Below, piece after piece: positions 1 through 64,000 of a stretch of DNA of 64,000 bases. Position numbers and translations under genes: made by a program. The notes below the pieces were generated by a model. The model had not been told where the DNA came from and searched no databases. It was given only the letters and a program-made list of their open reading frames with translations. How positions within the stretch are numbered: position 1 is the first letter of the stretch; every line of letters starts with the position of its first letter. This DNA comes from an uncultured Candidatus Saccharibacteria bacterium (GTDB taxonomy: Bacteria; Patescibacteriota; WWE3; 9FT-COMBO-53-11). The stretch lies in contig CAYGCK010000002.1 of NCBI GenBank assembly GCA_964348395.1, forward strand, positions 12,729 to 76,728, written 5' to 3'.

Positions 1-498
1 GGTCTTAATGTCGATGCCGATTCTGATTTAATTAAAAATTTTGTTTTGGCTCGCCCACGCGACATTAACGTTAGTTGTGCTGTTGGAAAAGAGCATAAAA
101 AGCTCACTTTTTATGTTTTTAACGATCAAGCAATCAGTACTTTTGATAAGAGGTTAGCTGATGAACGCGCAAAGATCAAAGGTTACAACATCGTTGATCA
201 GCGAAAAATTCCCGTCCTCCCACTTAAGACGATATTAGGGGAATACATACCTGATCAGCAGGAAATAGATTTTATGAATGTAGATGTTGAAGGTAAGGAT
301 TTAGAAGTTCTGCAAACAAATGACTGGAGTAAATACAGACCCAGATTTTTGTTAGTGGAATGTCGGAAAGTAAATTTCTTAACTGATTTGAAAAAAGATC
401 CTATCGCTAGGCTTTTGAGTTCTCATAACTATGTCCCAGTTGCAAAATCTTATAACACTATCTTTTTTGCGGATAAAGATAACTATGAAAATAAATAA
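1..498 (+). CDS. FkbM-family SAM-dependent methyltransferase, C-terminal part (5' end lies outside window)
   Basis: Open frame runs from nt 1 with no stop. The C-terminal sequence (NFVLARPRDINVSCAVG...KLTFYVF...VDVEGKDLEVL) fits the FkbM methyltransferase pattern. Confidence 0.6.
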   Translation, partial: GLNVDADSDLIKNFVLARPRDINVSCAVGKEHKKLTFYVFNDQAISTFDKRLADERAKIKGYNIVDQRKIPVLPLKTILGEYIPDQQEIDFMNVDVEGKDLEVLQTNDWSKYRPRFLLVECRKVNFLTDLKKDPIARLLSSHNYVPVAKSYNTIFFADKDNYENK

Positions 499-1447
499 CT
501 CTGCTGTACCAGTAGTGCTTTTTGTGTATAATCGCTCTCACCAGCTTTTGAAAACATTGAGAGGACTTAAAGCTAACAATATCCCGCTACTCTACGTTTT
601 TGCTGATGGTCCGAAAAGCAAAGAAGATGCTGATGCGGTTGAAGAAGTCCGTCAAATTATAGACGCGATTCATTGGGTTAAAGTTGAAAAAATTTATCAC
701 GAAGTCAACAAAGGTTTGCGCCGTTCGGTGATTGAAGGACTCGATTTCATATTCAGTCGGTACAACCAAGCCGTCATCATAGAAGATGATGTTTATGTCA
801 CTCCGGGGTTTTATGATTACATGGTTAGATGTTTGGTTAAATACAAAGACGCTCCTGATATCGCTGGTGTGACTGGGCTCCGCTACCCGTTTGAAAGGAC
901 ACACCTTAGTGATGATAAATATGATGTATTTCTTAGTCCAAGAATTTCTTCGTGGGGTTGGGGTACGTGGAGAAGAGTATGGAAAAACATGAACTTTGAC
1001 CATCGTAAACTAGTTAAAGTTTGTAGTGATAAGAAACTCAATTTGGCTTACGGAGGTATAGATATGCTTGAGATGGTTGAACAATTTTGTGCGGATTATC
1101 TGACGACGTCGTGGGCGGTGATATTTTACATTAATATGCGCATCCATAACCAATATTTCATATGGCCAAAAAGGAATATGGTAGTTAACACTGGAGTGTT
1201 TGGAGGTACTCATCCTGGTAGTAAGGATAATGTACGGTGGCGACTCCGTTGGGAAATGGGACAAACTGAGCGGCCCGTATGGTCTTTACCTGATAAACCT
1301 ACTGTTAACCCTGATCTGTTGGATGATTTTCTTGCCTTTTTTGGATCGCAGCGATCTTACGAGGTTTCGCTTCAAAGAAAGATAAAACAAGCTGTAAGGG
1401 GGTTTACTGCTCGCATGAAAAGTTTCCCAAGGGATGTTTTCGGATGA
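485..1447 (+). CDS. GT-A fold glycosyltransferase (GnT-I/GT13-like, EDD motif)
   Basis: ATG at 485 (MKINNS). VVLFVYNR...LLYVFADG followed by VIIEDDVYVTPGFYDYM resembles the GnT-I-type DxD region. Confidence 0.55.
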   Translation: MKINNSAVPVVLFVYNRSHQLLKTLRGLKANNIPLLYVFADGPKSKEDADAVEEVRQIIDAIHWVKVEKIYHEVNKGLRRSVIEGLDFIFSRYNQAVIIEDDVYVTPGFYDYMVRCLVKYKDAPDIAGVTGLRYPFERTHLSDDKYDVFLSPRISSWGWGTWRRVWKNMNFDHRKLVKVCSDKKLNLAYGGIDMLEMVEQFCADYLTTSWAVIFYINMRIHNQYFIWPKRNMVVNTGVFGGTHPGSKDNVRWRLRWEMGQTERPVWSLPDKPTVNPDLLDDFLAFFGSQRSYEVSLQRKIKQAVRGFTARMKSFPRDVFG

Positions 1448-2192
1448 GGGGATAGTTGTGACTATACTCTGGGTTCTAAGCCAAAAGTTTAGAGTACTGC
1501 TCGCAAAGGCGAAATCTTACTATGCTAAGGTACTCCGACTATCCAATCGAGTGAGGGTTGATCCATATTTTGGGCTCACCCCGAAGGACTACTCTACCAC
1601 TTTTAACCCGATGGAAGTGCCTTGTCAAAAAGAAACCTACTATTTCGCACTCAACAATCTTGTAAAATCCAATTCTAAGGTTTTAGATGTGGGTTTTGGT
1701 CAAGGGTATGGAATGTCCATCCTATCGGTGTTAGCAAAAGAAGTTTATGGTGTTGAGGTCGACGAGAAAGCTTTGGATTTTTCAAGGAGGACGCTTCTTG
1801 GGAAGAATCCTAAAATTAGAGGTTTGTATCTTTACGATGGGTATCACCTACCTTTCCAGCGTGAGTTCTTTGATGTTGCGACATGCGTGGATGTTATAGA
1901 ACATGTTGAGGATTACGATAGATTTATCGACGAGTTGTTGCGGGTTTCCAGGTGCGTTTTGTTTTCCACGCCGAACCGCCGACCTGAATACACTAACCCG
2001 GATGGGACACCTAAGAACCGGTGGCACCTTCGGGAGTGGAGTTACGAGGAACTTGACGTAATACTGCGCAGGCATAATGCTAAATTAGAGTGGTATTTCA
2101 TTGATGGGCCATGGGACGGTCCGTTTAAAGTCGTAGATAAACTCTCCCGAAAGACGTTGGTGCTTATGCCAATACTCTTTAAGAGGAAGTAA
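1434..2192 (+). CDS. class I SAM-dependent methyltransferase
   Basis: Motif I VLDVGFGQGYG and post-I acidic residue (VEVDEKA); VDVIEHV motif. Start overlaps the upstream gene by 14 nt. Confidence 0.7.
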   Translation: MFSDEGIVVTILWVLSQKFRVLLAKAKSYYAKVLRLSNRVRVDPYFGLTPKDYSTTFNPMEVPCQKETYYFALNNLVKSNSKVLDVGFGQGYGMSILSVLAKEVYGVEVDEKALDFSRRTLLGKNPKIRGLYLYDGYHLPFQREFFDVATCVDVIEHVEDYDRFIDELLRVSRCVLFSTPNRRPEYTNPDGTPKNRWHLREWSYEELDVILRRHNAKLEWYFIDGPWDGPFKVVDKLSRKTLVLMPILFKRK

Positions 2193-2224
2193 ACCTAATG
2201 AAGTGTTTAGATTAAGGGGGGTTA

Positions 2225-2980
2225 ATGGTAAACAAAGTAGTTATCACAAACGTAAATAGGGCTAGATGGCTTGAAGCACAAAAGTTCTCTCTTGAATCTG
2301 CCTCGCGCAGCTACGAATCTGGTGACGATTGGAACCATTGGTGGAAGGAGAAGTTTGATGGTTACAGAGTGCTTGAGGGAAAAAAATTTGAAAACGTTTT
2401 AGAGGTGGGCTGTGGGCCCCATACCAACCTGCGGTTAATTCTTCCTCTTATAGAAGCAAAAAATCTGTATTTTGAGGATCCGTTGATTCGGGATTTTTTC
2501 GATTTTTTCGCTCCTGCGTCTGTGGGCTGGAAAAGACGCTGGTTCGGGTGGTTGAAACCTGCTAAACCCGGTCCCGAACATCACCTGAAGAAGATAGTTG
2601 AGGATCGTAGGTACCGGGTTGATCTTACTTCAGACCCGCTTGAGGAGCTTCCTTATAAAGACAAGTTGATGGATCTGATTGTTTGCAACAACGTTTTGGA
2701 TCACGTTATGGACGCAGGGAAATGCATGAAGGAAATGCATAGAGTACTCAAGAAAGGCGGTTTAGTAGTCCTCGGGCAGGATTTATCGGACGAGGAGGAC
2801 TATAGACGCAGTCCCGATTCTTGGAAGGATGTCGGTCATCCGATTAAACTAGACGAGAAAACCATAAACAAATATATGGTTGGATACGAGAGGATTTTTT
2901 ACAATGTTCTTCCCCGGGAAGAGGGTCGGAATCCTGCTGCCCACTACGGGACTTATCTGTTGATAGGCCGGAAAGGGTAA
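2225..2980 (+). CDS. class I SAM-dependent methyltransferase
   Basis: VLEVGCGPHTNL glycine-rich motif I; CNNVLDHV and VLKKGGLVVL motifs typical of Methyltransf_11/23. Confidence 0.7.
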   Translation: MVNKVVITNVNRARWLEAQKFSLESASRSYESGDDWNHWWKEKFDGYRVLEGKKFENVLEVGCGPHTNLRLILPLIEAKNLYFEDPLIRDFFDFFAPASVGWKRRWFGWLKPAKPGPEHHLKKIVEDRRYRVDLTSDPLEELPYKDKLMDLIVCNNVLDHVMDAGKCMKEMHRVLKKGGLVVLGQDLSDEEDYRRSPDSWKDVGHPIKLDEKTINKYMVGYERIFYNVLPREEGRNPAAHYGTYLLIGRKG

Positions 2981-2982
2981 TT

Positions 2983-4143
2983 ATGCTTCGGCAAGTGCTC
3001 CAACGGGTTTTGCGTAAAATAATAAATCCAGATACCGTAACACTTTTTCCCTCAGGCGATTTCAAAGGACGTGTTTTATTTAGTTATCTTGCCGAGCCTC
3101 TGCTTTGGAAAGATAGCGACCCTCGATTTGGGGGACACACAAATAAATGGAAGAGCTGGAAAATTGCCAAGATATTCCAAGGATTGGGATACGCGGTAGA
3201 CGCAATCGAATGGACCGACCACAAGTTTGAGCCGGAGAAGAGCTATGACGTTATATTTGATATTCATGCAAACCTGCAACGGTTGACTTCTTTTAATGCA
3301 AGAGCCAGAAAGATTTTGTATTTAACGGGAAGCTATGTCGATTACCAGAATTCAGCCGAACTCGAGAGGTTAAAGGAATTAAAAAAAAGGAAAGGTGTTC
3401 GTCTTGTTCCCCGTAGATTCATTAGGGACGCAGGCGACTATAAAAAATCCTTGGCGCTGGCCGATTACTGCCTCTTGGCCGGGAACGAAAACACTCACAA
3501 AACTTTCCCCAAGCGTTACCGGGGTAAAATCCATCCGATATCCAATCCCGGTTCCCACCTAGGCTGGAGGAAGTCCCGTGGTGCTTTTGTCCCGGTGCAG
3601 AGAGAATTTTTGTGGTTCTCGGGCGGCGGTGCCGTACATAAAGGTTTAGACCTTGTTTTGGAGGTGTTTTCTGCAAAGCCTTACCTGGTACTCAATGTAG
3701 TAGGGCCGGTGGATCATGAACAGGACTTCTTCGATGCCTACAGAGAAGAACTGACCCGAACGACTAACATCCGCTATCACGGTTTTTTGGATCCGTCTAG
3801 TGAGGAGTTCAGGGAAATAGTTTCTCGTGTTTTTTGCTTTGTTGCCCCCTCGTGTAGTGAAGGGGCCTCTAGCGCGGTACTGACTTGCTTGGAAATTGGT
3901 ATTTTTCCGATTCTAAGTCGCGATACGGGGGTATCTCTGCCCAGGGGTTCCGGCTTTTTTCTGCGCGATCTTTCAATTGGTGAGATTGGAAGTTTGGTAG
4001 ATAAGGCGTACCAAATACCTAAAGATGAATTGACCAAGAGAATCGATGTAGTTCAGAACTTTGTTTTGAAACAGCACTCAAAGGAAAAGTTCTCCGAAGA
4101 TATCAAGCAACATATCATACAAGCGTTAAAGATGAACGACTAG
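2983..4143 (+). CDS. GT-B fold glycosyltransferase (GT1/GT4-like)
   Basis: 386 aa. C-terminal half FLWFSGGGAVHKGLDLVLEVF...YHGFLD resembles the GT4 nucleotide-sugar-binding domain. Confidence 0.55.
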   Translation: MLRQVLQRVLRKIINPDTVTLFPSGDFKGRVLFSYLAEPLLWKDSDPRFGGHTNKWKSWKIAKIFQGLGYAVDAIEWTDHKFEPEKSYDVIFDIHANLQRLTSFNARARKILYLTGSYVDYQNSAELERLKELKKRKGVRLVPRRFIRDAGDYKKSLALADYCLLAGNENTHKTFPKRYRGKIHPISNPGSHLGWRKSRGAFVPVQREFLWFSGGGAVHKGLDLVLEVFSAKPYLVLNVVGPVDHEQDFFDAYREELTRTTNIRYHGFLDPSSEEFREIVSRVFCFVAPSCSEGASSAVLTCLEIGIFPILSRDTGVSLPRGSGFFLRDLSIGEIGSLVDKAYQIPKDELTKRIDVVQNFVLKQHSKEKFSEDIKQHIIQALKMND

Positions 4144-4147
4144 ATTT

Positions 4148-5134
4148 ATGGAACTAACAGCTTACTGTATGGATTGGCATATAACTCAAAGCGGTGCTTT
4201 TAAAAAGTTACTGGTGGAACCACTGAGTTCACGCGCAGAAATCAGGTTGACCCCTTGGGACGGATATCGCGTCCCCAAACCTCCTAGTCCTAAAAGGACT
4301 CTAGTTTTTTGTATGTTGCCCCCTGATCAGACATTACTTTCGCGCTCCGATATTAACCTAGTTTGGATACCGATGTGGGATCAAGCGCAGGGTTACGACG
4401 ATTCGTGGTGGAAAAATTTACCAAAAAGTTTGCGGGTAATTGCTTTTTCTGAAAGGGTATACGAAAAAGCAATATTTGCGGGTTTACAGGTGCTTCGTTT
4501 GCAATATTTCCTCGACCCAATGCTACAAAGTTCTGCTAAGTGGCACGATGGTCATACTCTTTTTTACTGGAATAGAGTTGGTTTAGTTGGCCCGAACTTT
4601 CTAAGAAAGCTGTGTGAATCTTTGGAAATTAGGAAATTTCTTTTTAAACCCGTTTTGGATCCAAGGATTTCAAGCGACAAGTACTATACACTACCACGAA
4701 AGCTAGGATCTACGGAAGTTGTAACTATTGGTAGCACAAAAACCCATCAGGAGTTTTTGAGATTAATTGAACCTGCTAACATTGTTCTTGCTCCGCGTTT
4801 AACTGAAGGTGTTGGGATGGTTTTCCTAGAATCCATGAGTCGTGGATGTGCTGTTATAGCTAACGACGGTTCTACAATGAACGAATATATTTCGAGTGGG
4901 AGAAATGGATTGCTCTTACGCGGTGGAGAATTTTCCTTACTTCGCCGAATAGCAAAACGCTTTATACCAAAGGCATCACCATTTCTGCTGTCTGATTCTC
5001 AACCGTGGAGAAAAATGGCAGAGATCGATTTTCAGATTCTGGGAAATAAAGCTAGGGAAGACCACCGAACAGGTTACAATAAATGGCAGAAGTCTCTGGA
5101 AGAGTATGCTGATTTTGTCTTGAATTGGGGATGA
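4148..5134 (+). CDS. glycosyltransferase family 4 (GT-B)
   Basis: LAPRLTEGVGMVFLESMSRGCAVIANDGSTMNEYI carries the E-x7-E-like GT4 C-terminal signature. Confidence 0.65.
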   Translation: MELTAYCMDWHITQSGAFKKLLVEPLSSRAEIRLTPWDGYRVPKPPSPKRTLVFCMLPPDQTLLSRSDINLVWIPMWDQAQGYDDSWWKNLPKSLRVIAFSERVYEKAIFAGLQVLRLQYFLDPMLQSSAKWHDGHTLFYWNRVGLVGPNFLRKLCESLEIRKFLFKPVLDPRISSDKYYTLPRKLGSTEVVTIGSTKTHQEFLRLIEPANIVLAPRLTEGVGMVFLESMSRGCAVIANDGSTMNEYISSGRNGLLLRGGEFSLLRRIAKRFIPKASPFLLSDSQPWRKMAEIDFQILGNKAREDHRTGYNKWQKSLEEYADFVLNWG

Positions 5135-5958
5135 TGGACAGTAAGATTAAAGTTTCAGTAGTAATAGGGTCGTATAATCGGCGGAGGTTTTTGGAACCCA
5201 CTATTGAAAGCGTCCGTTCTGAAATTGAGAATATACCTCACGAAATAATCGTTGTGGATGGAGGATCGGATGATGGGGCTTTAAGTTGGTTAGTTAAGCA
5301 GAAAGACATTGTTACCATCGTGCAGCACAACAGGGGTAGATGGAAAGGGAAACCTGTAGAGCGAAAATCGTGGGGATACTTTATGAACCTCGGTTTTAAA
5401 GCTGCAAAAGGGAAATATATCTGCATGCTAAGTGACGATTGTTTAGTGGTACCTGGAGCAATCAAAAACGAAATCAAAGTTTTTGAACGCGAACTTAAGA
5501 AAAAAAGGAAAATCGGAGCGGCTGCCTTCTATTGGCGCAATTGGCCTGAGCAAAAAGATTACTGGGTGGGTTTGACTTTCGGTAACACAGTTTTTGTGAA
5601 CCACGGTTTATATCTAAAGAAAGCTTTAGAGGAAATCGGTTACGCGGATGAAGATTCTTATCAGTTCTACCACGCCGATGGTGATATTTGTATGAGGATG
5701 CAAAAGGATGGTTACGCTTGTGTAGACTCGCCTGAATCTTTTATTGAACATTACTCTCATGCCAACCTGAAGGTAAGAAGGTCAAACTTGTCCGCTCAGA
5801 AGAAAGATTGGGAGGTTTATAAGGAGAGGTGGGGTAGGTTGGGCATTCCAAAGGAGGACTGGATTATTAGGAGGTTTGATGACCCAACAAAAACAGCCGA
5901 GAAATATTGGGGAGGATTAGGTTGGTCCCCCCGACTTAGGAGAGGATTAGGGAGATGA
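5125..5958 (+). CDS. glycosyltransferase family 2
   Basis: KVSVVIGSYNRRRFLEPTIESV...EIIVVDGGSDDG is the classic GT2 N-terminus. Start overlaps the upstream stop. Confidence 0.75.
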   Translation: MGMMDSKIKVSVVIGSYNRRRFLEPTIESVRSEIENIPHEIIVVDGGSDDGALSWLVKQKDIVTIVQHNRGRWKGKPVERKSWGYFMNLGFKAAKGKYICMLSDDCLVVPGAIKNEIKVFERELKKKRKIGAAAFYWRNWPEQKDYWVGLTFGNTVFVNHGLYLKKALEEIGYADEDSYQFYHADGDICMRMQKDGYACVDSPESFIEHYSHANLKVRRSNLSAQKKDWEVYKERWGRLGIPKEDWIIRRFDDPTKTAEKYWGGLGWSPRLRRGLGR

Positions 5959-6602
5959 AACTACATTTAGGTTGTGGGGAAATCTACTTGAAGAGTTACA
6001 CCAATATCGACTACCCACCCACAAAGCACACCGTGCAAACCAGGAGCATAGCGGACGAGTATCACGACATCACAAAGCTTCGCTATCCCAAAGAAAGTAT
6101 AGAGGAGGTAAGGCTGCACCACGTTTTCGAGCACTTTAACCGATCGGTGTATTTAGCACTTCTTGCTTCTTGGTGGAGCTGGTTAAAGGTGGGGGGAATT
6201 TTGCGTATAGAGGTTCCGGATTTCGATCGTACTGCCAAGGTTGTGCTTAGCCGTTTCTCCTCGGATAAAGCTAATAGGAAGGCGTTGCGGCATATTTTTG
6301 GGGCACAAGAGGCGCCGTGGGCGGTCCATTACGAGGGTTGGTCTGTGAAGCGTCTTTCCAGTTTGCTCTCGGAATTCGGGTTTAATGTAGATAAAGTCAG
6401 CAAAAACTCCTACAAGGGAACCTACAACGTCGAGGTTTTTGCAAGTAAGAAGAAAATCTCGATGGGGGAGAAGGATTTTGAGAGTGCCGCGAAGAGATTT
6501 CTTTCAGATTATTTAGTAGACGACTCATCAACCGAAAAACGTATGCTCGACACCTGGATCAAAACCTATCGTACGCAGATCAAAAAATCTTTTGCAAGAT
6601 GA
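5955..6602 (+). CDS. class I SAM-dependent methyltransferase
   Basis: MKLHLGCGEIYLKSYTNID is a Methyltransf_23-type N-terminus. ATGA overlap with the upstream gene. Confidence 0.65.
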   Translation: MKLHLGCGEIYLKSYTNIDYPPTKHTVQTRSIADEYHDITKLRYPKESIEEVRLHHVFEHFNRSVYLALLASWWSWLKVGGILRIEVPDFDRTAKVVLSRFSSDKANRKALRHIFGAQEAPWAVHYEGWSVKRLSSLLSEFGFNVDKVSKNSYKGTYNVEVFASKKKISMGEKDFESAAKRFLSDYLVDDSSTEKRMLDTWIKTYRTQIKKSFAR

Positions 6603-7498
6603 GAAAACAACCCTTAGTCTCGGTAATTATTCCGGCCTACAACGCCGCGCAATTTCTCCCGGAAACTATTGAAAGCGCGCTCAAGCAAACTTACAAAAAT
6701 ATTGAGGTTATCGTGGTCGACGACGGTTCAACCGATAACACCGAAGAGGTCGTGAAGAAATATCCAGTCAGGTATATCAAAATCGAACATTCTGGTGGCC
6801 CCGCAACTCCCCGAAACGAGGGGGTGCATAAAGCTAAGGGAGAACTAGTTGCGTTCCTCGACTCAGATGATGTCTGGTTATCCAAAAAGTTAGAGAAGCA
6901 AGTTGATTTTTTACGGAAAAGGGATTTTGACTTTGTATCTTGTGATGCCGTAATTATCGATGAGGATGGGAAGAAACTTCGCAAAAGCTATCTTGGTGGA
7001 AGGAAGATTCCAGAAGGAGAGGTTTTCTCTTCTCTCTACCAGGACAATTTCATTATCACTTCCGCTACCCTCGCAAGAAAGACCGTTCTTATAGATGCAG
7101 GTTTATTTGATTCGAGTGTGAATCTTGTCGGGGTTGAGGATTATGATCTCTGGCTCCGGGTCGCGGCAAAGTCTAGATTCGGTTTTCATCCAGGACAACT
7201 GGTTTTATATCGTGAGCGAAGCACAAGCCTTAGCGAAGTTGCTTCGACTGCCGACTTGGGAAAACTGCTTCGTGTTCTTCAGAAAAATTCCGGGTTGGCC
7301 AAACGACTGATGGGTCCGGCTTATAAAGCTAGGCTCTTTGAGTTATTCTGGCCACTTATGGTAGCGGGTGTGAGGGATAAGAGTTTACGGCGGGGTGTTA
7401 AGTACTTCCTGCTCTGTTTACGGTACTCGCCCGTTCTTACCGCAAATAGGATAATAAAGACAGTATCTAAAAGGTTTGTGGGTGAGAATAAGCAGTGA
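6599..7498 (+). CDS. glycosyltransferase family 2
   Basis: LVSVIIPAYNAAQFLPETIESALKQTYKNIEVIVVDDGSTDNT; DSDD (DxD) motif. Confidence 0.85.
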   Translation: MRKQPLVSVIIPAYNAAQFLPETIESALKQTYKNIEVIVVDDGSTDNTEEVVKKYPVRYIKIEHSGGPATPRNEGVHKAKGELVAFLDSDDVWLSKKLEKQVDFLRKRDFDFVSCDAVIIDEDGKKLRKSYLGGRKIPEGEVFSSLYQDNFIITSATLARKTVLIDAGLFDSSVNLVGVEDYDLWLRVAAKSRFGFHPGQLVLYRERSTSLSEVASTADLGKLLRVLQKNSGLAKRLMGPAYKARLFELFWPLMVAGVRDKSLRRGVKYFLLCLRYSPVLTANRIIKTVSKRFVGENKQ

Positions 7499-8682
7499 AA
7501 ATTTTACATACGGTTGAATTTTACGATCCTTCTGTTGGCGGAATGCAGGAGGTGGTCAAACAGCTTTCGGAGCGATTGGTAGAGCTGGGACACGACGTAA
7601 CAGTAGCTACCACAAAACTTCCGAACCGCAGATCCTCGGAGATTAACGGGGTCAAGATTGTCGAATTCGATATTTCTGGCAATTTGGTAAGGGGTCTTTC
7701 CGGCGAGATTGAAAAATATAAAAAGTTCTTGGTCGAGTCAAACTTTGGCGTAGTTGTAAACTTTGCCGCCCAGCAGTGGGCGACCGATATCGCTTTGGAT
7801 ATTCTTGGCGAGATTAAAGCAAAGAAGGTCTTCGTCCCCACGGGGTTTTCCGGCTTTTACCTTCCCGAATACCAAAGCTACTTTAGGAAGATGAAGGATC
7901 GGATTAAAAAGTACGATATGGACGTTTTCCTATCCAACGACTATCGCGATATCAATTTTGCCAGAGACGTTGGGGTGGACAGGAAGAAAATTACCATCAT
8001 TCCCAACGGAGCGAACGAAAAAGAGTTTTTGAGCAAGAGTAAGAGTAAGATTGACGTCCGGGAGCGGTTGGATACTCCAGAGGAGCACTTTCTCATCCTC
8101 CACGTCGGCTCCCACACCGGGGTAAAGGGTCACAAGGAGGCGATTGAAATCTTTTCCCGTGCCAAAATCAAAAACGCCACTTTTTTAATGGTCGGCAATA
8201 TTTTTGGTGGGGGCTGCAGCGTTTACTGTCCTGCCAAAGCCCTCCTTTTTAAATTTTCGCCCAGGCGCTTGCGTGACGGTAAACGTCTTGTGGTTACCCA
8301 GCTCAAGCGGGAGGAGACGGTCGCCGCTTACCAAGCCGCTGATCTTTTTCTGTTCCCTTCCAATATTGAGTGTTCGCCGATAGTTCTTTTTGAGGCGATG
8401 GCTTCCAAGACCCCTTTCCTAACCGCCGACGTGGGCAACTCGGCCGAGATTGTTGAATGGTCGGGCGGGGCCGGAATAGTTCTGCCAACCGACAAGAATA
8501 AAGAAGGTTTTGCCAGGGTGCGGATTCCCGAGTCGATAAAAATTCTAGAGGATATTTACCGTGACGAGAAGCGGTGGGAAAAGATGGCTAAGGATGGATT
8601 TTCCGCTTGGAAGAAGCGTTTTACGTGGGAAAAGATTGCGAAGGAGTATGAGAAGCTCTATGAGAGCTTGGCTAATAGTTAA
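7495..8682 (+). CDS. glycosyltransferase family 4
   Basis: MKILHTVEFYDPSVGGMQEVV N-terminus; C-terminal FPSNIECSPIVLFEAMASKTPFLTADVG is GT4-typical. Confidence 0.8.
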   Translation: MKILHTVEFYDPSVGGMQEVVKQLSERLVELGHDVTVATTKLPNRRSSEINGVKIVEFDISGNLVRGLSGEIEKYKKFLVESNFGVVVNFAAQQWATDIALDILGEIKAKKVFVPTGFSGFYLPEYQSYFRKMKDRIKKYDMDVFLSNDYRDINFARDVGVDRKKITIIPNGANEKEFLSKSKSKIDVRERLDTPEEHFLILHVGSHTGVKGHKEAIEIFSRAKIKNATFLMVGNIFGGGCSVYCPAKALLFKFSPRRLRDGKRLVVTQLKREETVAAYQAADLFLFPSNIECSPIVLFEAMASKTPFLTADVGNSAEIVEWSGGAGIVLPTDKNKEGFARVRIPESIKILEDIYRDEKRWEKMAKDGFSAWKKRFTWEKIAKEYEKLYESLANS

Positions 8683-8740
8683 TGGCAAATGACTAATGGT
8701 TAGGAGCCCTTCGACTACGCTCAGGGTAAACTAAAAACAA

Positions 8741-9613
8741 ATGATTACCGTAGATATTTTTGGAGGTTTAGGGAACCAGATGTTCCAGTATGCACTAGGG
8801 CGGCACCTCTCCCTGAAAAATAAAGACTCGTTGACCCTTAGATATATAGATGTGGGAGCGTTTTCTAAAAGACCGTACGCTCTTGCGTGTTTTAGACTTG
8901 CGCCGAACACAGTAGTGAGGTCAGAGGTTGGAGGTTTGAGGTCAGAGTTTAGGAAAGTTTTGGAGAAGACTATTCCTTTATCTTTATATAGAGGAGAGGC
9001 GCTAATTCGGGAAAGGAGCTTTCGGTTTGACCCGAAGATTTTGAAGCTTAAAAGAGATGTTCACCTGCACGGGTATTGGCAGAGCGAAAAATATTTCAGA
9101 GACATTCGGGAAACGATTTTAGAGGATTTTACTTTTACGCCCCCGCTGAACAGCCGCAACCAAAAAATTCTTGAAAAGATCAAGAAAACAAATTCGGTGA
9201 GTGTGCATGTGCGGCGTGGGGATTATGTTATGGATCCTAAAACCCACGAGTTCCACGGCGTCTGCGGTCCCGATTATTACCAGAAAGCGGTTAAGGTTGT
9301 CTCCAAGAAGGTCGAGAACCCGACCTTTTACTTTTTCTCGGACGACATCAGGTGGGTCGAAAAGAACTTAAAAACCAAGGTCGAGAATACTTATGTGGAC
9401 TGGAACACCGGCGAGAAAAGTTTTGTGGATATGCAACTAATGAGTAGTTGCAAACATCACATTCTCGCCAACAGCAGCTTTAGCTGGTGGGGGGCTTGGT
9501 TAAACCGAAACAAAGATAAAATGGTTGTTGCGCCTAAACAATGGTTCCAAGACCCGAGTATGGATACACGGGATTTAATCCCGGAAGGATGGTTAACGGT
9601 GGATAGTAAGTAA
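8741..9613 (+). CDS. alpha-1,2-fucosyltransferase (GT11 family)
   Basis: N-terminal MITVDIFGGLGNQMFQYALGRHLS is the GT11 (FutC/WbsJ-type) motif I; HVRRGDY motif present. Confidence 0.8.
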   Translation: MITVDIFGGLGNQMFQYALGRHLSLKNKDSLTLRYIDVGAFSKRPYALACFRLAPNTVVRSEVGGLRSEFRKVLEKTIPLSLYRGEALIRERSFRFDPKILKLKRDVHLHGYWQSEKYFRDIRETILEDFTFTPPLNSRNQKILEKIKKTNSVSVHVRRGDYVMDPKTHEFHGVCGPDYYQKAVKVVSKKVENPTFYFFSDDIRWVEKNLKTKVENTYVDWNTGEKSFVDMQLMSSCKHHILANSSFSWWGAWLNRNKDKMVVAPKQWFQDPSMDTRDLIPEGWLTVDSK

Positions 9614-9633
9614 GGCATAGGAATAGGAGGTAG

Positions 9634-11832
9634 TTGGTGGAGAAACGAAAACAAAAATCTAAATTACGAATTACGAATAACGAATTACGACGGAACCCAA
9701 AAGTTTCGGTTGTGATGGCCACCTATAACGCGCGCGAGTATTTGCGAGAAGCTATCGAAAGCGTTTTAAACCAAACCTTTAAGGATTTTGAGTTTGTGAT
9801 TATCGACGACGGCTCGACCGACGATACTCGTGAAATCATCAAAAGCTATGAGGATCCAAGAATACGGCTCTACAAAAAGGACCACCGGGGGCTTATCGCC
9901 TCGTTAAACGAAGGGATTAAGCTCTCGCGGGGCGAGTATGTCGCCAGAATGGACGCTGACGACATCTCCCACCCACGCCGTTTCGAACTGCAGATTAAGT
10001 TTCTGGATTCTCACCCCGATTACGCCATGGTAGGAACCACAACCGAGATTACCGATACCGAAGGACGAACCTTCAAAATCTCTGCCGAGCCCTTAAGTCA
10101 TGAGGATATATTGAGGGGACTTTTAGTGCGGAATGTCTTTGCGCACGGCTCGATGATGGCGCGACGAGAAGTGCTTTTGGAGTTTGATGGCTACAGCCCG
10201 GAGGCGCTGCACGCCGAGGATTACGACCTGTGGGCCAGAATTATCCGCCTCTACAAAGGAGCCAACCTTCCGCAAGCGCTTTTTAGATGGCGCTCGAACC
10301 CAAAAGGGGTTACCGCCACCAAATTCAGGAGACAACAACAAACAGTTGAGTGGATAACCTCGAGAGAGTGGGGGATAGCCACGAGGGGAGGCAAGTTTCC
10401 CGAAGTTAGTCTGCGAGAGGTCTGGAAAAGGCGTCGGCAGCGGGATCCGGACGACGCTTTTTGGCATCTAAGGAAAGATGCGCTTTCCGCCATTTATGCG
10501 CGGCTGGGGAGAAGCTTTCTGGTTCACGGTAAACGCTTGCGCGCTATAAAGAGTGGTTTGGCTTCGATAATTTTGAACCCGATAGCGCTTAGGAATTACT
10601 TCTACCTTTTAATGGCTTTACTGCCGACGGGGGCTCTCGTCCCGACCGAAAATTTTCTGCGCCCTTTAAAAAGCAGGCTATCAGGAACTTGGAGAAGGGT
10701 CAGACCTCTTAGTCTGATCGAAATTCCCGAAGGAGGAATTCTTTTTGTTCGCCGCGGTATTTACCCGGGGTTTGACTTCCCCGAAGCCCACCAGTTTGCC
10801 GAGGAGCTGGTGAGGCAAGGCAAGACCGTGGGGGTCGTGTGTCTTAGCGCGGGAGGTGAACCTTCTTATGAGGTCATAAACGGGGTCAAGGTTTTCCGCT
10901 TGGCTCCCAACGCCAAGTTTTACCGCTGGATATACCAGTTTTTGTTGGTTTTTAATCTGTGGGGGAGAAAGTATGACATCATCCATGTCTTTTGGGGGAA
11001 GGGATTCTCGTTCCTGCCTCTCTTGGCCCCCTGGTCGGCAAAAAAGTGGGTGCTGGACGTTCGCTCGGGCCATATCGAGGAATCCTGGACCGCCAAGCTC
11101 ATCAACTTTATGATTGTGGTAGATTCTTACCTCTTTGACCACGTGATAACGCTGGATGAGAGGTTGCTCGAGCAGGTTTGGGGGAACTTTCCGGAGCCCG
11201 ACGAGGTCAGTTTTGTCCCCATGGGGGTCAATACCAAACTCTTTCGCTACCGCTACGACAGCAAACTTGCCGAAAGCTTAGGTTTGCGGCGGGGTGACCC
11301 AATATTCGTTTACCAGGGGACCCTGGATCCGGCGAGAAAGTTGGACAAGTTTTTGCGCGGTTTTGCCCAAGCCAAGAAGAAAATTGCTCGTCTCAAGCTC
11401 CTGATGGTGGGGGATGGAGGTGGTAGGGGGGAACTGGAGCGACTCACGCGGTGGCTGGGAATCGAGGATTTGGTTATTTTTGTGGGCCGCGTGCCGTTTG
11501 AGGAGGTCCCGCGTTATATCTCTCTGGGGGATTTTGGGGTCTCTTACGTCCCTCAAACCCCCGCTTTTACGGGCCAGCAGGTGACCAAGACCTTGGAATA
11601 TCTCGCTTGCGGCCGGCCGGTTTTGGCTACAAACCTACCCTTTAACAAGGAGGTTTTGAACGGTAATTCTGGGGTTTTGACCGACGACGATCCCCAATCC
11701 GTCGCTCGCGGTATTGAGAAGATTATTCGGCTTTGGCGGGACAAGAAGCTCAGCGTTGACCCCGATATCGTCAAAAGCTCGTCTTGGTCGAGCATCGTAG
11801 AAGAAAAGCTTCTTCCAGTTTACGGATTTTAG
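9634..11832 (+). CDS. bifunctional glycosyltransferase (N-terminal GT2 domain + C-terminal GT4 domain)
   Basis: AGGAGG RBS at 9623-9628, TTG/GTG start at 9634/9637. GT2 signature VSVVMATYNAREYL...FEFVIIDDGSTDDT. C-terminal GT4 domain (VYQGTLDPARKLDKF...LLMVGDGGGRGELE). Confidence 0.8.
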   Translation: MVEKRKQKSKLRITNNELRRNPKVSVVMATYNAREYLREAIESVLNQTFKDFEFVIIDDGSTDDTREIIKSYEDPRIRLYKKDHRGLIASLNEGIKLSRGEYVARMDADDISHPRRFELQIKFLDSHPDYAMVGTTTEITDTEGRTFKISAEPLSHEDILRGLLVRNVFAHGSMMARREVLLEFDGYSPEALHAEDYDLWARIIRLYKGANLPQALFRWRSNPKGVTATKFRRQQQTVEWITSREWGIATRGGKFPEVSLREVWKRRRQRDPDDAFWHLRKDALSAIYARLGRSFLVHGKRLRAIKSGLASIILNPIALRNYFYLLMALLPTGALVPTENFLRPLKSRLSGTWRRVRPLSLIEIPEGGILFVRRGIYPGFDFPEAHQFAEELVRQGKTVGVVCLSAGGEPSYEVINGVKVFRLAPNAKFYRWIYQFLLVFNLWGRKYDIIHVFWGKGFSFLPLLAPWSAKKWVLDVRSGHIEESWTAKLINFMIVVDSYLFDHVITLDERLLEQVWGNFPEPDEVSFVPMGVNTKLFRYRYDSKLAESLGLRRGDPIFVYQGTLDPARKLDKFLRGFAQAKKKIARLKLLMVGDGGGRGELERLTRWLGIEDLVIFVGRVPFEEVPRYISLGDFGVSYVPQTPAFTGQQVTKTLEYLACGRPVLATNLPFNKEVLNGNSGVLTDDDPQSVARGIEKIIRLWRDKKLSVDPDIVKSSSWSSIVEEKLLPVYGF
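9662..9689. repeat. heptanucleotide tandem repeat (AATTACG)x4, in the 5' coding leader of the GT2-GT4 gene
   Basis: aattacg aattacg aataacg aattacg at codons 10-19. It lies between the start codon and the first GT2 beta-strand. Confidence 0.8.
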
Positions 11833-11851
11833 ATGCTTTAAAATAAGGGCG

Positions 11852-14509
11852 ATGACCAAGACACGGTTGGAAAAACTAGCGGTTTTCTTTTTCCTAATCT
11901 TTTTTATTCTCTCTCCCTTGACTTACAAGCTGCAGATTAGAGGTGGTGTTTATCAGGAGGGGATTTACGTGGAGCCGTTGATAATCTTCCTCCTCTTAAG
12001 CGTGGCGCTTTTTATCTGGGGGATTTGGAAAGGAGGAAGGAGAAAGTTTTGGGTACGTCTCAAAGAGTTTCTTATCCCGCATCCCGTCGCTTTCCTTTTT
12101 TACCTTCTGATAGCGGTTCTTTTGGCCTCCTACCTTTATGGCATCGCTCTTACAGGTTTAACCGCGTTGGGGGATTTCTTGCGCCTCGGCAAGTACGGTT
12201 TGTACTTTTTATCCTTTCCTCTAGCGGTAAAAACCATTCGGGTTTTGGGCGATGTGTGGATCAGAAGAATTTTGATGTTTTTGGTTTTGGCAGGGTTTGC
12301 GGTATCGGTGGTATCTCTCGGGCGCATCTATGGTTACGTTTCGGGAGGAGGGGTTATAGATTTTTGGACTTACTCTCCCTTATCAAGGAGCGTGGGGTTT
12401 TTAGGACAATATTTGGACTTGAGAGACTTTAGCGTAGGGCAAATCCAAAAAGCCGCTCACGCCACCTTTGGTCTTTATCTTTCGGTGGTTTTGGCGGTGG
12501 CTTTTGCCCTCTTTTCCCAAGCTCGGAGCTTCTCCAAGAAGTGGTTTGCCTACCTTTTGGGGGTCGGTACAATCTTCGCTGCGCTTTTGTATACCCTTTC
12601 CCGCGGGGCGGTCGTGACCGGCGACTTGGTGCTTTTGGCGGGGATTGTATGGCTTCTTTTGAAGAAGCGTTTTTGGGCGGTTTTGGTTTTGACAGTTTTT
12701 CTGTTCTTGGAATCGTCCGTTCTTTTACAGTTAAACCCCGAGATCTATCAAAAATTCGCCTCGACCTTCCCCGGCGCGCAAAAGGCGGCGGCGGCGCTCA
12801 TTAAGGTCTCGGCTCCTGTGGGACAGGGGATAATCGGCACGTTTGAGCGTGTTTTTGGTGTATACGAGCCGGATTCGAGAGTACCGACACCTCAGAATGT
12901 TGTGGAAGCCCCGGAAGTTACCGCGTACAGCAACCTTTCTGTGGATAAGTCGCTAAGCGATAGAGTGGTTACGTGGGGGGAGACGCTAAATCTTTTGACC
13001 TCCAAACCGCAGTTTTTCCTTTTTGGAGTGGGGTACAGCATAGATAATCTGCGTCACTTTACCGACGGGGCAGTGGTGTTCCCTCATAGTTTATTCCTGG
13101 ACCAATGGGTTCGCGGGGGACTTTTGGCCCTCGGGGTAGTTCTTGTTATTTGGTTAGTTCTTTTTGTAAAGACCATTCAATTTTGGTCCTCCAAAAACGA
13201 TCTTGTCCGCGCCGTTGGGGTCACCCTCTTTGCCTTTTTGGTGGGGTGGTTTTTGGATAACGCCTTCTCCGGCGAGCAATTTTTCTCGGATGCGCCGATG
13301 CTTGTGTTTTGGGGAACTTTAGGGCTCGTGACAGCGTTGTCAGAGATCAGAGGTCAGAGATCAGAGGTCAGGAAGGTGCTCATAGCGCTTACGAGCTCTA
13401 AGCTGGGAGGGGCGCCGCAGGTCGCTTATGACTTGCTCTCGCAAGTCAGTAAGAGAAAGAGTAAGAGTGGAGAGGGGAAATTTGAATTTATTGTCGCTGC
13501 ACCGAAGGGTGGGGTTTTCAATAAAAAGTTTAGGGAGTTGGGGTACAAGGTTTATCCGGTCCCGCTTAACCGGATTGGTATTGGAGGGTTTATCGGGCTT
13601 CTCAAGGTCGCCCTTAAGGAAAAGGTCGATCTAATAAACTCCCACGGCAAGGGCGCAGGTATCTACGCCCGAAAGGTTGGTGTGCTTTTGGGTATCCCTG
13701 TGGTTCAGACTTTCCACGGTCTGCACTACGATTACAAAAACCCTTTTGCGCGGTTTTTCTACCTCTGGCTGGAACGCTTCCTCACCCCCTTTATGAGATT
13801 TGTAATAAATGTTTCTCCCGGCCAGGAAAAGGAAGGTATCAGATTGAGGATTTTCCCCAAGAGTAAGTCGCGGTTGGTCGTAAACGGAATAGACGTGGGG
13901 AAGTTTGACAGGGTTAGGGTGAACAAGGACAGCCTTCGAAAGAAATTGGGACTCGCGCCGCGGGATTTCGCAGTCGCCGTAGTAGCGCGGTTTGATAGGG
14001 TTAAGGGCCATATACGCCTCATAAACCATATTCCCGACCTTATTAAAAGCATTCCGAACTTAAAAGTCGTTTTTGTCGGGGGTGGGGAAGAGCAAGTAAG
14101 AGCAAGAGCTAGAGCAAGAGAGTTAGGAGTTCAGGATTCAGTGGTTTTTTTGGGAGAGAGAAGTGACGTTCCCAAGATCCTCAAATCCGCAGACGCTCTG
14201 ATTTTGCCATCTTTTCATGAGGGGATGCCTCTTGCGGTGCTTGAGGCCTACGCGTGCGAGCTCCCCGTTATCGGTGCGGACGTGGTTGGAGTGGCGGATG
14301 TAGTCGAGGATGGAAGGACCGGATATTTGGTTTCTTTTGACGAGGGGTCAACGGAGCTCAAGCGCGCGCTCGGTAAGCTCTACAAGAGCAAGACGCTTAG
14401 GGAAAAGCTTGGCAAGGCGGGGAGACGCATGGTGGAGGAGAAGTTTTCCCTAGACCGGTTTGTTCGAGGTACACTTAAGGTGTACAAGGAGGCACTTCTT
14501 AGGTCATGA
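11852..14509 (+). CDS. fusion protein: O-antigen ligase/polymerase-like (Wzy_C) polytopic membrane domain + C-terminal GT4 glycosyltransferase
   Basis: About 10 predicted TM helices. Wzy_C-like LYTLSRGAVV and GVGYSIDNL...FPHSLFLDQWVRGGLLALG motifs. A GT4 domain follows from about KVLIALTSSKLGGAPQVAYDL, with the C-terminal ILPSFHEGMPLAVLEAYACELPVIGADVVG. Confidence 0.75.
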   Translation: MTKTRLEKLAVFFFLIFFILSPLTYKLQIRGGVYQEGIYVEPLIIFLLLSVALFIWGIWKGGRRKFWVRLKEFLIPHPVAFLFYLLIAVLLASYLYGIALTGLTALGDFLRLGKYGLYFLSFPLAVKTIRVLGDVWIRRILMFLVLAGFAVSVVSLGRIYGYVSGGGVIDFWTYSPLSRSVGFLGQYLDLRDFSVGQIQKAAHATFGLYLSVVLAVAFALFSQARSFSKKWFAYLLGVGTIFAALLYTLSRGAVVTGDLVLLAGIVWLLLKKRFWAVLVLTVFLFLESSVLLQLNPEIYQKFASTFPGAQKAAAALIKVSAPVGQGIIGTFERVFGVYEPDSRVPTPQNVVEAPEVTAYSNLSVDKSLSDRVVTWGETLNLLTSKPQFFLFGVGYSIDNLRHFTDGAVVFPHSLFLDQWVRGGLLALGVVLVIWLVLFVKTIQFWSSKNDLVRAVGVTLFAFLVGWFLDNAFSGEQFFSDAPMLVFWGTLGLVTALSEIRGQRSEVRKVLIALTSSKLGGAPQVAYDLLSQVSKRKSKSGEGKFEFIVAAPKGGVFNKKFRELGYKVYPVPLNRIGIGGFIGLLKVALKEKVDLINSHGKGAGIYARKVGVLLGIPVVQTFHGLHYDYKNPFARFFYLWLERFLTPFMRFVINVSPGQEKEGIRLRIFPKSKSRLVVNGIDVGKFDRVRVNKDSLRKKLGLAPRDFAVAVVARFDRVKGHIRLINHIPDLIKSIPNLKVVFVGGGEEQVRARARARELGVQDSVVFLGERSDVPKILKSADALILPSFHEGMPLAVLEAYACELPVIGADVVGVADVVEDGRTGYLVSFDEGSTELKRALGKLYKSKTLREKLGKAGRRMVEEKFSLDRFVRGTLKVYKEALLRS
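13341..13372. repeat. heptanucleotide tandem repeat (CAGAGAT/CAGAGGT)x4 at the Wzy_C/GT4 domain junction
   Basis: cagagat cagaggt cagagat cagaggt cagg, encoding SEIRGQRSEVR between the last TM region and the GT4 N-terminus. Confidence 0.8.
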
Positions 14510-15660
14510 AGAAAAGGAAACTCCGCATTGGAATAGACGCTCGGCTTTGGGGTCCCTACGGGCGGGGTGTGGGCCGCTATGTGGAGAATTTGGTCGAAAA
14601 CCTTGAGGAGGTGGATAAGAAAAACGAGTACGTCATTTTCCTGCGCGAGCAGAATTTCGACCTCTATAACCCCAGAGGTAAAAACTTTAGCAAGGTTTTG
14701 GCCGACGTTCCTTGGTACGGTGTTGCGGAACAGACGGCTCTGCCCAAAATATTCTTTGCCCAAAACCTCGATGTCCTGCACGTCCCACACTTTAACGTTC
14801 CGGTTTTCTATAGCGGGAATATGGTGGTAACCATTCACGATTTGACTATGCTTAGGTTCGGAGGGCGGGAGGCGACGACCCGCGCCTTGCCGCTCTATCT
14901 CTTGAAGCGTCTGGGGCTCTGGGCGGTTTTATCGACCGCCTTGAGGCGCGCGAGCGCGATTGTGACGCCCTCCCAGTTTGTCAAAGACGATGTGGTTCGG
15001 ACTTTTCGTATAACTCCTAAAAAAGTTTTCGCTACTTATGAGGCCGGGGTTTTGGGAGGGAAGGGGCGAACGCGCGAGGAGAGGGAGGTCGAGGACGTTT
15101 TGGGAAGGCACGAGATTACAAAACCTTATATCCTTTACGTCGGTGGGTTTTATCCTCACAAAAACATCGCCCGGCTCCTTGAGGCGGTAAAAATCTTAAA
15201 CGAAAAGTTGAAGCAAAAAACGCAACTCGTCTTGGTGGGGGCCGAGGACGTCTTCCGAGCTAGGGTGGCCAGGCAGGCCCTTGAGGTTGGGGCGCTAAAG
15301 TATATATCTTTTACCGGTTACGTGACGGATGATGACTTGGTGGACCTTTATAAAAACGCCGAAGCTTACGTTCAGCCGTCCTTATCGGAAGGGTTTGGTC
15401 TGCCCTCGCTTGAGGCAATGGCGCTCGGGGTGCCTGTTGTCGAGTCCAACTCCTCCTGCCTTCCGGAGATAGCCGGCGAGGCGGCTTTATATTTTGACCC
15501 ATATGACGCGGGAGATATAGCCGAGAAGCTGGGTAAGGTCTTAAGCAGCAAGTCGCTTAGGCAGAAGTTGGTTAAAAAAGGACTCAAGAGGTCGAAGGAG
15601 TTTTCCTGGGAAGAAATGGCGCGCGAGACCGTAGAAGTTTACAAGAAAGTAGGGAAATGA
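14506..15660 (+). CDS. glycosyltransferase family 4
   Basis: MKKRKLRIGIDARLWGPYGRGVGRYVENL (GT4 RfaB-like N-terminus); C-terminal SLSEGFGLPSLEAMALGVPVV. Confidence 0.85.
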   Translation: MKKRKLRIGIDARLWGPYGRGVGRYVENLVENLEEVDKKNEYVIFLREQNFDLYNPRGKNFSKVLADVPWYGVAEQTALPKIFFAQNLDVLHVPHFNVPVFYSGNMVVTIHDLTMLRFGGREATTRALPLYLLKRLGLWAVLSTALRRASAIVTPSQFVKDDVVRTFRITPKKVFATYEAGVLGGKGRTREEREVEDVLGRHEITKPYILYVGGFYPHKNIARLLEAVKILNEKLKQKTQLVLVGAEDVFRARVARQALEVGALKYISFTGYVTDDDLVDLYKNAEAYVQPSLSEGFGLPSLEAMALGVPVVESNSSCLPEIAGEAALYFDPYDAGDIAEKLGKVLSSKSLRQKLVKKGLKRSKEFSWEEMARETVEVYKKVGK

Positions 15661-16583
15661 AGGCGCTTGTAACGGGGGGAGCGGGATTTATAGGAAGCCA
15701 CTTGGTAGACGCGCTGTGTAAACGAGGAGATGAGGTTTTGGTGGTCGACGACCTTTCAAACGGCCGCGCCGAAAACGTCAACCCCAACGCAAAGCTTCTG
15801 ACCGAGGATATCGGCGAGGGTGTGGTCTCGAAACTTATCGACGAGGAGAAACCCGAGGTTATTTTCCACTTAGCCGCCCATATAGACGTTCGCCGCTCGG
15901 TCGAGGAGCCCTCCTTGGACGCCAAGGCCAATATCTTGGGGAGCCTAAACCTCATTAAAGCCGCGGCGGAGGCGGGGATTAAAAAATTCGTTTTCTCCTC
16001 AACCGGCGGGGCGATTTACGGAAACGCAACCGAGATCCCGACACCCGAGACCTACCCCCCTAAACCCCTTTCCCCGTATGGAATAGCCAAGCTCGCAGTC
16101 GAAGGGTACATCAAGCTTTGGGAGGGCCTTTTTGGGATCAAGTACACGGCTCTTCGCTACTCCAACGTCTTTGGGCCTAGGCAGGGGGAGGTGGGAGAGG
16201 CGGGGGTGACCGCGATTTTTGCCAGGAAGCTTCTCTCTGGAGGAAACGTTACGATATTTGGGGATGGCGAGCAGACCCGCGATTACGTCTACGTTTCGGA
16301 TGTGGTCGAGGCGAATCTTCTGGCCGCCGGCTCGGCGGATTCGGGGATTTTCAACATCTCAACCGGTATTGAGACGAGCGTAAACACCGTTTTTGATAAA
16401 CTGCTCAAGCTTTCCGGTAAAAAGGTTAAACACTCCTACCTTCCCTTAAACCGCGGGGAGGTCTTGCGAAGCGCTTTGGATTACTCGTTGGCCCGCGAAA
16501 AACTGGGTTGGGAGCCGAAAGTTCCTTTTGAAGAGGGGATTGAGAGGACATTCGATTATTTTCTAGCTCAGCAAAGACAGTAA
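15657..16583 (+). CDS. NAD-dependent epimerase/dehydratase (UDP-hexose 4-epimerase, GalE-like)
   Basis: MKALVTGGAGFIGSHLVDAL Rossmann motif; YxxxK (YGIAKLAVE); 308 aa. Confidence 0.85.
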   Translation: MKALVTGGAGFIGSHLVDALCKRGDEVLVVDDLSNGRAENVNPNAKLLTEDIGEGVVSKLIDEEKPEVIFHLAAHIDVRRSVEEPSLDAKANILGSLNLIKAAAEAGIKKFVFSSTGGAIYGNATEIPTPETYPPKPLSPYGIAKLAVEGYIKLWEGLFGIKYTALRYSNVFGPRQGEVGEAGVTAIFARKLLSGGNVTIFGDGEQTRDYVYVSDVVEANLLAAGSADSGIFNISTGIETSVNTVFDKLLKLSGKKVKHSYLPLNRGEVLRSALDYSLAREKLGWEPKVPFEEGIERTFDYFLAQQRQ

Positions 16584-16584
16584 A

Positions 16585-17706
16585 ATGAGTGTTGCTATAC
16601 CTAAAAACTTGAAGAATTTAAAAGTTGCTTTAGTCCACGAGGATTTGTCGGTTCCTCACGAAGGGGCGGCCAAGGTATTTCTGGCGATCGCCGAACTTTT
16701 CCCCGACGCTTCGATTTTTATCCCCATGGCAACCACGAGGTGGTTAAAACGACTTTCGGCGTGGAAGGTAACCACCTCTTTTATGCAGCGTTTTCCTGCT
16801 AAAAGGAGACTGCAGCGGGCCTTTACTCCTTTTTATCCTCTGGCTTTTGAGTCCTTTGATCTTTCTGATTACGATTTGGTAATCTCCTCCTCGTCCCGCT
16901 TCGCTCACGGCGTTGTTACAAAGCCCGAAACCAAGCACGTCTGCTACATGCACTCGCCGGGTCGTATGTTTTGGGAGCCTCACCAATATTTTGGGAAGGA
17001 TTCAAACCTCCGGAAACTTTTATCGCCGGCACTTTCTTACTTTCGCCTTTGGGACGGGGCTGCGTCGGCGCGCGTAGATCGTTTTGTAGCCAACTCTAAA
17101 AACACAGCACGAAGGATAAAAAAATATTATGGGCGGGAAGCATCCATTGTGCACCCATTCGCGGATCTGGAGCGGTTTGCTCCTAAACCAGAGAGCGGGG
17201 AGCAGAGAACGGAGAGTAGTTACTACCTTGTGGTGACAAGGCTGGCTCCTTGGAAGAGGGTGGATGTGGCTATTGAGGCGGCGAAAAAGGTTGGGGTGCG
17301 GGTGAAGATTGTGGGTTCCGGTCCCGACCGAAAGCGGCTTGAAGGGATAAAGGGAGCGAGCGCAAAGATTTTGGGGAGCGTGGGAGATGGGGAATTAGCG
17401 CGACTTTACCAAAACTGCCGAGCGTTCATTATGACCCAGGAGGAGGATTTTGGAATAACCGCACTTGAAGCCCAAGCCGCGGGCTGTCCGGTGGTGGCGT
17501 ATGGTGCGGGGGGAGCGCTTGAAACCATTAGCGAGGGGAAAACCGGGGAGTTTTTCTATCCTCAAACCGGTGTGGCGCTCGCTAAAGCTCTCAAAAGCTT
17601 CGATCCCAAAAAATACAAACTCGAAGATTGCCGAGCCAACGCCCAGCGCTTTAGCAAAAAGAGGTTTCAAGAAAACCTGCTGAAAGAAATAAGCAAGGAT
17701 TTTTAA
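16585..17706 (+). CDS. glycosyltransferase family 4
   Basis: C-terminal MTQEEDFGITALEAQAAGCPVVAYGAGGALE GT4 signature. Confidence 0.8.
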   Translation: MSVAIPKNLKNLKVALVHEDLSVPHEGAAKVFLAIAELFPDASIFIPMATTRWLKRLSAWKVTTSFMQRFPAKRRLQRAFTPFYPLAFESFDLSDYDLVISSSSRFAHGVVTKPETKHVCYMHSPGRMFWEPHQYFGKDSNLRKLLSPALSYFRLWDGAASARVDRFVANSKNTARRIKKYYGREASIVHPFADLERFAPKPESGEQRTESSYYLVVTRLAPWKRVDVAIEAAKKVGVRVKIVGSGPDRKRLEGIKGASAKILGSVGDGELARLYQNCRAFIMTQEEDFGITALEAQAAGCPVVAYGAGGALETISEGKTGEFFYPQTGVALAKALKSFDPKKYKLEDCRANAQRFSKKRFQENLLKEISKDF

Positions 17707-17746
17707 GTTGAAGGAAAGAACCTTTCCATATTCGGTATAATCTTAG

Positions 17747-18433
17747 TTGCCTGCCATGGATACGTCACTTATGAAAGATTTCATCTACGCCGCTTTAAAG
17801 CGGTTTCTTGATGTAGCTGGTTCGGTCGTCGGAATCTTCGTTTTTTCCATTCCCATGGTCGTTGTATATATCCTCAACAAGCGCGAAGCTCCGGGACCGG
17901 CGGTTTTTGTGCAAACGCGGGTGGGGTTGGGAGGCAAAAATTTTAAGATGTATAAATTTGCCTCTATGATCACTCGCACGGAAGAGCAGGAGCGGAAGTT
18001 TTTGAAAGAACTAGCCCGAGAAAGGCCAAAACTTTGGGAGCGCTACAAGAAAAACAATTTCAAGACCTTGGAGGACGACCCCCGCTTGACCGCATTTGGC
18101 AAGTTCTTGAGGAAATCGTCGCTCGATGAGCTGCCTCAATTTTTTAACGTTTTTAAAGGCGAGATGTCCATCGTCGGTCCGCGCGCCTACAAACCAGACG
18201 AGCTTAAAAGTTACGCCGCCGAACATCCAGAATTTAAGGAAGATATAGAGAACTTGCTCACGGTTAAGCCGGGAATAACGGGTCCGTGGCAGGTTTCCGG
18301 CCGTTCCAACCTCCCATTATCAGAGCGCCTGAAGTTAGACTCCTCCTACGCCGAAAGAAAATCTTTCCTCGACGATATGAAAATAATTTTCAAGACCCCC
18401 GTGGCCGTTTTGCGAAGAGACGGCGCCTATTAG
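17747..18433 (+). CDS. monotopic phosphoglycosyl transferase (PglC/WbaP C-domain type; Bac_transf family), priming enzyme
   Basis: KRFLDVAGSVVGIFVFSIP re-entrant helix. PGPAVFVQTRVGLGGKNFKMYKFASM and DPRLTAFGKFLRKSSLDELPQFFNVFKGEMSIVGPRA are Bac_transf hallmarks. Confidence 0.85.
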   Translation: MPAMDTSLMKDFIYAALKRFLDVAGSVVGIFVFSIPMVVVYILNKREAPGPAVFVQTRVGLGGKNFKMYKFASMITRTEEQERKFLKELARERPKLWERYKKNNFKTLEDDPRLTAFGKFLRKSSLDELPQFFNVFKGEMSIVGPRAYKPDELKSYAAEHPEFKEDIENLLTVKPGITGPWQVSGRSNLPLSERLKLDSSYAERKSFLDDMKIIFKTPVAVLRRDGAY

Positions 18434-18472
18434 TTAAGAGTCCAATTTTCTGTATTCTTATATTGTTATCCG

Positions 18473-20515
18473 ATGGTTGAATTTTTGCGTCCGGAACACA
18501 CAAGTGATCAGAGAACAGAAGGTACAGAACAGCCCGCGGTGGGTGGAGAGGTTAAGAAGCAGAGTAGAATCCGAAGAATCCTCCGGTTCCCACTAAAATC
18601 CAAAATTACCGATTTCATAGGTAGAAGTCGCCGGCGTAAGGTTTTGTTTCTGTCCCTTTTGGCTATGCCTTTTGTACTTCTTTTGCTTGTAGTCGTTATA
18701 CCGGCCGCTACTGTCTACTCCCAAGTCAGATCTTTACCGGCGCAGGTGGGGGTTATCAGGGGTTCGGTAGAGGAGAGGGATTTGGATAAAGCCGAGGCTG
18801 CTTTGGGGGAATTGGACTCCTCGCTGTCCCGGTTTTCCAGAACCTACAACTATCTTTCCTACCTTAAATTCATTCCGTTTTTGGGTAGATACTACTCTGA
18901 TGGGGTCCATCTCTTAAACGCCGCACGCCTGGCGGTTGATTCCGGGGAGATGGTGGTGGCATCTCTCAAGCCGTACCAGGAGATTTTGGGGTTGAAGGAA
19001 GGTTTTGGGGACCAGATTACCGTGGAGCAGCGTCTCACGAATCTGTTGGGAACACTGCCGAGCTTAAGTGGGAGTTTGGATGAGGTTTGGGGGAATCTCC
19101 TTCTTATCGAGGCGGAGCTTGAGGAGGTCGATCCCACCCGCTACCCGGAGGAGATCAGGGGAGTGAAGGTTAGATTTTGGATTGAGGAGGCGCGGAGCAT
19201 TTTGGCAGAGACGGGGCCGCTGCTTGAGGAGGGGAGGACGATTTTGGAGCTCGCGCCACAGCTTTTGGGCTCACCCACCCCTCGTACCTATCTGGTTCTT
19301 TTCCAAAACGACGCCGAGATTCGAGCAACCGGTGGGTTTATTACCGGGCTTTCTATGATAACTCTTGAAGGAGGCAAGGTTGTGGAGAACGAGTTTAAAA
19401 GCGGGGCCTACGTCGCCAGAACCACGCCTTACATCCCGCCCCCGGCGCCTTTGGGGAAGTACTTGCGAGTCGGTACTTGGCATTTCCAGGACGCAAACTA
19501 CTACCCAGATTTTCCCGCCTCGGCCCGCGAGGTTCTTAGGGTTTGGGAGCTTTCGCGCCTGCCCGCCCCCGCCGGGGTGGTATCCATTAACACCCAGGTG
19601 GCCTCTAACATTCTTGAGATCACGGGACCCATACACATCCCGGGCTATGACTTGGACTTATCAAAACTATCTTTCTTGCCCGAGTCCTGCCAGGCCGGCG
19701 GACGAGAGTTCACCACAGAAAACTTGGTTTGCCGCTTGGAGTATTATGTGGAGCGCAATCCCCAGGAGGGGACGGCTACGGAGGAGCGCAAACTCATCCT
19801 GGGTAAGCTCTCCGACGCGGTCATTCAGAAAATCACCTCGGCTACTTCGGAGATATGGCCGCGGCTTGTGGATATGGTTTTTGAGAGCTTGGAGCAGAAG
19901 AATATCATGATTTATGCTCTCGAGGCGCGCGAGCAGGAACTTATTAAGTCTTTGGGTTGGGCGGGGGAGATGCGGGATTTTGAGGGCGACTACCTTCACA
20001 TCTCCGACAGCAACTTTGGCGGCAAAAAAACCGATCTCTTCTTGGAAGAAGAGGTGGAGCAGATTCTAGAGCGCAGGGAGGACGGGGTTTGGCAAAAAAC
20101 GGTCAAAATCAGCTACTTCAACCCCCAACCCCTCGACAACTGGCTATCCTCGGTCTACAAAGATTTTGTTCGGCTTTACGTCCCGTCTGGCTCTCGATTG
20201 TTGTCGGTCGAGGGCGGGGCTCAAATCTGGACAGCACCCGATAAGTGGGCCACCGGTATAGAAAATCCCGCGGGTTGGCAGGAGTTTGGGAAGACCGTTT
20301 TTGGCGCTTACTTCACTCTTTGGCCCCAACAAGAGCACGCGATAACCTTCGTCTATGAGCTGCCCCAGGGCGCGGTTGGGGGTGAGACGTATCGGCTCTT
20401 GATGCAGAAGCAATCCGGTACAAATATAGGTCTTGTAGAAGTAAAAATCGGTGGTAATATAGAGGCGTTCGAGTTAAAAACCGATTTCGAAGTTTCGTCA
20501 ACCGTTGAACAATGA
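18473..20515 (+). CDS. hypothetical membrane-anchored extracytoplasmic protein (N-terminal basic tail + single TM; possibly DUF4012-like)
   Basis: 680 aa. Basic N-terminus, a TM helix (VLFLSLLAMPFVLLLLVVVI), then a large non-repetitive ectodomain. The family assignment is an unverified recollection. Confidence 0.5.
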   Translation: MVEFLRPEHTSDQRTEGTEQPAVGGEVKKQSRIRRILRFPLKSKITDFIGRSRRRKVLFLSLLAMPFVLLLLVVVIPAATVYSQVRSLPAQVGVIRGSVEERDLDKAEAALGELDSSLSRFSRTYNYLSYLKFIPFLGRYYSDGVHLLNAARLAVDSGEMVVASLKPYQEILGLKEGFGDQITVEQRLTNLLGTLPSLSGSLDEVWGNLLLIEAELEEVDPTRYPEEIRGVKVRFWIEEARSILAETGPLLEEGRTILELAPQLLGSPTPRTYLVLFQNDAEIRATGGFITGLSMITLEGGKVVENEFKSGAYVARTTPYIPPPAPLGKYLRVGTWHFQDANYYPDFPASAREVLRVWELSRLPAPAGVVSINTQVASNILEITGPIHIPGYDLDLSKLSFLPESCQAGGREFTTENLVCRLEYYVERNPQEGTATEERKLILGKLSDAVIQKITSATSEIWPRLVDMVFESLEQKNIMIYALEAREQELIKSLGWAGEMRDFEGDYLHISDSNFGGKKTDLFLEEEVEQILERREDGVWQKTVKISYFNPQPLDNWLSSVYKDFVRLYVPSGSRLLSVEGGAQIWTAPDKWATGIENPAGWQEFGKTVFGAYFTLWPQQEHAITFVYELPQGAVGGETYRLLMQKQSGTNIGLVEVKIGGNIEAFELKTDFEVSSTVEQ

Positions 20516-20532
20516 CCACTCAACCTGCCTAA

Positions 20533-21282
20533 ATGCCTGCATTTAGGGAAGAAGGAATAGTAATAAGAAAGAAAGATTTCGGCGAAGCCGATAAGATTTT
20601 AACCATTTACACCAGAGACCACGGACGAATTACCGCTTTTGCACCCGGGGCCCGCAAGGTAACCTCCAGAAAAACCTCCGCCACCGAACTCTTCACCCAC
20701 GGAATATATTTTTTGTCCCAAGGTAGGAGTATGGACGTCGTCACCGAGTGGGAAGTCTTAAACTCGTTCTACCAGATAAGAGACGACTTGAACAAAGCCG
20801 CCTTGTCTTTTTATTTGGCCGAGGTTCTAAACTCCTTTTTGGTCGATGGACAGCCAAACTACCCGATGTACCGCCTTTTTCTGGAATCGCTTTCGCTTCT
20901 GTCGCGCGCGAAGCAAAACCATGAGCTTTGGGTGAGAGCGTTTGAGATCAAATCTCTGACCCAACTCGGCTTTGGCCCCGAACTTTACCAGTGCGCCTCC
21001 TGTGCTGCGCCTTTGACCTCCGATAAGTACTTTCAAGTGGAGCAGGGGGGAACGGTTTGTCGGGAGTGTGTGGAGGACGGGCTCCTTTTAAGTGACGAGC
21101 AGCTCGCGTTTCTTCGTGATATCGCGAGTTTAAACTGGAACGAACTCTCGCGGTTGAGGTACGAGGACCATAGTCTCGATGAGGCGGAGAAGATTTTGTC
21201 CTACTACCTCCGAGGGATTCTGGAGAAGGAGCTTTCAACCTCTGATTTTGTGAAACAAGCAAGGCAGGAACTCGCCGTTTAA
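20533..21282 (+). CDS. recO: DNA repair protein RecO
   Basis: MPAFREEGIVIRKKDFGEADKILTIYTRDHGRITAFAPGARK OB-fold N-terminus; C4 zinc motif CASCAAPL...CRECV. Confidence 0.85.
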   Translation: MPAFREEGIVIRKKDFGEADKILTIYTRDHGRITAFAPGARKVTSRKTSATELFTHGIYFLSQGRSMDVVTEWEVLNSFYQIRDDLNKAALSFYLAEVLNSFLVDGQPNYPMYRLFLESLSLLSRAKQNHELWVRAFEIKSLTQLGFGPELYQCASCAAPLTSDKYFQVEQGGTVCRECVEDGLLLSDEQLAFLRDIASLNWNELSRLRYEDHSLDEAEKILSYYLRGILEKELSTSDFVKQARQELAV

Positions 21283-21323
21283 CCGATTGCCTTTCTGTCG
21301 CTTGTGCTGTTAATCTATAACCT

Positions 21324-22616
21324 GTGATGGCTTCTGATACGTTCGAAAAGGTCGTGGCACTTTGTAAGCGCCGCGGTTTTGTCTATCCTGGATCCGACAT
21401 TTACGGCGGTTTAAAGGGATTTTGGGATTATGGTCCTTTGGGGGTTGAGCTCAAAAACAACATAAAGCGCGCCTGGTGGCAGGATACAGTTTACGCGCGC
21501 GATGATGTGATTGGGGTAGACGCGGCGATTATTATGAATCCCAAAGTGTGGAAGGCTTCTGGACATACCGAAGCCTTCACCGACCCTCTGGTTGAGTGCA
21601 AAAAGTGTCATAAAAGATTTAGAGCCGATCAGAAAGAGGAGATAAACGGGCATGAAAGGAAGGAACACGGGGGGAAAGGGGACTGGACCGAGCCTAAACG
21701 CTTTAATCTCTTGACCGAGGTTTATCTTGGAACGACCGAGCCCAAACAGAAAGCTTATCTTAGAGGTGAGGTCACCCAGGGTGTCTTTGTGAACTTTCAA
21801 AACATCGTTTCCTCTGCACGTGTAAAAATCCCTTTTGGGGTCGCTCAAATTGGGAAGGCTTTCAGAAACGAAATAACCCCCGGTAACTTTACCTACCGAA
21901 GTCGCGAGTTTGAGCAAATGGAGCTTGAATTTTTCATAAATCCCGATAAAAAGGAGGCCGAGCGCATTTTTAAGTACTGGAAGAAGGAAAGGTTTGATTG
22001 GTACGTTGGTTTGGGTATGGATAAGGCCAAGCTTCGGTTTAGAGAGCATGGCGATGACGAACGGGCGCACTACGCCCGAGCGGCTGAGGATATAGAGTAC
22101 AAAGCGCCGTTTGGTTGGAGTGAGTTTGAGGGGATTCACGATAGGGGAGATTGGGATCTCTCGCGTCATAATCTAACCTATAAAGATCCAGACGGCGATG
22201 AAGAATACATCCCCTGGGTTATCGAAACCTCAGGGGGAGTCGACAGGTCGGCTTTCTTCTTCCTCCTTGACGGTTACCACGAGGACAGGGACAGAGTAGT
22301 TCTCAAACTCCACCCCCGTCTAGCGCCCTACAAGGTAGCAGTTTTTCCGCTGGTGGCTAATAAGCCGGAACTGGTAAAGAAGGCCCGGGAGATTTACGAT
22401 TCGTTGAAAGGGTCGTTTCCGATAACTTGGGACGAGCGCGGCAATATCGGAAAGCGCTATTTCGCTCAAGATGAGACAGGAACACCTTGGTGTGTAACTA
22501 CCGATTATCAGACTTTGGAAGATAACACTGTGACAGTTAGAGATAGAGATACAACGAAACAGAAGCGCGTGAAGTTGGAGGAATTGGCCGATTACTTTCG
22601 AGATAATCTTTCCTAA
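21324..22616 (+). CDS. glyQS: glycine--tRNA ligase (dimeric alpha2 type)
   Basis: YPGSDIYGGLKGFWDYGPLGVELKNNIKRAWW class II aaRS motifs; C-terminal anticodon-binding domain. Confidence 0.9.
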   Translation: MMASDTFEKVVALCKRRGFVYPGSDIYGGLKGFWDYGPLGVELKNNIKRAWWQDTVYARDDVIGVDAAIIMNPKVWKASGHTEAFTDPLVECKKCHKRFRADQKEEINGHERKEHGGKGDWTEPKRFNLLTEVYLGTTEPKQKAYLRGEVTQGVFVNFQNIVSSARVKIPFGVAQIGKAFRNEITPGNFTYRSREFEQMELEFFINPDKKEAERIFKYWKKERFDWYVGLGMDKAKLRFREHGDDERAHYARAAEDIEYKAPFGWSEFEGIHDRGDWDLSRHNLTYKDPDGDEEYIPWVIETSGGVDRSAFFFLLDGYHEDRDRVVLKLHPRLAPYKVAVFPLVANKPELVKKAREIYDSLKGSFPITWDERGNIGKRYFAQDETGTPWCVTTDYQTLEDNTVTVRDRDTTKQKRVKLEELADYFRDNLS

Positions 22617-22627
22617 GCGAAACTAGC

Positions 22628-22810
22628 GATCGGTAAGATCACGTCCTATTCCCAAGACGAGATCGGGACCCCCTGGTGTGTGACGGTGGACTACCAAACC
22701 ATGGAGGAGGGGACCATAACCGTCCGCGACCGCGACACCACCAAGCAAGATAGACTAGAGATACAGGACTTACCCTCTTATTTTCTAGGGAAATTATCAC
22801 ACCTCTAGTG
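22628..22810 (+). pseudogene. displaced duplicate of the glyS 3' end (about 60 codons of the anticodon-binding domain), in frame directly after the glyS stop
   Basis: Translation [52 protein letters not shown] aligns to glyS residues about 375-425 ([51 protein letters not shown]). The nucleotides are diverged and GC-richer than the in-place 3' end. Confidence 0.7.
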
Positions 22811-22860
22811 CCACGACTCCCCCGCTAGGGGAGAGTGTTTGGCGACCTGTGTTTGCACTC

Positions 22861-22926
22861 TTGACTTAGAGATCTATTTTTGTCTAAAGTGGTGATAAGT
22901 GGCAGCAAGTACCACAAAGTGGGTAC
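22861..22926 (+). promoter_or_regulatory. mraZ promoter region with MraZ-box-like direct repeats (AAGTGG x3-4 at 10-bp spacing)
   Basis: TTGACT -35-like hexamer at 22861-22866. aagtggtgat aagtggcagc aagtaccaca aagtgggtac at 22887-22926 gives phased GTGG(G) repeats like known MraZ operators. Confidence 0.5.
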
Positions 22927-22977
22927 GTTAGCCACGCGGTTCCTGCCCAGGGACCTGCCCTTTAATAACGAAAGATC

Positions 22978-23397
22978 ATGCTGATTGGTGAGTATCGGAT
23001 CCGTGTTGGAGCTAAGAATCGCCTATCGTTGCCTAAGAAACTTCGCGAAGACTTGGGCGAGGAGGCGGTGGTGATGCGTGGTTATGAGGGTGCGGTTCTT
23101 GTGGTGTCAAAGAAGAACTGGTCCTCACTGGTTGAGGAGGTTTTGAGCGGTCCGTTGACCGATTCCCAAGTTCGGGATACGGCTCGGTTCTTGATGGGAG
23201 GGGCACACGAAGTGGAGCTGGACTCGCAAGGGCGCTTTGTTCTCCCTCAACCTTTGGTTAGCTTTAGCGGTATAGCCCCCAAAGATGTGGTTGTCTTTGT
23301 GGGTTTGGGACGCTGGGTTGAGATTTGGTCGAGCGAGCGCTGGAGTGAGCGTTTAGCGAATTTGGGCGAGCGCGCTGCAGGAAACCTCAAATTATAA
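22978..23397 (+). CDS. mraZ: transcriptional regulator MraZ
   Basis: 139 aa. Two tandem MraZ/SpoVT-AbrB-like halves (NRLSLPKKLRE / QGRFVLPQPL). First gene of the dcw cluster. Confidence 0.8.
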   Translation: MLIGEYRIRVGAKNRLSLPKKLREDLGEEAVVMRGYEGAVLVVSKKNWSSLVEEVLSGPLTDSQVRDTARFLMGGAHEVELDSQGRFVLPQPLVSFSGIAPKDVVVFVGLGRWVEIWSSERWSERLANLGERAAGNLKL

Positions 23398-23399
23398 GT

Positions 23400-24266
23400 A
23401 TGGCAATTCACAAACCGGTACTTCCTACCGAGGTACTTAAGTTATTACAAGTTAAGGAAGGCGGTCGCTACATTGACGCGACCTTGGGGGAAGGCGGACA
23501 CGCCTTGGAGGTTGCGAATCGCGGGGGTCTGGTTCTGGGAATAGAGAAAGACCCGGAGATTCTTGAGGAAGCCAGGCAGAGGCTGGAGGGCAAGGTAAAG
23601 GTTGTTCGCGGAAACTTTGCCGATATCGATCAAATCGCCAAGACGCGCAAATTTGACGGAGCGGACGGGATACTTTTCGACTTAGGTGTGTCCTCATGGC
23701 AACTGGAGCGTTCTGGCCGAGGGTTCTCTTTCCAAAAGGACGAACCCTTAGACATGAGGGCGGACCCAAGTCTGAAAGTTACTGCAGCTGATCTTTTGAA
23801 CGGATTAACAAAACATGAACTGGAAAAACTTCTTCAAAATCTTGGTGAGGAGGAGCGAGCTAGGGAGCTTGCTCGAGCTATTGTTCGCGCCCGTACCTTA
23901 AAACCTTTTGAGACCACCGAAGACCTGGTTCTGGTGGTCGAGGAAGTCAAGGGCGGGAAAGGTAAAAAAAGAATACATCCGGCGACAAAGGTCTTTCAAG
24001 CGCTCCGGATCGCTGTGAACGATGAAATAAACGCACTGCGGTCCGCACTGCCCCGAGCGTTTGGGGTCCTCAAGACCGGCGGAAGGCTCGCAGTCGTAGC
24101 CTTCCATTCGCTTGAGGATAGGGAAGTCAAAGGATTTTTTAGTGAAGCTCAAGCGCGGGAGCTGGGTCGGGTCGTGACAAAAAAGCCCGTGAGGCCCACC
24201 CCCCAGGAGTTAAAAGAGAATCCCCGTTCGCGCTCGGCAAAGTTAAGGGTTTTAGAAAGAATTTGA
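23400..24266 (+). CDS. rsmH: 16S rRNA (cytosine1402-N4)-methyltransferase RsmH (MraW)
   Basis: HKPVLPTEVL...YIDATLGEGGHA, FDLGVSSWQLE and RIAVNDE motifs. Confidence 0.9.
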   Translation: MAIHKPVLPTEVLKLLQVKEGGRYIDATLGEGGHALEVANRGGLVLGIEKDPEILEEARQRLEGKVKVVRGNFADIDQIAKTRKFDGADGILFDLGVSSWQLERSGRGFSFQKDEPLDMRADPSLKVTAADLLNGLTKHELEKLLQNLGEEERARELARAIVRARTLKPFETTEDLVLVVEEVKGGKGKKRIHPATKVFQALRIAVNDEINALRSALPRAFGVLKTGGRLAVVAFHSLEDREVKGFFSEAQARELGRVVTKKPVRPTPQELKENPRSRSAKLRVLERI

Positions 24267-24267
24267 A

Positions 24268-24531
24268 ATGACAAGAAAAATCTTTGCCGTACTTTTCTTC
24301 TTGAGCGTGGCTGCCCAAGTCGTCGTGGCTAACTCTTTGGTTTCCAAGGGGAGGCGAATGGATGAGCTCGTGCTCGAGCGCAAGCGCCTTGAGTCACAAC
24401 TTCTAGATTTGGAAAACAAAATTGCTCAGGCCTCATCGCTTTCTGCTATAAAGGAAAAAGCAGAGAGTCTCGGGATGAAGCCCGGCAGTTTGCAGTATCT
24501 CCCACCAGCGCCGGTGGCGCTTAACCGCTGA
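24268..24531 (+). CDS. ftsL: cell division protein FtsL/DivIC-like (septum formation initiator)
   Basis: 87 aa, N-terminal TM plus coiled coil (LERKRLESQLLDLENKIAQ). Position between rsmH and ftsI. Confidence 0.65.
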   Translation: MTRKIFAVLFFLSVAAQVVVANSLVSKGRRMDELVLERKRLESQLLDLENKIAQASSLSAIKEKAESLGMKPGSLQYLPPAPVALNR

Positions 24532-26300
24532 TGCGCCTTAAGGTTGTTTTTGTATTCTTCGCGTTGGTTTTGGTCTTTATTTCGCTGCGCCTTTTTAAAA
24601 TTCAAGTTATTGATCATGAGCAGTACCTGATTTTAGCCGAGGGTCAGCGGGTACGTTCCTATGAAATCCCGGCTGAGCGGGGGCGTATCTTCTCCTCCGG
24701 AGGAATCTTGGCTACCAACGAGGAGGCGTATAGGTTATTTGCCGATTTAAACGCGGTTGAGGACCCTGAATCTTTAGCGCAGGAGTTGGTGCCTATTCTT
24801 CTTGAGGATCATCGTTTTTTTACCTATAATCCTATGCCCTCTGAGCTTGTCTCGAAAGTGGGGGATTCGAGCGACCCTAGGGAAACTTTGACCGCTCGCC
24901 TCGTCGAGCTTTTAACCAAGGAGGACAGACAGTGGGTTTCGTTGGCAAGAAAAGTTTCGCTTTCAGTCGCCGAAAAAGTAAGGGAGAAAGAGTTTGCCGG
25001 TTTAACCTTTGAACCAGATCCCCGAAGATTTTACCCTGAAGGGACGCTTGGCGCGGGTGTCTTGGGTTTTGTCGCCTCGGACGAGGAGGGAAGCGATCGC
25101 GGTTATAACGGGTTGGAGGGGTATTATGACGGGGACCTTCGTGGCAAGGCGGGGTGGTCCGCGAGTGAGTACTCCCCGACGCGCCAATCGATACTTATTG
25201 GTACCTCCTCCGCGGTCGAAGCCCAAAACGGGGCGGATCTTTATTTGACGGTCAATCGCGGGGTACAAACCATTTTGGAGGAGAAGATTAAGGAGGGAGT
25301 GGAGCGATACGGAGCCAAAAGCGGCTCTTTTGTCGCTATTGAGCCAAAGACCGGCAAGATCCTGGCTATGGGTAACTATCCAAGCTTTGATCCGGGGAAC
25401 TTTAGCCCGCTCGAGGAAGGAGGAGACTCGGATTACGGGCGGGAGTTTAGAAATCTCTCGATTGCGACGACCTATGAGCCAGGCTCTATTATGAAGCCGG
25501 TTACCCTCTCCTCGGCTTTGGACTCCGGTAAAATTGGCACCGATTGGACTTTCGTCGACAGCGGACCGCTCAAGATTGGGGAGTCGACCATAAATACCTG
25601 GGACGGAAAGCACTGGGGCAAGCAAACTTTGAGCGAACTTTTGCAGAAGTCCAACAACGTAGGAGCGGCGCAGGTGGCACTTGAGGTAGGAGCCGAAACC
25701 TTAAGGAGTTATTTCCTTAACTTTGGCTTTGGTTCGAGTTTGGGAGTGGATTTGGAGGGGGAGGAGGCCGGCCTGGTTAAGGATCTGAAGAATTGGCGTC
25801 GGGTGGATCTGGCGACCGCCGGTTTTGGCCAGGGCGTTGCGGTGACTCCTCTTCAGATGACCGCGGCTTACGCGGCGATTGCCAACGGAGGGGTTCTGAT
25901 GAAGCCTTATGTGGTTGAGAAGATTATCGATAGAGCTGGTCGCGAGATCGATTTTTCTCCTACTCCTATAAGGCGAGTAATCTCGCCCCAAACCGCCGAC
26001 GTTGTGACCGAGCTTCTGCGCTCCGCCACCTCCGGTGGCGAGTCGGTCGCGCTTAGGAACGCACGCTACGTGATAGCCGGCAAAACCGGGACCGCACAGA
26101 TTCCGGTCGGCGGTCGCTACGACCCCAACAAAAGCAATACGACGTTTGTCGGTTTTCCCTTTAAAGATAAAGAGTTTGTGATGCTCATCCGCCTTGAGGA
26201 ACCGACGACCTCTACGTTTTCGGCGACGACCGTAGTTCCTTTGTGGCTCGAGGCGTTTGAGAAGGTTGCGCCCCTTTTTGGAATCCTTCCTGATAGGTAA
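24531..26300 (+). CDS. ftsI: peptidoglycan D,D-transpeptidase FtsI (class B PBP)
   Basis: N-terminal TM and PBP dimerisation domain. Transpeptidase motifs SNNVG (SxN) and KTGTA (KTG). Confidence 0.85.
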   Translation: MRLKVVFVFFALVLVFISLRLFKIQVIDHEQYLILAEGQRVRSYEIPAERGRIFSSGGILATNEEAYRLFADLNAVEDPESLAQELVPILLEDHRFFTYNPMPSELVSKVGDSSDPRETLTARLVELLTKEDRQWVSLARKVSLSVAEKVREKEFAGLTFEPDPRRFYPEGTLGAGVLGFVASDEEGSDRGYNGLEGYYDGDLRGKAGWSASEYSPTRQSILIGTSSAVEAQNGADLYLTVNRGVQTILEEKIKEGVERYGAKSGSFVAIEPKTGKILAMGNYPSFDPGNFSPLEEGGDSDYGREFRNLSIATTYEPGSIMKPVTLSSALDSGKIGTDWTFVDSGPLKIGESTINTWDGKHWGKQTLSELLQKSNNVGAAQVALEVGAETLRSYFLNFGFGSSLGVDLEGEEAGLVKDLKNWRRVDLATAGFGQGVAVTPLQMTAAYAAIANGGVLMKPYVVEKIIDRAGREIDFSPTPIRRVISPQTADVVTELLRSATSGGESVALRNARYVIAGKTGTAQIPVGGRYDPNKSNTTFVGFPFKDKEFVMLIRLEEPTTSTFSATTVVPLWLEAFEKVAPLFGILPDR

Positions 26301-26301
26301 T

Positions 26302-26856
26302 TCAATCCTGTTCCATCTCGCGTCGTAGTTTTTGAATAGTTCGATAGAGAATCGTTCCCACATTAGTCTCCGAAAGCCCCATCACCTTGGCTATCGCTCG
26401 GTTGGTCAACCCCTCGTAGAACTTGAGGTAGATTATCTCGCGTTCCCGCTCCTCTATCTTAAAAAGTGCTCGTCCGAGCCACTCCTTTTCCTCCTCCTCT
26501 TGAAGTTCCTCAAGCTGAGCCGGGAGGTCACCTTTGAGAGGAGGTCTCTCCTCTACGCTAACCTTGCGTTTACCCCCTTCCTTTCGCAGGTGGTCGAAGA
26601 ATGTGTTTCTTGCTATTGTGAAAAGCCACGCGGAGAAAGGAATCCCCTGCCATTGAAAGCTGCCTAAACCGCCTAAAGCTTTTTCGAATGTTTCGGAGGT
26701 TAAATCTTCGGCGAGATCCGTATCTGCCAGCCTTGAGGTAAAGTAACCTCTGACTTTCGGTGCGTAGTGCTCCCACAGCACACCAAAGGGGCGGTTGGGG
26801 CCGCTTTTGATCTTTTTGGCGGCTTCGACAAGCCTTTCCTCCTCTTTTATGTCCAT
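26302..26856 (-). CDS. RNA polymerase sigma factor, ECF (sigma-24) subfamily
   Basis: Region 2 (LAEDLTSETFEKA...FSAWLFTIARN) and region 4 HTH (LTNRAIAKVMGLSETNVGTILYRTIQKLR). Confidence 0.85.
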   Translation of the reverse strand: MDIKEEERLVEAAKKIKSGPNRPFGVLWEHYAPKVRGYFTSRLADTDLAEDLTSETFEKALGGLGSFQWQGIPFSAWLFTIARNTFFDHLRKEGGKRKVSVEERPPLKGDLPAQLEELQEEEEKEWLGRALFKIEEREREIIYLKFYEGLTNRAIAKVMGLSETNVGTILYRTIQKLRREMEQD

Positions 26857-27665
26857 AACCTATCGGAGAGTTCAAGAAGTACAGGCCACAGTTTTTTAGA
26901 TGGTCCTATGAGAACGACGACTTCACCCGCCTTGACGCGCCTTGGGGCTTTAGCGATACTCTTTTCTGAAACGACGATTTTTTTTCCGGCAAAATTTTCT
27001 AGAACCTCGTCGAGCGCTTCTTTTTTTGGTGGGAGATACTCGTGGGTCGCGTCGATTATGATCCCTCCCTCCTTTGCGGGTAGGATTCTTATACGCGCCT
27101 TGGGGAGCGTGAAATTGGCGAGTGCGTCTTTTGCGGCTTTGGGAGGAATCCCAAAAAGCTTTCCTACTCTTACTGCTGCGTCGAAATAACCCCTAAGGCC
27201 CTTCGCCTCCTTAACCCTCACAGTTTTTGGGGCTTTATACTCTTTTGAGAGATACGGGGCATCCCCACAGACAACCGCGACCTGCGGTTGGGTAATCTTC
27301 CAAAAATAATCGAAAGTTTCCGCTCTCGTGTAGCCTATCTCAAGGACCAGAAAATTTTTGTGCTTGGGCAAAATTAGAAGTTGGGTGGCGCTTTTCAAGA
27401 GAATGAGCAACCACTCGGCATACGTTTTGGGGTACGAGCGAGTTCCTAGAACCGTAAGCGGTAGGACGAACTCTGCGTCTGGCGTCTCCAAATTTCGACG
27501 GGTTGGGAAGTGGTGCTTTAGGACATGATAGGTTGCTTCTCTGGCTGTCGCCGTCTGTCCATTTCCCAAAATAGCGATAACCGTAGGTTCGTGTTTTCTA
27601 ATCACCCACCTGGAGAGAAGGAGGAGTGCGAAGCGCAAAGTACGGCGCAAGAGCTTCTTTAGCAT
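26847..27665 (-). CDS. Mur ligase family-like protein (central + partial C-terminal domain) with degenerate P-loop
   Basis: PTVIAILGNGQTATAREATYHVL aligns to the Mur ligase GxxGKT(T/S) loop but with Lys->Gln and one residue deleted. NLETPDAEFVLPLTVLG, LVLEIGYTRAE (EMG-like) and IIIDATHEYLPPKKEALDEVL (DDSYNANP-like) are present. There is no N-terminal domain. Overlaps the ECF sigma start by 10 nt. Confidence 0.55.
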   Translation of the reverse strand: MLKKLLRRTLRFALLLLSRWVIRKHEPTVIAILGNGQTATAREATYHVLKHHFPTRRNLETPDAEFVLPLTVLGTRSYPKTYAEWLLILLKSATQLLILPKHKNFLVLEIGYTRAETFDYFWKITQPQVAVVCGDAPYLSKEYKAPKTVRVKEAKGLRGYFDAAVRVGKLFGIPPKAAKDALANFTLPKARIRILPAKEGGIIIDATHEYLPPKKEALDEVLENFAGKKIVVSEKSIAKAPRRVKAGEVVVLIGPSKKLWPVLLELSDRLWT

Positions 27666-27802
27666 AATTTGATTATAACCCCAACAGCTGTGACGGCGTT
27701 CTTCTTGTCCCGTTTTTCTTTTTGATGAGACACTGCCGCGCGCCGCCCTTCCTATAAGATTGTATTGCCGAGCCTCCGGTTGCTAGTATTGAAACGGAAA
27801 TT

Positions 27803-28894
27803 ATGCAGGAATTTACAGTGAAGGCCTTAGGATATCTTCTTCTATCGACGGTCGCGACGGGCGCGCTCTATCCGGTTTTTATTAATTTTTTGTACAAATT
27901 TCAGCTCAGGGAGCCTATTAACCCTGACGTTCCGAGAACCCACTTTGCAAAGCAAGGTACGCCGACCGCCGGCGGGTTCCTGCCCGTCTTGGTCTTTCTT
28001 CTCTTGAACCTTATCTTTAACCTAAGCCCCGAGGTCGCGGCTCTGGCGGCGGTTGTGGGGGCTTTGTCCGTTTTGGGAGTGTTAGAGGATCTTTTTAAGA
28101 TCTATCGTCGCTCAAGGTTGCAAAAGACTATTAGGGAGAAAATCGTTCCCATCGTTACCCTCTCCGATTTAACGTGGGACGTCTACAAGCTAGTCCTTTT
28201 CCCGTGGCGCGCTTTTAAAGAAGTTTTTAGAGCGCTCGGTTCGCAGAACGTGGGCGGAGTCGCCCCTTATCAGAAAGTGCTCTTTCAAACCGCCGCCGGC
28301 GCGGCCTTTGCCCTTTGGCATTCTATAGCGAGAGGGACGGAGGTTTGGCTCCCTCTCTTGGGGGTCGTGGATCTAGGATTTTTTTATATTCCTTTGGTTC
28401 TCTTGCTCTTTCTGTTCTTTGTCAACGCCATCTCGGTTACTGACGGTTTGGACGGTTTGGTGGGAGGGCTTTTGGCCTTGGGGTTGACCGCTTTTCTAGC
28501 GATAGCTTTGATTAACGGTCGAGGTGATTTGGCGATCGCGGCGGCTATACTGGTTGGGACGCTCTTCCCTTTTATGTACTTCAATATTTTTCCTGCGCGT
28601 ATTTTTGCCGGCAACGTCGGCGCTTTGGGTTGGGCGGGGGCTTTTATTACCTTGGGCCTTCTTCTTGATCGCTCTATCCTTCTTTTTATAGTTGGAGGGG
28701 TGTTCGTTCTTGAGGGATTGTCTGTTCTAATCCAGGTTGCGGCGGTGAAGTTGAAGAAAGGAAGAGTTTTTTTGATGGCTCCCATCCACCATCACTTTGA
28801 GATGAAGGGGTGGGCGGAGGCCAAAGTCACGATGCGCTTCTGGTTGGCAGGAGCTTTCCTCGCCTTTTTGGGGCTTTTTGTAGCCCTCCTTTAA
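27803..28894 (+). CDS. mraY: phospho-N-acetylmuramoyl-pentapeptide transferase MraY
   Basis: DGLDGLVGG, NVGALG and PIHHHFEMKGW motifs; 10 TM helices. Confidence 0.9.
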   Translation: MQEFTVKALGYLLLSTVATGALYPVFINFLYKFQLREPINPDVPRTHFAKQGTPTAGGFLPVLVFLLLNLIFNLSPEVAALAAVVGALSVLGVLEDLFKIYRRSRLQKTIREKIVPIVTLSDLTWDVYKLVLFPWRAFKEVFRALGSQNVGGVAPYQKVLFQTAAGAAFALWHSIARGTEVWLPLLGVVDLGFFYIPLVLLLFLFFVNAISVTDGLDGLVGGLLALGLTAFLAIALINGRGDLAIAAAILVGTLFPFMYFNIFPARIFAGNVGALGWAGAFITLGLLLDRSILLFIVGGVFVLEGLSVLIQVAAVKLKKGRVFLMAPIHHHFEMKGWAEAKVTMRFWLAGAFLAFLGLFVALL

Positions 28895-28896
28895 TT

Positions 28897-30063
28897 ATGA
28901 TTGCAAAGAGAACGAAGGTTAAACTCTCCTCGCACCATCGACCAGACGTCCCTTTTATAATTGGGGCTTTGGCACTCTTGGCGTTTGGGGTTTTGATGGT
29001 TTATGATTCCTCGGCCGTTTCCGCGGTTGGACTTTTAGGGGGGCAGTACCACTACCTTATACTTCAACTTATATGGGTGGGACTGGGTGTGGCGGGGGCT
29101 TTATTTTTCTACTTCTTGGATTATCACAAGCTCAAAAAAGTCGCCTTTCCTCTTTTTTTGGTGACCGTCGTTCTTCTTGTTCTGGTTCTTCTTCCGACCT
29201 CGATCTCCTACGTTATAAGGGGTTCCCGCAGTTGGCTGGTCTTGCCGCTTCGACTCCCTCTTATTGAAGGGTTTTCTATCCAACCCTCTGAGCTTTCCAA
29301 ACTCGCTCTTATTTTGTATCTGGCGGCTCTTTTTACCAATCAAGGCAGGGGTAGATCTAAAGAAAAGGAAGGCGGCCCAAAGTTTCTTTTTTTTGCCGTG
29401 CCCACTGCGTTAATAGCTGCCCTTATCCTTCTTGAGCCCGATCTTGGAACGGCTGCGATTATAGTCGCTTTGGGATTTGCCGCCTTTTTCTTTGCGGAAG
29501 GAGCGCTTTGGAAGATACTGCTGACTCTACCCGCGGTTTTGGCGGCGGGTGTGGGATTTATCCTTTTGAATCCCAGTCGGCTGGGGAGAATAAGGGCGTT
29601 TCTTGATCCGTCCTCGGATCCTCTAGGCGTGGCCTACCACGTTAACCAAATTCTGATCGCTCTGGGGTCTGGAGGTCTTTTGGGTTTGGGAATCGGGGAG
29701 TCCCGACAGAAGTACGGTTATATACCGGACGTTTCGACAGACGCGATTTTTGCGGTCGTTGGAGAAGAGTTTGGGTTTTTAGGTACTTTTTTCGTGGTCG
29801 CTCTTTTAGGTTTTATTCTTTATCGGGGATTTCTTATCGCCAAACACGCTCCTGACGGGTTTGGACGGGTTCTTGCGGCCAGTATCTCCTCCTGGGTTGG
29901 GCTTCAAGCGTTAGTCAATTTAGGAGCGGTGACCAATATCCTACCCCTCACAGGTGTTCCTCTACCCCTAATATCTTACGGCGGTTCGTCGTTGGTGGTT
30001 TTGCTTTCATCTTTTGGAATACTTTTGAACATAAGTCGGCAAACAGTAAGAAGTAGAAAGTGA
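28897..30063 (+). CDS. ftsW: SEDS-family peptidoglycan glycosyltransferase FtsW
   Basis: ATG at 28897 immediately after the mraY stop. Polytopic; the long ORF from 28810 overlaps mraY and is not used. Confidence 0.8.
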   Translation: MIAKRTKVKLSSHHRPDVPFIIGALALLAFGVLMVYDSSAVSAVGLLGGQYHYLILQLIWVGLGVAGALFFYFLDYHKLKKVAFPLFLVTVVLLVLVLLPTSISYVIRGSRSWLVLPLRLPLIEGFSIQPSELSKLALILYLAALFTNQGRGRSKEKEGGPKFLFFAVPTALIAALILLEPDLGTAAIIVALGFAAFFFAEGALWKILLTLPAVLAAGVGFILLNPSRLGRIRAFLDPSSDPLGVAYHVNQILIALGSGGLLGLGIGESRQKYGYIPDVSTDAIFAVVGEEFGFLGTFFVVALLGFILYRGFLIAKHAPDGFGRVLAASISSWVGLQALVNLGAVTNILPLTGVPLPLISYGGSSLVVLLSSFGILLNISRQTVRSRK

Positions 30064-31184
30064 CTCAAGAGAAAAAACTACCAATTCGTGCGGTCATAAC
30101 GGGAGGTCATCAAGACCCGGCTATCGCCGTTTTGCAGGAGCTGGAGAAGGAGGGTCGATTCGAGTTTCATTGGGTGGGGCAAAAAAATGAGGGGGGACAG
30201 GACGGTCCGTCTTTGGAATTTAGAACCGTAAGAAAGCTTGGCATTCCCTTTTATGACTTAAAAACCGGCAAGCTCTATAAGAGCTCAATTCTGGAGTGGG
30301 TGAAGATACCGTTTGGGTTTTTCCACGCTTTGTATCTGCTTTTTAGGATTAGGCCGCGAGTCGTCATATCCTTCGGCGGCTATATTGCGGCGCCCGTTGT
30401 TTTGGCGGCCTATACCTTAGGGATACCGTCGGTTACTCACGAGCAGACCGTAGTTTTGGGGTGGGCCAACCGCTTCATTTCGCTTTTCGCCAAAAAAATC
30501 TTCGTCTCTTGGGAAGAGTCATTAAAACACTTTCCTAAAGGTAAGACCGTCTTGACCGGTAATCCTGTTCGCCGGGCGGTGTTTGAGAAAAAAGTCAGAA
30601 GATTTGAGTTTAAAAACGACCTCCCAACGGTATACGTAACCGGAGGGAAGCGAGGAGCACACGTTATAAACGAGACGATAAGGGGAGCTTTGTCCACTTT
30701 TCTGGAGCGCTTCAACATCATTCATCAAACCGGCGCGTCTGAGGTTTTTCAGGATTATCAAAAACTACAACTTCTTAAAACCCAGCTCCCCAAAAAATTA
30801 CGGTCGCACTATATTGTTCAGGAGTTTTTTGGCTTGGACGAGATCGGCGCTGTTTTTGCCGCTTGTGACCTCATCGTCGGTCGCGCCGGTGCCAATACCG
30901 TAACCGAGCTAGCCGCTTTAGCAAAACCAGCCGTTCTTATCCCAATTCCTTGGGCTTCTCACAATGAACAGTATTTAAACGCCAAGCTTTTGTCCGCGCG
31001 GGGCGCAGTTTTAATACTCCCCGAGAGCGAGCTCTCCACGACCAATTTTTTGGAGGCGGTTTCTACGATAGTTTCCGATCTAGGTCGTTTCAGAAAGAGT
31101 GCTCGTAGCGCTAAAGGTCTTGTTAAACCCGACGCTGCAAGTCTTATAGCTCGCGGGATTAGGGAGCTGGTAGACTTAAGCTGA
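30060..31184 (+). CDS. murG: undecaprenyldiphospho-muramoylpentapeptide beta-N-acetylglucosaminyltransferase MurG
   Basis: VITGGHQDPAIAV..., GGYIAAPVVLAA and VTGGKRGAHVINE motifs (GT28). Confidence 0.85.
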   Translation: MTQEKKLPIRAVITGGHQDPAIAVLQELEKEGRFEFHWVGQKNEGGQDGPSLEFRTVRKLGIPFYDLKTGKLYKSSILEWVKIPFGFFHALYLLFRIRPRVVISFGGYIAAPVVLAAYTLGIPSVTHEQTVVLGWANRFISLFAKKIFVSWEESLKHFPKGKTVLTGNPVRRAVFEKKVRRFEFKNDLPTVYVTGGKRGAHVINETIRGALSTFLERFNIIHQTGASEVFQDYQKLQLLKTQLPKKLRSHYIVQEFFGLDEIGAVFAACDLIVGRAGANTVTELAALAKPAVLIPIPWASHNEQYLNAKLLSARGAVLILPESELSTTNFLEAVSTIVSDLGRFRKSARSAKGLVKPDAASLIARGIRELVDLS

Positions 31185-31966
31185 TGCGGCTTTTCCCATC
31201 AAGAAGAAGGCTGAAAACGCTTAGACGTTCTCCGAGGTTTTTCATTTCTGCCCCCACAGGTCGCCAAATTGTTGTGCCGTTTCGCCCCGTCTCGACCGTT
31301 TTGATTGTTGTTCTGGCTCTTCTTAGTGTCTTTCTCGCTCTTCGCTCGGATATCTTTCAGGTTAAGGCGCTTGAGTTTGAGCTTGAGGAGATTGCCGATG
31401 AAACCCTTGTGAGACAGCGGGTTATGGAAGAAGTCATGGGCCGAAGTATCTTTTTCTTAAACACCTCAAAAGTCGAGAACTCCATTAAGGGAGATTTCCC
31501 AACCATCAAAGAGGTTATTTTGGAGAAGAAACTTCCCGATGGACTCTACATTGCGGTAAACGTTCGGGTTCCGCTGGCCGTCGTTGAGGATAAGGATGGG
31601 GATAAATTCTTGGTGGATCAGGAGGGTTTTCTTTTTGAAGAAGGTGCCGGAGAGAATCTTCCGGTTATCAAGTTAGGGGGCGATTTTGACGGCGCGGTTG
31701 GTCTTTCTGTAAGTGATAAAGGAGTCCGCTCTTATCTGGAGACGCTCGAGCTTGCTGCGCAGAAAGGTTTTGTGGTTCGTGCTATTTATCTCAACTCTAC
31801 AACGATCGAACTTCGTCTTGAAGGGACGGTGGTTTGGCTTAGCGCTGAGGGAAAAATTTCCTCACAACTTGAGCTTCTGACGAACCTTCTCCAGCGCTAC
31901 AAACTAGGCGGAACGACCCCAAAATCGGTAGACCTTCGCTTCGCACGTCCTGTGGTTAGACTTTAG
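31184..31966 (+). CDS. ftsQ: cell division protein FtsQ/DivIB (POTRA)
   Basis: N-terminal TM then POTRA-like domain. Position between murG and ftsA. Confidence 0.7.
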   Translation: MRLFPSRRRLKTLRRSPRFFISAPTGRQIVVPFRPVSTVLIVVLALLSVFLALRSDIFQVKALEFELEEIADETLVRQRVMEEVMGRSIFFLNTSKVENSIKGDFPTIKEVILEKKLPDGLYIAVNVRVPLAVVEDKDGDKFLVDQEGFLFEEGAGENLPVIKLGGDFDGAVGLSVSDKGVRSYLETLELAAQKGFVVRAIYLNSTTIELRLEGTVVWLSAEGKISSQLELLTNLLQRYKLGGTTPKSVDLRFARPVVRL

Positions 31967-31998
31967 CCCGTACTCCTGCTGCTTATGATATTATTCGC

Positions 31999-33264
31999 TT
32001 GAGAAGTAAATCACGCGCCATGCCCAAAGAAAACATTGTTACAGGGATAGACGTCGGCTCTACCAAAATCTCAACCGTTATCTCCTCCTTATCACCCGAG
32101 AATAAAATCTCTGTAGTAGGGGTCTCAACTGTTCCTTCAAGAGGAATAAAAAAAGGCGTCGTTGTCGATATCGACGAGGCGGTCGAGGCTATAGCCGAGA
32201 GTTTGGAGCAAGCGGAACGTATGGCCGGGTATTCGGTTTCCTCGGCTTTTGTTGCGGTCGACGGGAAGCACATCTCCTCCCTCAACTCCCACGGCGTCGT
32301 CGCGGTTGGCGGTGAGGGGGCAGAGATAGCGGAAACAGATGTAGAGCGGGTGACGGAGGCGGCGCGTGCCGTATCGCTTCCTTCCTCTCGCGAGATCATC
32401 CATGTTTTGCCGCGGGGTTTCACCGTTGATTCCCAAGATGGGATAAAAGATCCGGTCGGAATGAGCGGAGTTCGCATGGAGGTAGAGACAAATATTATCT
32501 CCGGATCAACGACCGTGATGAGAAACTTGGTGAAGTGTATTCAGCACGTGGGGGTTGACGTCGAGGACTTGGTTTTTTGCGGTTTGGCCTCCTCCGAAGC
32601 GGTTCTTTCGGAGACGGAGAAAGAGCTTGGTTGTGCACTGGTTGATATAGGTGGGGAGACCACCCAAATTTTAATTTTTACCAACGGAAGTCCGGTTTAC
32701 GCCGCGGTTGTACCCTATGGAGGACAAAGTATCACCAATGATCTGGCGGTTGGACTTAGGGTATCGCTTGAGGATGCGGAGAGGATAAAACAGAAGCTTT
32801 CGAGCGAATCTTTGGCTAAGCAGGAGGAGAAGAAAGACGAAGTTGATATTTCAGAGTTGGGACTAGAGACTAAATCCATACCTCTTTCATTTGTTGAAAA
32901 CATAATTGAAGCTCGACTTTCCGAGGTCGTAAATATGATAGGGCTTGAGGTTAAAAACTCCGGACAGCAAGGTAACCTTCCCGCAGGTTTGATCATAACC
33001 GGTGGGGCGGTTGAAACCTTAAAACTCAAAGACACGGTTAAAAAACACCTTCGCCTCCCCTTGAGGATAGGGCGTCCCAAAGGGGTTTCCGGATTGATCG
33101 AAGAGGTATCAACCCCCGCCCACTCAACTTCCATAGGTCTTGTTCTTTACGGTTCATACGCAGGTCCTAAGGAGGGGCGCGTCGGATTACCGTCGGTGGA
33201 CCTGCGGCGGGTTTCCCAGGCATTTGGGAGGGTGATAGAATGGGGAAAGAGTTTCCTGCCCTAG
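31999..33264 (+). CDS. ftsA: cell division protein FtsA
   Basis: IVTGIDVGSTKISTVIS actin-fold phosphate-1 motif; VDIGGETT phosphate-2. Confidence 0.9.
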   Translation: MRSKSRAMPKENIVTGIDVGSTKISTVISSLSPENKISVVGVSTVPSRGIKKGVVVDIDEAVEAIAESLEQAERMAGYSVSSAFVAVDGKHISSLNSHGVVAVGGEGAEIAETDVERVTEAARAVSLPSSREIIHVLPRGFTVDSQDGIKDPVGMSGVRMEVETNIISGSTTVMRNLVKCIQHVGVDVEDLVFCGLASSEAVLSETEKELGCALVDIGGETTQILIFTNGSPVYAAVVPYGGQSITNDLAVGLRVSLEDAERIKQKLSSESLAKQEEKKDEVDISELGLETKSIPLSFVENIIEARLSEVVNMIGLEVKNSGQQGNLPAGLIITGGAVETLKLKDTVKKHLRLPLRIGRPKGVSGLIEEVSTPAHSTSIGLVLYGSYAGPKEGRVGLPSVDLRRVSQAFGRVIEWGKSFLP

Positions 33265-33306
33265 TGTATAAAATCCAAGCGTCGTATACTGTCCAAAAGT
33301 ATTCTC

Positions 33307-34362
33307 ATGCGCGTTAAACCACAAATAGAAAAAGCTGCGAACATAAAGGTCGTTGGTATGGGGGGTGCCGGCGGTAACGCCATAAACTCTATGATTAGAA
33401 ACCAGAAGATTCAGGGTGTTGAGTTTGTAGCGATTAATACGGACTCTCAGGCGCTCGCCTCCTCCGATGCCCCAGCTAAGATCCAAATTGGGGAGAAGAT
33501 CACCCGAGGCTTGGGTTCGGGGGGAAACCCGGAGGTTGGTCGCAAGGCCGCAGAGGAGTCCACCGAGATGTTAAAGGATAGAATGGATGGCGCGGATATG
33601 GTTTTTATAACGGCCGGTATGGGCGGAGGAACCGGGACGGGAGGGGGCCCTATTGTTGCGGAACTAGCGAAATCGCTTGGTGCTTTGACCGTCGGTGTCG
33701 TTACCAAACCTTTTGGATTTGAGGGCTCGCGTCGTATGGAAAACGCGGTTAAGGGTATCGAAGAATTGAGGGAAAAGGTAGACGCGCTGATTGTTATTCC
33801 CAACCAAAAACTTTTGGAAATTGTCGAGCGTAACATGTCTATTTTAGACGCATTTCGCCTGGCCGATTCGATTTTGGGACGGGCGGTTCAGGGTATTTCG
33901 GATCTTATTGTTATCCCGGGTTTGGTGAACGTTGATTTTGCTGATGTGCGCTCCATTATGACCAACGCAGGAAGTGCTCTTATGGGGATAGGGGAGGGGA
34001 GTGGAGAGGACAAGGCGGCCACAGCAGCGCGAGCGGCTGTTACTTCGCCTCTACTTGAAGTTTCGGTTGACGGTGCGATGGGAATTCTTCTGAATATTGT
34101 CGGAGGGGGCGACCTTGCTATGCATGAAGTCGATGAGGCCGCCCGACTTATTTCGGAGTCGGCCGACCCCAATGCGGATATCATTTTCGGGGCTTCGATT
34201 GACGAGGAGATGAAGGATGAGATCAAAATCACGGTGATAGCAACGGGGTTTACTCTCGGATCGTCTGAGGGTGGGAGCCCGAAGAAAGAAGAAAGAAAGG
34301 AGGAGTCGGAGGAATCCGACGAGTTCGAGGCTCCGGCTTTCTTGCGCCGAGGTAAACGTTAG
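33307..34362 (+). CDS. ftsZ: cell division GTPase FtsZ
   Basis: GGGTGTGGGPIVAELAK tubulin signature; NTDSQAL; acidic C-terminal tail. Confidence 0.95.
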   Translation: MRVKPQIEKAANIKVVGMGGAGGNAINSMIRNQKIQGVEFVAINTDSQALASSDAPAKIQIGEKITRGLGSGGNPEVGRKAAEESTEMLKDRMDGADMVFITAGMGGGTGTGGGPIVAELAKSLGALTVGVVTKPFGFEGSRRMENAVKGIEELREKVDALIVIPNQKLLEIVERNMSILDAFRLADSILGRAVQGISDLIVIPGLVNVDFADVRSIMTNAGSALMGIGEGSGEDKAATAARAAVTSPLLEVSVDGAMGILLNIVGGGDLAMHEVDEAARLISESADPNADIIFGASIDEEMKDEIKITVIATGFTLGSSEGGSPKKEERKEESEESDEFEAPAFLRRGKR

Positions 34363-34497
34363 CCAAGCTTGTCAAGTTTGTTCCGATATTTCTGGAGAGA
34401 ACGGATCTTGTATAGCGCTTTTTATTTATGGTAAGAGGTTAAAGATACGCTTATGACATAGCGCTATCCCCACTGCCCGTTTTTTGTTGCTCTTGAT

Positions 34498-36927
34498 ATG
34501 CCAAAACGAAAAAATCTGGATCTTAAAAGTGCTATTGAGATTGCCGAGGGGAAGTTTAACATGTCTGCCAACGCGGCCGAGGTTTTTGTCCGCCGTTATG
34601 TTCGAAGGGGTAAGGACGGGATGCCAGCCGAAACCCCCCAGCAAACATTTCGGCGAGTAGCTCGTGCGATAGCTGATCCCGATAAAAAATACGGAAAGGA
34701 CCCCAAAGTTGCGGAAAAAGAGTTCTATAAAACTCTAGCCGAATTTCGTTTTGTGCCCAACTCTCCGACCTGGACGGGGGCGGGGACTCCTTTGGGGCAG
34801 CTCGCGGCGTGTTTTGTTTTACCTATTAAGGACGATCTTGGACGTGATTCTCGGGGAATATTCTCTACGCTTCGGGTCGCGGCTTTGATTCAACAAACCG
34901 GCGGTGGAAACGGATTTGCTTTCTCCGATCTTAGACCGCGGGGGGACTTTGTGAGTCGTTCCGGCGGGCGCTCTAGCGGGCCAGTCGGTTTTTTGAGTGC
35001 CTACGACGCGGCCTTTGGGGTGATCGCACAAGGTGGGGTGCGTCGAGGCGCCAATATGGCGGTTTTAAAAGTCAGCCACCCTGATGTTCGGACTTTTATC
35101 CACTGCAAAGAAAAAGAGGGGGAGATTTCAAATTTCAATATCTCGATCGGAGCGACCGATGAGTTTATGCGTGCCGTCGAAAAAGAGGGAAAGTTCAAAC
35201 TGATCAACCCTAGAGACGGTAAGGCGTGGGATAAAGTAGACGCCAAGGCGCTCTTTGACGAGATTGTTACCGCCGCCCACAGAAACGGTGAACCCGGGAT
35301 TCTCTTTATCGACGCCGCCAATCGTGAGAATCCCGTTCCCCAGCTTTATGAGCTCAAGGCAACGAACCCCTGCGGTGAGCAGTGGCTCGGTCCTTATGAG
35401 AACTGTTGTCTTGGTTCGGTAAACCTGGCCCAGCACACTACGGTAAGGGGAGAGGTGGATTGGAAAAAGCTCGGCGAGACAGTCCGCTTGTCTACCTGCT
35501 TCCTGGATAACGTCGTGGATGCGAACGCCTATGTTCCCGAGGTTCCCGAACTTGAGGAGGCGGCGCTTAACGTCCGTCGCATCGGTTTGGGAATTATGGG
35601 GCTGGCCGATATGATGTACAGGGTTGGGGTTTCCTACGCCGAAGAGGACGGGGTGGAACTGGCGTCTCAGATTATGGAGTTTGTTCGTTACCATACCATG
35701 GCGGCCTCCATTGAGAGAGCGCGCGAGCGGGGAGCTTTCCCGGCAATCAAAGGCTCCCTTTACGACCCCAAGCGTCTTAAGTGGAAACCGCCGACGCCTC
35801 TTCATCCTCACAAGCGCGATTTTGGCCGTCCTAAGCTTGATTGGAGGAAAATTGCGTCCGGAATCAAAAAGCACGGTATAAGAAACGGCGCTCAACAAAC
35901 CATCGCTCCAACTGGTACCATCTCAACCGTCGCGGGTATTGAGGGGTATGGGTGCGAACCGGTTTTTGCGCTCTCCTACATCCGCCGTCTATTCCAGGCG
36001 GCGGGGGAGGACTCGGAACGTCGTGAATTGATTTACACGAGTCCCGCTTTTGAGAAGGCGCTTGAAGAGGTGGGCTTGAGTGAGGGTGAGCGGGAGAACG
36101 TCTATGCGACGGTTAGGGAGACCGGTACAGTCCAGGGCGTTAAGGGGGTGCCCAAGGAGGTTCAGCGGATTTTTGTGGTCTCCCAGGATATAACTCCGCG
36201 CCAGCATATCGGGATGCAGGCGGCGTTGCAGCGGTTTGTCGACAACTCAATTTCCAAAACTTGCAATTTCCCACCGGACGCCACGGTCGAGGATGTCAAA
36301 GAAGCATATATGGAGGCCTGGCGTTTGGGTTGCAAGGGCTTGACGGTCTACGTTACCGGGACAAGACGGGAGGTGGTTCTGGAAACCGAGGAGACGAGGA
36401 AGAAGAGGGAGGTAGACGATCTATCCATAAAGCCCCGCCCGGTTAAAACCATCGGCTCGACATACCGCATCGGTACCCCTGTCGGGTCGGCTTTTGTGAC
36501 CGTCAATGAAAATGGAGACGGAAACCCTCTTGAGGTTTTTATAAACGTAGGGAAAGCGGGCAGCGACATAGCCGCCGACGCCGAGGCGATAGGACGTCTT
36601 TCCTCTCTTGTTCTGAGGGTGGACCCGACCATGAGTCCTAAGGACCGTCTTACCGCGATAATCGACCAGCTCGTCGGGATTGGTGGATCTCGCGTCGTGG
36701 GTTTTGGTGCAGAACGGGTTCGTAGTCTCGCCGATGGAGTTTCGAAGGTTTTGAGTCAATACTTAGGTTGGAAGAAGGAGGAGCAAAAGATTAAGGAGGG
36801 TCAGCCTCAGCTTCCGGTTGGAAGATTAGAGAAAATTGGAGATCTTTGCCCGACCTGCGGCCAAGCTACCTTGGTTTACGAGGAAGGCTGCCGCAAGTGT
36901 TACTCTTGTGGTTATTCTGAGTGTTAG
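34498..36927 (+). CDS. nrdJ: ribonucleoside-diphosphate/triphosphate reductase, class II (adenosylcobalamin-dependent)
   Basis: 809 aa. NPCGEQWL active-site cysteine region. C-terminal CPTCG...CRKCYSCG redox pair typical of NrdJ. Confidence 0.85.
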   Translation: MPKRKNLDLKSAIEIAEGKFNMSANAAEVFVRRYVRRGKDGMPAETPQQTFRRVARAIADPDKKYGKDPKVAEKEFYKTLAEFRFVPNSPTWTGAGTPLGQLAACFVLPIKDDLGRDSRGIFSTLRVAALIQQTGGGNGFAFSDLRPRGDFVSRSGGRSSGPVGFLSAYDAAFGVIAQGGVRRGANMAVLKVSHPDVRTFIHCKEKEGEISNFNISIGATDEFMRAVEKEGKFKLINPRDGKAWDKVDAKALFDEIVTAAHRNGEPGILFIDAANRENPVPQLYELKATNPCGEQWLGPYENCCLGSVNLAQHTTVRGEVDWKKLGETVRLSTCFLDNVVDANAYVPEVPELEEAALNVRRIGLGIMGLADMMYRVGVSYAEEDGVELASQIMEFVRYHTMAASIERARERGAFPAIKGSLYDPKRLKWKPPTPLHPHKRDFGRPKLDWRKIASGIKKHGIRNGAQQTIAPTGTISTVAGIEGYGCEPVFALSYIRRLFQAAGEDSERRELIYTSPAFEKALEEVGLSEGERENVYATVRETGTVQGVKGVPKEVQRIFVVSQDITPRQHIGMQAALQRFVDNSISKTCNFPPDATVEDVKEAYMEAWRLGCKGLTVYVTGTRREVVLETEETRKKREVDDLSIKPRPVKTIGSTYRIGTPVGSAFVTVNENGDGNPLEVFINVGKAGSDIAADAEAIGRLSSLVLRVDPTMSPKDRLTAIIDQLVGIGGSRVVGFGAERVRSLADGVSKVLSQYLGWKKEEQKIKEGQPQLPVGRLEKIGDLCPTCGQATLVYEEGCRKCYSCGYSEC

Positions 36928-37029
36928 CCACAAGAGCTAGAGTTTCAGCGAAGCGAACTCGTCCTCCTGCGGATATTCAGAATGTTAATCCACCCCAAAG
37001 AAAAAAGGCCAAGCTTCTTCGCTTGACCT

Positions 37030-37683
37030 TTAGAACTCGAACTCCTCCGGATTATCCAATTCGCTTTGGAAGATCATGAGCTCATCGGCTTCAAACTGCG
37101 CCGGCGGTTGAAACCGCTTAAGCTGCCTCTTGTAAAGCGCAAGCCACGTGGGTTTTTCGCCTCGCTTCTCAAGCTGTGCGTCCAAACCCAGACATCTTTG
37201 GATTAGAACCTCTCTATCGCACAGAACCCAAACGATCGCGGTCTTGTAACCGTATTTGCGAGGTACGCGAAGCCGTCTTTCCCGTTCCACTCGAATTTGG
37301 TTACCCGAGTCGGAGACCATAGCGATACCCCATTTGCAGACCTCTTTGAAAATTTCCTCTCTAAGGTAACGCGTTAGCGCCTGGCGCGGCCAATACCCTT
37401 GCCCGTCGACCGTCTTATCATCGTCAAGAAGCGGGAATCGGGAGTTTAGGAGGTCGTGGATGCGCCGAGTCGAGACCTGAAAGAAGCGCGAAAGCTCGCC
37501 GTGGTGCTCAACGAACCAAGTCTTGCCCGAAAGCGAACGCCCCACCATCATCACGAAAATCCTGCGACGGGGGGCGTTTGACGCCTCCCAAAGGATATCT
37601 TTGGCTATATCCTCGAGCTTCTCCCGCGTCGGAGGATAAATTCGGTAAAGCCCGCCGACCACGAATCCCCACAACTTTCCCAT
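37030..37683 (-). CDS. P-loop NTPase / predicted small-molecule or nucleotide kinase (function unknown)
   Basis: Walker A VGRSLSGKT; acidic LLDDD segment; 217 aa with no other recognisable domain. Confidence 0.5.
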   Translation of the reverse strand: MGKLWGFVVGGLYRIYPPTREKLEDIAKDILWEASNAPRRRIFVMMVGRSLSGKTWFVEHHGELSRFFQVSTRRIHDLLNSRFPLLDDDKTVDGQGYWPRQALTRYLREEIFKEVCKWGIAMVSDSGNQIRVERERRLRVPRKYGYKTAIVWVLCDREVLIQRCLGLDAQLEKRGEKPTWLALYKRQLKRFQPPAQFEADELMIFQSELDNPEEFEF

Positions 37684-37767
37684 ATTCTCGTCTCCTTTCG
37701 TTTGGTTTTATGTTTTTATGCTATCACGCGCTTGTGCGGGTTTGGGGTTATTGTAAACTTACGGGGT

Positions 37768-38292
37768 ATGCCAGAGAAGGGTTCGATTTTAGTTTTTACC
37801 GGAGGTGGAAAAGGTAAGACCACGGCCGCCGTGGGGCAAGCGGTTCGCGCCCGAGGTCGAGATTGGCGTGTCCTGATGATTCAATTTATTAAGAAATGGG
37901 TATCTGGCGAGGTTACACCTCTTAAGAATTTAGGGGTTGAGGTCCACCCTATGGGTTTAGGTTTTGTAGGTATCATGGGGGACAGGCGACCGAGGAGCGA
38001 GCACGAGGAGGCTGCGCGAGACGCTCTTGAACTCGCTCGTAAGAAAATAGACGAGGAGATTTACGATCTTCTAATTTTGGATGAAGTGAATGTGGCGATT
38101 TCCTTAGGACTTCTCGGGACGAGCGAAGTTTTGGAGTTTTTGGAAAATAAACCGAGGAACTTGAGCGTTATTTTAACCGGTCGCGGTGCCCCTAGTGAGT
38201 TTGTCGAAATCGCTGATCTAGTTTCGGAGGTTAAGGAGGTGAAGCATCCCTTTCAGAAAGGCGCGCGAGCCAAAAAAGGGGTGGAGCTTTAA
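37768..38292 (+). CDS. cobO: cob(I)yrinic acid a,c-diamide (corrinoid) adenosyltransferase, CobO/BtuR type
   Basis: MPEKGSILVFTGGGKGKTTAAVGQAVRARG...VLMIQFIK matches the CobA/CobO P-loop family. ATG at 37768 is preferred over the longer frame from 37702. Confidence 0.8.
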   Translation: MPEKGSILVFTGGGKGKTTAAVGQAVRARGRDWRVLMIQFIKKWVSGEVTPLKNLGVEVHPMGLGFVGIMGDRRPRSEHEEAARDALELARKKIDEEIYDLLILDEVNVAISLGLLGTSEVLEFLENKPRNLSVILTGRGAPSEFVEIADLVSEVKEVKHPFQKGARAKKGVEL

Positions 38293-38295
38293 GCA

Positions 38296-38318
38296 AAGAA
38301 AAAGCCCGCGGCTTTAGC
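38296..38318 (-). terminator. rho-independent terminator (bidirectional hairpin) after the sigma-70 gene
   Basis: AAAGCC-cgc-GGCTTT hairpin. On the minus strand it is followed by TTTTCTTTG. Confidence 0.5.
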
Positions 38319-39207
38319 CATGGGCTTTATGTGTGTTGATTTGGGCTGAGAGCTTCTTGCGGGCCTCAGCTTCAATCTGCCGAACTCTCTCTTTGGTTAC
38401 CCCCTCTTTCCTGCCTATCTCCTCAAGCGTCGCGGGGGTAAGGACCCTAAGCTCAAGTATATTTCTCTCCCTGTCGGTCAAGACTTGAGTCATAGCCACG
38501 AGACATTGGATAAGGAGTATCCGGGCCATCGCTTGGCTCTCCACGGTTGTGGGATCGGGGATGACGCTGTAGAAATCGCTATTGCGCTCCTCGGAATCCA
38601 AATACTCGTCGAGCGAAACGGTCGTGGGGAACGCTCTTACAAGCTCGACCTCTTCCGTCGTGACCCTCGCTTCCTCGGCAATTGTCTCCAGTGTAACCGG
38701 TCTGCCGAGTTTCTCCAGCTTCGACTGGGCTTTGAGAACCCGTCTTGCGAGTTGACGCTTCTCGACCGGAACCCTTATCGTTTTGGCGTATCCGTCGCCT
38801 AGCTGACCAATCTCACGCCGTACCCAGTGGATGGCGTAGTTGGCGAAGCTGCCTCGATTCGGATCAAACTTCTCAACCGCGCGCAGCAAGCCAACGTTTC
38901 CCGCTTGAATGAGGTCCACGACGCCGATTCCTCGGAATCCCCACGTCCAAGATCGGGCGGTTTTGAAGGCCTCGGAGATAGCGAGTCGGAGGTTGCAGCA
39001 GATGAGTCTCTCGCGCGCTTCTTTACCGCGAAGCATTGCGGACTCAAGCTTCTCCTTCTCTTGTAAGGGGAGTTTGCCATCGGTCCTCTCAAGCATCGTT
39101 TGAGCTTCCCGACCTTCCCGGTAGAGATTGGCTAAGTCTCTTTCCTCGTGTCTCGTTAATAAGTTATACCTGCCGACATCTTTAAGATATAGCCTGAAGA
39201 CGTCCAT
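38314..39207 (-). CDS. RNA polymerase sigma factor, sigma-70 family (compact RpoD-like, lacks region 1.1)
   Basis: Region 2.4 DLIQAGNVGLLRAVEKFD, region 3 and region 4.2 HTH (TLEEIGRKEGVTKERVRQIE); 297 aa. Confidence 0.8.
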   Translation of the reverse strand: MDVFRLYLKDVGRYNLLTRHEERDLANLYREGREAQTMLERTDGKLPLQEKEKLESAMLRGKEARERLICCNLRLAISEAFKTARSWTWGFRGIGVVDLIQAGNVGLLRAVEKFDPNRGSFANYAIHWVRREIGQLGDGYAKTIRVPVEKRQLARRVLKAQSKLEKLGRPVTLETIAEEARVTTEEVELVRAFPTTVSLDEYLDSEERNSDFYSVIPDPTTVESQAMARILLIQCLVAMTQVLTDRERNILELRVLTPATLEEIGRKEGVTKERVRQIEAEARKKLSAQINTHKAHG

Positions 39208-39319
39208 CGTCCCTCCTTCCTATAGTTATTGTCAAGATGCCCTTATACTACTATGAGTCTTTTGTTCCGTCAACTTTGCTCAGGGAATATCACTCTGATA
39301 AACTCTTCATAAAGATAAG

Positions 39320-42307
39320 ATGCCGACCAGTTTCAAAAAAGTTGATGCGGTTGTCGACTTCCCCAAGCTCGAGAGGGAGATTTTGAAGTGGTGGTATTCC
39401 TCTTCGCTGGCTAAGAAGTATCTTGAGAAAAACGATAAATCCGAAAAGAGATTCCGCTTTCTAGATGGTCCAATAACAGCCAACAACCCTATGGGTGTTC
39501 ATCACGCCTGGGGGCGAAGCTATAAAGACCTTTTCCAGCGCTATAAAAATATGCGTGGCTTCAAACAACGCTTCCAGAACGGTTTTGACGCCCAAGGGCT
39601 TTGGGTTGAGGTGGAGGTCGAGCGCGAGCTTGGGTTTAGCTCCAAACGCGATATAGAGCGCTATGGCATAGACCGGTTTGTCGAGCGGTGTAAAAAACGC
39701 GTCTTCAAATACGCCAAAATCCAAACCGAACAATCAAAGCGCTTGGGTTATTTTATGGACTGGGATGACGATTCTTTTTTTCGCGAGGTGCCGAAAAAAA
39801 CAAGGTTCTCGAGCGGAGCGGGAGGTTCTTACTATACTTTATCCGATGAAAACAACTACGCAATCTGGCATTTTCTTAAGACGTGTCACCAAAAGGGTTG
39901 GATTTATGAGGGACGGGATGTGGTGCCTTGGTGCACCCGCTGCGGGACGGCTCTTTCGGAGCACGAGATAGTTACGGAAGGTTATAAAGAGCTGGCCCAC
40001 CCAGGACTTTTTGTTAAGTTTCCCGTGACGGGAAAACGCGACACTTTTCTTCTCGCTTGGACAACCACCCCCTGGACGTTACCGGCAAATACCGCTTTAG
40101 CGGTTGGCGAGGATATAAAGTACGTTTTTCTTAAGGCTAAGGACGGGATCTATATTCTAGCTCGGGAACGATTAAAGGAGAGCGGAGTCGAGGGGAAGGT
40201 GGTTCGCGAGGTTTTGGGGAAAAATTTGGTGGGGTTGAGTTATGGATCGCTCTTCCCGGAGTTTTTTGCCCAGGGCGGCGTTAAGCATCGGGTGGTTGGA
40301 GCCGACTTTGTCACTTTGGAAGAGGGGACGGGTATAGTCCATATCGCTCCGGCAAGCGGAAGGGAGGATTATCAGCTTGCACGCGAGAAAAACCTTTCGG
40401 TTGTTGAATATCTTGATGAAGGCGGGATGTTCCTGGAAGGTTTTGGAAGCTACTCTGGCAAGAGTGCTTTTGAGGTCGGTCCTCAGGTTATCGAGGATCT
40501 CAAAAAGAAGGGACGCATCCTGAAGGTCGAGAGCTATTCTCACCGGTATCCGGTTTGCTGGCGCTGTGGAACGGAATTGATATTTAGGCTTGTCGACGAG
40601 TGGTATATTGCGATGGATGAGCTAAGAGGTCCCATGGCTCAGGTCGTTAGATCCATAAATTGGATTCCTGGTTTTGGAAAAGAGCGAGAGTTGGATTGGC
40701 TTCGCAATATGAGCGACTGGCTCATATCGAAAAAGCGTTATTGGGGTTTAGCGCTTCCTTTTTATAAGTGTCAGAGGTGCGGCCATCTTGAGGTTGTGGG
40801 TAGTAAAAAAGAGCTTAAGGAGAAAGCGGCCGCCGGTTGGGAGGAGTTCAAAGACCACTCTCCTCATCGTCCCTGGATTGACGAGGTGAAAATTCGCTGC
40901 CCAAACTGTGGGGAGGCGGTCTCTCGCATTAAGGACGTGGGGAACCCCTGGCTCGACGCGGGGATAGTTTCTTTCTCCACCTTGGTCGACCCGAAGACCG
41001 AGAACGTAAGTTATACCACCGACAAGAAATACTGGCGTAAATGGTTTCCCTTTGACTTTATCACGGAGTCCTTCCCCGGACAGTTTAGAAATTGGTTTTA
41101 TTCACTCCTTGCTATGTCAACCGTATTGGAGGATACTGCTCCTTTCAAAAACGTTTTGGGGCACGCACTGGTGCGGGACGAGCGCGGGCGTGAGATGCAT
41201 AAATCTTGGGGCAACGCGATTGAGTTCAACGAGGGCGCGGAACGCATGGGGGTTGACATTATGCGGTGGCTTTATCTCTCGCACGATCCTGCAACCAACG
41301 TTAACTTTGGTTACGGTCCCGCCGAGGTCGTAAGACGGAGATTTTTCCTGATTTTCTGGAACGTTTATAGATTCTTTATTGAAAATGCGTTGGTAGACGG
41401 GTGGAAACCTAGCAAAAAGCTTCAAGTTGCAGGCAACAAGTTGCAGGTTTTGGATCGTTGGGTTTTATCCCGTCTTAACTCGACAATAGAGCTCGCCACC
41501 CAAGCCTTAGATAAGTATGACCCAAAAACCGCGGCCGAGGCGATTGAGCGTTTTGTGGTTGACGATGTCTCTCAATGGTGGCTTCGCCGTTCGAGACCCC
41601 GCGTTGGTCCGACTGCTCAGAGGGAAGACGACAAGGAAGTTTTCTATCAAGTTGCTCATCTTGTCCTGACAACCTCTGTGCGACTTCTGGCTCCCTTTAT
41701 TCCTTTTGTGACAGAAGGGATGTACCAGAACCTTATGCGCCCTCTCGGGACCTCGCGGGCAGTTTATACGACCTCGCGCTCTGTACATCTTGCCGATTGG
41801 CCAGAACCCAAAAAAACGTTTTTAGACCCTCGTCTTGAGCGACAGATGCTAAAGCTTCGCGAGATCGTAACCTTGGGACACTCGTTTCGAAAGACAAAAG
41901 GTATCCCGCTTCGTCAGCCGCTTTCCAAACTAACCGTTACAGGATTTTCTGGATTTTCTGGAAAGGAACTAACCGATCTTTTGGCCGAGGAGCTGAACGT
42001 TAAGGGTGTCGAGTTTAAGAAAGGTAGTGAACTTAAAGTGCGCTTTAGTACTCGCTTGACGGACGAGCTGAGGGCCGAGCGCTTTGCGCGGGAGCTTATT
42101 CGAGCGGTGCAGGATATTCGAAAGGAAAAGGGACTTCGACTTGACGATAAAATTGTAGTCACCTATCCACAAACCGTCGAAAACAAATTGGCCGTCGCCG
42201 CTTTTTCGGACCTGATTCGCCGACAAACGCTTGCTTCCAAGCTTAAACCCGGGGGGAAGCTGTCTTTGAGTGTGGAGAGGAAGAATTCCAAACGCCGCGC
42301 GCCGTGA
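39320..42307 (+). CDS. ileS: isoleucine--tRNA ligase
   Basis: HxGH-type motif PMGVHHAWG, WTTTPWTLPANTAL, KMHKSWGN (KMSKS); 995 aa. Confidence 0.9.
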   Translation: MPTSFKKVDAVVDFPKLEREILKWWYSSSLAKKYLEKNDKSEKRFRFLDGPITANNPMGVHHAWGRSYKDLFQRYKNMRGFKQRFQNGFDAQGLWVEVEVERELGFSSKRDIERYGIDRFVERCKKRVFKYAKIQTEQSKRLGYFMDWDDDSFFREVPKKTRFSSGAGGSYYTLSDENNYAIWHFLKTCHQKGWIYEGRDVVPWCTRCGTALSEHEIVTEGYKELAHPGLFVKFPVTGKRDTFLLAWTTTPWTLPANTALAVGEDIKYVFLKAKDGIYILARERLKESGVEGKVVREVLGKNLVGLSYGSLFPEFFAQGGVKHRVVGADFVTLEEGTGIVHIAPASGREDYQLAREKNLSVVEYLDEGGMFLEGFGSYSGKSAFEVGPQVIEDLKKKGRILKVESYSHRYPVCWRCGTELIFRLVDEWYIAMDELRGPMAQVVRSINWIPGFGKERELDWLRNMSDWLISKKRYWGLALPFYKCQRCGHLEVVGSKKELKEKAAAGWEEFKDHSPHRPWIDEVKIRCPNCGEAVSRIKDVGNPWLDAGIVSFSTLVDPKTENVSYTTDKKYWRKWFPFDFITESFPGQFRNWFYSLLAMSTVLEDTAPFKNVLGHALVRDERGREMHKSWGNAIEFNEGAERMGVDIMRWLYLSHDPATNVNFGYGPAEVVRRRFFLIFWNVYRFFIENALVDGWKPSKKLQVAGNKLQVLDRWVLSRLNSTIELATQALDKYDPKTAAEAIERFVVDDVSQWWLRRSRPRVGPTAQREDDKEVFYQVAHLVLTTSVRLLAPFIPFVTEGMYQNLMRPLGTSRAVYTTSRSVHLADWPEPKKTFLDPRLERQMLKLREIVTLGHSFRKTKGIPLRQPLSKLTVTGFSGFSGKELTDLLAEELNVKGVEFKKGSELKVRFSTRLTDELRAERFARELIRAVQDIRKEKGLRLDDKIVVTYPQTVENKLAVAAFSDLIRRQTLASKLKPGGKLSLSVERKNSKRRAP

Positions 42308-42332
42308 TAGAATTACTCGCTTTCCCTTGATC

Positions 42333-42671
42333 ATGGAAAAAAAGAAAACACGGAGTTCAAAATCCAAAAGTACCAAGACAAAAGAGGAAAAATTAGCCGT
42401 TTTAGGGTTGGGTGGCGGGCAACACCTGGTTCGTGAGGGTGCCGAGCTTGAGGTGAACCGCTTACCGTTCAAGAAGGGCGAGAAAAAAGAAGAGGAAGCA
42501 CTGGTCCTCAAGCCCAGAATCGCCAAAGGTAAGGTTATCTACAAGGTCTCAGAGCACACCAAAGGGCCCAAACTCACCGTCCAGACCTACAAGGCTAAGT
42601 CGCGTTACAGGAGGAAAAAGGGGTTTCGGGCGAGTTTGACGAAAATTGTGATCGAAACTATAAAAATTTGA
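42333..42671 (+). CDS. rplU: 50S ribosomal protein L21
   Basis: ATG at 42333 (MEKKK). Core [24 protein letters not shown]...KVIYKVSEH...[16 protein letters not shown] matches L21, with a Lys-rich N-terminal extension. Confidence 0.8.
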
Positions 42672-42672
42672 C

Positions 42673-42921
42673 ATGGCTAAGAAAAAAGCGGGAGGTGCAA
42701 AGGCAAGACAAGCGTCGCGCGTCGCGGGCAAGCGACTCGGGCTAAAAGTTGCAGGTGGGCAGGGAGTTGTGGCTGGTAATATTATTGCTCGCCAGCGCGG
42801 TATGACGGTGGCGCCCGGGCAAGGAGTGGGTATGGGACGTGATTTCACCTTATACGCACTTAAGGACGGGCGGGTGGAGTTTTTTGAGAGGCAGGGTAAA
42901 AAGTACGTTAGCGTCGTCTAA
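42673..42921 (+). CDS. rpmA: 50S ribosomal protein L27
   Basis: [26 protein letters not shown]...GNIIARQRG. Confidence 0.9.
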
Positions 42922-42926
42922 AGCGT

Positions 42927-43511
42927 TTAGTAGGTCGGCGGTTTAATGAGGGCGAGGGCCTCGGGTGGCCAGTACCGCAGCCAAACCCGACCGATTATAT
43001 CCTCACGATTTACGGCGCCCCATTCCCGAGAGTCCGAGGAACGTTCTCTGTTATCGCCCATGACTACGTAGCCGTCCTCGGTTGAGAAGACCTCTCCTTC
43101 TCTTATCGTTCTGCGGCTGTAGGTTCCGGTTCCTCCCTCAAGATAGGGTTCGTTCAGAAGAAATCCTTCAGGATGCTCGCTGTTTATGATGAAAACATCG
43201 CCGTTTTGGATTTTAACCTTTTCTCCAGGCAAAGCGACTATTCTTTTTATAAAATCCAGGTTCGGCTGCTCCGGCGAGCGAAAGACGATGACCTCCCCTC
43301 GCTCTGGGGGGTGCTTGAGGAGGTTATAGGTGACCATTTCGGTAAGAAGATATTCGCCGTCGTGGAAATTGGGGAGCATTGAGTCTCCTCTTATTTGGTG
43401 TGGGCGGACCAGAAAAAGGTAGAGGGCTAGGAAAATAAGAAGCGCCAGAGCGGCGGTCTCCGCAATTTCGAGTAAAAATGTAATTACGGTCTTGATGAAT
43501 TTAAGAACCAC
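42927..43511 (-). CDS. lepB: signal peptidase I
   Basis: N-terminal TM, GDSMLPNF (Ser box) and VMGDNRERSSDSREWG (box E). Confidence 0.85.
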   Translation of the reverse strand: MVLKFIKTVITFLLEIAETAALALLIFLALYLFLVRPHQIRGDSMLPNFHDGEYLLTEMVTYNLLKHPPERGEVIVFRSPEQPNLDFIKRIVALPGEKVKIQNGDVFIINSEHPEGFLLNEPYLEGGTGTYSRRTIREGEVFSTEDGYVVMGDNRERSSDSREWGAVNREDIIGRVWLRYWPPEALALIKPPTY

Positions 43512-43688
43512 GGGGGTATTATAAAATAGTTAAGCGGCGGTAGTTAAGGATGAGAGTTAGCCCGATAGCGAAAAAGGAGGATCGCTATCGCTCTCGCCTT
43601 GGGCGAGAGACAATGGGACGCGATGTTTAAAAACATCGCTGCCTTTTTGCGGGGGCGAAAAGGAGAACACCTCTTCGAATCCTGCTGA

Positions 43689-43764
43689 TGGGCTCGTAGC
43701 TCAGTGGCCAGAGCGCTCGGTTCACATCCGAGAGGTCATCCGTTCAAATCGGATCGAGCCCACC
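43689..43764 (+). tRNA. tRNA-Val (anticodon CAC), CCA encoded
   Basis: Acceptor GGGCTCG/CGAGCCC; anticodon arm CTCGG-TTCACAT-CCGAG; T-arm CATCC-GTTCAAAT-CGGAT(G); ACCA 3' end. Confidence 0.85.
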
Positions 43765-43772
43765 AGCACGAT

Positions 43773-43790
43773 TAAAGCCTGTAAGGCTTT
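43773..43790 (+). terminator. terminator-like hairpin unit 1 (AAAGCC-tgtaa-GGCTTT + TTTTCATC)
   Basis: 6-bp stem, 5-nt loop, followed by a T-run. It is the first of two covarying copies. Confidence 0.55.
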
Positions 43791-43794
43791 TCAT

Positions 43795-43831
43795 CGAGGG
43801 AGTCGCAGGTTCGAATCCTGTACTCTCCACC
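43795..43831 (+). other. orphan tRNA 3'-half fragment (T-arm GCAGG-TTCGAAT-CCTGT + acceptor 3' strand ACTCTCC-A-CCA), no matching 5' half
   Basis: Canonical T-loop and CCACCA end. No GGAGAGT 5' acceptor strand upstream. An 11-mer TTCGAATCCTG also occurs at 43674-43684. Confidence 0.55.
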
Positions 43832-43836
43832 ACGGT

Positions 43837-43855
43837 TAAATCCCGTGAGGGATTT
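43837..43855 (+). terminator. terminator-like hairpin unit 2 (AAATCCC-gtga-GGGATTT + TTTCATCC)
   Basis: Same architecture and flanks (CCA-ACG-TTAAA...TTTTCATC) as unit 1, with compensatory stem changes. Confidence 0.55.
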
Positions 43856-44109
43856 TCATCCGAAAGGCTGCTGAATCCGCCTCGAGCGGATAATCGCCTA
43901 AGGCGACGGCTCAAATCCAGTAGCACCCACCATTGCTGTTGGAGTCCCGTTTTCATTTCCCCCTTCCGTTTTAGTTATAGTGTTAGTGAGTGGACGGATT
44001 CCGCCCAGGGCGGAAACCTAGCATTTGCTCGCTAACGCTCACAAATGGACGATCGCCTTCGGCGATCTAGCATTAGAGTTACAATTTTCGTAGCTCATCA
44101 TAACGTCTA

Positions 44110-45345
44110 ATGTGGAGAAAGATTGGCACCAACACCGTTTACCAGCTAATTGGCAAAGGCGTAAGCGTTATATCAAGCGTCATCATTGTCTCACTTTTGA
44201 CTCGCTCTTTGGGAGGCGAAAACTACGGCGAATATGTACTTGTGACCTCGGTTCCCGCCTTTCTTTATCTTTTTGTTGATTTCGGTCTAAACGCCATTTT
44301 TCTGAGGGAAATCTCCTCGGCCGGCAGACACAGCAAGAGATTCGGGAGTTTTTTTGCCCTGCGCGCTATTCTTTCGATGATCGCTTTTTTGACGGGTTTG
44401 GCCTTTGCCTTCATCTACACCTCAGAACCTCTGATTCGAACGGGAATGGCAATCGCCCTGACGACCGTTTTTACACAGGGTGCCTTTACCAGTTTCAACG
44501 CTCTTTTTCAGCATTCCTTGCGTTATAACCTCTCGGCCCTAGCCGCCGTGGTCTCTTACGCTTTTGCGGTTTCTGCTGTATTTGTTGGATTTTTATCGCG
44601 AGCTAACTTTCTTTATTTTGTGGGCGTTTGGACGTTGGCGTCTGTTGTTTTGGCGGGGGCCTCTCTTATTTTTGCCCAAAAACTTTCTGAGAAACCCATA
44701 TTCTCTTGGGACAAGGCGTGGGTTAAAAGCATCTTTAAAGCTTCTTTACCCATAGGTTTGATGCTGGTGTTTGCCCAAATTAACGCCCGAGCCGACGTCT
44801 TTCTTCTTCGCGCGCTTGATTCGGCTGAAGCCGTGGGTATATATCGCTTGGCATACAGTGTTTTTGAAAATATTCTTCCCATACCGATATTTTTTGTCAA
44901 CGCTCTTTATCCGGTGATGCTCCGAGATCGCAAACTAGGAATCGCTGCCCTGTTTGGGCGGCTTAAAAAAAGCCTTTCTATACTGGTCTTGGCTTCTATT
45001 GCTTTGGGTGCCGTGATCTTTGTTTTTGCTCCTTGGGTAATCTATATCCTAGGCGGGGAGGAGTTTGCCCCCTCGTTTCTGGTTTTAAGATTATTGGCCG
45101 TTTCGTTTCCTTTGTTTTTCGTGACCGCGCCGTTGCAGTGGACGCTTATTACTGTGGGTAAGGAGCGCGTGTTGCCCGTGATATACGCCGTCGCCGCCGT
45201 GGTCAACGTTTTGGTCAACGTAGTTTTCATTCCTTACTTCTCCTATCTAGCCTCGGTTGCCGCCACAATACTATCCGAATTGCTGATACTCGCCGGCCTC
45301 GTTTATGCTATATCGAGATTCAGAAGCAAATCCGGTGGGGGTTAG
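44110..45345 (+). CDS. polysaccharide biosynthesis/export protein, MOP-superfamily flippase (Wzx-like)
   Basis: 411 aa with about 12 TM helices. N-terminal VYQLIGKGVSVISSVIIVSLLTRSLGGENYGEYVL is typical of Wzx/RfbX. Confidence 0.7.
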   Translation: MWRKIGTNTVYQLIGKGVSVISSVIIVSLLTRSLGGENYGEYVLVTSVPAFLYLFVDFGLNAIFLREISSAGRHSKRFGSFFALRAILSMIAFLTGLAFAFIYTSEPLIRTGMAIALTTVFTQGAFTSFNALFQHSLRYNLSALAAVVSYAFAVSAVFVGFLSRANFLYFVGVWTLASVVLAGASLIFAQKLSEKPIFSWDKAWVKSIFKASLPIGLMLVFAQINARADVFLLRALDSAEAVGIYRLAYSVFENILPIPIFFVNALYPVMLRDRKLGIAALFGRLKKSLSILVLASIALGAVIFVFAPWVIYILGGEEFAPSFLVLRLLAVSFPLFFVTAPLQWTLITVGKERVLPVIYAVAAVVNVLVNVVFIPYFSYLASVAATILSELLILAGLVYAISRFRSKSGGG

Positions 45346-45349
45346 GTGC

Positions 45350-46108
45350 CTAACTCTCGTAGGTTACGGTTAACTCAACCTTCTCTTCATTTCCGGCCTT
45401 GTCGGTAGCGACGATTGTGATTTTTATTTCGCCCGGTTTTGAAGCATTTATCGTCCCTTCGAACGTTCCGTCAGCCAGAACGGTGGCTTGGTACGAATTT
45501 ATCCTCACGGTCGCCCCGGCCTCTGTTTTACCGGCTATTTGGATAGTTTTATCCTCACCATTAAAGGTTTGGTTGTTTTGCGGTTTGGAGACCTCAAGTG
45601 TGGGGGGCTCGGTATCTAAAGTTATAATTAACTCTGCTGATTTTTGGCTTTGGTTTCCCGCTTTATCCGTCGCGGTGGCTACCAGAGTGTTTTTTCCTTC
45701 CGAAAGAGTGACGTCTGCGAAACTAAACGTCCCCCCAGCCTCGGCTATTATCTTGCCAACCTCACTGTCGTTTAAGAGCAGGGTTACCTCAGATCCGGGC
45801 TCGGCGTATCCACTCACCTCCACCTTTTGCTCCTTTGTATAGGGGGATGCGGGCGCGAAGGTCGGAGGCGGTGGGGCAACGGTATCACCCTTTGTCGACG
45901 TTTTTTCCCCGGTGAATATCGCCCAAAAATCCGATATGTGGGTCAGCCCGCTTACCCCTAAAAAATAGATGGCCGAGATGATGACGGCGGTGACGACAAG
46001 TATTTGAAGAAGACCTGTCAATTCACTTTTGTCCTCTCGACTTAAAGCGCGCCAACCTTTCTTGAGGCTCCGCTTTCTTTTGACAAAATAACGTCTCGAT
46101 TTCCTCAT
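45350..46108 (-). CDS. membrane-anchored surface protein with bacterial Ig-like domain repeats
   Basis: Basic N-terminus plus TM. Two about 80-aa beta-rich repeats (…GEDKTIQIAGKTEAGATVRINSYQATVLADGTFEGTIN… / …SEVGKIIAEAGGTFSFADVTL…ATATDKAGN). Confidence 0.55.
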   Translation of the reverse strand: MRKSRRYFVKRKRSLKKGWRALSREDKSELTGLLQILVVTAVIISAIYFLGVSGLTHISDFWAIFTGEKTSTKGDTVAPPPPTFAPASPYTKEQKVEVSGYAEPGSEVTLLLNDSEVGKIIAEAGGTFSFADVTLSEGKNTLVATATDKAGNQSQKSAELIITLDTEPPTLEVSKPQNNQTFNGEDKTIQIAGKTEAGATVRINSYQATVLADGTFEGTINASKPGEIKITIVATDKAGNEEKVELTVTYES

Positions 46109-46112
46109 GTTC

Positions 46113-46187
46113 TGGAGCCGAGGGCGGGATTTGAACCCGCAACCCCTCCCTTACGAAGGGAGTGCTCTGCCGTTGAGCTACCTCGGC
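46113..46187 (-). tRNA. tRNA-Thr (anticodon CGT)
   Basis: Reverse complement GCCGAGGTAGCTCAACGGCAGAGCACTCCCTTCGTAAGGGAGGGGGTTGCGGGTTCAAATCCCGCCCTCGGCTCCA. Anticodon loop TTCGTAA. Confidence 0.85.
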
Positions 46188-46227
46188 ACAAATCGCGTCC
46201 GAAGGGAGTGCTGACCGTCTTGTCGGC

Positions 46228-46249
46228 CTCCGCCCTAGGCGGAGTTTTT
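46228..46249 (+). terminator. plus-strand hairpin + T5 (CTCCGCC-cta-GGCGGAG TTTTT) with no annotated plus-strand gene upstream
   Basis: 7-bp GC-rich stem followed by TTTTT. It lies between tRNA-Thr (minus) and the ROK kinase (minus). Confidence 0.4.
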
Positions 46250-46275
46250 CACTGTTTATTTTATCAGCTGCGGCC

Positions 46276-47118
46276 TTAGGAAGTTTGAAGTTTGGCAATA
46301 AGCGCTGCGCCGGTTGCACCCGCGGCTTGTCCCAACGAGGATTTTAAGATTGGGATGTTCTTACTTTCGGGGTTGGCTATGTGTTCTGCGGCAGATTTTT
46401 TTGCCTCCTTTATGAAAAGCTCATACGCGTCCCCTATACCACCCCCGACAATTACCGCTTGGGGGTCGAGGATATTAACGACGTTGGCGATGATGTGCCC
46501 GAGGTTGGTCCCAAATTCCGCCCAGAGCTTTTGCGCTTCCTTATCGCCCTTTTGTGCGCCTTGGCGGGTTTCGACCGGGTCTTTCCCTAATTTTCTGAAA
46601 AACTTCGCAGAGGCGAGATCCTCTGCTTCCTCATCCCCTCGGAGGTTTAATACCGTGTGTCCAATTTCCGCCCCTCCTCGCCCAACGTAGAGTTTGCCGT
46701 TTATCACCAACCCTCCCCCGAGACCGCTGCCCAGCGTGAGGCCCACGACGTTCTCGAACCCTAAAGCCGCGCCGAGCGCCACCTCTGCATAGGTGAAGGC
46801 GTTAGCGTCGTTGTGGAGAACGACCGAGGCGTTAAAAATCTTTTCCACTTCCTGGGCTAGCGGATAACCCACGAGCTCCGGGAAGTTGGGAGCGTAGTTT
46901 AGAGTCCCGTCTTTTGGCAGCCCCGGTACGCCGACACCTACCTTCTCAACCGCCACCCCCTTCTTTTGAAGGTCCGTTTTTATTTGACCGCATACCTCAA
47001 GAATTTTTCCGGTATTTTGGGGAGTAAGGTCGTAGCGCCCTTCGGCAACTGAGTCGCTGCCTTCCAAAGCTACAAAGTAGGCCTTGCTTGCTCCTATATC
47101 GATTCCTAAGTAAGCCAT
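46276..47118 (-). CDS. ROK/BadF-type sugar kinase (putative glucokinase)
   Basis: MAYLGIDIGASKAYFVAL (phosphate-1), VGLTLGSGLGGGLVINGKLY (phosphate-2), VIVGGGIG (adenosine motif). Confidence 0.75.
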   Translation of the reverse strand: MAYLGIDIGASKAYFVALEGSDSVAEGRYDLTPQNTGKILEVCGQIKTDLQKKGVAVEKVGVGVPGLPKDGTLNYAPNFPELVGYPLAQEVEKIFNASVVLHNDANAFTYAEVALGAALGFENVVGLTLGSGLGGGLVINGKLYVGRGGAEIGHTVLNLRGDEEAEDLASAKFFRKLGKDPVETRQGAQKGDKEAQKLWAEFGTNLGHIIANVVNILDPQAVIVGGGIGDAYELFIKEAKKSAAEHIANPESKNIPILKSSLGQAAGATGAALIAKLQTS

Positions 47119-47258
47119 CTTTATGAAGATGTTACCAGGTTTTCACGGATCCGTTCCTCTGTTAAAATTGAGTGGGCCCCGCGGTGAGAGACGATCGTTT
47201 ACAAATTTTTGATGGTCTTAATCCGTCTTCGACGGATCGTGGTGGAGATGAATCATCT

Positions 47259-47337
47259 GGTCCCGTGGTGTAGTCTGGTCTAACACGCCTGATTGTCAAT
47301 CAGGAGATCGCCGGTTCAAATCCGGTCGGGACCGCCA
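47259..47337 (+). tRNA. tRNA-Asp (anticodon GTC)
   Basis: Acceptor GGTCCCG/CGGGACC; anticodon arm CCTGA-TTGTCAA-TCAGG; T-loop TTCAAAT; CCA encoded; long (11-nt) D-loop. Confidence 0.8.
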
Positions 47338-47338
47338 G

Positions 47339-47412
47339 GCGGGTATAGTTGAGTGGCTCAATGCCACCTTCCCAAGGTGGAGACACGGGTTCAATTCCCG
47401 TTACCCGCTCCA
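47339..47412 (+). tRNA. tRNA-Gly (anticodon CCC)
   Basis: Acceptor GCGGGTA/TACCCGC; anticodon arm CCACC-TTCCCAA-GGTGG; T-loop TTCAATT; CCA encoded. Starts 1 nt after tRNA-Asp. Confidence 0.85.
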
Positions 47413-47435
47413 AATTATTTCCTGTTACTATTTCA

Positions 47436-49214
47436 TTGGTGGAAGGTATCAAATTCTCAAATATCTCGATCGCAAAAGCGCTTAGTGAGGTCGCAGCGGC
47501 CTACGAGGTTAAGGGGGAGAACCGCTTTAAGATTAGAGCCTATAATACCGCGGCAGATTCTGTGGAGCACGCGACGAGCGAGGTTAAAGATCTTTGGGAG
47601 GAGGGCAAGCTCGACGAGTTACCAGGGATAGGGGAGAGCATTTCCTCTCACCTCGACGAATACTTTCGCACCGGGCGGGTGAAGCATTTTGAGGAAGTTA
47701 AAGAGGATCTCCCGGCCGGTATGTTTGAGATTTTCGGTCTTGAGGGGGTGGGTCCGAAGCGCGCTTTCCGTTTGTCCGAGGAACTCGGGGTAAAAAGCGT
47801 GGAGGGCTTATACAAAGCGGCGCAGGAGGGTAAGATAGCAGACCTTGAGGGGTTTGGAGAAAAGAGTCAGGAGCAGATAGTTAAGGCTATAGAGCGAAAA
47901 AGCAGAGAGCAGATGAGAACCCCACTGCCCATAGCGTTTTCTTTGGCGGAACGTCTTCTTGAGAAGATTCTAAAATTCCCCAGAGTTTCCCGTGCGGACC
48001 CTTTGGGATCCTTGAGAAGGATGGTCGCAACCGTCGGCGACGTCGATATCGGCGTTGCCACGACAAAGCCTGAGGAGACAATCGAACGTTTCGTCAAACT
48101 TCCCGAGGTGGGGAGGGTTCTGGCCGCTGGAGGTGCTAAGGCTTCGGTACTTCTCAAGACCGGCCAACAAGTCGATGTAAGAGCTCACGACCCAGAAAGC
48201 TACGGAGCGCTCTTGCAGTATTTCACCGGCTCCAAACAGCACAATATCCACCTTAGAAAAATTGCCAACGCCAAAGGATACACGCTTTCCGAATACGGCA
48301 TCGCCAAGTTCGCCAAAGGTAAAAAAGTAGGTGAGCCGCTGCCGGTTGATAGCGAAGAAGAGTTTTACCGCTTACTTGGTATGCCTTGGATTGCGCCTGA
48401 GCTTCGCGAGGATCAGGGTGAAATAGAGGCGGCTCAACGACAAGCTCAGGGTAAACCCGACAGGTTGCCGGAGCTTGTTGAGCTTAAGGATATTAAAGGT
48501 GAGGTACACGTCCACACCGACAACTCCCCGGATGGTGAGATTCCTGCCGAGGAGCTCGTCAAAAGGGCCGTGGGTCTAGGGTACGAGTTTATCGGTATCG
48601 CCGACCACTCTCCGTCGGTCCACACCCGCGGAAGGGAAGGTGCAAGGCGTGAGATATTAAAACGAAAAAAAGAGGTTGAAAGGTTGCGAAAGAAATTCAA
48701 AAGAAGGATCGAAATTTTTTTCGGAGCGGAAACCAATATAGACGCCACGGGAAAAATGGCGCTCCCCAACGAGCTTCTAAAGCTACATGAGTTTATAGTT
48801 GCCTCGATTCATACCTCCTTCGATCAACCCCGGAGCGAGATTACGCAGCGGCTGGTCTCGGCGCTCAGGAACCCGTACGTCAATATGATCGGCCACCCAA
48901 CTGGAAGACTCTTGACCATGCGCGAAGCTTACGAGGCCGACTGGGATAGGGTTTTCAAAATTACCAAGGAGGAGGGTAAGATTATGGAGATAAACGCTTA
49001 TCCGCTTCGATTAGATTTGCCTGACAGGATAGTAAAAACGGCAAAGGATATGGGTATTCCAATTGTTATAAGTACGGACGCGCATAGGGTGGAACACCTG
49101 GAGAATTTGAGATTCGGAGTGTCTGTCGCAAGGCGGGGATGGTGTGAGAAAAAGGATATTTTGACAACCCGCGGCGCTTCGGAATTTGCTAAACTTTTTA
49201 GGATAAGGAGGTGA
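47436..49214 (+). CDS. DNA polymerase X family protein with C-terminal PHP 3'-5' exonuclease/phosphoesterase domain (PolX)
   Basis: TTG/GTG start at 47436/47439, after tRNA-Gly. PolX helix-hairpin-helix N-terminus IAKALSEVAAAYEVKGENRFKIRAYNTAADSV. PHP motifs VHVHTDNSPDG...HTSF...STDAH. The long ATG frame from 47349 overlaps the tRNA. Confidence 0.8.
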   Translation: MVEGIKFSNISIAKALSEVAAAYEVKGENRFKIRAYNTAADSVEHATSEVKDLWEEGKLDELPGIGESISSHLDEYFRTGRVKHFEEVKEDLPAGMFEIFGLEGVGPKRAFRLSEELGVKSVEGLYKAAQEGKIADLEGFGEKSQEQIVKAIERKSREQMRTPLPIAFSLAERLLEKILKFPRVSRADPLGSLRRMVATVGDVDIGVATTKPEETIERFVKLPEVGRVLAAGGAKASVLLKTGQQVDVRAHDPESYGALLQYFTGSKQHNIHLRKIANAKGYTLSEYGIAKFAKGKKVGEPLPVDSEEEFYRLLGMPWIAPELREDQGEIEAAQRQAQGKPDRLPELVELKDIKGEVHVHTDNSPDGEIPAEELVKRAVGLGYEFIGIADHSPSVHTRGREGARREILKRKKEVERLRKKFKRRIEIFFGAETNIDATGKMALPNELLKLHEFIVASIHTSFDQPRSEITQRLVSALRNPYVNMIGHPTGRLLTMREAYEADWDRVFKITKEEGKIMEINAYPLRLDLPDRIVKTAKDMGIPIVISTDAHRVEHLENLRFGVSVARRGWCEKKDILTTRGASEFAKLFRIRR

Positions 49215-49220
49215 TATTTT

Positions 49221-49772
49221 TTGAATTGGATTTATATTGTTTTGGGAATCGTTGGCGCGCTAGGGATTTTTCTTTTTTGGCTCTATAACACCCTTGTTCG
49301 TTCCCGTACTCGGGTTGAAGAAGCCTGGAGCCATATCGACGTCCAGCTAAAGCGACGTGCGGATCTCATACCAAATTTGGTCGAGACGGTCAAGGGATAC
49401 GCCAAACACGAGAAGGGGGTTTTTGAGAATGTTACCAAAGCCCGTTCCGCCATACTTTCGGCCAAGACCGTTAAAGAGTCGGAGGATGCGGATAACATGC
49501 TAACCGGTGCCCTCAAAACACTTTTCGCGGTGGCTGAGAATTATCCCGAACTTAAGGCCTCAGAGAATTTCAAGGAGCTTCAGGATGAGCTTTCCGATAC
49601 GGAAAACAAGATCGCCTACGCCCGACAGTTCTACAACGGTAACGTTCGCGACTTTAACATTCTGATTAAGAGTTTTCCGAACGTGCTTCTCTCATCCGCG
49701 CTGGGATTCAAACCGGCTGAGTTCTTCGAAGCCGAGGCCGGTGAGCGGGAAAAGCCGGAGGTGAAGTTTTAG
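49221..49772 (+). CDS. lemA: LemA family protein
   Basis: N-terminal TM plus [44 protein letters not shown]. Confidence 0.85.
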
Positions 49773-49805
49773 GGTATAGCGACTAGGGTTTAGGGTATAG
49801 GAATG
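49770..49805. repeat. intergenic spacer made entirely of heptanucleotide repeats (TAGGGTA-like x5) from the lemA stop to the htpX start
   Basis: tagggta tagcgac tagggtt tagggta taggaATG. Each unit starts with TAG, so a stop is present in all three frames. Confidence 0.75.
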
Positions 49806-50678
49806 ACGCTTTACTCGCAAATCGCCGCCAATCGCCGCAGGACGTTCTTCTTGTTCTTTTTTACATTTCTGATAATTGTCGCGTTAGGCTATATTTTTGG
49901 GATTTATTTTGAAGACCCTTACTTTGGGGCTCTGGCGGCTTTTGTCTTCACTATTTTCTATTCTCTCTTTTCTTATTATTTCTCCTCCAGCATAGTTCTG
50001 GCGATTTCCGGCGCCAGACCAATTGATAAAAAGGATAATCCTTATCTTTATCGAATGGTCGAAAATTTGTGTATCGGTGCGGGATTGCCCAGACCTAAGA
50101 TCTACATCATTGAGGAGCAAGCGATGAACGCTTTCGCCACCGGTAGAGGTCCCAAAAATTCCGCTGTAGCGGTGACTAGAGGGTTACTCGAGAATTTAGA
50201 GAATGAGGAACTCGAGGGTGTTTTAGCCCACGAGCTTTCCCACATTCAAAATTATGACATTCGGATAATGACGCTGGCGGCCGTTATGGCCGGGGCGGTA
50301 GTGATGTTGGCGGATGTATTTTTGCGAAGCACCAGGTTTGGGAGCTCGCGAAGCCGTCGAGGGGCAGGGGGGGTTCTTATTCTTGTGGGGTTTCTCTTGG
50401 CGCTTCTTTCGCCGATTTTCGCCCAGCTAATCAAGCTGGCGATCTCCCGTCAGCGGGAGTTTTTGGCCGACTCCTCTGGTGCTCTTTTGACCCGCTATCC
50501 TGAAGGATTGGCTCGGGCGCTCGAGAAGATATCGGCCGATAAGACGCCTCTCAAGCACGTTTCGGAGGCGACGGCCCATCTTTATATCAAAAACCCATTA
50601 GGTAGGGGTTTTTGGTCAGGGCTTTTTGCCACCCATCCTCCGGTTGGGGAGAGAATAAGACGGCTTCGTGCGGTGTGA
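49803..50678 (+). CDS. htpX: M48-family zinc metalloprotease HtpX homologue
   Basis: Two N-terminal TM helices. HELSHIQNYD (HExxH) and the downstream E of the M48 motif. The LemA-HtpX pair is a common operon. Confidence 0.85.
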   Translation: MTLYSQIAANRRRTFFLFFFTFLIIVALGYIFGIYFEDPYFGALAAFVFTIFYSLFSYYFSSSIVLAISGARPIDKKDNPYLYRMVENLCIGAGLPRPKIYIIEEQAMNAFATGRGPKNSAVAVTRGLLENLENEELEGVLAHELSHIQNYDIRIMTLAAVMAGAVVMLADVFLRSTRFGSSRSRRGAGGVLILVGFLLALLSPIFAQLIKLAISRQREFLADSSGALLTRYPEGLARALEKISADKTPLKHVSEATAHLYIKNPLGRGFWSGLFATHPPVGERIRRLRAV

Positions 50679-50709
50679 CGGACCCTATGAGTTATGATAG
50701 TTTAAGAAG

Positions 50710-51003
50710 ATGCCGAAGTCTCCCAAACTCGATGTCAATTACGTTGCCCATCTTGCGCGTTTGCACCTAACACCTTCCGAAAAGAAGAGGTTCTCAAAGC
50801 AGCTCGAGGATGTTTTAGCTCACATAGAGCAGCTCTCCAAACTCGATTTATCCAAAGTTCCCCCGACCTTCCAGACCACCGGAGCAGGTGACGTGTTTCG
50901 CGACGACGAGGTTGACAAGAGGCGGACCCTGACGTCCCGTGCGGCTCTTTCTAACGCGGCGGCAAAGAAGGGTTCGTTTTTCCGTATTCCAAAAATCCTA
51001 TGA
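50710..51003 (+). CDS. gatC: Asp-tRNA(Asn)/Glu-tRNA(Gln) amidotransferase subunit C
   Basis: VNYVAHLARLHLTPSEKKRFSKQLEDVLAHIEQLSKLDLSKVPPT. Confidence 0.85.
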   Translation: MPKSPKLDVNYVAHLARLHLTPSEKKRFSKQLEDVLAHIEQLSKLDLSKVPPTFQTTGAGDVFRDDEVDKRRTLTSRAALSNAAAKKGSFFRIPKIL

Positions 51004-52406
51004 GCGATATCTTGAATCTCACTCTTAAAGAGCTTTCATCCGGGGTAAGAGAGGGACGATTTAGTGCTAGTGAAGTTTTGGAGGAGTTTGCTCGTGAGAT
51101 CGAAAGGAAGGAAAGCAAACTCCACGCTTTCATAAGTATTTTTCTTGAGGAGGCAAAGAAGCGCACAAGGGAAACGAAACGTGGGGGTCGGGGAAAGCTC
51201 TTGGGCGTACCACTCGCCGTAAAGGATAATATCGTAACCCGCGGACTCCGCACGACGGCGGGTTCAAAGATTATAGAAAATTTTATCCCTCAGTACGACG
51301 CAACCGTGGTCTCTAAGCTGCTGGGTGAGGGTGCGATTATTTTGGGTAAAACCAACATGGACGAGTTCGCTATGGGCTCCTCCACCGAAAACTCTGCCTT
51401 TGGGCCGACAAGAAATCCTTACGACCCCAAGCGTGTTCCTGGCGGCTCCTCTGGAGGGTCTGCAGCGGCCGTAGCTTCCCGTATGGTGCCCGCCGCGTTG
51501 GGTACTGATACTGGTGGATCTATCAAGCAGCCGGCGGCGTTTTGTGGGGTAGTGGGGCTGCGACCCACCTACGGGGCGGTGTCGCGTTATGGCGTTATTG
51601 CTTTGACCTCTTCTCTTGACCAGGTGGGGCCTTTGGCTCGCACCGTGGAGGATGTACGCTATCTTTTTTCGGTTATAAGAGGTAGGGATCTTTATGACGC
51701 TACTTCCTGGGAAAACCCAAACCCGACCGAGGGGGTCGAGATTAAAAACCTCCGGGTCGGGCTGCCTAAGGAGTATTTTACGAGCGGCGTTGAAAAGGGG
51801 ATTACCGACCGTATTGGGCAAGTAGCGAAATTTCTTGAAGGCCAGGGCGTTAAGGTTGAGGAAGTTTCTCTTCCGCATACCGAGTATGGAATAGCGGTTT
51901 ACTATATCATCACACCTTCTGAAGTGTCGACGAATTTATCGCGGTTTGACGGCATTCGGTTTGGGTTGCAGGTTCGGCAGAAAGATGTTATTTCTTTGGT
52001 TTCAAAATCCCGAGGGACTGGATTTGGGGAGGAGCCCAAAAGGAGAATTATTCTGGGTACCTTTGCCCTTTCCTCGGGTTACGCCGATAAGTACTACCTT
52101 CGCGCGGCCCGCGCCAGAACGTTAGTGGCGCGCGATTTTGAGCAGGTTTTTAAGAAGGTGGACGCCCTTTTGACACCTACCGCCCCAACAACCGCCTTTA
52201 AAATTGGGGAAAAGAAGGATCCCCTCTCGATGTATATGTCTGATATCTTCACCATTCCGGCGAACTTGGCTGGTTTGCCGGGCTTGTCTGTACCGGTGGG
52301 GGACGTCGGGGGGCTACCGGTTGGTGCGCAGCTTCTGGGACCGAAGTTTTCAGAAAACACGTTGTTTTCTCTCGGCGAGATTGTGGAGGGCGGAACATGG
52401 TCTTAG
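51000..52406 (+). CDS. gatA: Glu-tRNA(Gln)/Asp-tRNA(Asn) amidotransferase subunit A (amidase)
   Basis: Amidase signature GGSSGGSAAAVASRMVPAALGTDTGGSIKQPAAFCG. Confidence 0.9.
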   Translation: MSDILNLTLKELSSGVREGRFSASEVLEEFAREIERKESKLHAFISIFLEEAKKRTRETKRGGRGKLLGVPLAVKDNIVTRGLRTTAGSKIIENFIPQYDATVVSKLLGEGAIILGKTNMDEFAMGSSTENSAFGPTRNPYDPKRVPGGSSGGSAAAVASRMVPAALGTDTGGSIKQPAAFCGVVGLRPTYGAVSRYGVIALTSSLDQVGPLARTVEDVRYLFSVIRGRDLYDATSWENPNPTEGVEIKNLRVGLPKEYFTSGVEKGITDRIGQVAKFLEGQGVKVEEVSLPHTEYGIAVYYIITPSEVSTNLSRFDGIRFGLQVRQKDVISLVSKSRGTGFGEEPKRRIILGTFALSSGYADKYYLRAARARTLVARDFEQVFKKVDALLTPTAPTTAFKIGEKKDPLSMYMSDIFTIPANLAGLPGLSVPVGDVGGLPVGAQLLGPKFSENTLFSLGEIVEGGTWS

Positions 52407-52798
52407 ACTTTCTTTTCGGGAGAAAAGAAAAGAAGGTAGTAAGGACGACCGTGGGGGTGCTCAAGCCCTACGATAGGGATTATATAAAGGGGGAATGGAC
52501 CAGGGTCGAGGAGTTGGTTTCGACCGCCCGTCCTAGCGCTTTTAAGGAAGCGGTTATCTTGGCAGATAAACTTTTAGATTACGCGCTTGCACAAATTTCC
52601 TCGGGCGAGACCATGGGGGAGAGGTTAAAAAACGCCGCACCCGCTTTTTCTCGGGATATTTACCAAGGACTTTGGGACGCCCATAAGGCGCGAAACGCTC
52701 TGGTTCATGAGGCGCAATTTGATTTAACGACCGCTCTGGCAAAGGATGTTCTGGCTAAATTTAAGAAAGGCTTTATGGAGCTGGGGGTCAGAATATGA
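52397..52798 (+). CDS. hypothetical 133-aa protein inserted between gatA and gatB; C-terminal Rx4HE motif (HEPN-like?)
   Basis: GGAGGG RBS 7 nt upstream; overlaps the gatA stop and the gatB start (ATGA). Helical C-terminal half contains KARNALVHEAQF (R-x4-H-E). No confident family assignment. Confidence 0.55.
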   Translation: MVLDFLFGRKEKKVVRTTVGVLKPYDRDYIKGEWTRVEELVSTARPSAFKEAVILADKLLDYALAQISSGETMGERLKNAAPAFSRDIYQGLWDAHKARNALVHEAQFDLTTALAKDVLAKFKKGFMELGVRI

Positions 52799-54135
52799 GA
52801 AAACCGGAAACTGGAAACCGGAAACTGGAAACTGATTACCGACCCGTCATCGGACTGGAGGTCCACGTGCAGGCTAAGACCCGCTCGAAGATGTTTTGCG
52901 GGTGTCCTGCCGATACTTTTGGAAAAAAGCCCAACTCGGTCGTGTGTCCCGTTTGTCTGGGTTTGCCGGGGGCGATACCCGTTCCCAACAGGGCGGCTAT
53001 TGAGAAGACAATTGCTCTGGCCAAAGCTTTGGGGTGTCGGATAACCAAGTTCTCTCAATTCGAGCGCAAAAACTACTTTTATCCTGATTTGCCCAAGGGG
53101 TTTCAGATCAGCCAGTACGAACACCCTATCGGGGTTGAGGGTAAACTTCTAGGATTTGCGGTGAGCCGCGTCCATTTAGAGGAAGACACCGGCAAGCTTC
53201 TTCACGAGGGCGGGCAAACGTTTATTGACTTCAACCGTTCCGGCGTTCCGCTGGTTGAAATAGTGACCGAACCCGAATTCGAAGATCCGGCCCGGGTGTC
53301 CGAGTTTCTAAAGGAACTTCGACTTCTGGTCGTAAACGCCGACATCTCTGACGCCGATATGGAAAAAGGTTCTATGCGGCTTGAGGCCAACGTTTCGCTA
53401 AAGAAATCGGGGTCGAAAAAACTACCGGGCTACAAGGTCGAGCTCAAAAATATCAATTCCTTTGCTTTCCTTAAGAAAGCTCTCGAGGTTGAAATAGAAC
53501 GACAAGGTAAGCTTCTAAAAAGCGGGAAACAACCTCACCAGGAAACCCGCGGGTTTGACCCCAAGCGCGGAGTGACGGTAGCGCAGCGCACTAAAGAGGA
53601 GGCGTTTGACTACCGGTATTTCCCCGAACCGGACATCCCGCCGTTGGAGAAAATCTTAGTTCAAAAAGTTACGCGGACAAAGACAATTACTGCAGATGCC
53701 ATACTTGTGGAATCGCCAGAAAAGATTCGCGAGAAGTATCGCTCTCAAGGCCTCTCGGCTCAATACACCGAGGTCTTAGTTGGAAATCCTAAGTTGGCGA
53801 GGATTTTTGAGGAGGTGAGTGCCAAAATTCCGGCGGATGAGGCGGCAAACATCATAGTAAACAGGCGGTTTGGTGATCCTCTTCGACTCGGCGTCAAAAA
53901 ACTCATAGCGGCTTATGAGAAGGAGAGGAAAAAAGAAGTTTTATCCGGGGATAAACTTTTACCCACCGCCAAACGCGTAGTCGCCGACAACCCGCGTGCG
54001 GTTTCCGACTACAGACAAGGGAAAACCGCCGCTTTAAAGTTTCTTTTGGGACAGCTTATGAGGGAAACCGACGGTAAAATGGATCCTAAGGTGGGAGAGT
54101 TGATACTCAAGAAACTTTGCGATGCCAGAACTTAA
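52795..54135 (+). CDS. gatB: Asp-tRNA(Asn)/Glu-tRNA(Gln) amidotransferase subunit B
   Basis: YRPVIGLEVHVQ...MFCGC N-terminal core; GatB/YqeY C-terminal domain. There is a 13-aa N-terminal extension encoded by heptad repeats. Confidence 0.9.
   Translation: MRKPETGNRKLETDYRPVIGLEVHVQAKTRSKMFCGCPADTFGKKPNSVVCPVCLGLPGAIPVPNRAAIEKTIALAKALGCRITKFSQFERKNYFYPDLPKGFQISQYEHPIGVEGKLLGFAVSRVHLEEDTGKLLHEGGQTFIDFNRSGVPLVEIVTEPEFEDPARVSEFLKELRLLVVNADISDADMEKGSMRLEANVSLKKSGSKKLPGYKVELKNINSFAFLKKALEVEIERQGKLLKSGKQPHQETRGFDPKRGVTVAQRTKEEAFDYRYFPEPDIPPLEKILVQKVTRTKTITADAILVESPEKIREKYRSQGLSAQYTEVLVGNPKLARIFEEVSAKIPADEAANIIVNRRFGDPLRLGVKKLIAAYEKERKKEVLSGDKLLPTAKRVVADNPRAVSDYRQGKTAALKFLLGQLMRETDGKMDPKVGELILKKLCDART
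52801..52835. repeat. heptanucleotide tandem repeat (AAACCGG/AAACTGG)x5 in the gatB 5' coding leader
   Basis: aaaccgg aaactgg aaaccgg aaactgg aaactga immediately after the ATG, encoding KPETGNRKLETD. Confidence 0.8.
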
Positions 54136-55912
54136 ACTCCTTGAGGAGAAAACTAGCTACGAGCTAATAGAAAGCCGGGACAGGATGGGAGAGGTTGTTA
54201 CCGAGCTGAAAAAAATCCCCACCTTGGCTGTGGATTTGGAGGGAACGAGTCTAGACCCTCATAAAGCAAATCTCCTGCTTTTCCAGGTAGCTACTCCAGG
54301 GAAAGCTTATATTTTTGACGCGCGAAGGGTCGATCTGACACCTTTGGCCGATATCCTATCTAGTAAAAAAATATTGAAAATAGCTCAAAACGCAAAGTTC
54401 GATTACGGTATGCTTATGGCTCAAACCGGTATGGAGCTTGCAAACATATTCGATACGTTTTTGGCGGAACGAGTTCTTACTACTGGGATCTCCAGGGAAA
54501 ACTCACTTGAAGCTATTGCGCAAAAGTATCTGGGGGTGCAGCTTGAAAAACAGGTTCGCGAAACCTTTATGAAACACACACGAGAGTTTTCCAAGAAACA
54601 ACTGGAGTACGCGGCGGCTGACGTTTTGGTTCTCTTTCCAATTTATGAGGTACAGAAGAAATCACTTAAGAAAGAAGGACTCGAGGATATTGCTAAGGTC
54701 GAGTTCGATCTGGTCCCTACGGTTGCTGAGATGGAGCTTAGAGGCTTTATGGTTGACGTTAAAAAATGGCGAGAGGTGATCGAAGATTACAAGAAAAAAG
54801 CCGTGGAGATTGATCAAAAGATACAAAATGACTTGAGACCGCACTTTGCGCATAGTCAGAAGGATCTCTTTGGAAACCACGCGGACGTCGTCAACCTAAA
54901 CTCGCCCGCCCAAATCCTCAACGCTTTTCGGAAGGTGGGGCTCGACCTTCCTTCAACGGGGGAAGGGATACTTTCCCAGTACGACCATCCTTTGGCGAAG
55001 CTACTTCTTGAATACCGCAAATACGAGAAAATCATAACCGCGTTTGGGGAGAATTTGCTCTCCAAAATCGATAAAAAAACCGGGCGGGTACACCCCGATT
55101 ACATGCAAATTGGGGCGGATACTGGGAGGTTTGCCTGCTCTAACCCAAACCTTCAGCAGATTCCTGCCGACTCGCTTTTTCGCGGTTGTTTCATCGCGCC
55201 TAAGGGCTATAAACTCGTCGTCGCGGACTACTCCCAAATTGAGCTTCGCATTCTAGCCGAGTTGTCGCGCGATTCGGTTTTCGTTGAGGCTTTTAAGAAG
55301 GATCAGGACCTTCATACCCTAACCGCCTCGCAAATGTTTGGAGTTCCGATTGAAAAAGTCGATAAGGGAAAGAGATTTCAGGCCAAATCGATAAACTTCG
55401 GTTTGATGTACGGACGAGGCGCGCACTCGTTAGCCGTACAGCTTGGGGTTTCGGATGATGAAGCGAGGAAACTCCTAGATCGCTACTTTAAAAAATACAG
55501 TAGAGTTAGGAGCTGGCTTGACAGGGTAGCAAAAGAGGCGGTTCGTCTGGGGTATAGCAAAACCATAGGCGGTCGCAAGAGATACTATCAGCGGATTAAC
55601 CCAGGGGATCCCGGATATGAAAGACAGGTTGCTTATATTGAACGGCAAGGCAAGAACACGCCGATTCAAGGGACGTCGGCCGATATGACCAAGGTGGCCT
55701 TGGTTTACGTACGCGATAGAATAAAAAAGGAAGGTTTGGATTCCACACCTATACATACCGTGCACGACGAGATTGTAGTTGAGGCAAAAGAAGGACAGGC
55801 AAAGAAAACTGCTAAGATTTTATCTGAGGAGATGATGCGAGCAGGGAAGAAATTCTTAAAAGTAGTTCCGGTAAAGGTAGACGTGGTTGTTTCTGATATT
55901 TGGGAGCATTAG
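54122..55912 (+). CDS. polA: DNA polymerase I-like (family A) with 3'-5' exonuclease domain, no 5'-3' nuclease domain
   Basis: 596 aa. Exo motif LAVDLEG / YAAADV. Pol motifs A-C (…RFQAKSINFGLMYG…, VHDEIVVE). Confidence 0.8.
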   Translation: MPELKLLEEKTSYELIESRDRMGEVVTELKKIPTLAVDLEGTSLDPHKANLLLFQVATPGKAYIFDARRVDLTPLADILSSKKILKIAQNAKFDYGMLMAQTGMELANIFDTFLAERVLTTGISRENSLEAIAQKYLGVQLEKQVRETFMKHTREFSKKQLEYAAADVLVLFPIYEVQKKSLKKEGLEDIAKVEFDLVPTVAEMELRGFMVDVKKWREVIEDYKKKAVEIDQKIQNDLRPHFAHSQKDLFGNHADVVNLNSPAQILNAFRKVGLDLPSTGEGILSQYDHPLAKLLLEYRKYEKIITAFGENLLSKIDKKTGRVHPDYMQIGADTGRFACSNPNLQQIPADSLFRGCFIAPKGYKLVVADYSQIELRILAELSRDSVFVEAFKKDQDLHTLTASQMFGVPIEKVDKGKRFQAKSINFGLMYGRGAHSLAVQLGVSDDEARKLLDRYFKKYSRVRSWLDRVAKEAVRLGYSKTIGGRKRYYQRINPGDPGYERQVAYIERQGKNTPIQGTSADMTKVALVYVRDRIKKEGLDSTPIHTVHDEIVVEAKEGQAKKTAKILSEEMMRAGKKFLKVVPVKVDVVVSDIWEH

Positions 55913-55960
55913 CAGAGGAGCTTTGACTTTGCTAAGGTGTTCAACTAAAATTCTAAAGGA

Positions 55961-58027
55961 ATGATTTGCCAAAATTGTGGAAAAAGACAAGCGGTTTTTC
56001 AGACCCACCATCTCGTTGATGGTCGGCCCACCATAATTTATCTTTGTGAGGTATGTGCCGAAGAGGTTCGCTCTGGAGGTCGGCGGACCTCGACGCTAGA
56101 TCGTTACGGACGAAACATCTCCGCCTTGGCAGAGAAGGGTAAGCTCGATCCGGTGATTGGGAGGGGGGAGGAGATTAATCGTGTAATCCATGTTCTCTCC
56201 AGAAGAACCAAGAACAACCCCGTTTTGATAGGGGACCCAGGAGTCGGCAAGACCGCAATTGTGGAGGGGTTAGCGCAAAGAATTATTGAAGGCAACGTCC
56301 CAGAACCTTTGCTTGGGAAGAGAATAGTAGCCCTCGATCTTGCTCTTATGCTTGCCGGCGCATCCCACCGCGGGGAATTTGAGGAGCGTATGAAGAAAGC
56401 AATTGAGGAGGTTACCGCTGCCCGTGGTGAGATAGTTCTTTTTATAGACGAGCTTCATACGGTAGTTGGGGCGGGTGCGGCGCAAGGTGCAATCGACGCC
56501 TCCAATATGCTTAAACCCCCGCTTGCCCGAGGTGAGCTCCAGTGTATTGGCGCAACCACACTTGACGAGTATCGACGGTATATCGAAAAAGATGGTGCCT
56601 TGGAACGGCGTTTCCAGCCGGTCATGGTCACGGAACCGACGCAGGGGGAGACCCTCGATATTTTGCGCGGTCTTAGGCCAAATTACGAGGACCATCATAG
56701 GGTGCGTTTAACCGATGGTGCGCTAGGTGCTGCGGTTGAACTTTCCGACCGCTACATTACCGACCGTTTTCTTCCCGATAAGGCCATCGACCTTTTGGAT
56801 GAAACCTCCGCCAAAAAGCGTTTGGAATCCGTCGGTTACACATCTAATAATAAGGCGGATAAAATCTCCGAAGAGCTTACGCGGTTAAAGGGTAAATCAC
56901 GCAAGACCTTGGCCGAAATGGAGCGTATCGAAGAGTTAACCGCACTAAAAGGTGGACAAGTAGATGAGCAGGAGCTTGCGCTTGAGAATATTCCCGAGGT
57001 TACCGCCCAAGACGTTGCTAAAACTGTGTCTAAGATTACCGGGATTCACGTTGAGGATATATCAACCGACGAGAGGAAACGCCTCATGGATCTTGAGAAG
57101 AAACTCCACGAACGGATCGTTGGGCAGGATGAGGCCGTGAAGGCCGTCTCATCTGCCATCAGACGCGCACGCGCAGGGCTTAAGGATCCAAACCGACCGG
57201 TTGGTTCGTTTATCTTTCTTGGTCCAACCGGGGTTGGAAAAACGGAACTTGCTAAGGCTCTTGCCGAAGCGCTTTACGGAGATGAGGATTCGATGGTCAG
57301 GTTGGATATGTCAGAATACGCGGAGCGCCATACCGTCTCTCGGATGATCGGTTCTCCTCCTGGGTATGTGGGGTACGAGGACGCCGGACAACTTACGGAG
57401 GCTGTTCGCCGGAAACCCTTCTCGGTTGTACTTTTTGATGAAATCGAAAAAGCGCATCCCGAGGTCTTTAACATTCTCCTCCAAATTCTGGAGGATGGGC
57501 GTTTGACCGACGCTCACGGACGGACGGTCGATTTCAAAAATACGGTTTTAATCATGACTTCAAATGTTGGAACTAGCGCGATATCTGCTAAGGCGGTTGG
57601 GTTCGGCGAGGGCGCTAAAAAGAAGGATTACGAGGAGCTTAAAGAAGGGCTTCTAGGGGATCTCCAAAAGAGCTTTAGACCAGAATTCTTAAACAGAATA
57701 GACGAGATAATTGTCTTTCACCCTCTAAGTGAGAAGCATGTTAGGAAGATCGCAGACATTCTCATCGAAAGGAGCAAAAAACTTCTGGAATCCCAAGGAA
57801 TAAGCTTGGACGTAACAAAAAGAGCGCGAAACTTTCTTGCCGAGCGCGGTTTTGATCCAGAGCTAGGAGCCCGTCCTCTAAAGCGCTTGATCCAAAAAGA
57901 GATAGAAAACCCAATTTCAAACGGAATAGTTTCGGGTGACTACAGGAAAGGGGACACGGTTGGATTTGACTTTACGGGTGGTAAAACAACCTTTCAGATC
58001 AAAAAGCGCGTCCCCGTAAAGGTTTAG
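55961..58027 (+). CDS. clpC: Clp/Hsp100 double-AAA+ unfoldase (ClpC/ClpA-like) with N-terminal ClpX-type C4 zinc ribbon in place of Clp_N repeats
   Basis: N-terminus [11 protein letters not shown]...[11 protein letters not shown]1 Walker [17 protein letters not shown]2 Walker [23 protein letters not shown] loop. 688 aa. Confidence 0.8.
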
Positions 58028-58030
58028 AGG

Positions 58031-58375
58031 ATGGAAAAAAAGCCCAAAGCCAAAAAGAAAAAAGAAGTTAAAAAGCCCAAAGTCCAAGAACCCGGGGAGG
58101 GATACAGGCCGGGGGACGTTGTGCGAGTTAGTTTCAAGGTGAGGGAGGAGGGAAAGGAAAGGGTCCAACCCTTTGAGGGTATCTTGATTGCAAAACGCGG
58201 CGAGGGACCCTCCAAGACAATTACCGTCAGAAAGATGGGGACTGCGGGGGTGGGTGTGGAGCGTATTTTTCCTGTTAATTCCCCCAAGGTTGAAAAGATT
58301 GAGGTGGTCAAGAAAGGTAAAACACGCCGCGCTAAATTATATTTCGTTCGAGAAAAACCAACACTTAAGGTTTAG
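58031..58375 (+). CDS. rplS: 50S ribosomal protein L19
   Basis: [61 protein letters not shown], with a Lys-rich N-terminal extension. Confidence 0.9.
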
Positions 58376-58379
58376 TAAA

Positions 58380-59006
58380 GTGGGTCCAAGGATTCCCAAC
58401 TTTTCCTTTGAAAAGAAATTATGGAATAGGGGGTTGCAGCGTGTGGCCGGGGTTGATGAGGCAGGACGCGGCGCTTTGGCCGGATCTCTTTTTGCCTCAG
58501 CGGTTGTCTTTCCGCCAAACGTGCGTCTTAAGATAAAACCTCGCGATTCAAAAAGACTTTCCCCCAAGAAGCGCATTGAACTTGCGGGTTTCGTAAAGGA
58601 TAAAGCTTACTTTTGGTCGGTTTCCTCGGTTGGGGTTGGCTTTATCGATAAGTTCGGGATGGCCAAAGCCGGTCGGGAGGCGATGAAGAAGGCGCTCGAA
58701 GATCTCTCCGGCGTACCTGAGTTTGTGTTGGTGGACTACTACAAACTTCCTTTTTGGCCAAAAGAGAATCAGCTTTCTATCAAATTTGGCGACAACACTT
58801 CTTCCTCTATTGCTGCGGCTTCCATCCTGGCCAAGGTGGCGAGGGATGAGATGATGGTTGACCTGGCCGAAAAATATCCGCAGTATGGTTTTGACCTCCA
58901 CAAGGGTTACGGGACCGCTCGGCACCGGGAAGCGCTGTTGGAGTACGGTCCTTGCGAAATCCACAGGAAAAGTTTTATCGGGTCAATAGTTACCGCCGAG
59001 CGCTAG
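58380..59006 (+). CDS. rnhB: ribonuclease HII
   Basis: GTG at 58380 just after the rplS stop. VAGVDEAGRGALAGSLFASAVVF motif. The longer ORF from 58188 overlaps rplS. Confidence 0.85.
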   Translation: MGPRIPNFSFEKKLWNRGLQRVAGVDEAGRGALAGSLFASAVVFPPNVRLKIKPRDSKRLSPKKRIELAGFVKDKAYFWSVSSVGVGFIDKFGMAKAGREAMKKALEDLSGVPEFVLVDYYKLPFWPKENQLSIKFGDNTSSSIAAASILAKVARDEMMVDLAEKYPQYGFDLHKGYGTARHREALLEYGPCEIHRKSFIGSIVTAER

Positions 59007-59072
59007 AACCTAGGTAACTATTGGGCGAGGAGGGAGAAGTTCAGATTGAACATTTTCCCAGTATTACCTAAT

Positions 59073-59147
59073 TGGTGGCCCCAAGGGGAATCGAACCCCT
59101 GTTTCCGCCTTGAAGGGGCGGTGTCCTATCCGTTAGACGATGGGGCC
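59073..59147 (-). tRNA. tRNA-Glu (anticodon TTC)
   Basis: Reverse complement GGCCCCATCGTCTAACGGATAGGACACCGCCCCTTCAAGGCGGAAACAGGGGTTCGATTCCCCTTGGGGCCACCA. Confidence 0.85.
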
Positions 59148-59148
59148 A

Positions 59149-59223
59149 TGGTAGGTCCGGAGGGAATCGAACCCTCGACACCCGGCTTAAAAGGCCGGTG
59201 CTCTACCACTGAGCTACGGACCT
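59149..59223 (-). tRNA. tRNA-Lys (anticodon TTT)
   Basis: Reverse complement AGGTCCGTAGCTCAGTGGTAGAGCACCGGCCTTTTAAGCCGGGTGTCGAGGGTTCGATTCCCTCCGGACCTACCA. Confidence 0.85.
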
Positions 59224-59366
59224 CCGACGCTACTCAATTTTATCAGACAATTTCACAGTATATCAGGAAAGCACTGGATTTTATGTTTTTTCTCTTCGCT
59301 TTTTGCTAAACTCTTTTCGACTGGTTGATTTGTAAACCGCCAGGCCTTGAGAGGCGGTGAGAATGT

Positions 59367-59624
59367 TTGAATAAAAAACTTTACGTTGGAAACCTTCCCT
59401 ATAGTACGACTGACGATCAGCTGAAAGAGCTTTTTTCCGAGGCAGGAACCGTCGAAAGTGCTGTCGTTATAACCGATAAGCAATCTGGACGCTCCAAAGG
59501 ATTTGGATTTGTTGAGATGTCAACAGAGGATGAGGCGAAAAAGGCTGTGGAGTCTCTTGACGGGCGCGAGGTTGAAGGGCGAAATCTCAAAGTCGCCGAA
59601 GCCCGCCCGCCCCGGGAAGCTTAG
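59367..59624 (+). CDS. RNA-binding protein with single RRM domain
   Basis: TTG start. RNP2 LYVGNL and RNP1 KGFGFVEM. Confidence 0.85.
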   Translation: MNKKLYVGNLPYSTTDDQLKELFSEAGTVESAVVITDKQSGRSKGFGFVEMSTEDEAKKAVESLDGREVEGRNLKVAEARPPREA

Positions 59625-59656
59625 CGCCATTTGTTAAAAATGGTTTAATTAGTTAA

Positions 59657-59941
59657 ATGGGGGAGAAACAGAGCATTTCACGAGCCCGTCTCAAAATCTA
59701 CGGCCGGGTTCAGGGGGTGGGCTTTCGCTTTTATGTTCACCGCAAAGCCTCGGCAGTTGGTCTTGGGGGATGGGTTCGAAATGCAAACGGGTTTGTAGAG
59801 GTCGTTCTGGAGGGTCCCCCGGAAAAAGTGAAGGTGTGTATTGAGGATTGCCGTAAGGGTCCCATGTTTTCCAAAGTCGATCATATCGAAACGAATGAGG
59901 AGAAACCAACCGGAGAATTTGCGCGTTTTGAGATAAGATAA
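59657..59941 (+). CDS. acyP: acylphosphatase
   Basis: IYGRVQGVGFRFYV and GWVRNANGFVEVVLEG signatures; 94 aa. Confidence 0.85.
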   Translation: MGEKQSISRARLKIYGRVQGVGFRFYVHRKASAVGLGGWVRNANGFVEVVLEGPPEKVKVCIEDCRKGPMFSKVDHIETNEEKPTGEFARFEIR

Positions 59942-60041
59942 TCTCTTGCTCCTCGCAGGCGCGACTTACCCAACGGAAGTGTTATCATAGTTTCGACAGT
60001 AATTCATACGACCGAATCGTATACTTATTCACAAAGCAAAC

Positions 60042-61466
60042 ATGGCTGAATCTCAGACGTACGTATTTCGAAAAGAGGAACTCAAACTCAACCCTTACAT
60101 CTTCCGAACCAACGACATAAGAGGGATTTACGAGAAAGATTTTGACGACGATGACTCTCGAGCTATTGGCCAAGCCTACGGAACTTGGCTCCAGGAGAAA
60201 GGAAAAGACAGTGTGGCCTTGGGTATGGATAATAGGATAACCTCCCCTAAAATCCACGCCACGGTTTTGGAAGGACTCATGAAAACCGGTATCAAAGTTT
60301 ACGATCTCGGGCTCGTAACCACCCCAATGAGCTATGCTGCTCCCGTTCTTGTTCCGTGCGGTGGGGCTATGATGGTCACCGCCTCCCACCTTTCATCGGA
60401 GTGGAACGGTATCAAGCTGTCCATAGAGGATCGAACCATTTTTGGGGATGAGATCCAGGAGGTTAGGAAAATCGCCGAGCGAAAAAACTTTAAGGAGGGA
60501 AAGGGATCCTCGGAGAAATTTGAATTTGCCGCCATGTATGAGGCGGCGCTTCAGAAAAGTATTGAGGAGCTAGCGCAGATCTCAAAAGAACCCAAAAAGC
60601 GCACGCTTAAGGTGGTAGTTGACTCGGGTAACGGAACTGCGGGGCTTTATGCCCCCAAACTTCTGCGCGACATCGGGTGTGAGGTAATAGAGATGCACTC
60701 GAGGCTGGACGGTACCTTTCCAAACCACGGTCCCGATCCAACGTTGGGGCCCAACATGCTTGAGGCGATAAACCGCGTAAAAAAAGAGAAGGCGGATTTG
60801 GGGATGGTTTTTGATCCTGACGCCGATCGCGTCAACATCTGTGACGAAGAAGGCTTTGTTCTTTGGGGGGACGGCATTCTTCTTCTTTTTGCTAGAGACA
60901 TTCTGTCTCGCCACCCCCGAACCGAGATTCTTTATAACACCCAGTGTTCGCCCGCGGTCGAGGAGGACATAGTTGCCCACGGCGGAATACCTGTGATGGT
61001 GCCAACGGGACACTCGCTCGTTTTAAACGAGCTGAGGTTTTACGGGGGTGTTTTTGCGGGGGAGTACAAGTGTCACTTTTACTTCTATGACCACTACTAC
61101 GGTTTTGACGATGCCCTCTACGCCGCGCTCAGGCTCGTTAAAATTCTGGAAAAAACCGATAGACCTCTTTCGCAGATTATGTCAGACGTTCCTTTTTACC
61201 ACGCTTCCGGGGAAGTGGAGATTCCCGTTCCTGACGAGAGAAAAATGATGGTTCAAGAGAAAGTAAAAAACGAGCTTAGGAAGCGTTATTTTGTTAACGA
61301 GATGGACGGGGCGCGAGTTAAGTTCCGGGATATGCCAAACACCTGGGGACTTATGCGGGCTTCCGGAACTTTTCCTAAAGTTGAGGTTTTTTCGTGGGCA
61401 AAGGAAAGACAGCACATGGAAAAAGCCAAGGAGATTCTTCTTGGCGAGGTGCAAAAGCACCTCTGA
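60042..61466 (+). CDS. alpha-D-phosphohexomutase (phosphoglucomutase/phosphomannomutase)
   Basis: Active-site Ser loop VTASHLSSEWNGIKL; metal-binding MVFDPDADR; sugar-binding loop. Confidence 0.8.
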   Translation: MAESQTYVFRKEELKLNPYIFRTNDIRGIYEKDFDDDDSRAIGQAYGTWLQEKGKDSVALGMDNRITSPKIHATVLEGLMKTGIKVYDLGLVTTPMSYAAPVLVPCGGAMMVTASHLSSEWNGIKLSIEDRTIFGDEIQEVRKIAERKNFKEGKGSSEKFEFAAMYEAALQKSIEELAQISKEPKKRTLKVVVDSGNGTAGLYAPKLLRDIGCEVIEMHSRLDGTFPNHGPDPTLGPNMLEAINRVKKEKADLGMVFDPDADRVNICDEEGFVLWGDGILLLFARDILSRHPRTEILYNTQCSPAVEEDIVAHGGIPVMVPTGHSLVLNELRFYGGVFAGEYKCHFYFYDHYYGFDDALYAALRLVKILEKTDRPLSQIMSDVPFYHASGEVEIPVPDERKMMVQEKVKNELRKRYFVNEMDGARVKFRDMPNTWGLMRASGTFPKVEVFSWAKERQHMEKAKEILLGEVQKHL

Positions 61467-61489
61467 AGGTGATAAATAGTAACTTAAGT

Positions 61490-62008
61490 ATGGCACACAT
61501 AACCGTCCGAAAAATTGAAGAAATGAAAGAGGTCTGTTTGGAACCTAAGGCAATAGAGTTGAAAGACTCCGACGAAGCCTACTGGGTTATACGGGAGCCC
61601 GGTCGCAATCTAACCATCTTCGCCCCTTACAGACTCGGTCGAGAATTTCCAAAAACATATGGACACTTTCACGTACCTCCTTACGAGGAAACCTACAAGG
61701 TCCTGTATGGCAAGGCGGCTTTTCTTATTCAAAAAATGGAAGGAGAGAAGGTTTCGGAGGTTCAATTCAAGGTCTTGGAGGAAGGTGAAAGCTTTACCGT
61801 CCCATTGGGCTTTGGCCATACCATGCTTAATTTAGGCGACGACTATGTAATTACTATGGACGACCATGATCCCAAACACTTTGAAAACGATTACTCCTTG
61901 ATTAAGAAACTGCGAGGATTTGCTTACTACATAGTTGAAAAGGATGGGGGGTGGGAATCCATACCCAACGAGAACTACAAAAACCTCCCACCGCTTAAAA
62001 GCGACTGA
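61490..62008 (+). CDS. cupin-type (archaeal-type) glucose-6-phosphate isomerase
   Basis: TYGHFHVPPYEETY aligns with the Pyrococcus cPGI metal site TKGHFH...E; second His in PLGFGHTMLNLGDD; about 172 aa. Confidence 0.75.
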   Translation: MAHITVRKIEEMKEVCLEPKAIELKDSDEAYWVIREPGRNLTIFAPYRLGREFPKTYGHFHVPPYEETYKVLYGKAAFLIQKMEGEKVSEVQFKVLEEGESFTVPLGFGHTMLNLGDDYVITMDDHDPKHFENDYSLIKKLRGFAYYIVEKDGGWESIPNENYKNLPPLKSD

Positions 62009-62009
62009 T

Positions 62010-62204
62010 ATGGCAGGTAACGAGTTTCAGGAATACTCTCCGAAAGAGGAGGAGCGCGTCAAACGACGCGAAAAAAAGCGCAAACCTTCAATGGGGGTAT
62101 CCGGGCGGAGTGTCCTAGAGCTTGCGAGACTTATAAAACTGCGGGGTGAAGAGGGGACAAAGAGAAAAAAATCGAAGCGCAAAAAGAAAAGGAAGAAGAA
62201 ATGA
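62010..62204 (+). CDS. small highly basic protein (64 aa; C-terminal KRKKSKRKKKRKKK)
   Basis: Starts 2 nt after the cPGI stop and overlaps the next gene start (ATGA). Function unknown. Confidence 0.4.
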   Translation: MAGNEFQEYSPKEEERVKRREKKRKPSMGVSGRSVLELARLIKLRGEEGTKRKKSKRKKKRKKK

Positions 62205-63634
62205 GAACGCTTATATTTCTTGACGAAATTGGTTTTTCGGACTCTATAGCCTTTGGTGAAGAAGCGGTCCTTTTGGGGAACCTCACCAAAGCTGCAGTTC
62301 CCGTTTCTCCGGCGTTTCTTCTGCCAACCCAGGCTTACGGTGAATACGTCTCCGCGGCTGCCGTAAAGGACGTTCTGGACCGCGGCGGTTTGCGAGGTGA
62401 AGAGGAGGTTCGTCAAACTCTCCTCGCCTCTGCTATCCCCAGGCGTCTCGGGGAGGAGATAAAAAGTTTCTACCGTAGTCTTTCTGGGCCGCGTAACGTT
62501 CACGTTTCGGTTCGTTCTCCATCCCGTGAGGTCAGGGCGGATGGCCCCGAGTCTCTTGTTTCCTCCATCAGGCAAATTTGGGTTGATCACATACTCTCGG
62601 TTCTCGGTCGCGACGGAAATGTTTTTAAGGAATCACTGCCGATTATTGTTCAGCAGATAACGGACTCGAGTTTGTTTGGCACGCTTTACACCTCTGATCC
62701 GCACCTTGGTAGTCTGGATCTTTGCCTGGTTGAGGTTGTCCACAAAGATGGTGTGGAGAAGATTGTTTTTGAAAAAGGAACCGGCAAGCTTGTTAGGAGA
62801 AATGTCTTTGGAAGTGCGGAGGAAGCAACCGGGGTTGGAGGGTTTGAGGCCTTGGCTTCGTGGGCGAGGAAGATCGAGCAAATACTCGGTGGTGCGTACC
62901 GCGTAGGGTGGAATATTTACCAAGGGGAAGTAGCTTTTGAGAAGGTGGGGCGGATGTATATTCCGCAGGCTCGTGCGTCGACGCTTGAACTTTGGCTCGA
63001 CGCGGAGTCGGGCGATCTAAATAAGTCGAAGGGGGTTTCAGGATTTGTTGCAAGAGACGGCGCGCTCGCTACTCGCTTGGCGCGGGATTTTCCCGGGCAC
63101 CGAGTACTTCTACTTCTTGACTCCGCGCATACCGAGCAGCTTGAGCACTTTAGGCAAGGGAGACACAAGCTAAACCTTAAAAACCTTCATGTGGTTCTGC
63201 CGCCGATAAGAACCGTCGATGGACTTCGGGAGATAAAGCGTTACCTTTCGGGAGAGCGGGTTCAGCGGGGGCCAAACCTTGAGTTCTTTTTCAGAGCGCA
63301 TTACCCCTCAAACATCGTTCTTCTTGAGCGCTTCGTAGAGATTGGAGTCGACGGTGTTTTGTTCGATGAGGGCGGTCTGTCTAGGGGGTTTTTGGGCGTT
63401 GATGAGGATGTCGAGCCCGATGAGTCTATAACCTGGGCTATTGGCGAAGCGGGAAAGAAATGTCAAAGAGCAGAGGTTGATATGCTTTACCTTAGCGAGC
63501 AAGCAAGACCTTGGGTGCTTTTAGAACTTGCCAAGGGGGGTGCAAAGGGAGTCGTAGTTCCCCAGAAACTTAAAAGCCAATTCGTGGAAACGCTTCAGGA
63601 GGCGGATCGCGAAAGATTGACTTCCGGTGATTGA
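62201..63634 (+). CDS. PEP-synthase/PPDK-like protein: N-terminal ATP-grasp (PPDK_N) + C-terminal PEP-utilizers-like segment, lacking the central phosphohistidine domain
   Basis: N-terminal ...AVLLGNLTKAAVPVSPAFLLPTQAY resembles the PpsA nucleotide-binding domain. C-terminal GVDGVLFDEGGLSRGFLGVDED resembles the PEP-utilizers TIM-barrel motif. 477 aa versus about 790 for PpsA. Confidence 0.5.
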   Translation: MRTLIFLDEIGFSDSIAFGEEAVLLGNLTKAAVPVSPAFLLPTQAYGEYVSAAAVKDVLDRGGLRGEEEVRQTLLASAIPRRLGEEIKSFYRSLSGPRNVHVSVRSPSREVRADGPESLVSSIRQIWVDHILSVLGRDGNVFKESLPIIVQQITDSSLFGTLYTSDPHLGSLDLCLVEVVHKDGVEKIVFEKGTGKLVRRNVFGSAEEATGVGGFEALASWARKIEQILGGAYRVGWNIYQGEVAFEKVGRMYIPQARASTLELWLDAESGDLNKSKGVSGFVARDGALATRLARDFPGHRVLLLLDSAHTEQLEHFRQGRHKLNLKNLHVVLPPIRTVDGLREIKRYLSGERVQRGPNLEFFFRAHYPSNIVLLERFVEIGVDGVLFDEGGLSRGFLGVDEDVEPDESITWAIGEAGKKCQRAEVDMLYLSEQARPWVLLELAKGGAKGVVVPQKLKSQFVETLQEADRERLTSGD

Positions 63635-64000
63635 ATTTATCGATTCCCTTACTATCTTCGCAAGAGACGTCGGTTTATCGCTCGGCTATCCCGGGGTTGC
63701 GCTCGCCGCTTTCCTGGAAAATTTCTTTCCTCCCATACCTTCTGAGGTGGTATTTCCGTTCTTTGGGTTTGTTTCGGCGGGCGGTGGGTTGAATCTCTTC
63801 CTCGTTGTCGCCTCCGGTAGTTTAGGAGCTCTGGCGGGAGCTTTGTTTTGGTACGGATTGGGATCTGTATTGGGTCGTGCCAACTTAAAAATTTATATCG
63901 AGCGTTTCGGTAAATATCTCCGTCTTGGCTACGAGGATATCGAACGCGCCGAGCGGTGGTTTGAACGATACGAGGCGCCAGCTGTATTTTTTGGTCGACT
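63627..64000 (+). CDS. DedA/SNARE-associated family membrane protein (3' end beyond window)
   Basis: GTG at 63627 overlapping the upstream stop. GYPGVALAAFLENFFPPIPSEVVFPFFGF is the DedA signature. Confidence 0.7.
   Translation, partial: MIEFIDSLTIFARDVGLSLGYPGVALAAFLENFFPPIPSEVVFPFFGFVSAGGGLNLFLVVASGSLGALAGALFWYGLGSVLGRANLKIYIERFGKYLRLGYEDIERAERWFERYEAPAVFFGR

Follow-up and report, generated by a model that had tools for sequence, protein, structure and literature searches.

The clp locus and the AAA+ body

The window, which is the whole 64-kb stretch of DNA analysed here, contains a complete clp gene between a polA-like gene, ending at position 55912, and rplS, which begins at position 58031, 3 nt past the clp stop codon. 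The reading frame and the N-terminus are exactly those of the original prediction, although the 48-nt spacer that it had assigned to the rplS side lies on the polA side. The gene order polA-clp-rplS is also kept in a 60%-identical relative, and the window protein is 100% identical to the homologue P0001 (NCBI contig WVZC01000267.1, GCA_011772635.1). The spacer contains a Shine-Dalgarno-like AAGGA just ahead of the ATG, as well as a promoter-like TTGACT-17-TAAAAT at 55923-55951 (10/12 match, such matches being at chance level in the region). The operator search revealed no CtsR box near the clp gene, matches again being at chance level. The features of the locus and of the AAA+ body are the following:

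55913..55960, + strand: spacer of 48 nt from the polA-like gene to the clp gene (sequence read)
55961..58027, + strand: clp gene, complete, class-I Hsp100/Clp ATPase of 688 amino acids, probably ClpE-like (ORF list)
56096..56812, + strand: AAA1 module, residues 46-284 (Pfam AAA and AAA_lid_9; motif residues invariant in the homologue alignment)
56231-56254, + strand: AAA1 Walker A, GDPGVGKT
56354..56383, + strand: D1 pore loop, non-canonical, Ser135-His136 replacing Lys-Tyr (alignment)
56435-56458, + strand: AAA1 Walker B
56597-56617, + strand: AAA1 Arg-finger region
56813..56986, + strand: M-domain, short coiled coil, about residues 285-342 (full-length AF2 model)
56987..57724, + strand: AAA2 module, residues 343-588 (Pfam AAA_2)
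57221-57244, + strand: AAA2 Walker A, GPTGVGKT
57356-57376, + strand: AAA2 pore loop, PPGYVGY
57425-57454, + strand: AAA2 Walker B
57569..57622, + strand: flexible surface loop, residues 537-554 (pLDDT below 50 in the AF2 model)
57596-57604, + strand: putative ClpP-docking tripeptide V546-G547-F548 (aligned to the VGF of B. subtilis ClpC)
57686-57703, + strand: AAA2 Arg finger
57725..57961, + strand: C-terminal D2-small domain, residues 589-667 (Pfam ClpB_D2-small)
57866-57880, + strand: sensor-2, GARPL

The Pfam domains (AAA, residues 88-191; AAA_lid_9, 228-321; AAA_2, 412-583, E-value 8e-70; ClpB_D2-small, 589-667, E-value 2e-25) and the intact motifs bear out the two-AAA+, ClpC-like body that had been predicted. 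The closest solved relatives of the window protein are ClpC, ClpB and ClpC1, followed by ClpE; the AAA+ body alone scores best against B. subtilis ClpC (778 bits, residues 157-801). The AAA2 residues K427, D493, E494, Y469 and R579 are invariant in the 44 aligned homologues. The D1 pore loop is more variable, residue 136 being His in 31 of these homologues, Tyr in eight and Val in five; the corresponding sequence is AG(T/S)K(Y/F) in ClpC-type relatives and GTGIRGQFE in the ClpE of Lactobacillales.

The middle region is short, as predicted. In the AF2 model the M-domain consists of a helix extending to residue 310, a loop (311-316) and a second helix (317-342). The distance between the flanking anchors is 104 residues, identical to that of ClpE, against 112 residues in ClpC. 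The tip motif (E/D)[FY]ExAAxxRD is missing, a gap of nine columns being observed at its place in the alignment. The UVR signature (PF02151) was not detected by Pfam in the window protein or in the homologues P0001-P0090, whereas it is present in the ClpE and ClpC matches. Neither does the window protein have any Pfam match to Clp_N (PF02861); the absence of Clp_N, with a four-cysteine zinc domain in its place, is therefore confirmed. The tripeptide [VFIL]-G-F is found in 39 of the 44 homologues. In AAA2, [I/M/L/V]GF is the tripeptide of interaction with ClpP (PMC8635124, PMC13125188).

Membership of the ClpB family was rejected: the model TIGR03346 gives 937 bits, in two pieces, for a cut-off of 1232, the M-domain is short and the VGF is present. 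ClpB has a long M-domain (~120 amino acids) and no ClpP loop.

The N-terminal zinc domain

The N-terminal part of the protein comprises a predicted zinc domain joined directly to AAA1:

55961..56080, + strand: predicted zinc domain, residues 1-40, of the ClpG-N1 / ClpE-NN / McsA-NTD type
55967..55978, + strand: zinc knuckle 1, C3-Q-N-C6 (Zn ligand positions C3/C6 of E. faecalis ClpE)
56045..56056, + strand: zinc knuckle 2, C29-E-V-C32, at the N-terminus of the helix (positions C29/C32 of ClpE)
56081..56095, + strand: linker of five residues (41-45), leading directly from the zinc domain to AAA1 (alignment)

In the AF2 model (pLDDT 84), the domain folds as a knuckle, a beta-hairpin (residues 13-19 and 22-28) and a helix (30-39), and the top zinc-containing fold match is ClpG N1. 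Cys3, Cys6, Cys29 and Cys32 are invariant in all 44 aligned full-length homologues, so that they do not form a chance pattern; they are also present in the 33 true genomic matches described below. Ala11 and Gly21 are likewise invariant in the N-termini of the family. Conservation is further observed on the strand for Q14 (near-invariant) and T15 and for the hydrophobic residues at positions 12, 13, 18 and 19. Binding of Zn2+ was measured in E. faecalis ClpE, where the ligands are Cys 3/6/29/32 and where mutation of C29/C32 lowers the zinc occupancy (PMC13125188).

The profile of the family N-domain recovers from the PDB the zinc domains of McsA (E-value 8.3e-10), ClpE (residues 1-42; 3.7e-6) and ClpG/ClpK N1 (3.7e-3). 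With hhalign, the alignment to the ClpE/McsA-type N-termini is gapless (probability 99%, E-value 5e-18). The spacing between the two knuckles is 22 residues in the window protein, identical to that of ClpE and McsA, and 22-23 residues in the family. The closest sequence match is the N-terminal zinc motif of McsA, the activator of the McsB arginine kinase (PDB 8wtb), which matches residues 1-36 with the same knuckle positions and spacing (profile E-value 8e-10; 43% identity by tblastn). No Pfam model reaches its threshold on the family N-domain; residues 1-60 taken alone give only sub-threshold matches to generic zinc ribbons, and the most consistent match, DUF7685, fails to reach its cut-off on any of the three sets of N-termini (CPR, ClpE and McsA). 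Judged by sequence, the zinc domain is a member of the ClpG-N1 / ClpE-NN / McsA-NTD family.

The distance from C32 to LDxYGR, in the first helix of AAA1, is 13 residues in 72 of 77 family members. E. faecalis ClpE has about 58 residues more at the linker, residue 40 of the window protein being aligned to residue 98 of ClpE.

The phylogenetic survey proposed with the original prediction was carried out on 185,579 species genomes with a hand-made degenerate DNA pattern. The exact fusion was found in 33 genomes, all belonging to the Patescibacteria. The single match outside this group (Clostridia) is an ordinary ClpC bearing Clp_N, with an incidental CxxC in the linker. About 90 of the best 120 database matches have the layout of the window protein. 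A profile search of the N-domain in 1.84 billion representatives recovered mostly short McsA-like proteins and fragments, and the 42-column N-domain profile gave nine short fragments only in the protein homologue search. The proteins of the family are at present labelled "AAA domain-containing protein" or "ClpC".

Relation to ClpE and to the other Clp ATPases

The architecture, which the original prediction had regarded as unusual, is already known: the combination of a zinc domain, a ClpC-like body and a VGF loop is the published, defining architecture of ClpE from Gram-positive bacteria (PMC8635124, PMC13125188). According to the literature, ClpE occurs in selected Gram-positive bacteria only, and what its conserved zinc subdomain does is still unclear (PMC8635124, PMC13125188). 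The enzyme is an autonomous ClpP-dependent protease and disaggregase in which the NTD mediates targeting (PMC13125188). The window protein shares with E. faecalis ClpE (PDB 29hb; PMC13125188) the N-terminal zinc domain with Cys 3/6/29/32, the absence of Clp_N, the two AAA+ rings with intact Walker A/B motifs, Arg fingers and D2 GYVG pore loop, the ClpC-type single coiled-coil M-domain with 104 residues between anchors, the VGF ClpP loop and a D1 pore loop devoid of the canonical Lys-Tyr.

Several differences were also observed. The window protein lacks the ~35-residue NC subdomain (ClpE 47-81, including Phe52/Phe54), a variable and disordered part of ClpE which, together with Phe52/Phe54, is crucial for aggregate degradation and targeting in the E. 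faecalis enzyme (PMC13125188). The M-domain lacks its tip (E373/F375 region of ClpE) as well as the UVR signature, whereas in ClpE this tip, (E/D)-F-E-K-AA..RD, mediates hexamer-hexamer contacts through E373/F375. Position 136 of the D1 loop is His instead of the Ile of ClpE. The host belongs to the Patescibacteria and not to the Bacillota, and the gene, flanked by polA and rplS, has no CtsR operator, whereas clpE is typically monocistronic and repressed by CtsR.

In the common region, identity is 0.48 to ClpE and 0.59 to ClpC-type proteins. A neighbor-joining tree of 546 gap-poor common columns, in which the ClpE entries, recovered with a 329-residue ClpE D2 fragment as query, are partial (576 amino acids or less), separates CPR and ClpE sequences from all Clp_N-bearing ClpCs with a bootstrap value of 83%, this tree being unrooted, without outgroup and with two long branches.

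The ClpC proteins (B. subtilis and S. aureus ClpC, M. tuberculosis ClpC1) also have the VGF loop and a single coiled-coil M-domain. In contrast to them, the window protein lacks the Clp_N repeats, and consequently any docking site for pArg, MecA or ClpS; its M-domain is 8 residues shorter and devoid of the tip motif, and its D1 pore loop is non-canonical. With Clp_N exchanged for a zinc domain and with a short M-domain, the recognition of substrates and adaptors must differ from that of ClpC, in agreement with what had been suggested from the sequence.

ClpG/ClpK (P. aeruginosa, PDB 8p66; PMC10641755) has a similar N1-type zinc domain, but its ligands are C/C/C/H with a spacing one residue shorter. 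ClpG carries in addition an N2 (Clp_N-like) domain, absent from the window protein, and a C-terminal extension, and it works without ClpP as a stand-alone disaggregase. ClpG N1 binds aggregates via its first strand (PMC10641755), and the aggregate-binding Val17 corresponds to Thr15 in the window protein. Membership of the ClpG and ClpK families was rejected, the NCBIfam models NF033607 and NF033606 giving 729 and 759 bits for cut-offs of 1900.

Taken together, these comparisons lead us to read the gene as encoding a compact ClpE-like Hsp100 of a Patescibacteria (WWE3-type) bacterium, with a probability of about 0.7. The layout itself is known from ClpE; the new element is its stripped-down form in the ultra-small Patescibacteria (WWE3-type lineage). 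In the absence of the NC linker, of the M-domain tip and of a hydrophobic residue equivalent to ClpG Val17, the substrate range and the regulation probably differ from those of ClpE.

Possible modes of action and significance

By analogy with ClpE of E. faecalis and ClpG of P. aeruginosa, we infer that the window protein binds zinc, forms hexamers and takes part in proteolysis. One Zn2+ would be held by the four cysteines and would keep the hairpin and helix of the domain folded. Placed above the AAA1 ring, six copies of the domain may help to capture non-native proteins with no adaptor of the MecA/McsB/ClpS type. The substrate would then be threaded mainly by the invariant GYVG pore loop of D2 and, after docking of the VGF loops on ClpP, degraded. 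Loss of zinc, for example by thiol oxidation, might unfold the domain and change the activity.

The zinc domain could alternatively be mainly regulatory, which we regard as unlikely. It would then represent a cap, sensitive to redox state or to zinc, which the linker of only five residues would keep close to the AAA1 pore; this cap would gate the access to the pore, and its oxidation would lead to unfolding, clipping and a switch of activity. In E. faecalis ClpE, loss of zinc leads to autoprocessing of residues 1-35 and to an altered activity profile, and deletion of NC blocked the degradation of CtsR, which the authors attribute to a reduced mobility of NN blocking the pore (PMC13125188); the window protein is a natural equivalent of this deletion. 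Loss of ClpG N1 raises the basal ATPase activity (PMC10641755), and a role of oxidative-stress sensor was proposed for the zinc sites of ClpE, ClpX and McsA (PMC8635124, PMC5506225). However, the conservation of Q14 and T15 on the strand, and of the hydrophobic positions 12, 13, 18 and 19, exceeds what folding alone needs and would fit a binding surface. The two roles do not exclude each other.

It is rather improbable that the protein is a stand-alone disaggregase or unfoldase of the ClpG/ClpL type, acting without ClpP, targeted to aggregates by its N1-like domain and with a VGF that is a relic or only occasionally used. The homology of the N-domain to the aggregate-targeting N1 of ClpG (PMC10641755) and the efficient refolding of aggregated MDH by E. 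faecalis ClpE alone (PMC13125188) are consistent with such a role, and one Hsp100 could serve several jobs in reduced CPR genomes. Using E. coli queries, no clpP, clpS or clpX was detected in the 64-kb window or in 34 related 8-kb loci. On the other hand, in other bacteria the gene clpP is seldom found next to clpC or clpE, so that little can be concluded from its absence in the vicinity, and it is present in at least one CPR organism (TM7x). The retention of [VILF]-G-F in diverse homologues argues for a selection on ClpP docking, and the Thr in place of Val17 and the low ClpG and ClpK scores also speak against a ClpG-type function.

A more speculative proposal, to which we give little credence, is that WWE3-type Patescibacteria possess a minimal, adaptor-free "core ClpE", with NN placed directly on a motor devoid of NC and M-tip, the elements with which ClpE targets aggregates and controls its self-assembly, respectively. 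It could represent an ancestral ClpE/ClpG-N1 module common to CPR and Bacillota, or the only class-I Hsp100 of the lineage, a general unfoldase working with or without ClpP in which the polar Q-T-Q strand would confer a new specificity.

The reading of the domain put forward initially, a ClpX-type ZBD, i.e. a dimerizing treble-clef docking SspB/YjbH-like adaptors that was moved onto a ClpC body, is very unlikely. In both cases a C4 domain opens an ATPase that partners ClpP and has its second CxxC where a helix begins, and a review names the NTD of ClpE as homologous to that of ClpX (PMC5506225). A comparison of the family profile with four ClpX ZBDs, performed with hhalign, gave a probability of 47% (pairwise E-value 1.9e-4), against 99% for ClpE/McsA, and the ClpX alignment covers 29 columns only, with two gaps. 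By tblastn, residues 9-189 of E. coli ClpX align across the start of the clp gene (E-value 0.006). The Pfam model zf-C4_ClpX (PF06689), not found in the window protein, weakly touches two of 19 family N-termini and the N-terminus of McsA (E-values 0.02-0.04; best E-value in the family 0.04). Against these resemblances, no ClpX ZBD appears among the PDB matches of the family profile at E<=10, whereas McsA, ClpE and ClpG N1 are significant, and the structure comparison likewise gave no significant match to it. The hairpin of ClpX is shorter (knuckle spacing of 18 residues), its hallmarks CSFCGK, AGP and YICDEC are unconserved in the family, save for G-K/R after knuckle 1, and ClpX has a single AAA+ ring instead of two.

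Finally, an artefact (a mis-called start hiding Clp_N, or chance cysteines) is practically refuted: some homologues do start at an internal Met (e.g. P0034-P0038, P0078-P0089), which indicates error-prone start calls in the family, but position 55961 is the earliest start codon downstream of an in-frame stop, the end of polA 48 nt upstream leaves no Clp_N to hide there, as had been anticipated, dozens of homologues on independent contigs have the same M-x-C start, and no variation is seen at the four Cys, at A11 or at G21.

ClpE-like would be a more precise annotation for the proteins of this family. With them, the ClpG-N1 / ClpE / McsA domain family reaches into organisms whose genomes are very reduced, and none of these findings overturns the current understanding of Clp proteases. 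The compact ClpE-like Hsp100s of this Patescibacteria clade keep only the zinc subdomain of ClpE, five residues from the motor, and constitute a natural "delta-NC, M-tip-less" variant. This clade could help to tell the role of the zinc domain apart from those of the linker and of the M-domain.

The clp gene and its N-terminal zinc domain

The 688-aa Hsp100 protein is encoded between a polA-like gene and rplS. Its ATG is the earliest start codon past the upstream in-frame stop in the window sequence and is preceded by a Shine-Dalgarno-like AAGGA.

Coding features at the clp locus (window coordinates)
54122..55912, polA-like gene, stop 48 nt upstream of clp
55961..58027, + strand, clp gene, unbroken ORF of 688 codons

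The original prediction had located the 48-nt spacer on the rplS side. It lies on the polA side, and rplS begins 3 nt past the clp stop. The exclusion of Clp_N repeats hidden upstream nevertheless stands, because the start is the first after the in-frame stop and lies 48 nt from the polA-like gene. A promoter-like TTGACT-17-TAAAAT (10/12; window 55923-55951) is found within this spacer, with a -10 that ends 10 nt 5' of the ATG and abuts the AAGGA; the region has about as many such matches as chance would give. The database homologue P0001 (contig WVZC01000267.1, GCA_011772635.1, labelled Candidatus Saccharibacteria bacterium) has the identical protein sequence.

About 90 of the best 120 database relatives, originating from candidate division WWE3, CPR1 and "Patescibacteria group" bacteria, comprise 650-714 aa and open with the same signature C-x2-C-x22/23-C-x2-C. 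The relatives without this cysteine segment start from an internal methionine, which suggests mis-called starts. The multi-alignment of 44 sequences reveals that C3, C6, A11, G21, C29 and C32 are invariant and that R9 and Q14 are nearly so. The predicted combination of a zinc N-domain with a ClpC-like body is thus real, with four invariant cysteines and a two-AAA+ body recognized by Pfam.

The N-domain had been described as ClpX-type, and a review considers the ClpE N-terminal domain homologous to that of ClpX (PMC5506225). The N-terminus profile searched against the PDB detects residues 3-37 of McsA (E 8.3e-10), residues 1-42 of E. faecalis ClpE (E 3.7e-6) and ClpG/ClpK N1 (8p66, E 3.7e-3), and no ClpX zinc-binding domain at E<=10; a mixed profile strengthens the three matches to 1.5e-17, 5e-17 and 7e-6, respectively. 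With hhalign, the ClpE/McsA-type N-termini are aligned without gaps over 41 columns, at 99% probability and E 5e-18; for ClpX zinc-binding domains the probability is 47%, over 29 columns and with two gaps. The Pfam ClpX model touches just two of 19 family N-termini. The most consistent Pfam match is DUF7685, below threshold, which the N-termini of ClpE and McsA touch too. No Pfam-A model reaches threshold on the ClpG-N1/ClpE-NN/McsA zinc domain (nearest DUF7685, E 4e-6 to 0.05), and for this reason these proteins are labelled only "AAA domain-containing protein" or "ClpC". In the AlphaFold2 model of the N-domain (pLDDT 84), a knuckle is followed by a beta-hairpin (13-19, 22-28) and then by a helix (30-39) whose start holds the second CxxC; the same elements recur in the full-length model. 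The zinc domain is of the ClpG-N1/ClpE-NN/McsA type, and the label "ClpX-type" is imprecise.

The AAA+ body and its relation to ClpE and ClpG

The Pfam matches of the protein are AAA, AAA_lid_9, AAA_2 and ClpB_D2-small, with no match to Clp_N, UVR or the ClpX zinc finger; the predicted absence of Clp_N is therefore confirmed, there being no room upstream either. None of the NCBIfam equivalogs ClpB, ClpA, ClpK, ClpG, ClpV and ClpX matches at cut-off. Among solved structures, the body is closest to B. subtilis ClpC (778 bits, residues 157-801), followed by ClpB and ClpC1, and E. faecalis ClpE scores 667 bits. In the 44-sequence alignment, the Walker, Arg-finger and sensor residues and the D2 GYVG tyrosine are all invariant. 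The full-length model places V546-G547-F548 in a disordered loop, and [VFIL]GF is kept in 39 of 44 relatives. The D1 pore loop (window 56354-56383, residues 132-141) contains Ser-His where ClpA/B/C have Lys-Tyr; the position is His in 31 relatives, Tyr in eight and Val in five. The corresponding sequences are GTGIRGQFE in Lactobacillales ClpE and AG(T/S)K(Y/F)RGEFE in ClpC-type proteins. Together with the invariant D2 tyrosine, the absence of Lys-Tyr suggests that D1 contributes little grip both in these relatives and in Lactobacillales ClpE.

The M-domain (window 56813-56986) is modelled as a helix-loop-helix of 104 residues from anchor to anchor, as in ClpE and 8 below ClpC. In the protein and its closest relatives, a 9-column gap swallows the tip motif (E/D)[FY]ExAAxxRD, including ClpE E373/F375. 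The deletion lies near residue 321, and more distant CPR members carry a different insert at this site. In ClpC and ClpE the tip motif serves M-M contacts and adaptor docking.

In E. faecalis ClpE, Zn2+ is bound by Cys3, Cys6, Cys29 and Cys32, and the N-terminal domain has two parts: the conserved NN (1-46), a homologue of ClpG N1 with a similar structure, and the disordered, variable NC linker (47-81) (PMC13125188). The ClpG study also notes the N-termini of ClpE and McsA as homologous (PMC10641755). In view of this literature, the original description is essentially that of textbook ClpE, which shares with our protein the cysteine positions, the lack of Clp_N, the VGF loop, the intact ATPase motifs, the length of the M-region and a D1 pore loop without Lys-Tyr. 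Unlike in ClpE, the zinc domain reaches AAA1 over ~5 residues, the tip motif is gone and the UVR signature is undetected. In 72 of 77 family members C32 and LDxYGR lie 13 residues apart, which leaves no NC. ClpG N1 binds aggregates via first-strand Val17 and Leu21 (PMC10641755); Val17 aligns with Thr15, beside the near-invariant Gln14, and the equivalents of Leu21 and Val15 are Val19 and Phe13.

On 546 gap-poor columns of 48 sequences, in which ClpE is represented by partial proteins from pore loop to C-terminus, the CPR clade has a mean identity of 0.59 to ClpC-type proteins and of 0.48 to ClpE, and ClpC and ClpE share 0.53. Neighbour joining separates CPR plus ClpE from all Clp_N-bearing ClpC-like proteins with 83% support (200 bootstraps). 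This split, with long branches for both clades and no outgroup, would fit one origin of the zinc-domain form without Clp_N. Elsewhere, four proteins of 873-905 aa from unclassified "[bacterium]" MAGs (P0095, P0096, P0103, P0104) contain the same McsA/ClpE-type zinc domain followed by Clp_N, UVR and a canonical ClpC body with a KY pore loop; this is the order of ClpG N1+N2, but with a ClpC-like core.

Distribution and gene neighbourhood

The phylogenetic extent of the architecture, left by the original prediction to a survey, was addressed with a degenerate DNA pattern that encodes CxxC-13-LDx[YF]GR-10-LDPV[IV]GR and so fixes the spacing between the second knuckle and the first AAA1 helices; by design it skips ClpE, whose linker is longer, and, by estimate, a fifth of known family members. 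This pattern has recovered 34 matches from 185,579 species, one genome each. Patescibacteria MAGs (WWE3, "Saccharibacteria", "Patescibacteria group") account for 33 of them; each has both knuckles, and the complete proteins measure 682-704 aa. The remaining match, in a Clostridia MAG, is a standard ClpC whose linker happens to contain a CxxC. The zinc domain itself is widespread: at E<=1e-3 its profile matches 4,807 clusters built at 50% identity. Almost all of the 150 top-scoring ones are short proteins whose domain starts at residue 1, in keeping with McsA-like proteins and fragments. No paper linking ClpE to CPR/Patescibacteria was found in the literature searched.

The gene lies in a housekeeping row (polX, lemA, M48 peptidase, gatCAB, polA, clp, rplS; window ~47349-59006) that is also present in L004, a Patescibacteria MAG locus with a Clp protein at 60% identity. 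Apart from the M48 (HtpX-like) peptidase beside lemA, the rest of the window has no proteostasis partner gene, and no CtsR operator was detected at the clp locus. The polA-like gene is devoid of a 5'-3' exonuclease domain, its L004 copy having just 3'-5' exonuclease and polymerase Pfam domains. The tRNA-Glu(ttc) and tRNA-Lys(ttt) genes stand side by side (window 59073-59223, - strand), ~1 kb downstream from the clp-rplS-rnhB row. The window also contains a large glycosyltransferase/polysaccharide cluster (1957-24500) and a complete dcw-type division cluster (24500-34400: mraZ, rsmH, ftsL, PBP, mraY, ftsW, murG, ftsQ, ftsA, ftsZ). In L002 and L003, two loci of long-read assemblies resembling E. 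faecalis, one shared frameshift past ~codon 45 splits off the clpE N-terminus, which is called as an ORF of its own (56 aa); further indels occur. Homopolymer sequencing error is the probable cause, although several assemblies share the frameshift.

Proposed mode of action

The protein carries a zinc-type NN domain directly on an intact two-ring motor with a conserved ClpP-docking loop. By analogy with ClpE and ClpG, the four cysteines would hold Zn2+ and fold the N-domain, six such domains above AAA1 would help to capture non-native proteins without adaptor, and the D2 pore loop would drive threading into ClpP. By the same analogy, zinc loss or oxidation would unfold the N-domain and alter activity. 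The very short linker may turn the zinc domain partly into a gate above the pore. ClpE-ClpP is an autonomous protease and disaggregase (PMC13125188).

A first rival is a disaggregase independent of ClpP. On one hand the docking loop is conserved, and clpP does occur among CPR organisms, in TM7x at least. On the other hand, the check for partner genes proposed with the original prediction found neither clpP nor clpS, a result that covers these loci alone: CLP_protease, ClpS and McsB genes are absent from three annotated loci tiling almost the entire window, and E. coli ClpP and ClpS queries (tblastn) have no match in the window or 34 related loci. The E. coli ClpX query gives in the window only weak alignments to clp itself.

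The second rival is a mainly regulatory zinc cap. Zinc loss in ClpE leads to autoprocessing of residues 1-35, and an artificial delta-NC ClpE is blocked in CtsR degradation (PMC13125188). The third, a true ClpX-type zinc-binding domain, is unlikely on the profile comparisons.

In the preferred reading of an adaptor-free, ClpP-coupled unfoldase, substrate range and assembly control probably differ from those of ClpE, since it has neither NC nor the M-tip motif and carries Thr15 in place of the hydrophobic Val17; aggregate degradation by E. faecalis ClpE depends crucially on NC (Phe52/Phe54) (PMC13125188). The architecture is already known as ClpE, and the novelty lies in its compact, conserved Patescibacteria form, which lacks NC and the M-domain tip motif and has a histidine D1 pore loop.

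Follow-up and report, generated by a model that had tools for sequence, protein, structure and literature searches.

A PEP synthase, probably reduced in place and repurposed, in a conserved central-carbon neighbourhood of WWE3 Patescibacteria

Introduction

PEP synthase (PpsA, PEPS) and PPDK have a three-domain architecture of PPDK_N, PEP-utilizers and PEP-utilizers_C, with a swivel domain (PF00391, motif GGxT(S/C)HAA) that carries the phospho-His. No characterised member of the dikinase superfamily, whether one- or two-component, works without the swivel His (PMC12167813). HpeHI, the phenylphosphate synthase PpsAB, CreHI and rifampin phosphotransferase show that splitting and rearranging the domains is possible within this superfamily. 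All of them keep the swivel His, either in cis or on a second subunit, as well as an intact nucleotide site, but they use another substrate-binding domain and have no PEP-type TIM barrel. The 477-aa protein described here, in contrast, has no swivel His at all, and a literature search for His-less or truncated PEP synthases in CPR bacteria found no report of such proteins.

This protein is encoded next to a cupin-type phosphoglucose isomerase (cPGI). Relatives of this isomerase with PDB entries come from Pyrococcus furiosus and Thermococcus litoralis, and cupin PGIs in CPR bacteria have been reported earlier by Jaffe et al. 2020 (PMC7304191). We describe the locus, compare it with that of a sister lineage, and consider what the 477-aa protein may do.

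Results

The four plus-strand ORFs that a sequence-only reading had described are all present in the window, by which we mean the whole 64-kb stretch of DNA that was analysed. They encode a PGM/PMM-family alpha-D-phosphohexomutase (474 aa; 60042..61466), the cPGI (172 aa from its ATG; 61490..62008), a basic 64-aa protein (62010..62204) and the 477-aa protein (62201-63634). The same strand carries an acylphosphatase gene upstream (94 aa; 59657..59941; PF00708 at 80.7 bits), which is a conserved neighbour of the block, lying directly 5′ of the PGM gene or separated from it by a DUF72 gene in seven loci (L003, L005, L007, L009, L010, L011 and L020). Downstream lies a gene for a DedA/VTT-domain membrane protein (63627..64000, plus strand), whose product is truncated by the window edge (VTT_dom at 30.7 bits) but has 209 aa in the full contig; the full gene is called in L007. 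Its GTG start at 63627 overlaps the stop of the 477-aa gene. Start/stop overlaps had been claimed between the cPGI gene and the small ORF; as read from the sequence, a gap of 1 nt separates the cPGI stop (62006-62008) from the small-ORF ATG (62010), and an ATGA joins the small-ORF stop to the start of the 477-aa gene. A scan for promoters and terminators gave matches at no higher frequency than shuffled sequence did.

The order of PGM, cPGI, small gene and gene for a protein of approximately 475 aa is intact in all loci examined, including the divergent L011 and L020, whose flanks differ. In most WWE3 loci, the next gene downstream is DedA. The locus is best explained as a central-carbon neighbourhood that is conserved in WWE3 (Katanobacteria-like) Patescibacteria.

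The PGM/PMM of the window is ordinary. Pfam profiles for PGM_PMM_I, II and III match significantly (98, 90 and 66 bits), with domain IV weak (14.9 bits, cutoff 23.1), and the translation shows the phospho-Ser motif TASH, the metal loop DPDADR, GEYKCH and RASGT. It shares with PgmG, archaeal GlmM and PMM/PGM the four-domain architecture, the catalytic Ser, the metal loop and the phosphate-binding loop, but unlike these it stays below every NCBIfam equivalog cutoff, the best matches being PgmG (357 bits, cutoff 600) and archaeal GlmM (320 bits, cutoff 439). It is therefore assigned here to the family and to none of the specificities for glucose, mannose or glucosamine. NCBI annotates it as a phosphomannomutase (NIT04357.1).

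The identification of its neighbour as a cPGI was borne out. PF06560 matches at 72.2 bits (cutoff 20.7), orthologues in other loci also match this profile, the motif TYGHFHVPPYEETY is present, and the PDB entries of the Pyrococcus and Thermococcus enzymes match with E values of 3e-11 to 3e-8. On alignment, the metal ligands His88, His90, Glu97 and His136 (P. furiosus numbering) correspond to H59, H61, E67 and H110 and are invariant across four WWE3 orthologues, such that the equivalent of the catalytic Glu97 is kept. Among the residues that we take to be substrate contacts in the PfPGI structures (Thr71, Thr85, Gly87, Tyr99, Tyr152, His158 and Tyr160), T71, T85, G87, Y99 and Y160 are conserved as T42, T56, G58, Y69 and Y135, whereas His126 takes the place of Tyr152 and Asn133 that of His158; neither replacement varies among the WWE3 orthologues. 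The window protein is thus like the P. furiosus and T. litoralis enzymes in its cupin fold family, metal ligands, catalytic Glu and most substrate contacts, but is some 20 residues shorter at the N-terminus, has a shortened loop, and belongs to a bacterial (CPR) host. That such an enzyme is unusual in bacteria was also part of the sequence-only reading: this is a real cPGI in a bacterial host, but for CPR it is not new (PMC7304191). Most likely, judging by its sequence, the window cPGI is a G6P/F6P isomerase. Together, the PGM/PMM and this metal-dependent cPGI would most likely interconvert glucose-1-P, glucose-6-P and fructose-6-P, as their family membership and intact catalytic motifs suggest.

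The 64-aa protein ends in KRKKSKRKKKRKKK, where 13 of 14 residues are K or R, carries a net charge of about +12 and contains no His. The lysine- and arginine-rich tail had been pointed out before, and the gene behind it proves to be real. Among 12 orthologues, differences fall predominantly on third codon positions (2295, versus 1290 on first and 1004 on second positions), and 44% of the differing codons are synonymous in frame, compared to 6-7% in the shifted frames. By this codon-position test, the small ORF is a genuine coding gene under purifying selection. An RNA element in its place was considered and rejected, since the codon test favours coding and Rfam gives two tRNAs only. The family comprises 32 clusters of 49-73 aa, found exclusively in WWE3/Patescibacteria, and it is a conserved orphan family: when PDB and Pfam were searched with the small protein, all matches were at chance level (MPP6, E 0.09; CODH, E 0.37). 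Wherever it is found, the gene lies between those for the cPGI and the PEPS-like protein. The conserved part is a two-helix core with the motif YSPKExERExRRxKKRxPxMxISGRSV..LA..I, while the K/R tail varies in length; an AF2 model (pLDDT 73) places helices at residues 11-24 and 35-63 and shows no globular fold.

In the 477-aa protein, a putative ATP-grasp domain is joined directly to what appears to be a PEP-synthase-type TIM barrel. The N-domain (residues 1-255; 62201..62965, plus strand) has a predicted reduced PPDK_N-type fold with an eroded nucleotide site, and the C-domain (residues ~260-477; 62978..63634, plus strand) is predicted as a compact eight-stranded barrel, derived from the PEP/pyruvate-binding domain, that has lost its canonical ligands. 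The C-segment is thus best read as a TIM barrel (PEP-utilizers_C) and not, as described earlier, as the mobile PEP-utilizers domain. Homology to PpsA/PPDK is detectable at both ends, and PDB entry 9dae matches with an E value of 8e-13. However, the protein is approximately 300 residues shorter, and its equivalog scores lie far under the cutoffs (TIGR01418, 56.6 bits versus 739.75; NF005057, 55.6 bits versus 598). An alignment with PEPS shows the whole swivel domain to be deleted, and Pfam finds no PF00391 in the protein. A local swivel-domain HMM that matches 119 of 165 retrieved PEPS-like proteins matches none of the 477-aa family, and the AF2 model contains two domains only (pLDDT 80; the inter-domain geometry is uncertain, pTM 0.51). 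These results agree with the sequence-only reading in that the protein lacks a swivelling His domain and cannot be a canonical PEP synthase, and they show that it is no rifampin-phosphotransferase-like protein with a hidden His domain either. Nor was an ORF for a separate swivel domain found with the HMM in the window, a further 10 kb of the contig or 19 related loci, a search that in the host genome spanned ~74 kb of probably ~1 Mb.

To call this protein His-less nonetheless understates the change, because both of the remaining active sites are eroded. We scored 13 canonical PEPS/PPDK catalytic positions, including K22, R92, D321, E323, Q335 and R337 of the nucleotide site and R561, R617, E745, N768, D769 and C831 of the PEP site, with roles assigned according to PPDK mutagenesis and structures. 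In alignments with intact PEPS, the WWE3 family keeps one or two of the 13, the mapping resting on MAFFT alignments of very divergent sequences. R105, the equivalent of PPDK R92, is the sole position of the PPDK set kept family-wide; an invariant Glu stands in the place of the ATP-binding Lys (K22), and the remaining positions vary or have been deleted. Several loops of both domains are excised relative to PEPS. With the swivel domain deleted, loops lost and 11-12 of 13 residues replaced, the sequence and predicted fold show that the protein cannot perform the His-mediated phosphoryl relay (ATP -> His -> pyruvate).

The WWE3 family is nonetheless well maintained, with 27 full-length sequences of 470-510 aa that share 33-52% identity and 43 invariant residues. 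The two unsaturated pairs gave dN/dS values of 0.041 and 0.043 (0.05 for the N-domain, 0.03-0.04 for the C-domain). Hence, the family is under strong purifying selection in both domains, which points to a new, constrained role. We also considered whether the Lys-to-Glu change turned the ATP cleft into an acidic site at which the +12 small protein docks; this found no support, as the family is near neutral overall and its N-domain has a net charge of -8 to +3.

A sister lineage of Patescibacteria carries an intact 750-aa PEPS in the equivalent slot, in the order PGM ... hexose-P isomerase ... PEPS ... DedA. Two such proteins (P0205 and P0206) have all catalytic residues, and their genes lie in the order PGM ... 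PEPS - enolase - TP_methylase - VTT/DedA - LexA, DedA being two to three genes downstream of PEPS in this lineage. The 477-aa gene thus shares its genomic slot with a genuine PEPS, and is best read as positionally orthologous to it on the basis of shared neighbours (PGM upstream, an isomerase between, DedA downstream). The hexose-P isomerases of the two lineages are themselves non-homologous; the sister-lineage cupin was rejected as a cPGI orthologue, as it belongs to the PMI-type family PF01050 and aligns by BLASTP over 56 residues only (E 0.004).

A second, uncharacterised group from another Patescibacteria-like lineage (P0078 and P0034, 463-465 aa) resembles the WWE3 family in its two-domain architecture, in similar deletions, in similar catalytic-residue loss (two or three of 13 kept) and in its type of neighbourhood (PGM, hexose-P isomerase, DedA). 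It differs in that these proteins derive from another three-domain PEPS clade (P0205-P0207), keep the ATP Lys, and are encoded next to enolase and an SIS-type PGI without the 64-aa basic protein. The His-less P0078 (465 aa) occupies exactly the slot of the sister-lineage PEPS. It resembles P0205 (E 7.5e-79) more than it does the WWE3 family, so its reduction took place independently. A metagenome scan for further members of this type gave pattern matches, none of which was confirmed as a relative.

Discussion

Overall, we consider it rather likely that the locus is a central-carbon block with a PEP synthase that was reduced in place and repurposed, and that is not a dikinase. The 477-aa gene would descend from a genuine three-domain PEP synthase that held the same position and from which the swivel phospho-His domain was deleted, loops of both other domains were excised, and nearly all scored site residues were replaced. 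The sequence-only reading had instead tentatively linked the block to the ROK kinase at 46276 and to a glycan island, by way of a non-canonical upper-glycolysis or sugar-activation route. This link has no support and was rejected on distance and intervening genes: 13 kb of housekeeping genes (PolX, LemA, M48, GatCAB, PolA, Clp, L19, RNase HII, tRNAs) separate the kinase from the block, and the glycosyltransferase cluster, at 1-20 kb of the window, is 40 kb away, with the dcw cluster, RNR, a sigma factor and IleRS between. The synteny fits the PGM - hexose-P isomerase - PEP synthase - (enolase) - DedA arrangement of Patescibacteria, and a central-carbon neighbourhood with a reduced PEPS is the simpler reading.

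Regarding function, our best guess, a tentative one given the in-place reduction, is that the 477-aa protein is a non-dikinase ligand-binding or regulatory/scaffold protein. The surviving basic and polar residues at the barrel mouth (R337, T338, D340, P369, N371) would help to bind a phosphorylated metabolite, those of the old nucleotide cleft (R105, Q151/Q152, E186, K192) would share in this binding, and the protein may act jointly with the lineage-specific 64-aa basic protein, the product of its translationally coupled partner gene. A new enzymatic activity would suit the conserved polar residues of the barrel's catalytic face (R337, T338, D340, N371 and mostly D389) equally well. Such a neo-functionalised enzyme strikes us as possible but unlikely. 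Its reduced barrel, with or without help from what is left of the ATP-grasp domain, would catalyse a new reaction, with either a hexose phosphate or an alpha-keto/phospho acid as substrate, and could supply the hexokinase/PFK step. The loops that follow barrel strands 4-6, on the catalytic face, are where the invariant polar residues gather, a dN/dS of ~0.04 is typical of enzymes, linkage to PGM and PGI is tight (in L011 the 477-aa-type gene overlaps that of a PfkB sugar kinase), and the superfamily to which the barrel belongs supports varied catalysis (pyruvate kinase, HpcH aldolases, citrate lyase beta). Furthermore, most CPR genomes have no recognisable hexokinase or PFK, and undetected divergent substitutes have explicitly been allowed for (PMC7304191). 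However, the ATP Lys, both Mg-ligand pairs and the Q and R of the nucleotide site are gone and their positions vary within the family, which makes an ATP-dependent kinase on the old site unlikely; the canonical metal ligands and acid/base Cys of the barrel are also lost, and several residues that might serve as new ligands (E390, Y430, VEPDES) lack conservation in the divergent members P0018-P0020. A further-reaching version, which we regard as improbable, would make the 477-aa protein and the 64-aa polybasic protein together a new enzyme or regulator of hexose-phosphate metabolism that either substitutes for the PFK/hexokinase step or acts as a phosphoryl-transfer system with a polyanionic donor, and that arose from PEP synthase by swivel deletion on at least two convergent occasions.

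Two-component dikinases exist (PMC12167813), and the 477-aa protein might accordingly be one half of a split PEP synthase that, like HpeHI or phenylphosphate synthase, receives its swivel His from a separate polypeptide. Some His-less relatives (P0158, P0118, P0027, P0080 and P0085) keep 9-13 of the 13 positions and could indeed be split or trans-acting. In the WWE3 family, however, neither half-reaction site is intact, the search described above found no swivel ORF, and the adjacent small protein has no His to offer, so that we consider trans-complementation very unlikely. Even less credence is due to a decaying pseudogene or functionless, merely syntenic relic, which the selection analysis refutes: the losses resemble decay, but the frame is intact, the length stays constant in 27 sequences down to 33% identity, both domains are strongly constrained, and the fold is predicted with confidence, as for a structure that is being maintained.

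Reconstructions of CPR/Patescibacteria metabolism take matches to PPDK_N or to 'PEP synthase' as evidence for PEP-pyruvate interconversion. In such reconstructions the WWE3 family would count as a false positive, and so, apparently, would many of the relatives closest to it in the database. As an enzyme of central metabolism that has lost its whole catalytic apparatus and is still under enzyme-like purifying selection, the 477-aa protein is a pseudoenzyme or a repurposed scaffold, and the parallel reduction in a second lineage suggests selection for a non-dikinase function of the PEPS scaffold. Its constant neighbour, the 64-aa basic protein, is a conserved small gene without annotation. If it is true that this pair provides a missing activity of upper glycolysis, the finding would bear on how hexoses are processed in CPR bacteria.

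Results

The PEP synthase (PEPS)-like protein of 477 aa (62201-63634, + strand) resembles PEPS at its two ends only: in sequence searches, residues 2-143 align with the beginning of the PEPS ATP-grasp domain and residues 311-405 with positions 615-709 of 784, in the PEP/pyruvate-binding barrel. The swivel domain (PF00391), the phospho-His carrier of PEPS and pyruvate phosphate dikinase (PPDK), is absent by Pfam, alignment, structure and a local swivel HMM, which detects the domain in 119 of the 165 retrieved PEPS-like proteins. A reading of the sequence alone had described a PpsA-like N-domain joined to a PEP-utilizers-like C-segment with no His domain; the loss of the swivel domain is borne out, while the C-segment turns out to be a TIM barrel (PEP-utilizers_C).

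The 477-aa family was aligned with intact PEPS proteins (P0125, P0072 and P0205-7), and 13 positions that we take to be essential in PPDK and PEPS were read off. At the nucleotide site (K22, R92, D321, E323, Q335 and R337), R105, which corresponds to R92, is the sole residue retained throughout, and the ATP Lys has become an invariant Glu. At the PEP site (R561, R617, the LGxRG Arg, E745, N768, D769 and C831), none of the residues is kept. The lost catalytic positions are variable or deleted, whole loops (SxxAEDxPxxSFAGQ and LLRxEF...NPMLGxRG) are excised, and the PEPS-specific PFVRT Arg persists as invariant R337 in the numbering of the 477-aa protein. Judged by this alignment, both remaining sites are eroded, which adds to the missing swivel domain and upholds the earlier statement that the protein is not a canonical PEPS. 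It is incapable of the ATP to His to pyruvate relay that all characterised members of the superfamily use, two-component ones included (PMC12167813), and is not a dikinase.

A word-indexed search returned 17 clusters of 470-478 aa with 45-52% identity, to which an exhaustive profile search contributed three further, divergent clusters of full length (483-510 aa); a gap in E-value from 1e-117 to 1e-37 sets the family off from the next matches. The family occurs in seven GTDB species representatives, all of them WWE3/Patescibacteria MAGs. A comparison of 27 sequences with identities as low as 33% leaves 43 residues invariant, and dN/dS is 0.041 and 0.043 in the two pairs whose dS is unsaturated (0.61 and 0.80), with similar values in both domains (0.05 in the N-domain, 0.03-0.04 in the C-domain). 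The invariant residues and the dN/dS values exclude a pseudogene; the protein is functional and strongly constrained. Literature searches turned up nothing on this family, a previously undescribed reduced form of PEPS.

On the + strand, an acylphosphatase (59657-59941) is followed by a PGM/PMM-family phosphohexomutase of 474 aa (60042-61466), a cupin-type phosphoglucose isomerase (cPGI) of 172 aa (61490-62008), a basic protein of 64 aa (62010-62204), the 477-aa gene and a DedA/VTT membrane protein, which starts at 63627 and continues past the window end. The four ORFs from mutase to 477-aa protein are thus present in the order first reported. The start/stop overlaps claimed with them hold for the 64-aa and 477-aa genes, which share ATGA, but not for the cupin and the 64-aa ORF, which are 1 nt apart; the 477-aa stop and the DedA start overlap as well. 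An Rfam scan found no family except two minus-strand tRNAs (59073-59223), and sites resembling promoters or terminators do not exceed their frequency in shuffled sequence. The NCBI contig WVZC01000267.1 (GCA_011772635.1) contains the window and lists the four proteins as NIT04357-NIT04360, three of them "hypothetical". Its label is "Candidatus Saccharibacteria bacterium", whereas all homologues bear WWE3 or Patescibacteria labels, and the syntenic block as a whole, like each homologue of the 477-aa and the 64-aa protein, is of WWE3/Katanobacteria-type Patescibacteria; the Saccharibacteria label is probably wrong or very coarse.

The mutase and the cPGI are of ordinary, known kinds. The mutase matches Pfam domains I-III, and domain IV weakly; its catalytic Ser, metal loop and phosphate loop are in place, and its scores fall under every NCBIfam equivalog cutoff, too low for a sugar specificity to be assigned. 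The cupin reaches 72 bits with PF06560, for which the cutoff is 20.7, and aligns with cPGIs of known structure from Pyrococcus/Thermococcus at E about 1e-11. Its H59, H61, E67 and H110 align with the metal ligands His88, His90, Glu97 and His136, and equivalents of Thr71, Thr85, Gly87, Tyr99 and Tyr160 are kept. Unlike the solved enzymes, it has an invariant His and an invariant Asn in place of Tyr152 and His158, and its N-terminus is shorter by ~20 residues. Since all four metal ligands are conserved, the cPGI assignment stands. It is not novel in a CPR bacterium, because Jaffe et al. 2020 found PF06560-type PGIs scattered over CPR groups, in a clade sister to the archaeal enzymes (PMC7304191).

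The 64-aa ORF is genuinely coding and belongs to an orphan family. Among 12 orthologues, substitutions accumulate at third codon positions, and the synonymous share of differing codons is 44% in frame as against 6-7% in the other frames. A profile built from four orthologues retrieved 32 clusters, which are 49-73 aa long, come exclusively from WWE3/Patescibacteria and share the conserved core YSPKExERExRRxKKRxPxMxISGRSV..LA..I. Tail length ranges between 2 and about 16 K/R residues; of the tiny poly-Lys protein originally proposed, therefore, the basic gene remains (net charge about +12), but the poly-Lys run is not its conserved feature. AF2 predicts two helices linked by the conserved loop (pLDDT 73), and searches of PDB and Pfam found no relative. 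In every locus that contains it, the gene sits between the cPGI and the PEPS-like gene. Its tail is encoded by the purine-rich tract AAGAGAAAAAAATCGAAGCGCAAAAAGAAAAGGAAGAAGAAATGA (window 62160-62204), which also provides a Shine-Dalgarno-like AGGA/GGAAG just 5' of the 477-aa ATG, so that the tail composition may partly reflect translational coupling.

The proposed ties to a ROK kinase (46276-47118) and to a glycan island found no backing. Nothing links the ROK gene to the block, and a series of genes intervenes (PolX, LemA, M48 peptidase, GatCAB, PolA, Clp ATPase, L19, RNase HII, two tRNAs and an RRM protein); likewise, nothing links the glycosyltransferase cluster at 1-20 kb, from which the block is separated by the dcw cluster, RNR, a sigma factor and IleRS. 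That cluster (window 1-20515), the glycan island of the sequence-only reading, holds at least seven glycosyltransferase genes in a run (GT1/GT4/GT2), with two large fusion proteins of 732 aa (GT2+GT4) and 885 aa, and then a DUF4012 protein. The stretch 24531-34362 of the window holds the division/cell-wall cluster (PBP transpeptidase, MraY-type GT4, FtsW, MurG, FtsA and FtsZ) and, after it, a ribonucleotide reductase that is class II-like and carries a TSCPD domain. A 133-aa ORF lacking a Pfam match (window 52397-52798) separates the GatA amidase from GatB, the starts and stops overlapping; it occupies the place of GatC, exceeds its typical length and is also called as a gene in the loci L007/L008. 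A 688-aa Clp/Hsp100-type double-AAA protein (window 55961-58027) starts with CxxC...CxxC (...LCEVCAEE) in place of the classical Clp N-domain.

Discussion

How such a protein may have arisen is suggested by its neighbours. The order PGM, cPGI, small protein and ~475-aa protein is kept in all loci examined, usually flanked by the acylphosphatase upstream and DedA downstream; a divergent sub-clade (L011, L020) has different flanks: upstream comes a P-type cation ATPase, its stop overlapping the start of the acylphosphatase gene, then DUF72 and the block. In L011, a PfkB-family sugar kinase (6927-7862) lies downstream and overlaps the 3' end of the PEPS-like gene.

Profile matches disclosed a second, tiny family lacking the swivel domain (P0078 and P0034, 463-465 aa), with 2-3 of the 13 sites kept. 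The P0078 locus reads PGM, HAD, PMI-type cupin, SIS-type PGI, ..., the 465-aa gene, enolase, TP_methylase, VTT/DedA and LexA. The closest relatives of P0078 are 750-aa proteins with three domains and all catalytic residues intact, and such a PEPS occupies the same slot (PGM ... PEPS, enolase, TP_methylase, VTT, LexA), so that in this sister lineage one position is seen in both states, intact and reduced. The similarity of P0078 to the 750-aa PEPS (E 7.5e-79) far exceeds that to the WWE3 family, so its reduction took place independently. The WWE3 arrangement matches the same pattern of PGM, hexose-phosphate isomerase, PEPS-like gene and DedA, and hence gene neighbourhoods, rather than a tree, suggest that the 477-aa gene is a PEPS reduced in place. 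In the locus L021, ~540 bp between the SIS-type PGI and the 465-aa gene without a swivel domain (5398-5937) hold nothing but a pair of unusual ORFs on the minus strand (78 and 88 aa, with much Gly/Arg/Ser), and might be non-coding or host an RNA gene.

Many of the nearest database relatives (P0023-P0165) are also eroded: in a large automatic alignment, in which misalignment may depress the counts, 24 of 143 have no swivel-domain match, and the 119 that bear one have His at the catalytic position in only 46 cases and keep a median of 5 of the 13 canonical residues. In the same alignment P0158, P0118, P0027, P0080 and P0085, which lack the swivel domain, retain 9-13 of the 13; these could be dikinases that are split or act in trans.

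The 477-aa protein seems, then, to have taken on a new role. We lean, tentatively, towards a non-dikinase protein that would bind a ligand, regulate or serve as a scaffold, because no new uniformly conserved catalytic constellation replaces the old sites and because the family-specific motifs E390, Y430 and VEPDES are missing in divergent members. A serious rival, though one to which we give distinctly less weight, is that the barrel mouth (R337, T338, D340, P369, N371 and, mostly, D389) would house a novel catalytic activity; as recognisable hexokinase and PFK are missing from most CPR genomes (PMC7304191), this would be the interesting outcome. That a swivel domain is supplied in trans is unlikely, given that the nucleotide and PEP sites are gone, that neither about 74 kb of the contig nor any related locus contains a swivel ORF, and that the adjoining 64-aa protein has no His. 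Docking of this basic protein in an acidified ATP cleft was also considered; net charge gave it no support.

The sequence-only interpretation is thus partly supported. For metabolic models of CPR bacteria, the family cautions against counting PPDK_N matches as PEPS, and it is a tractable example of how a central-metabolism scaffold can be repurposed.
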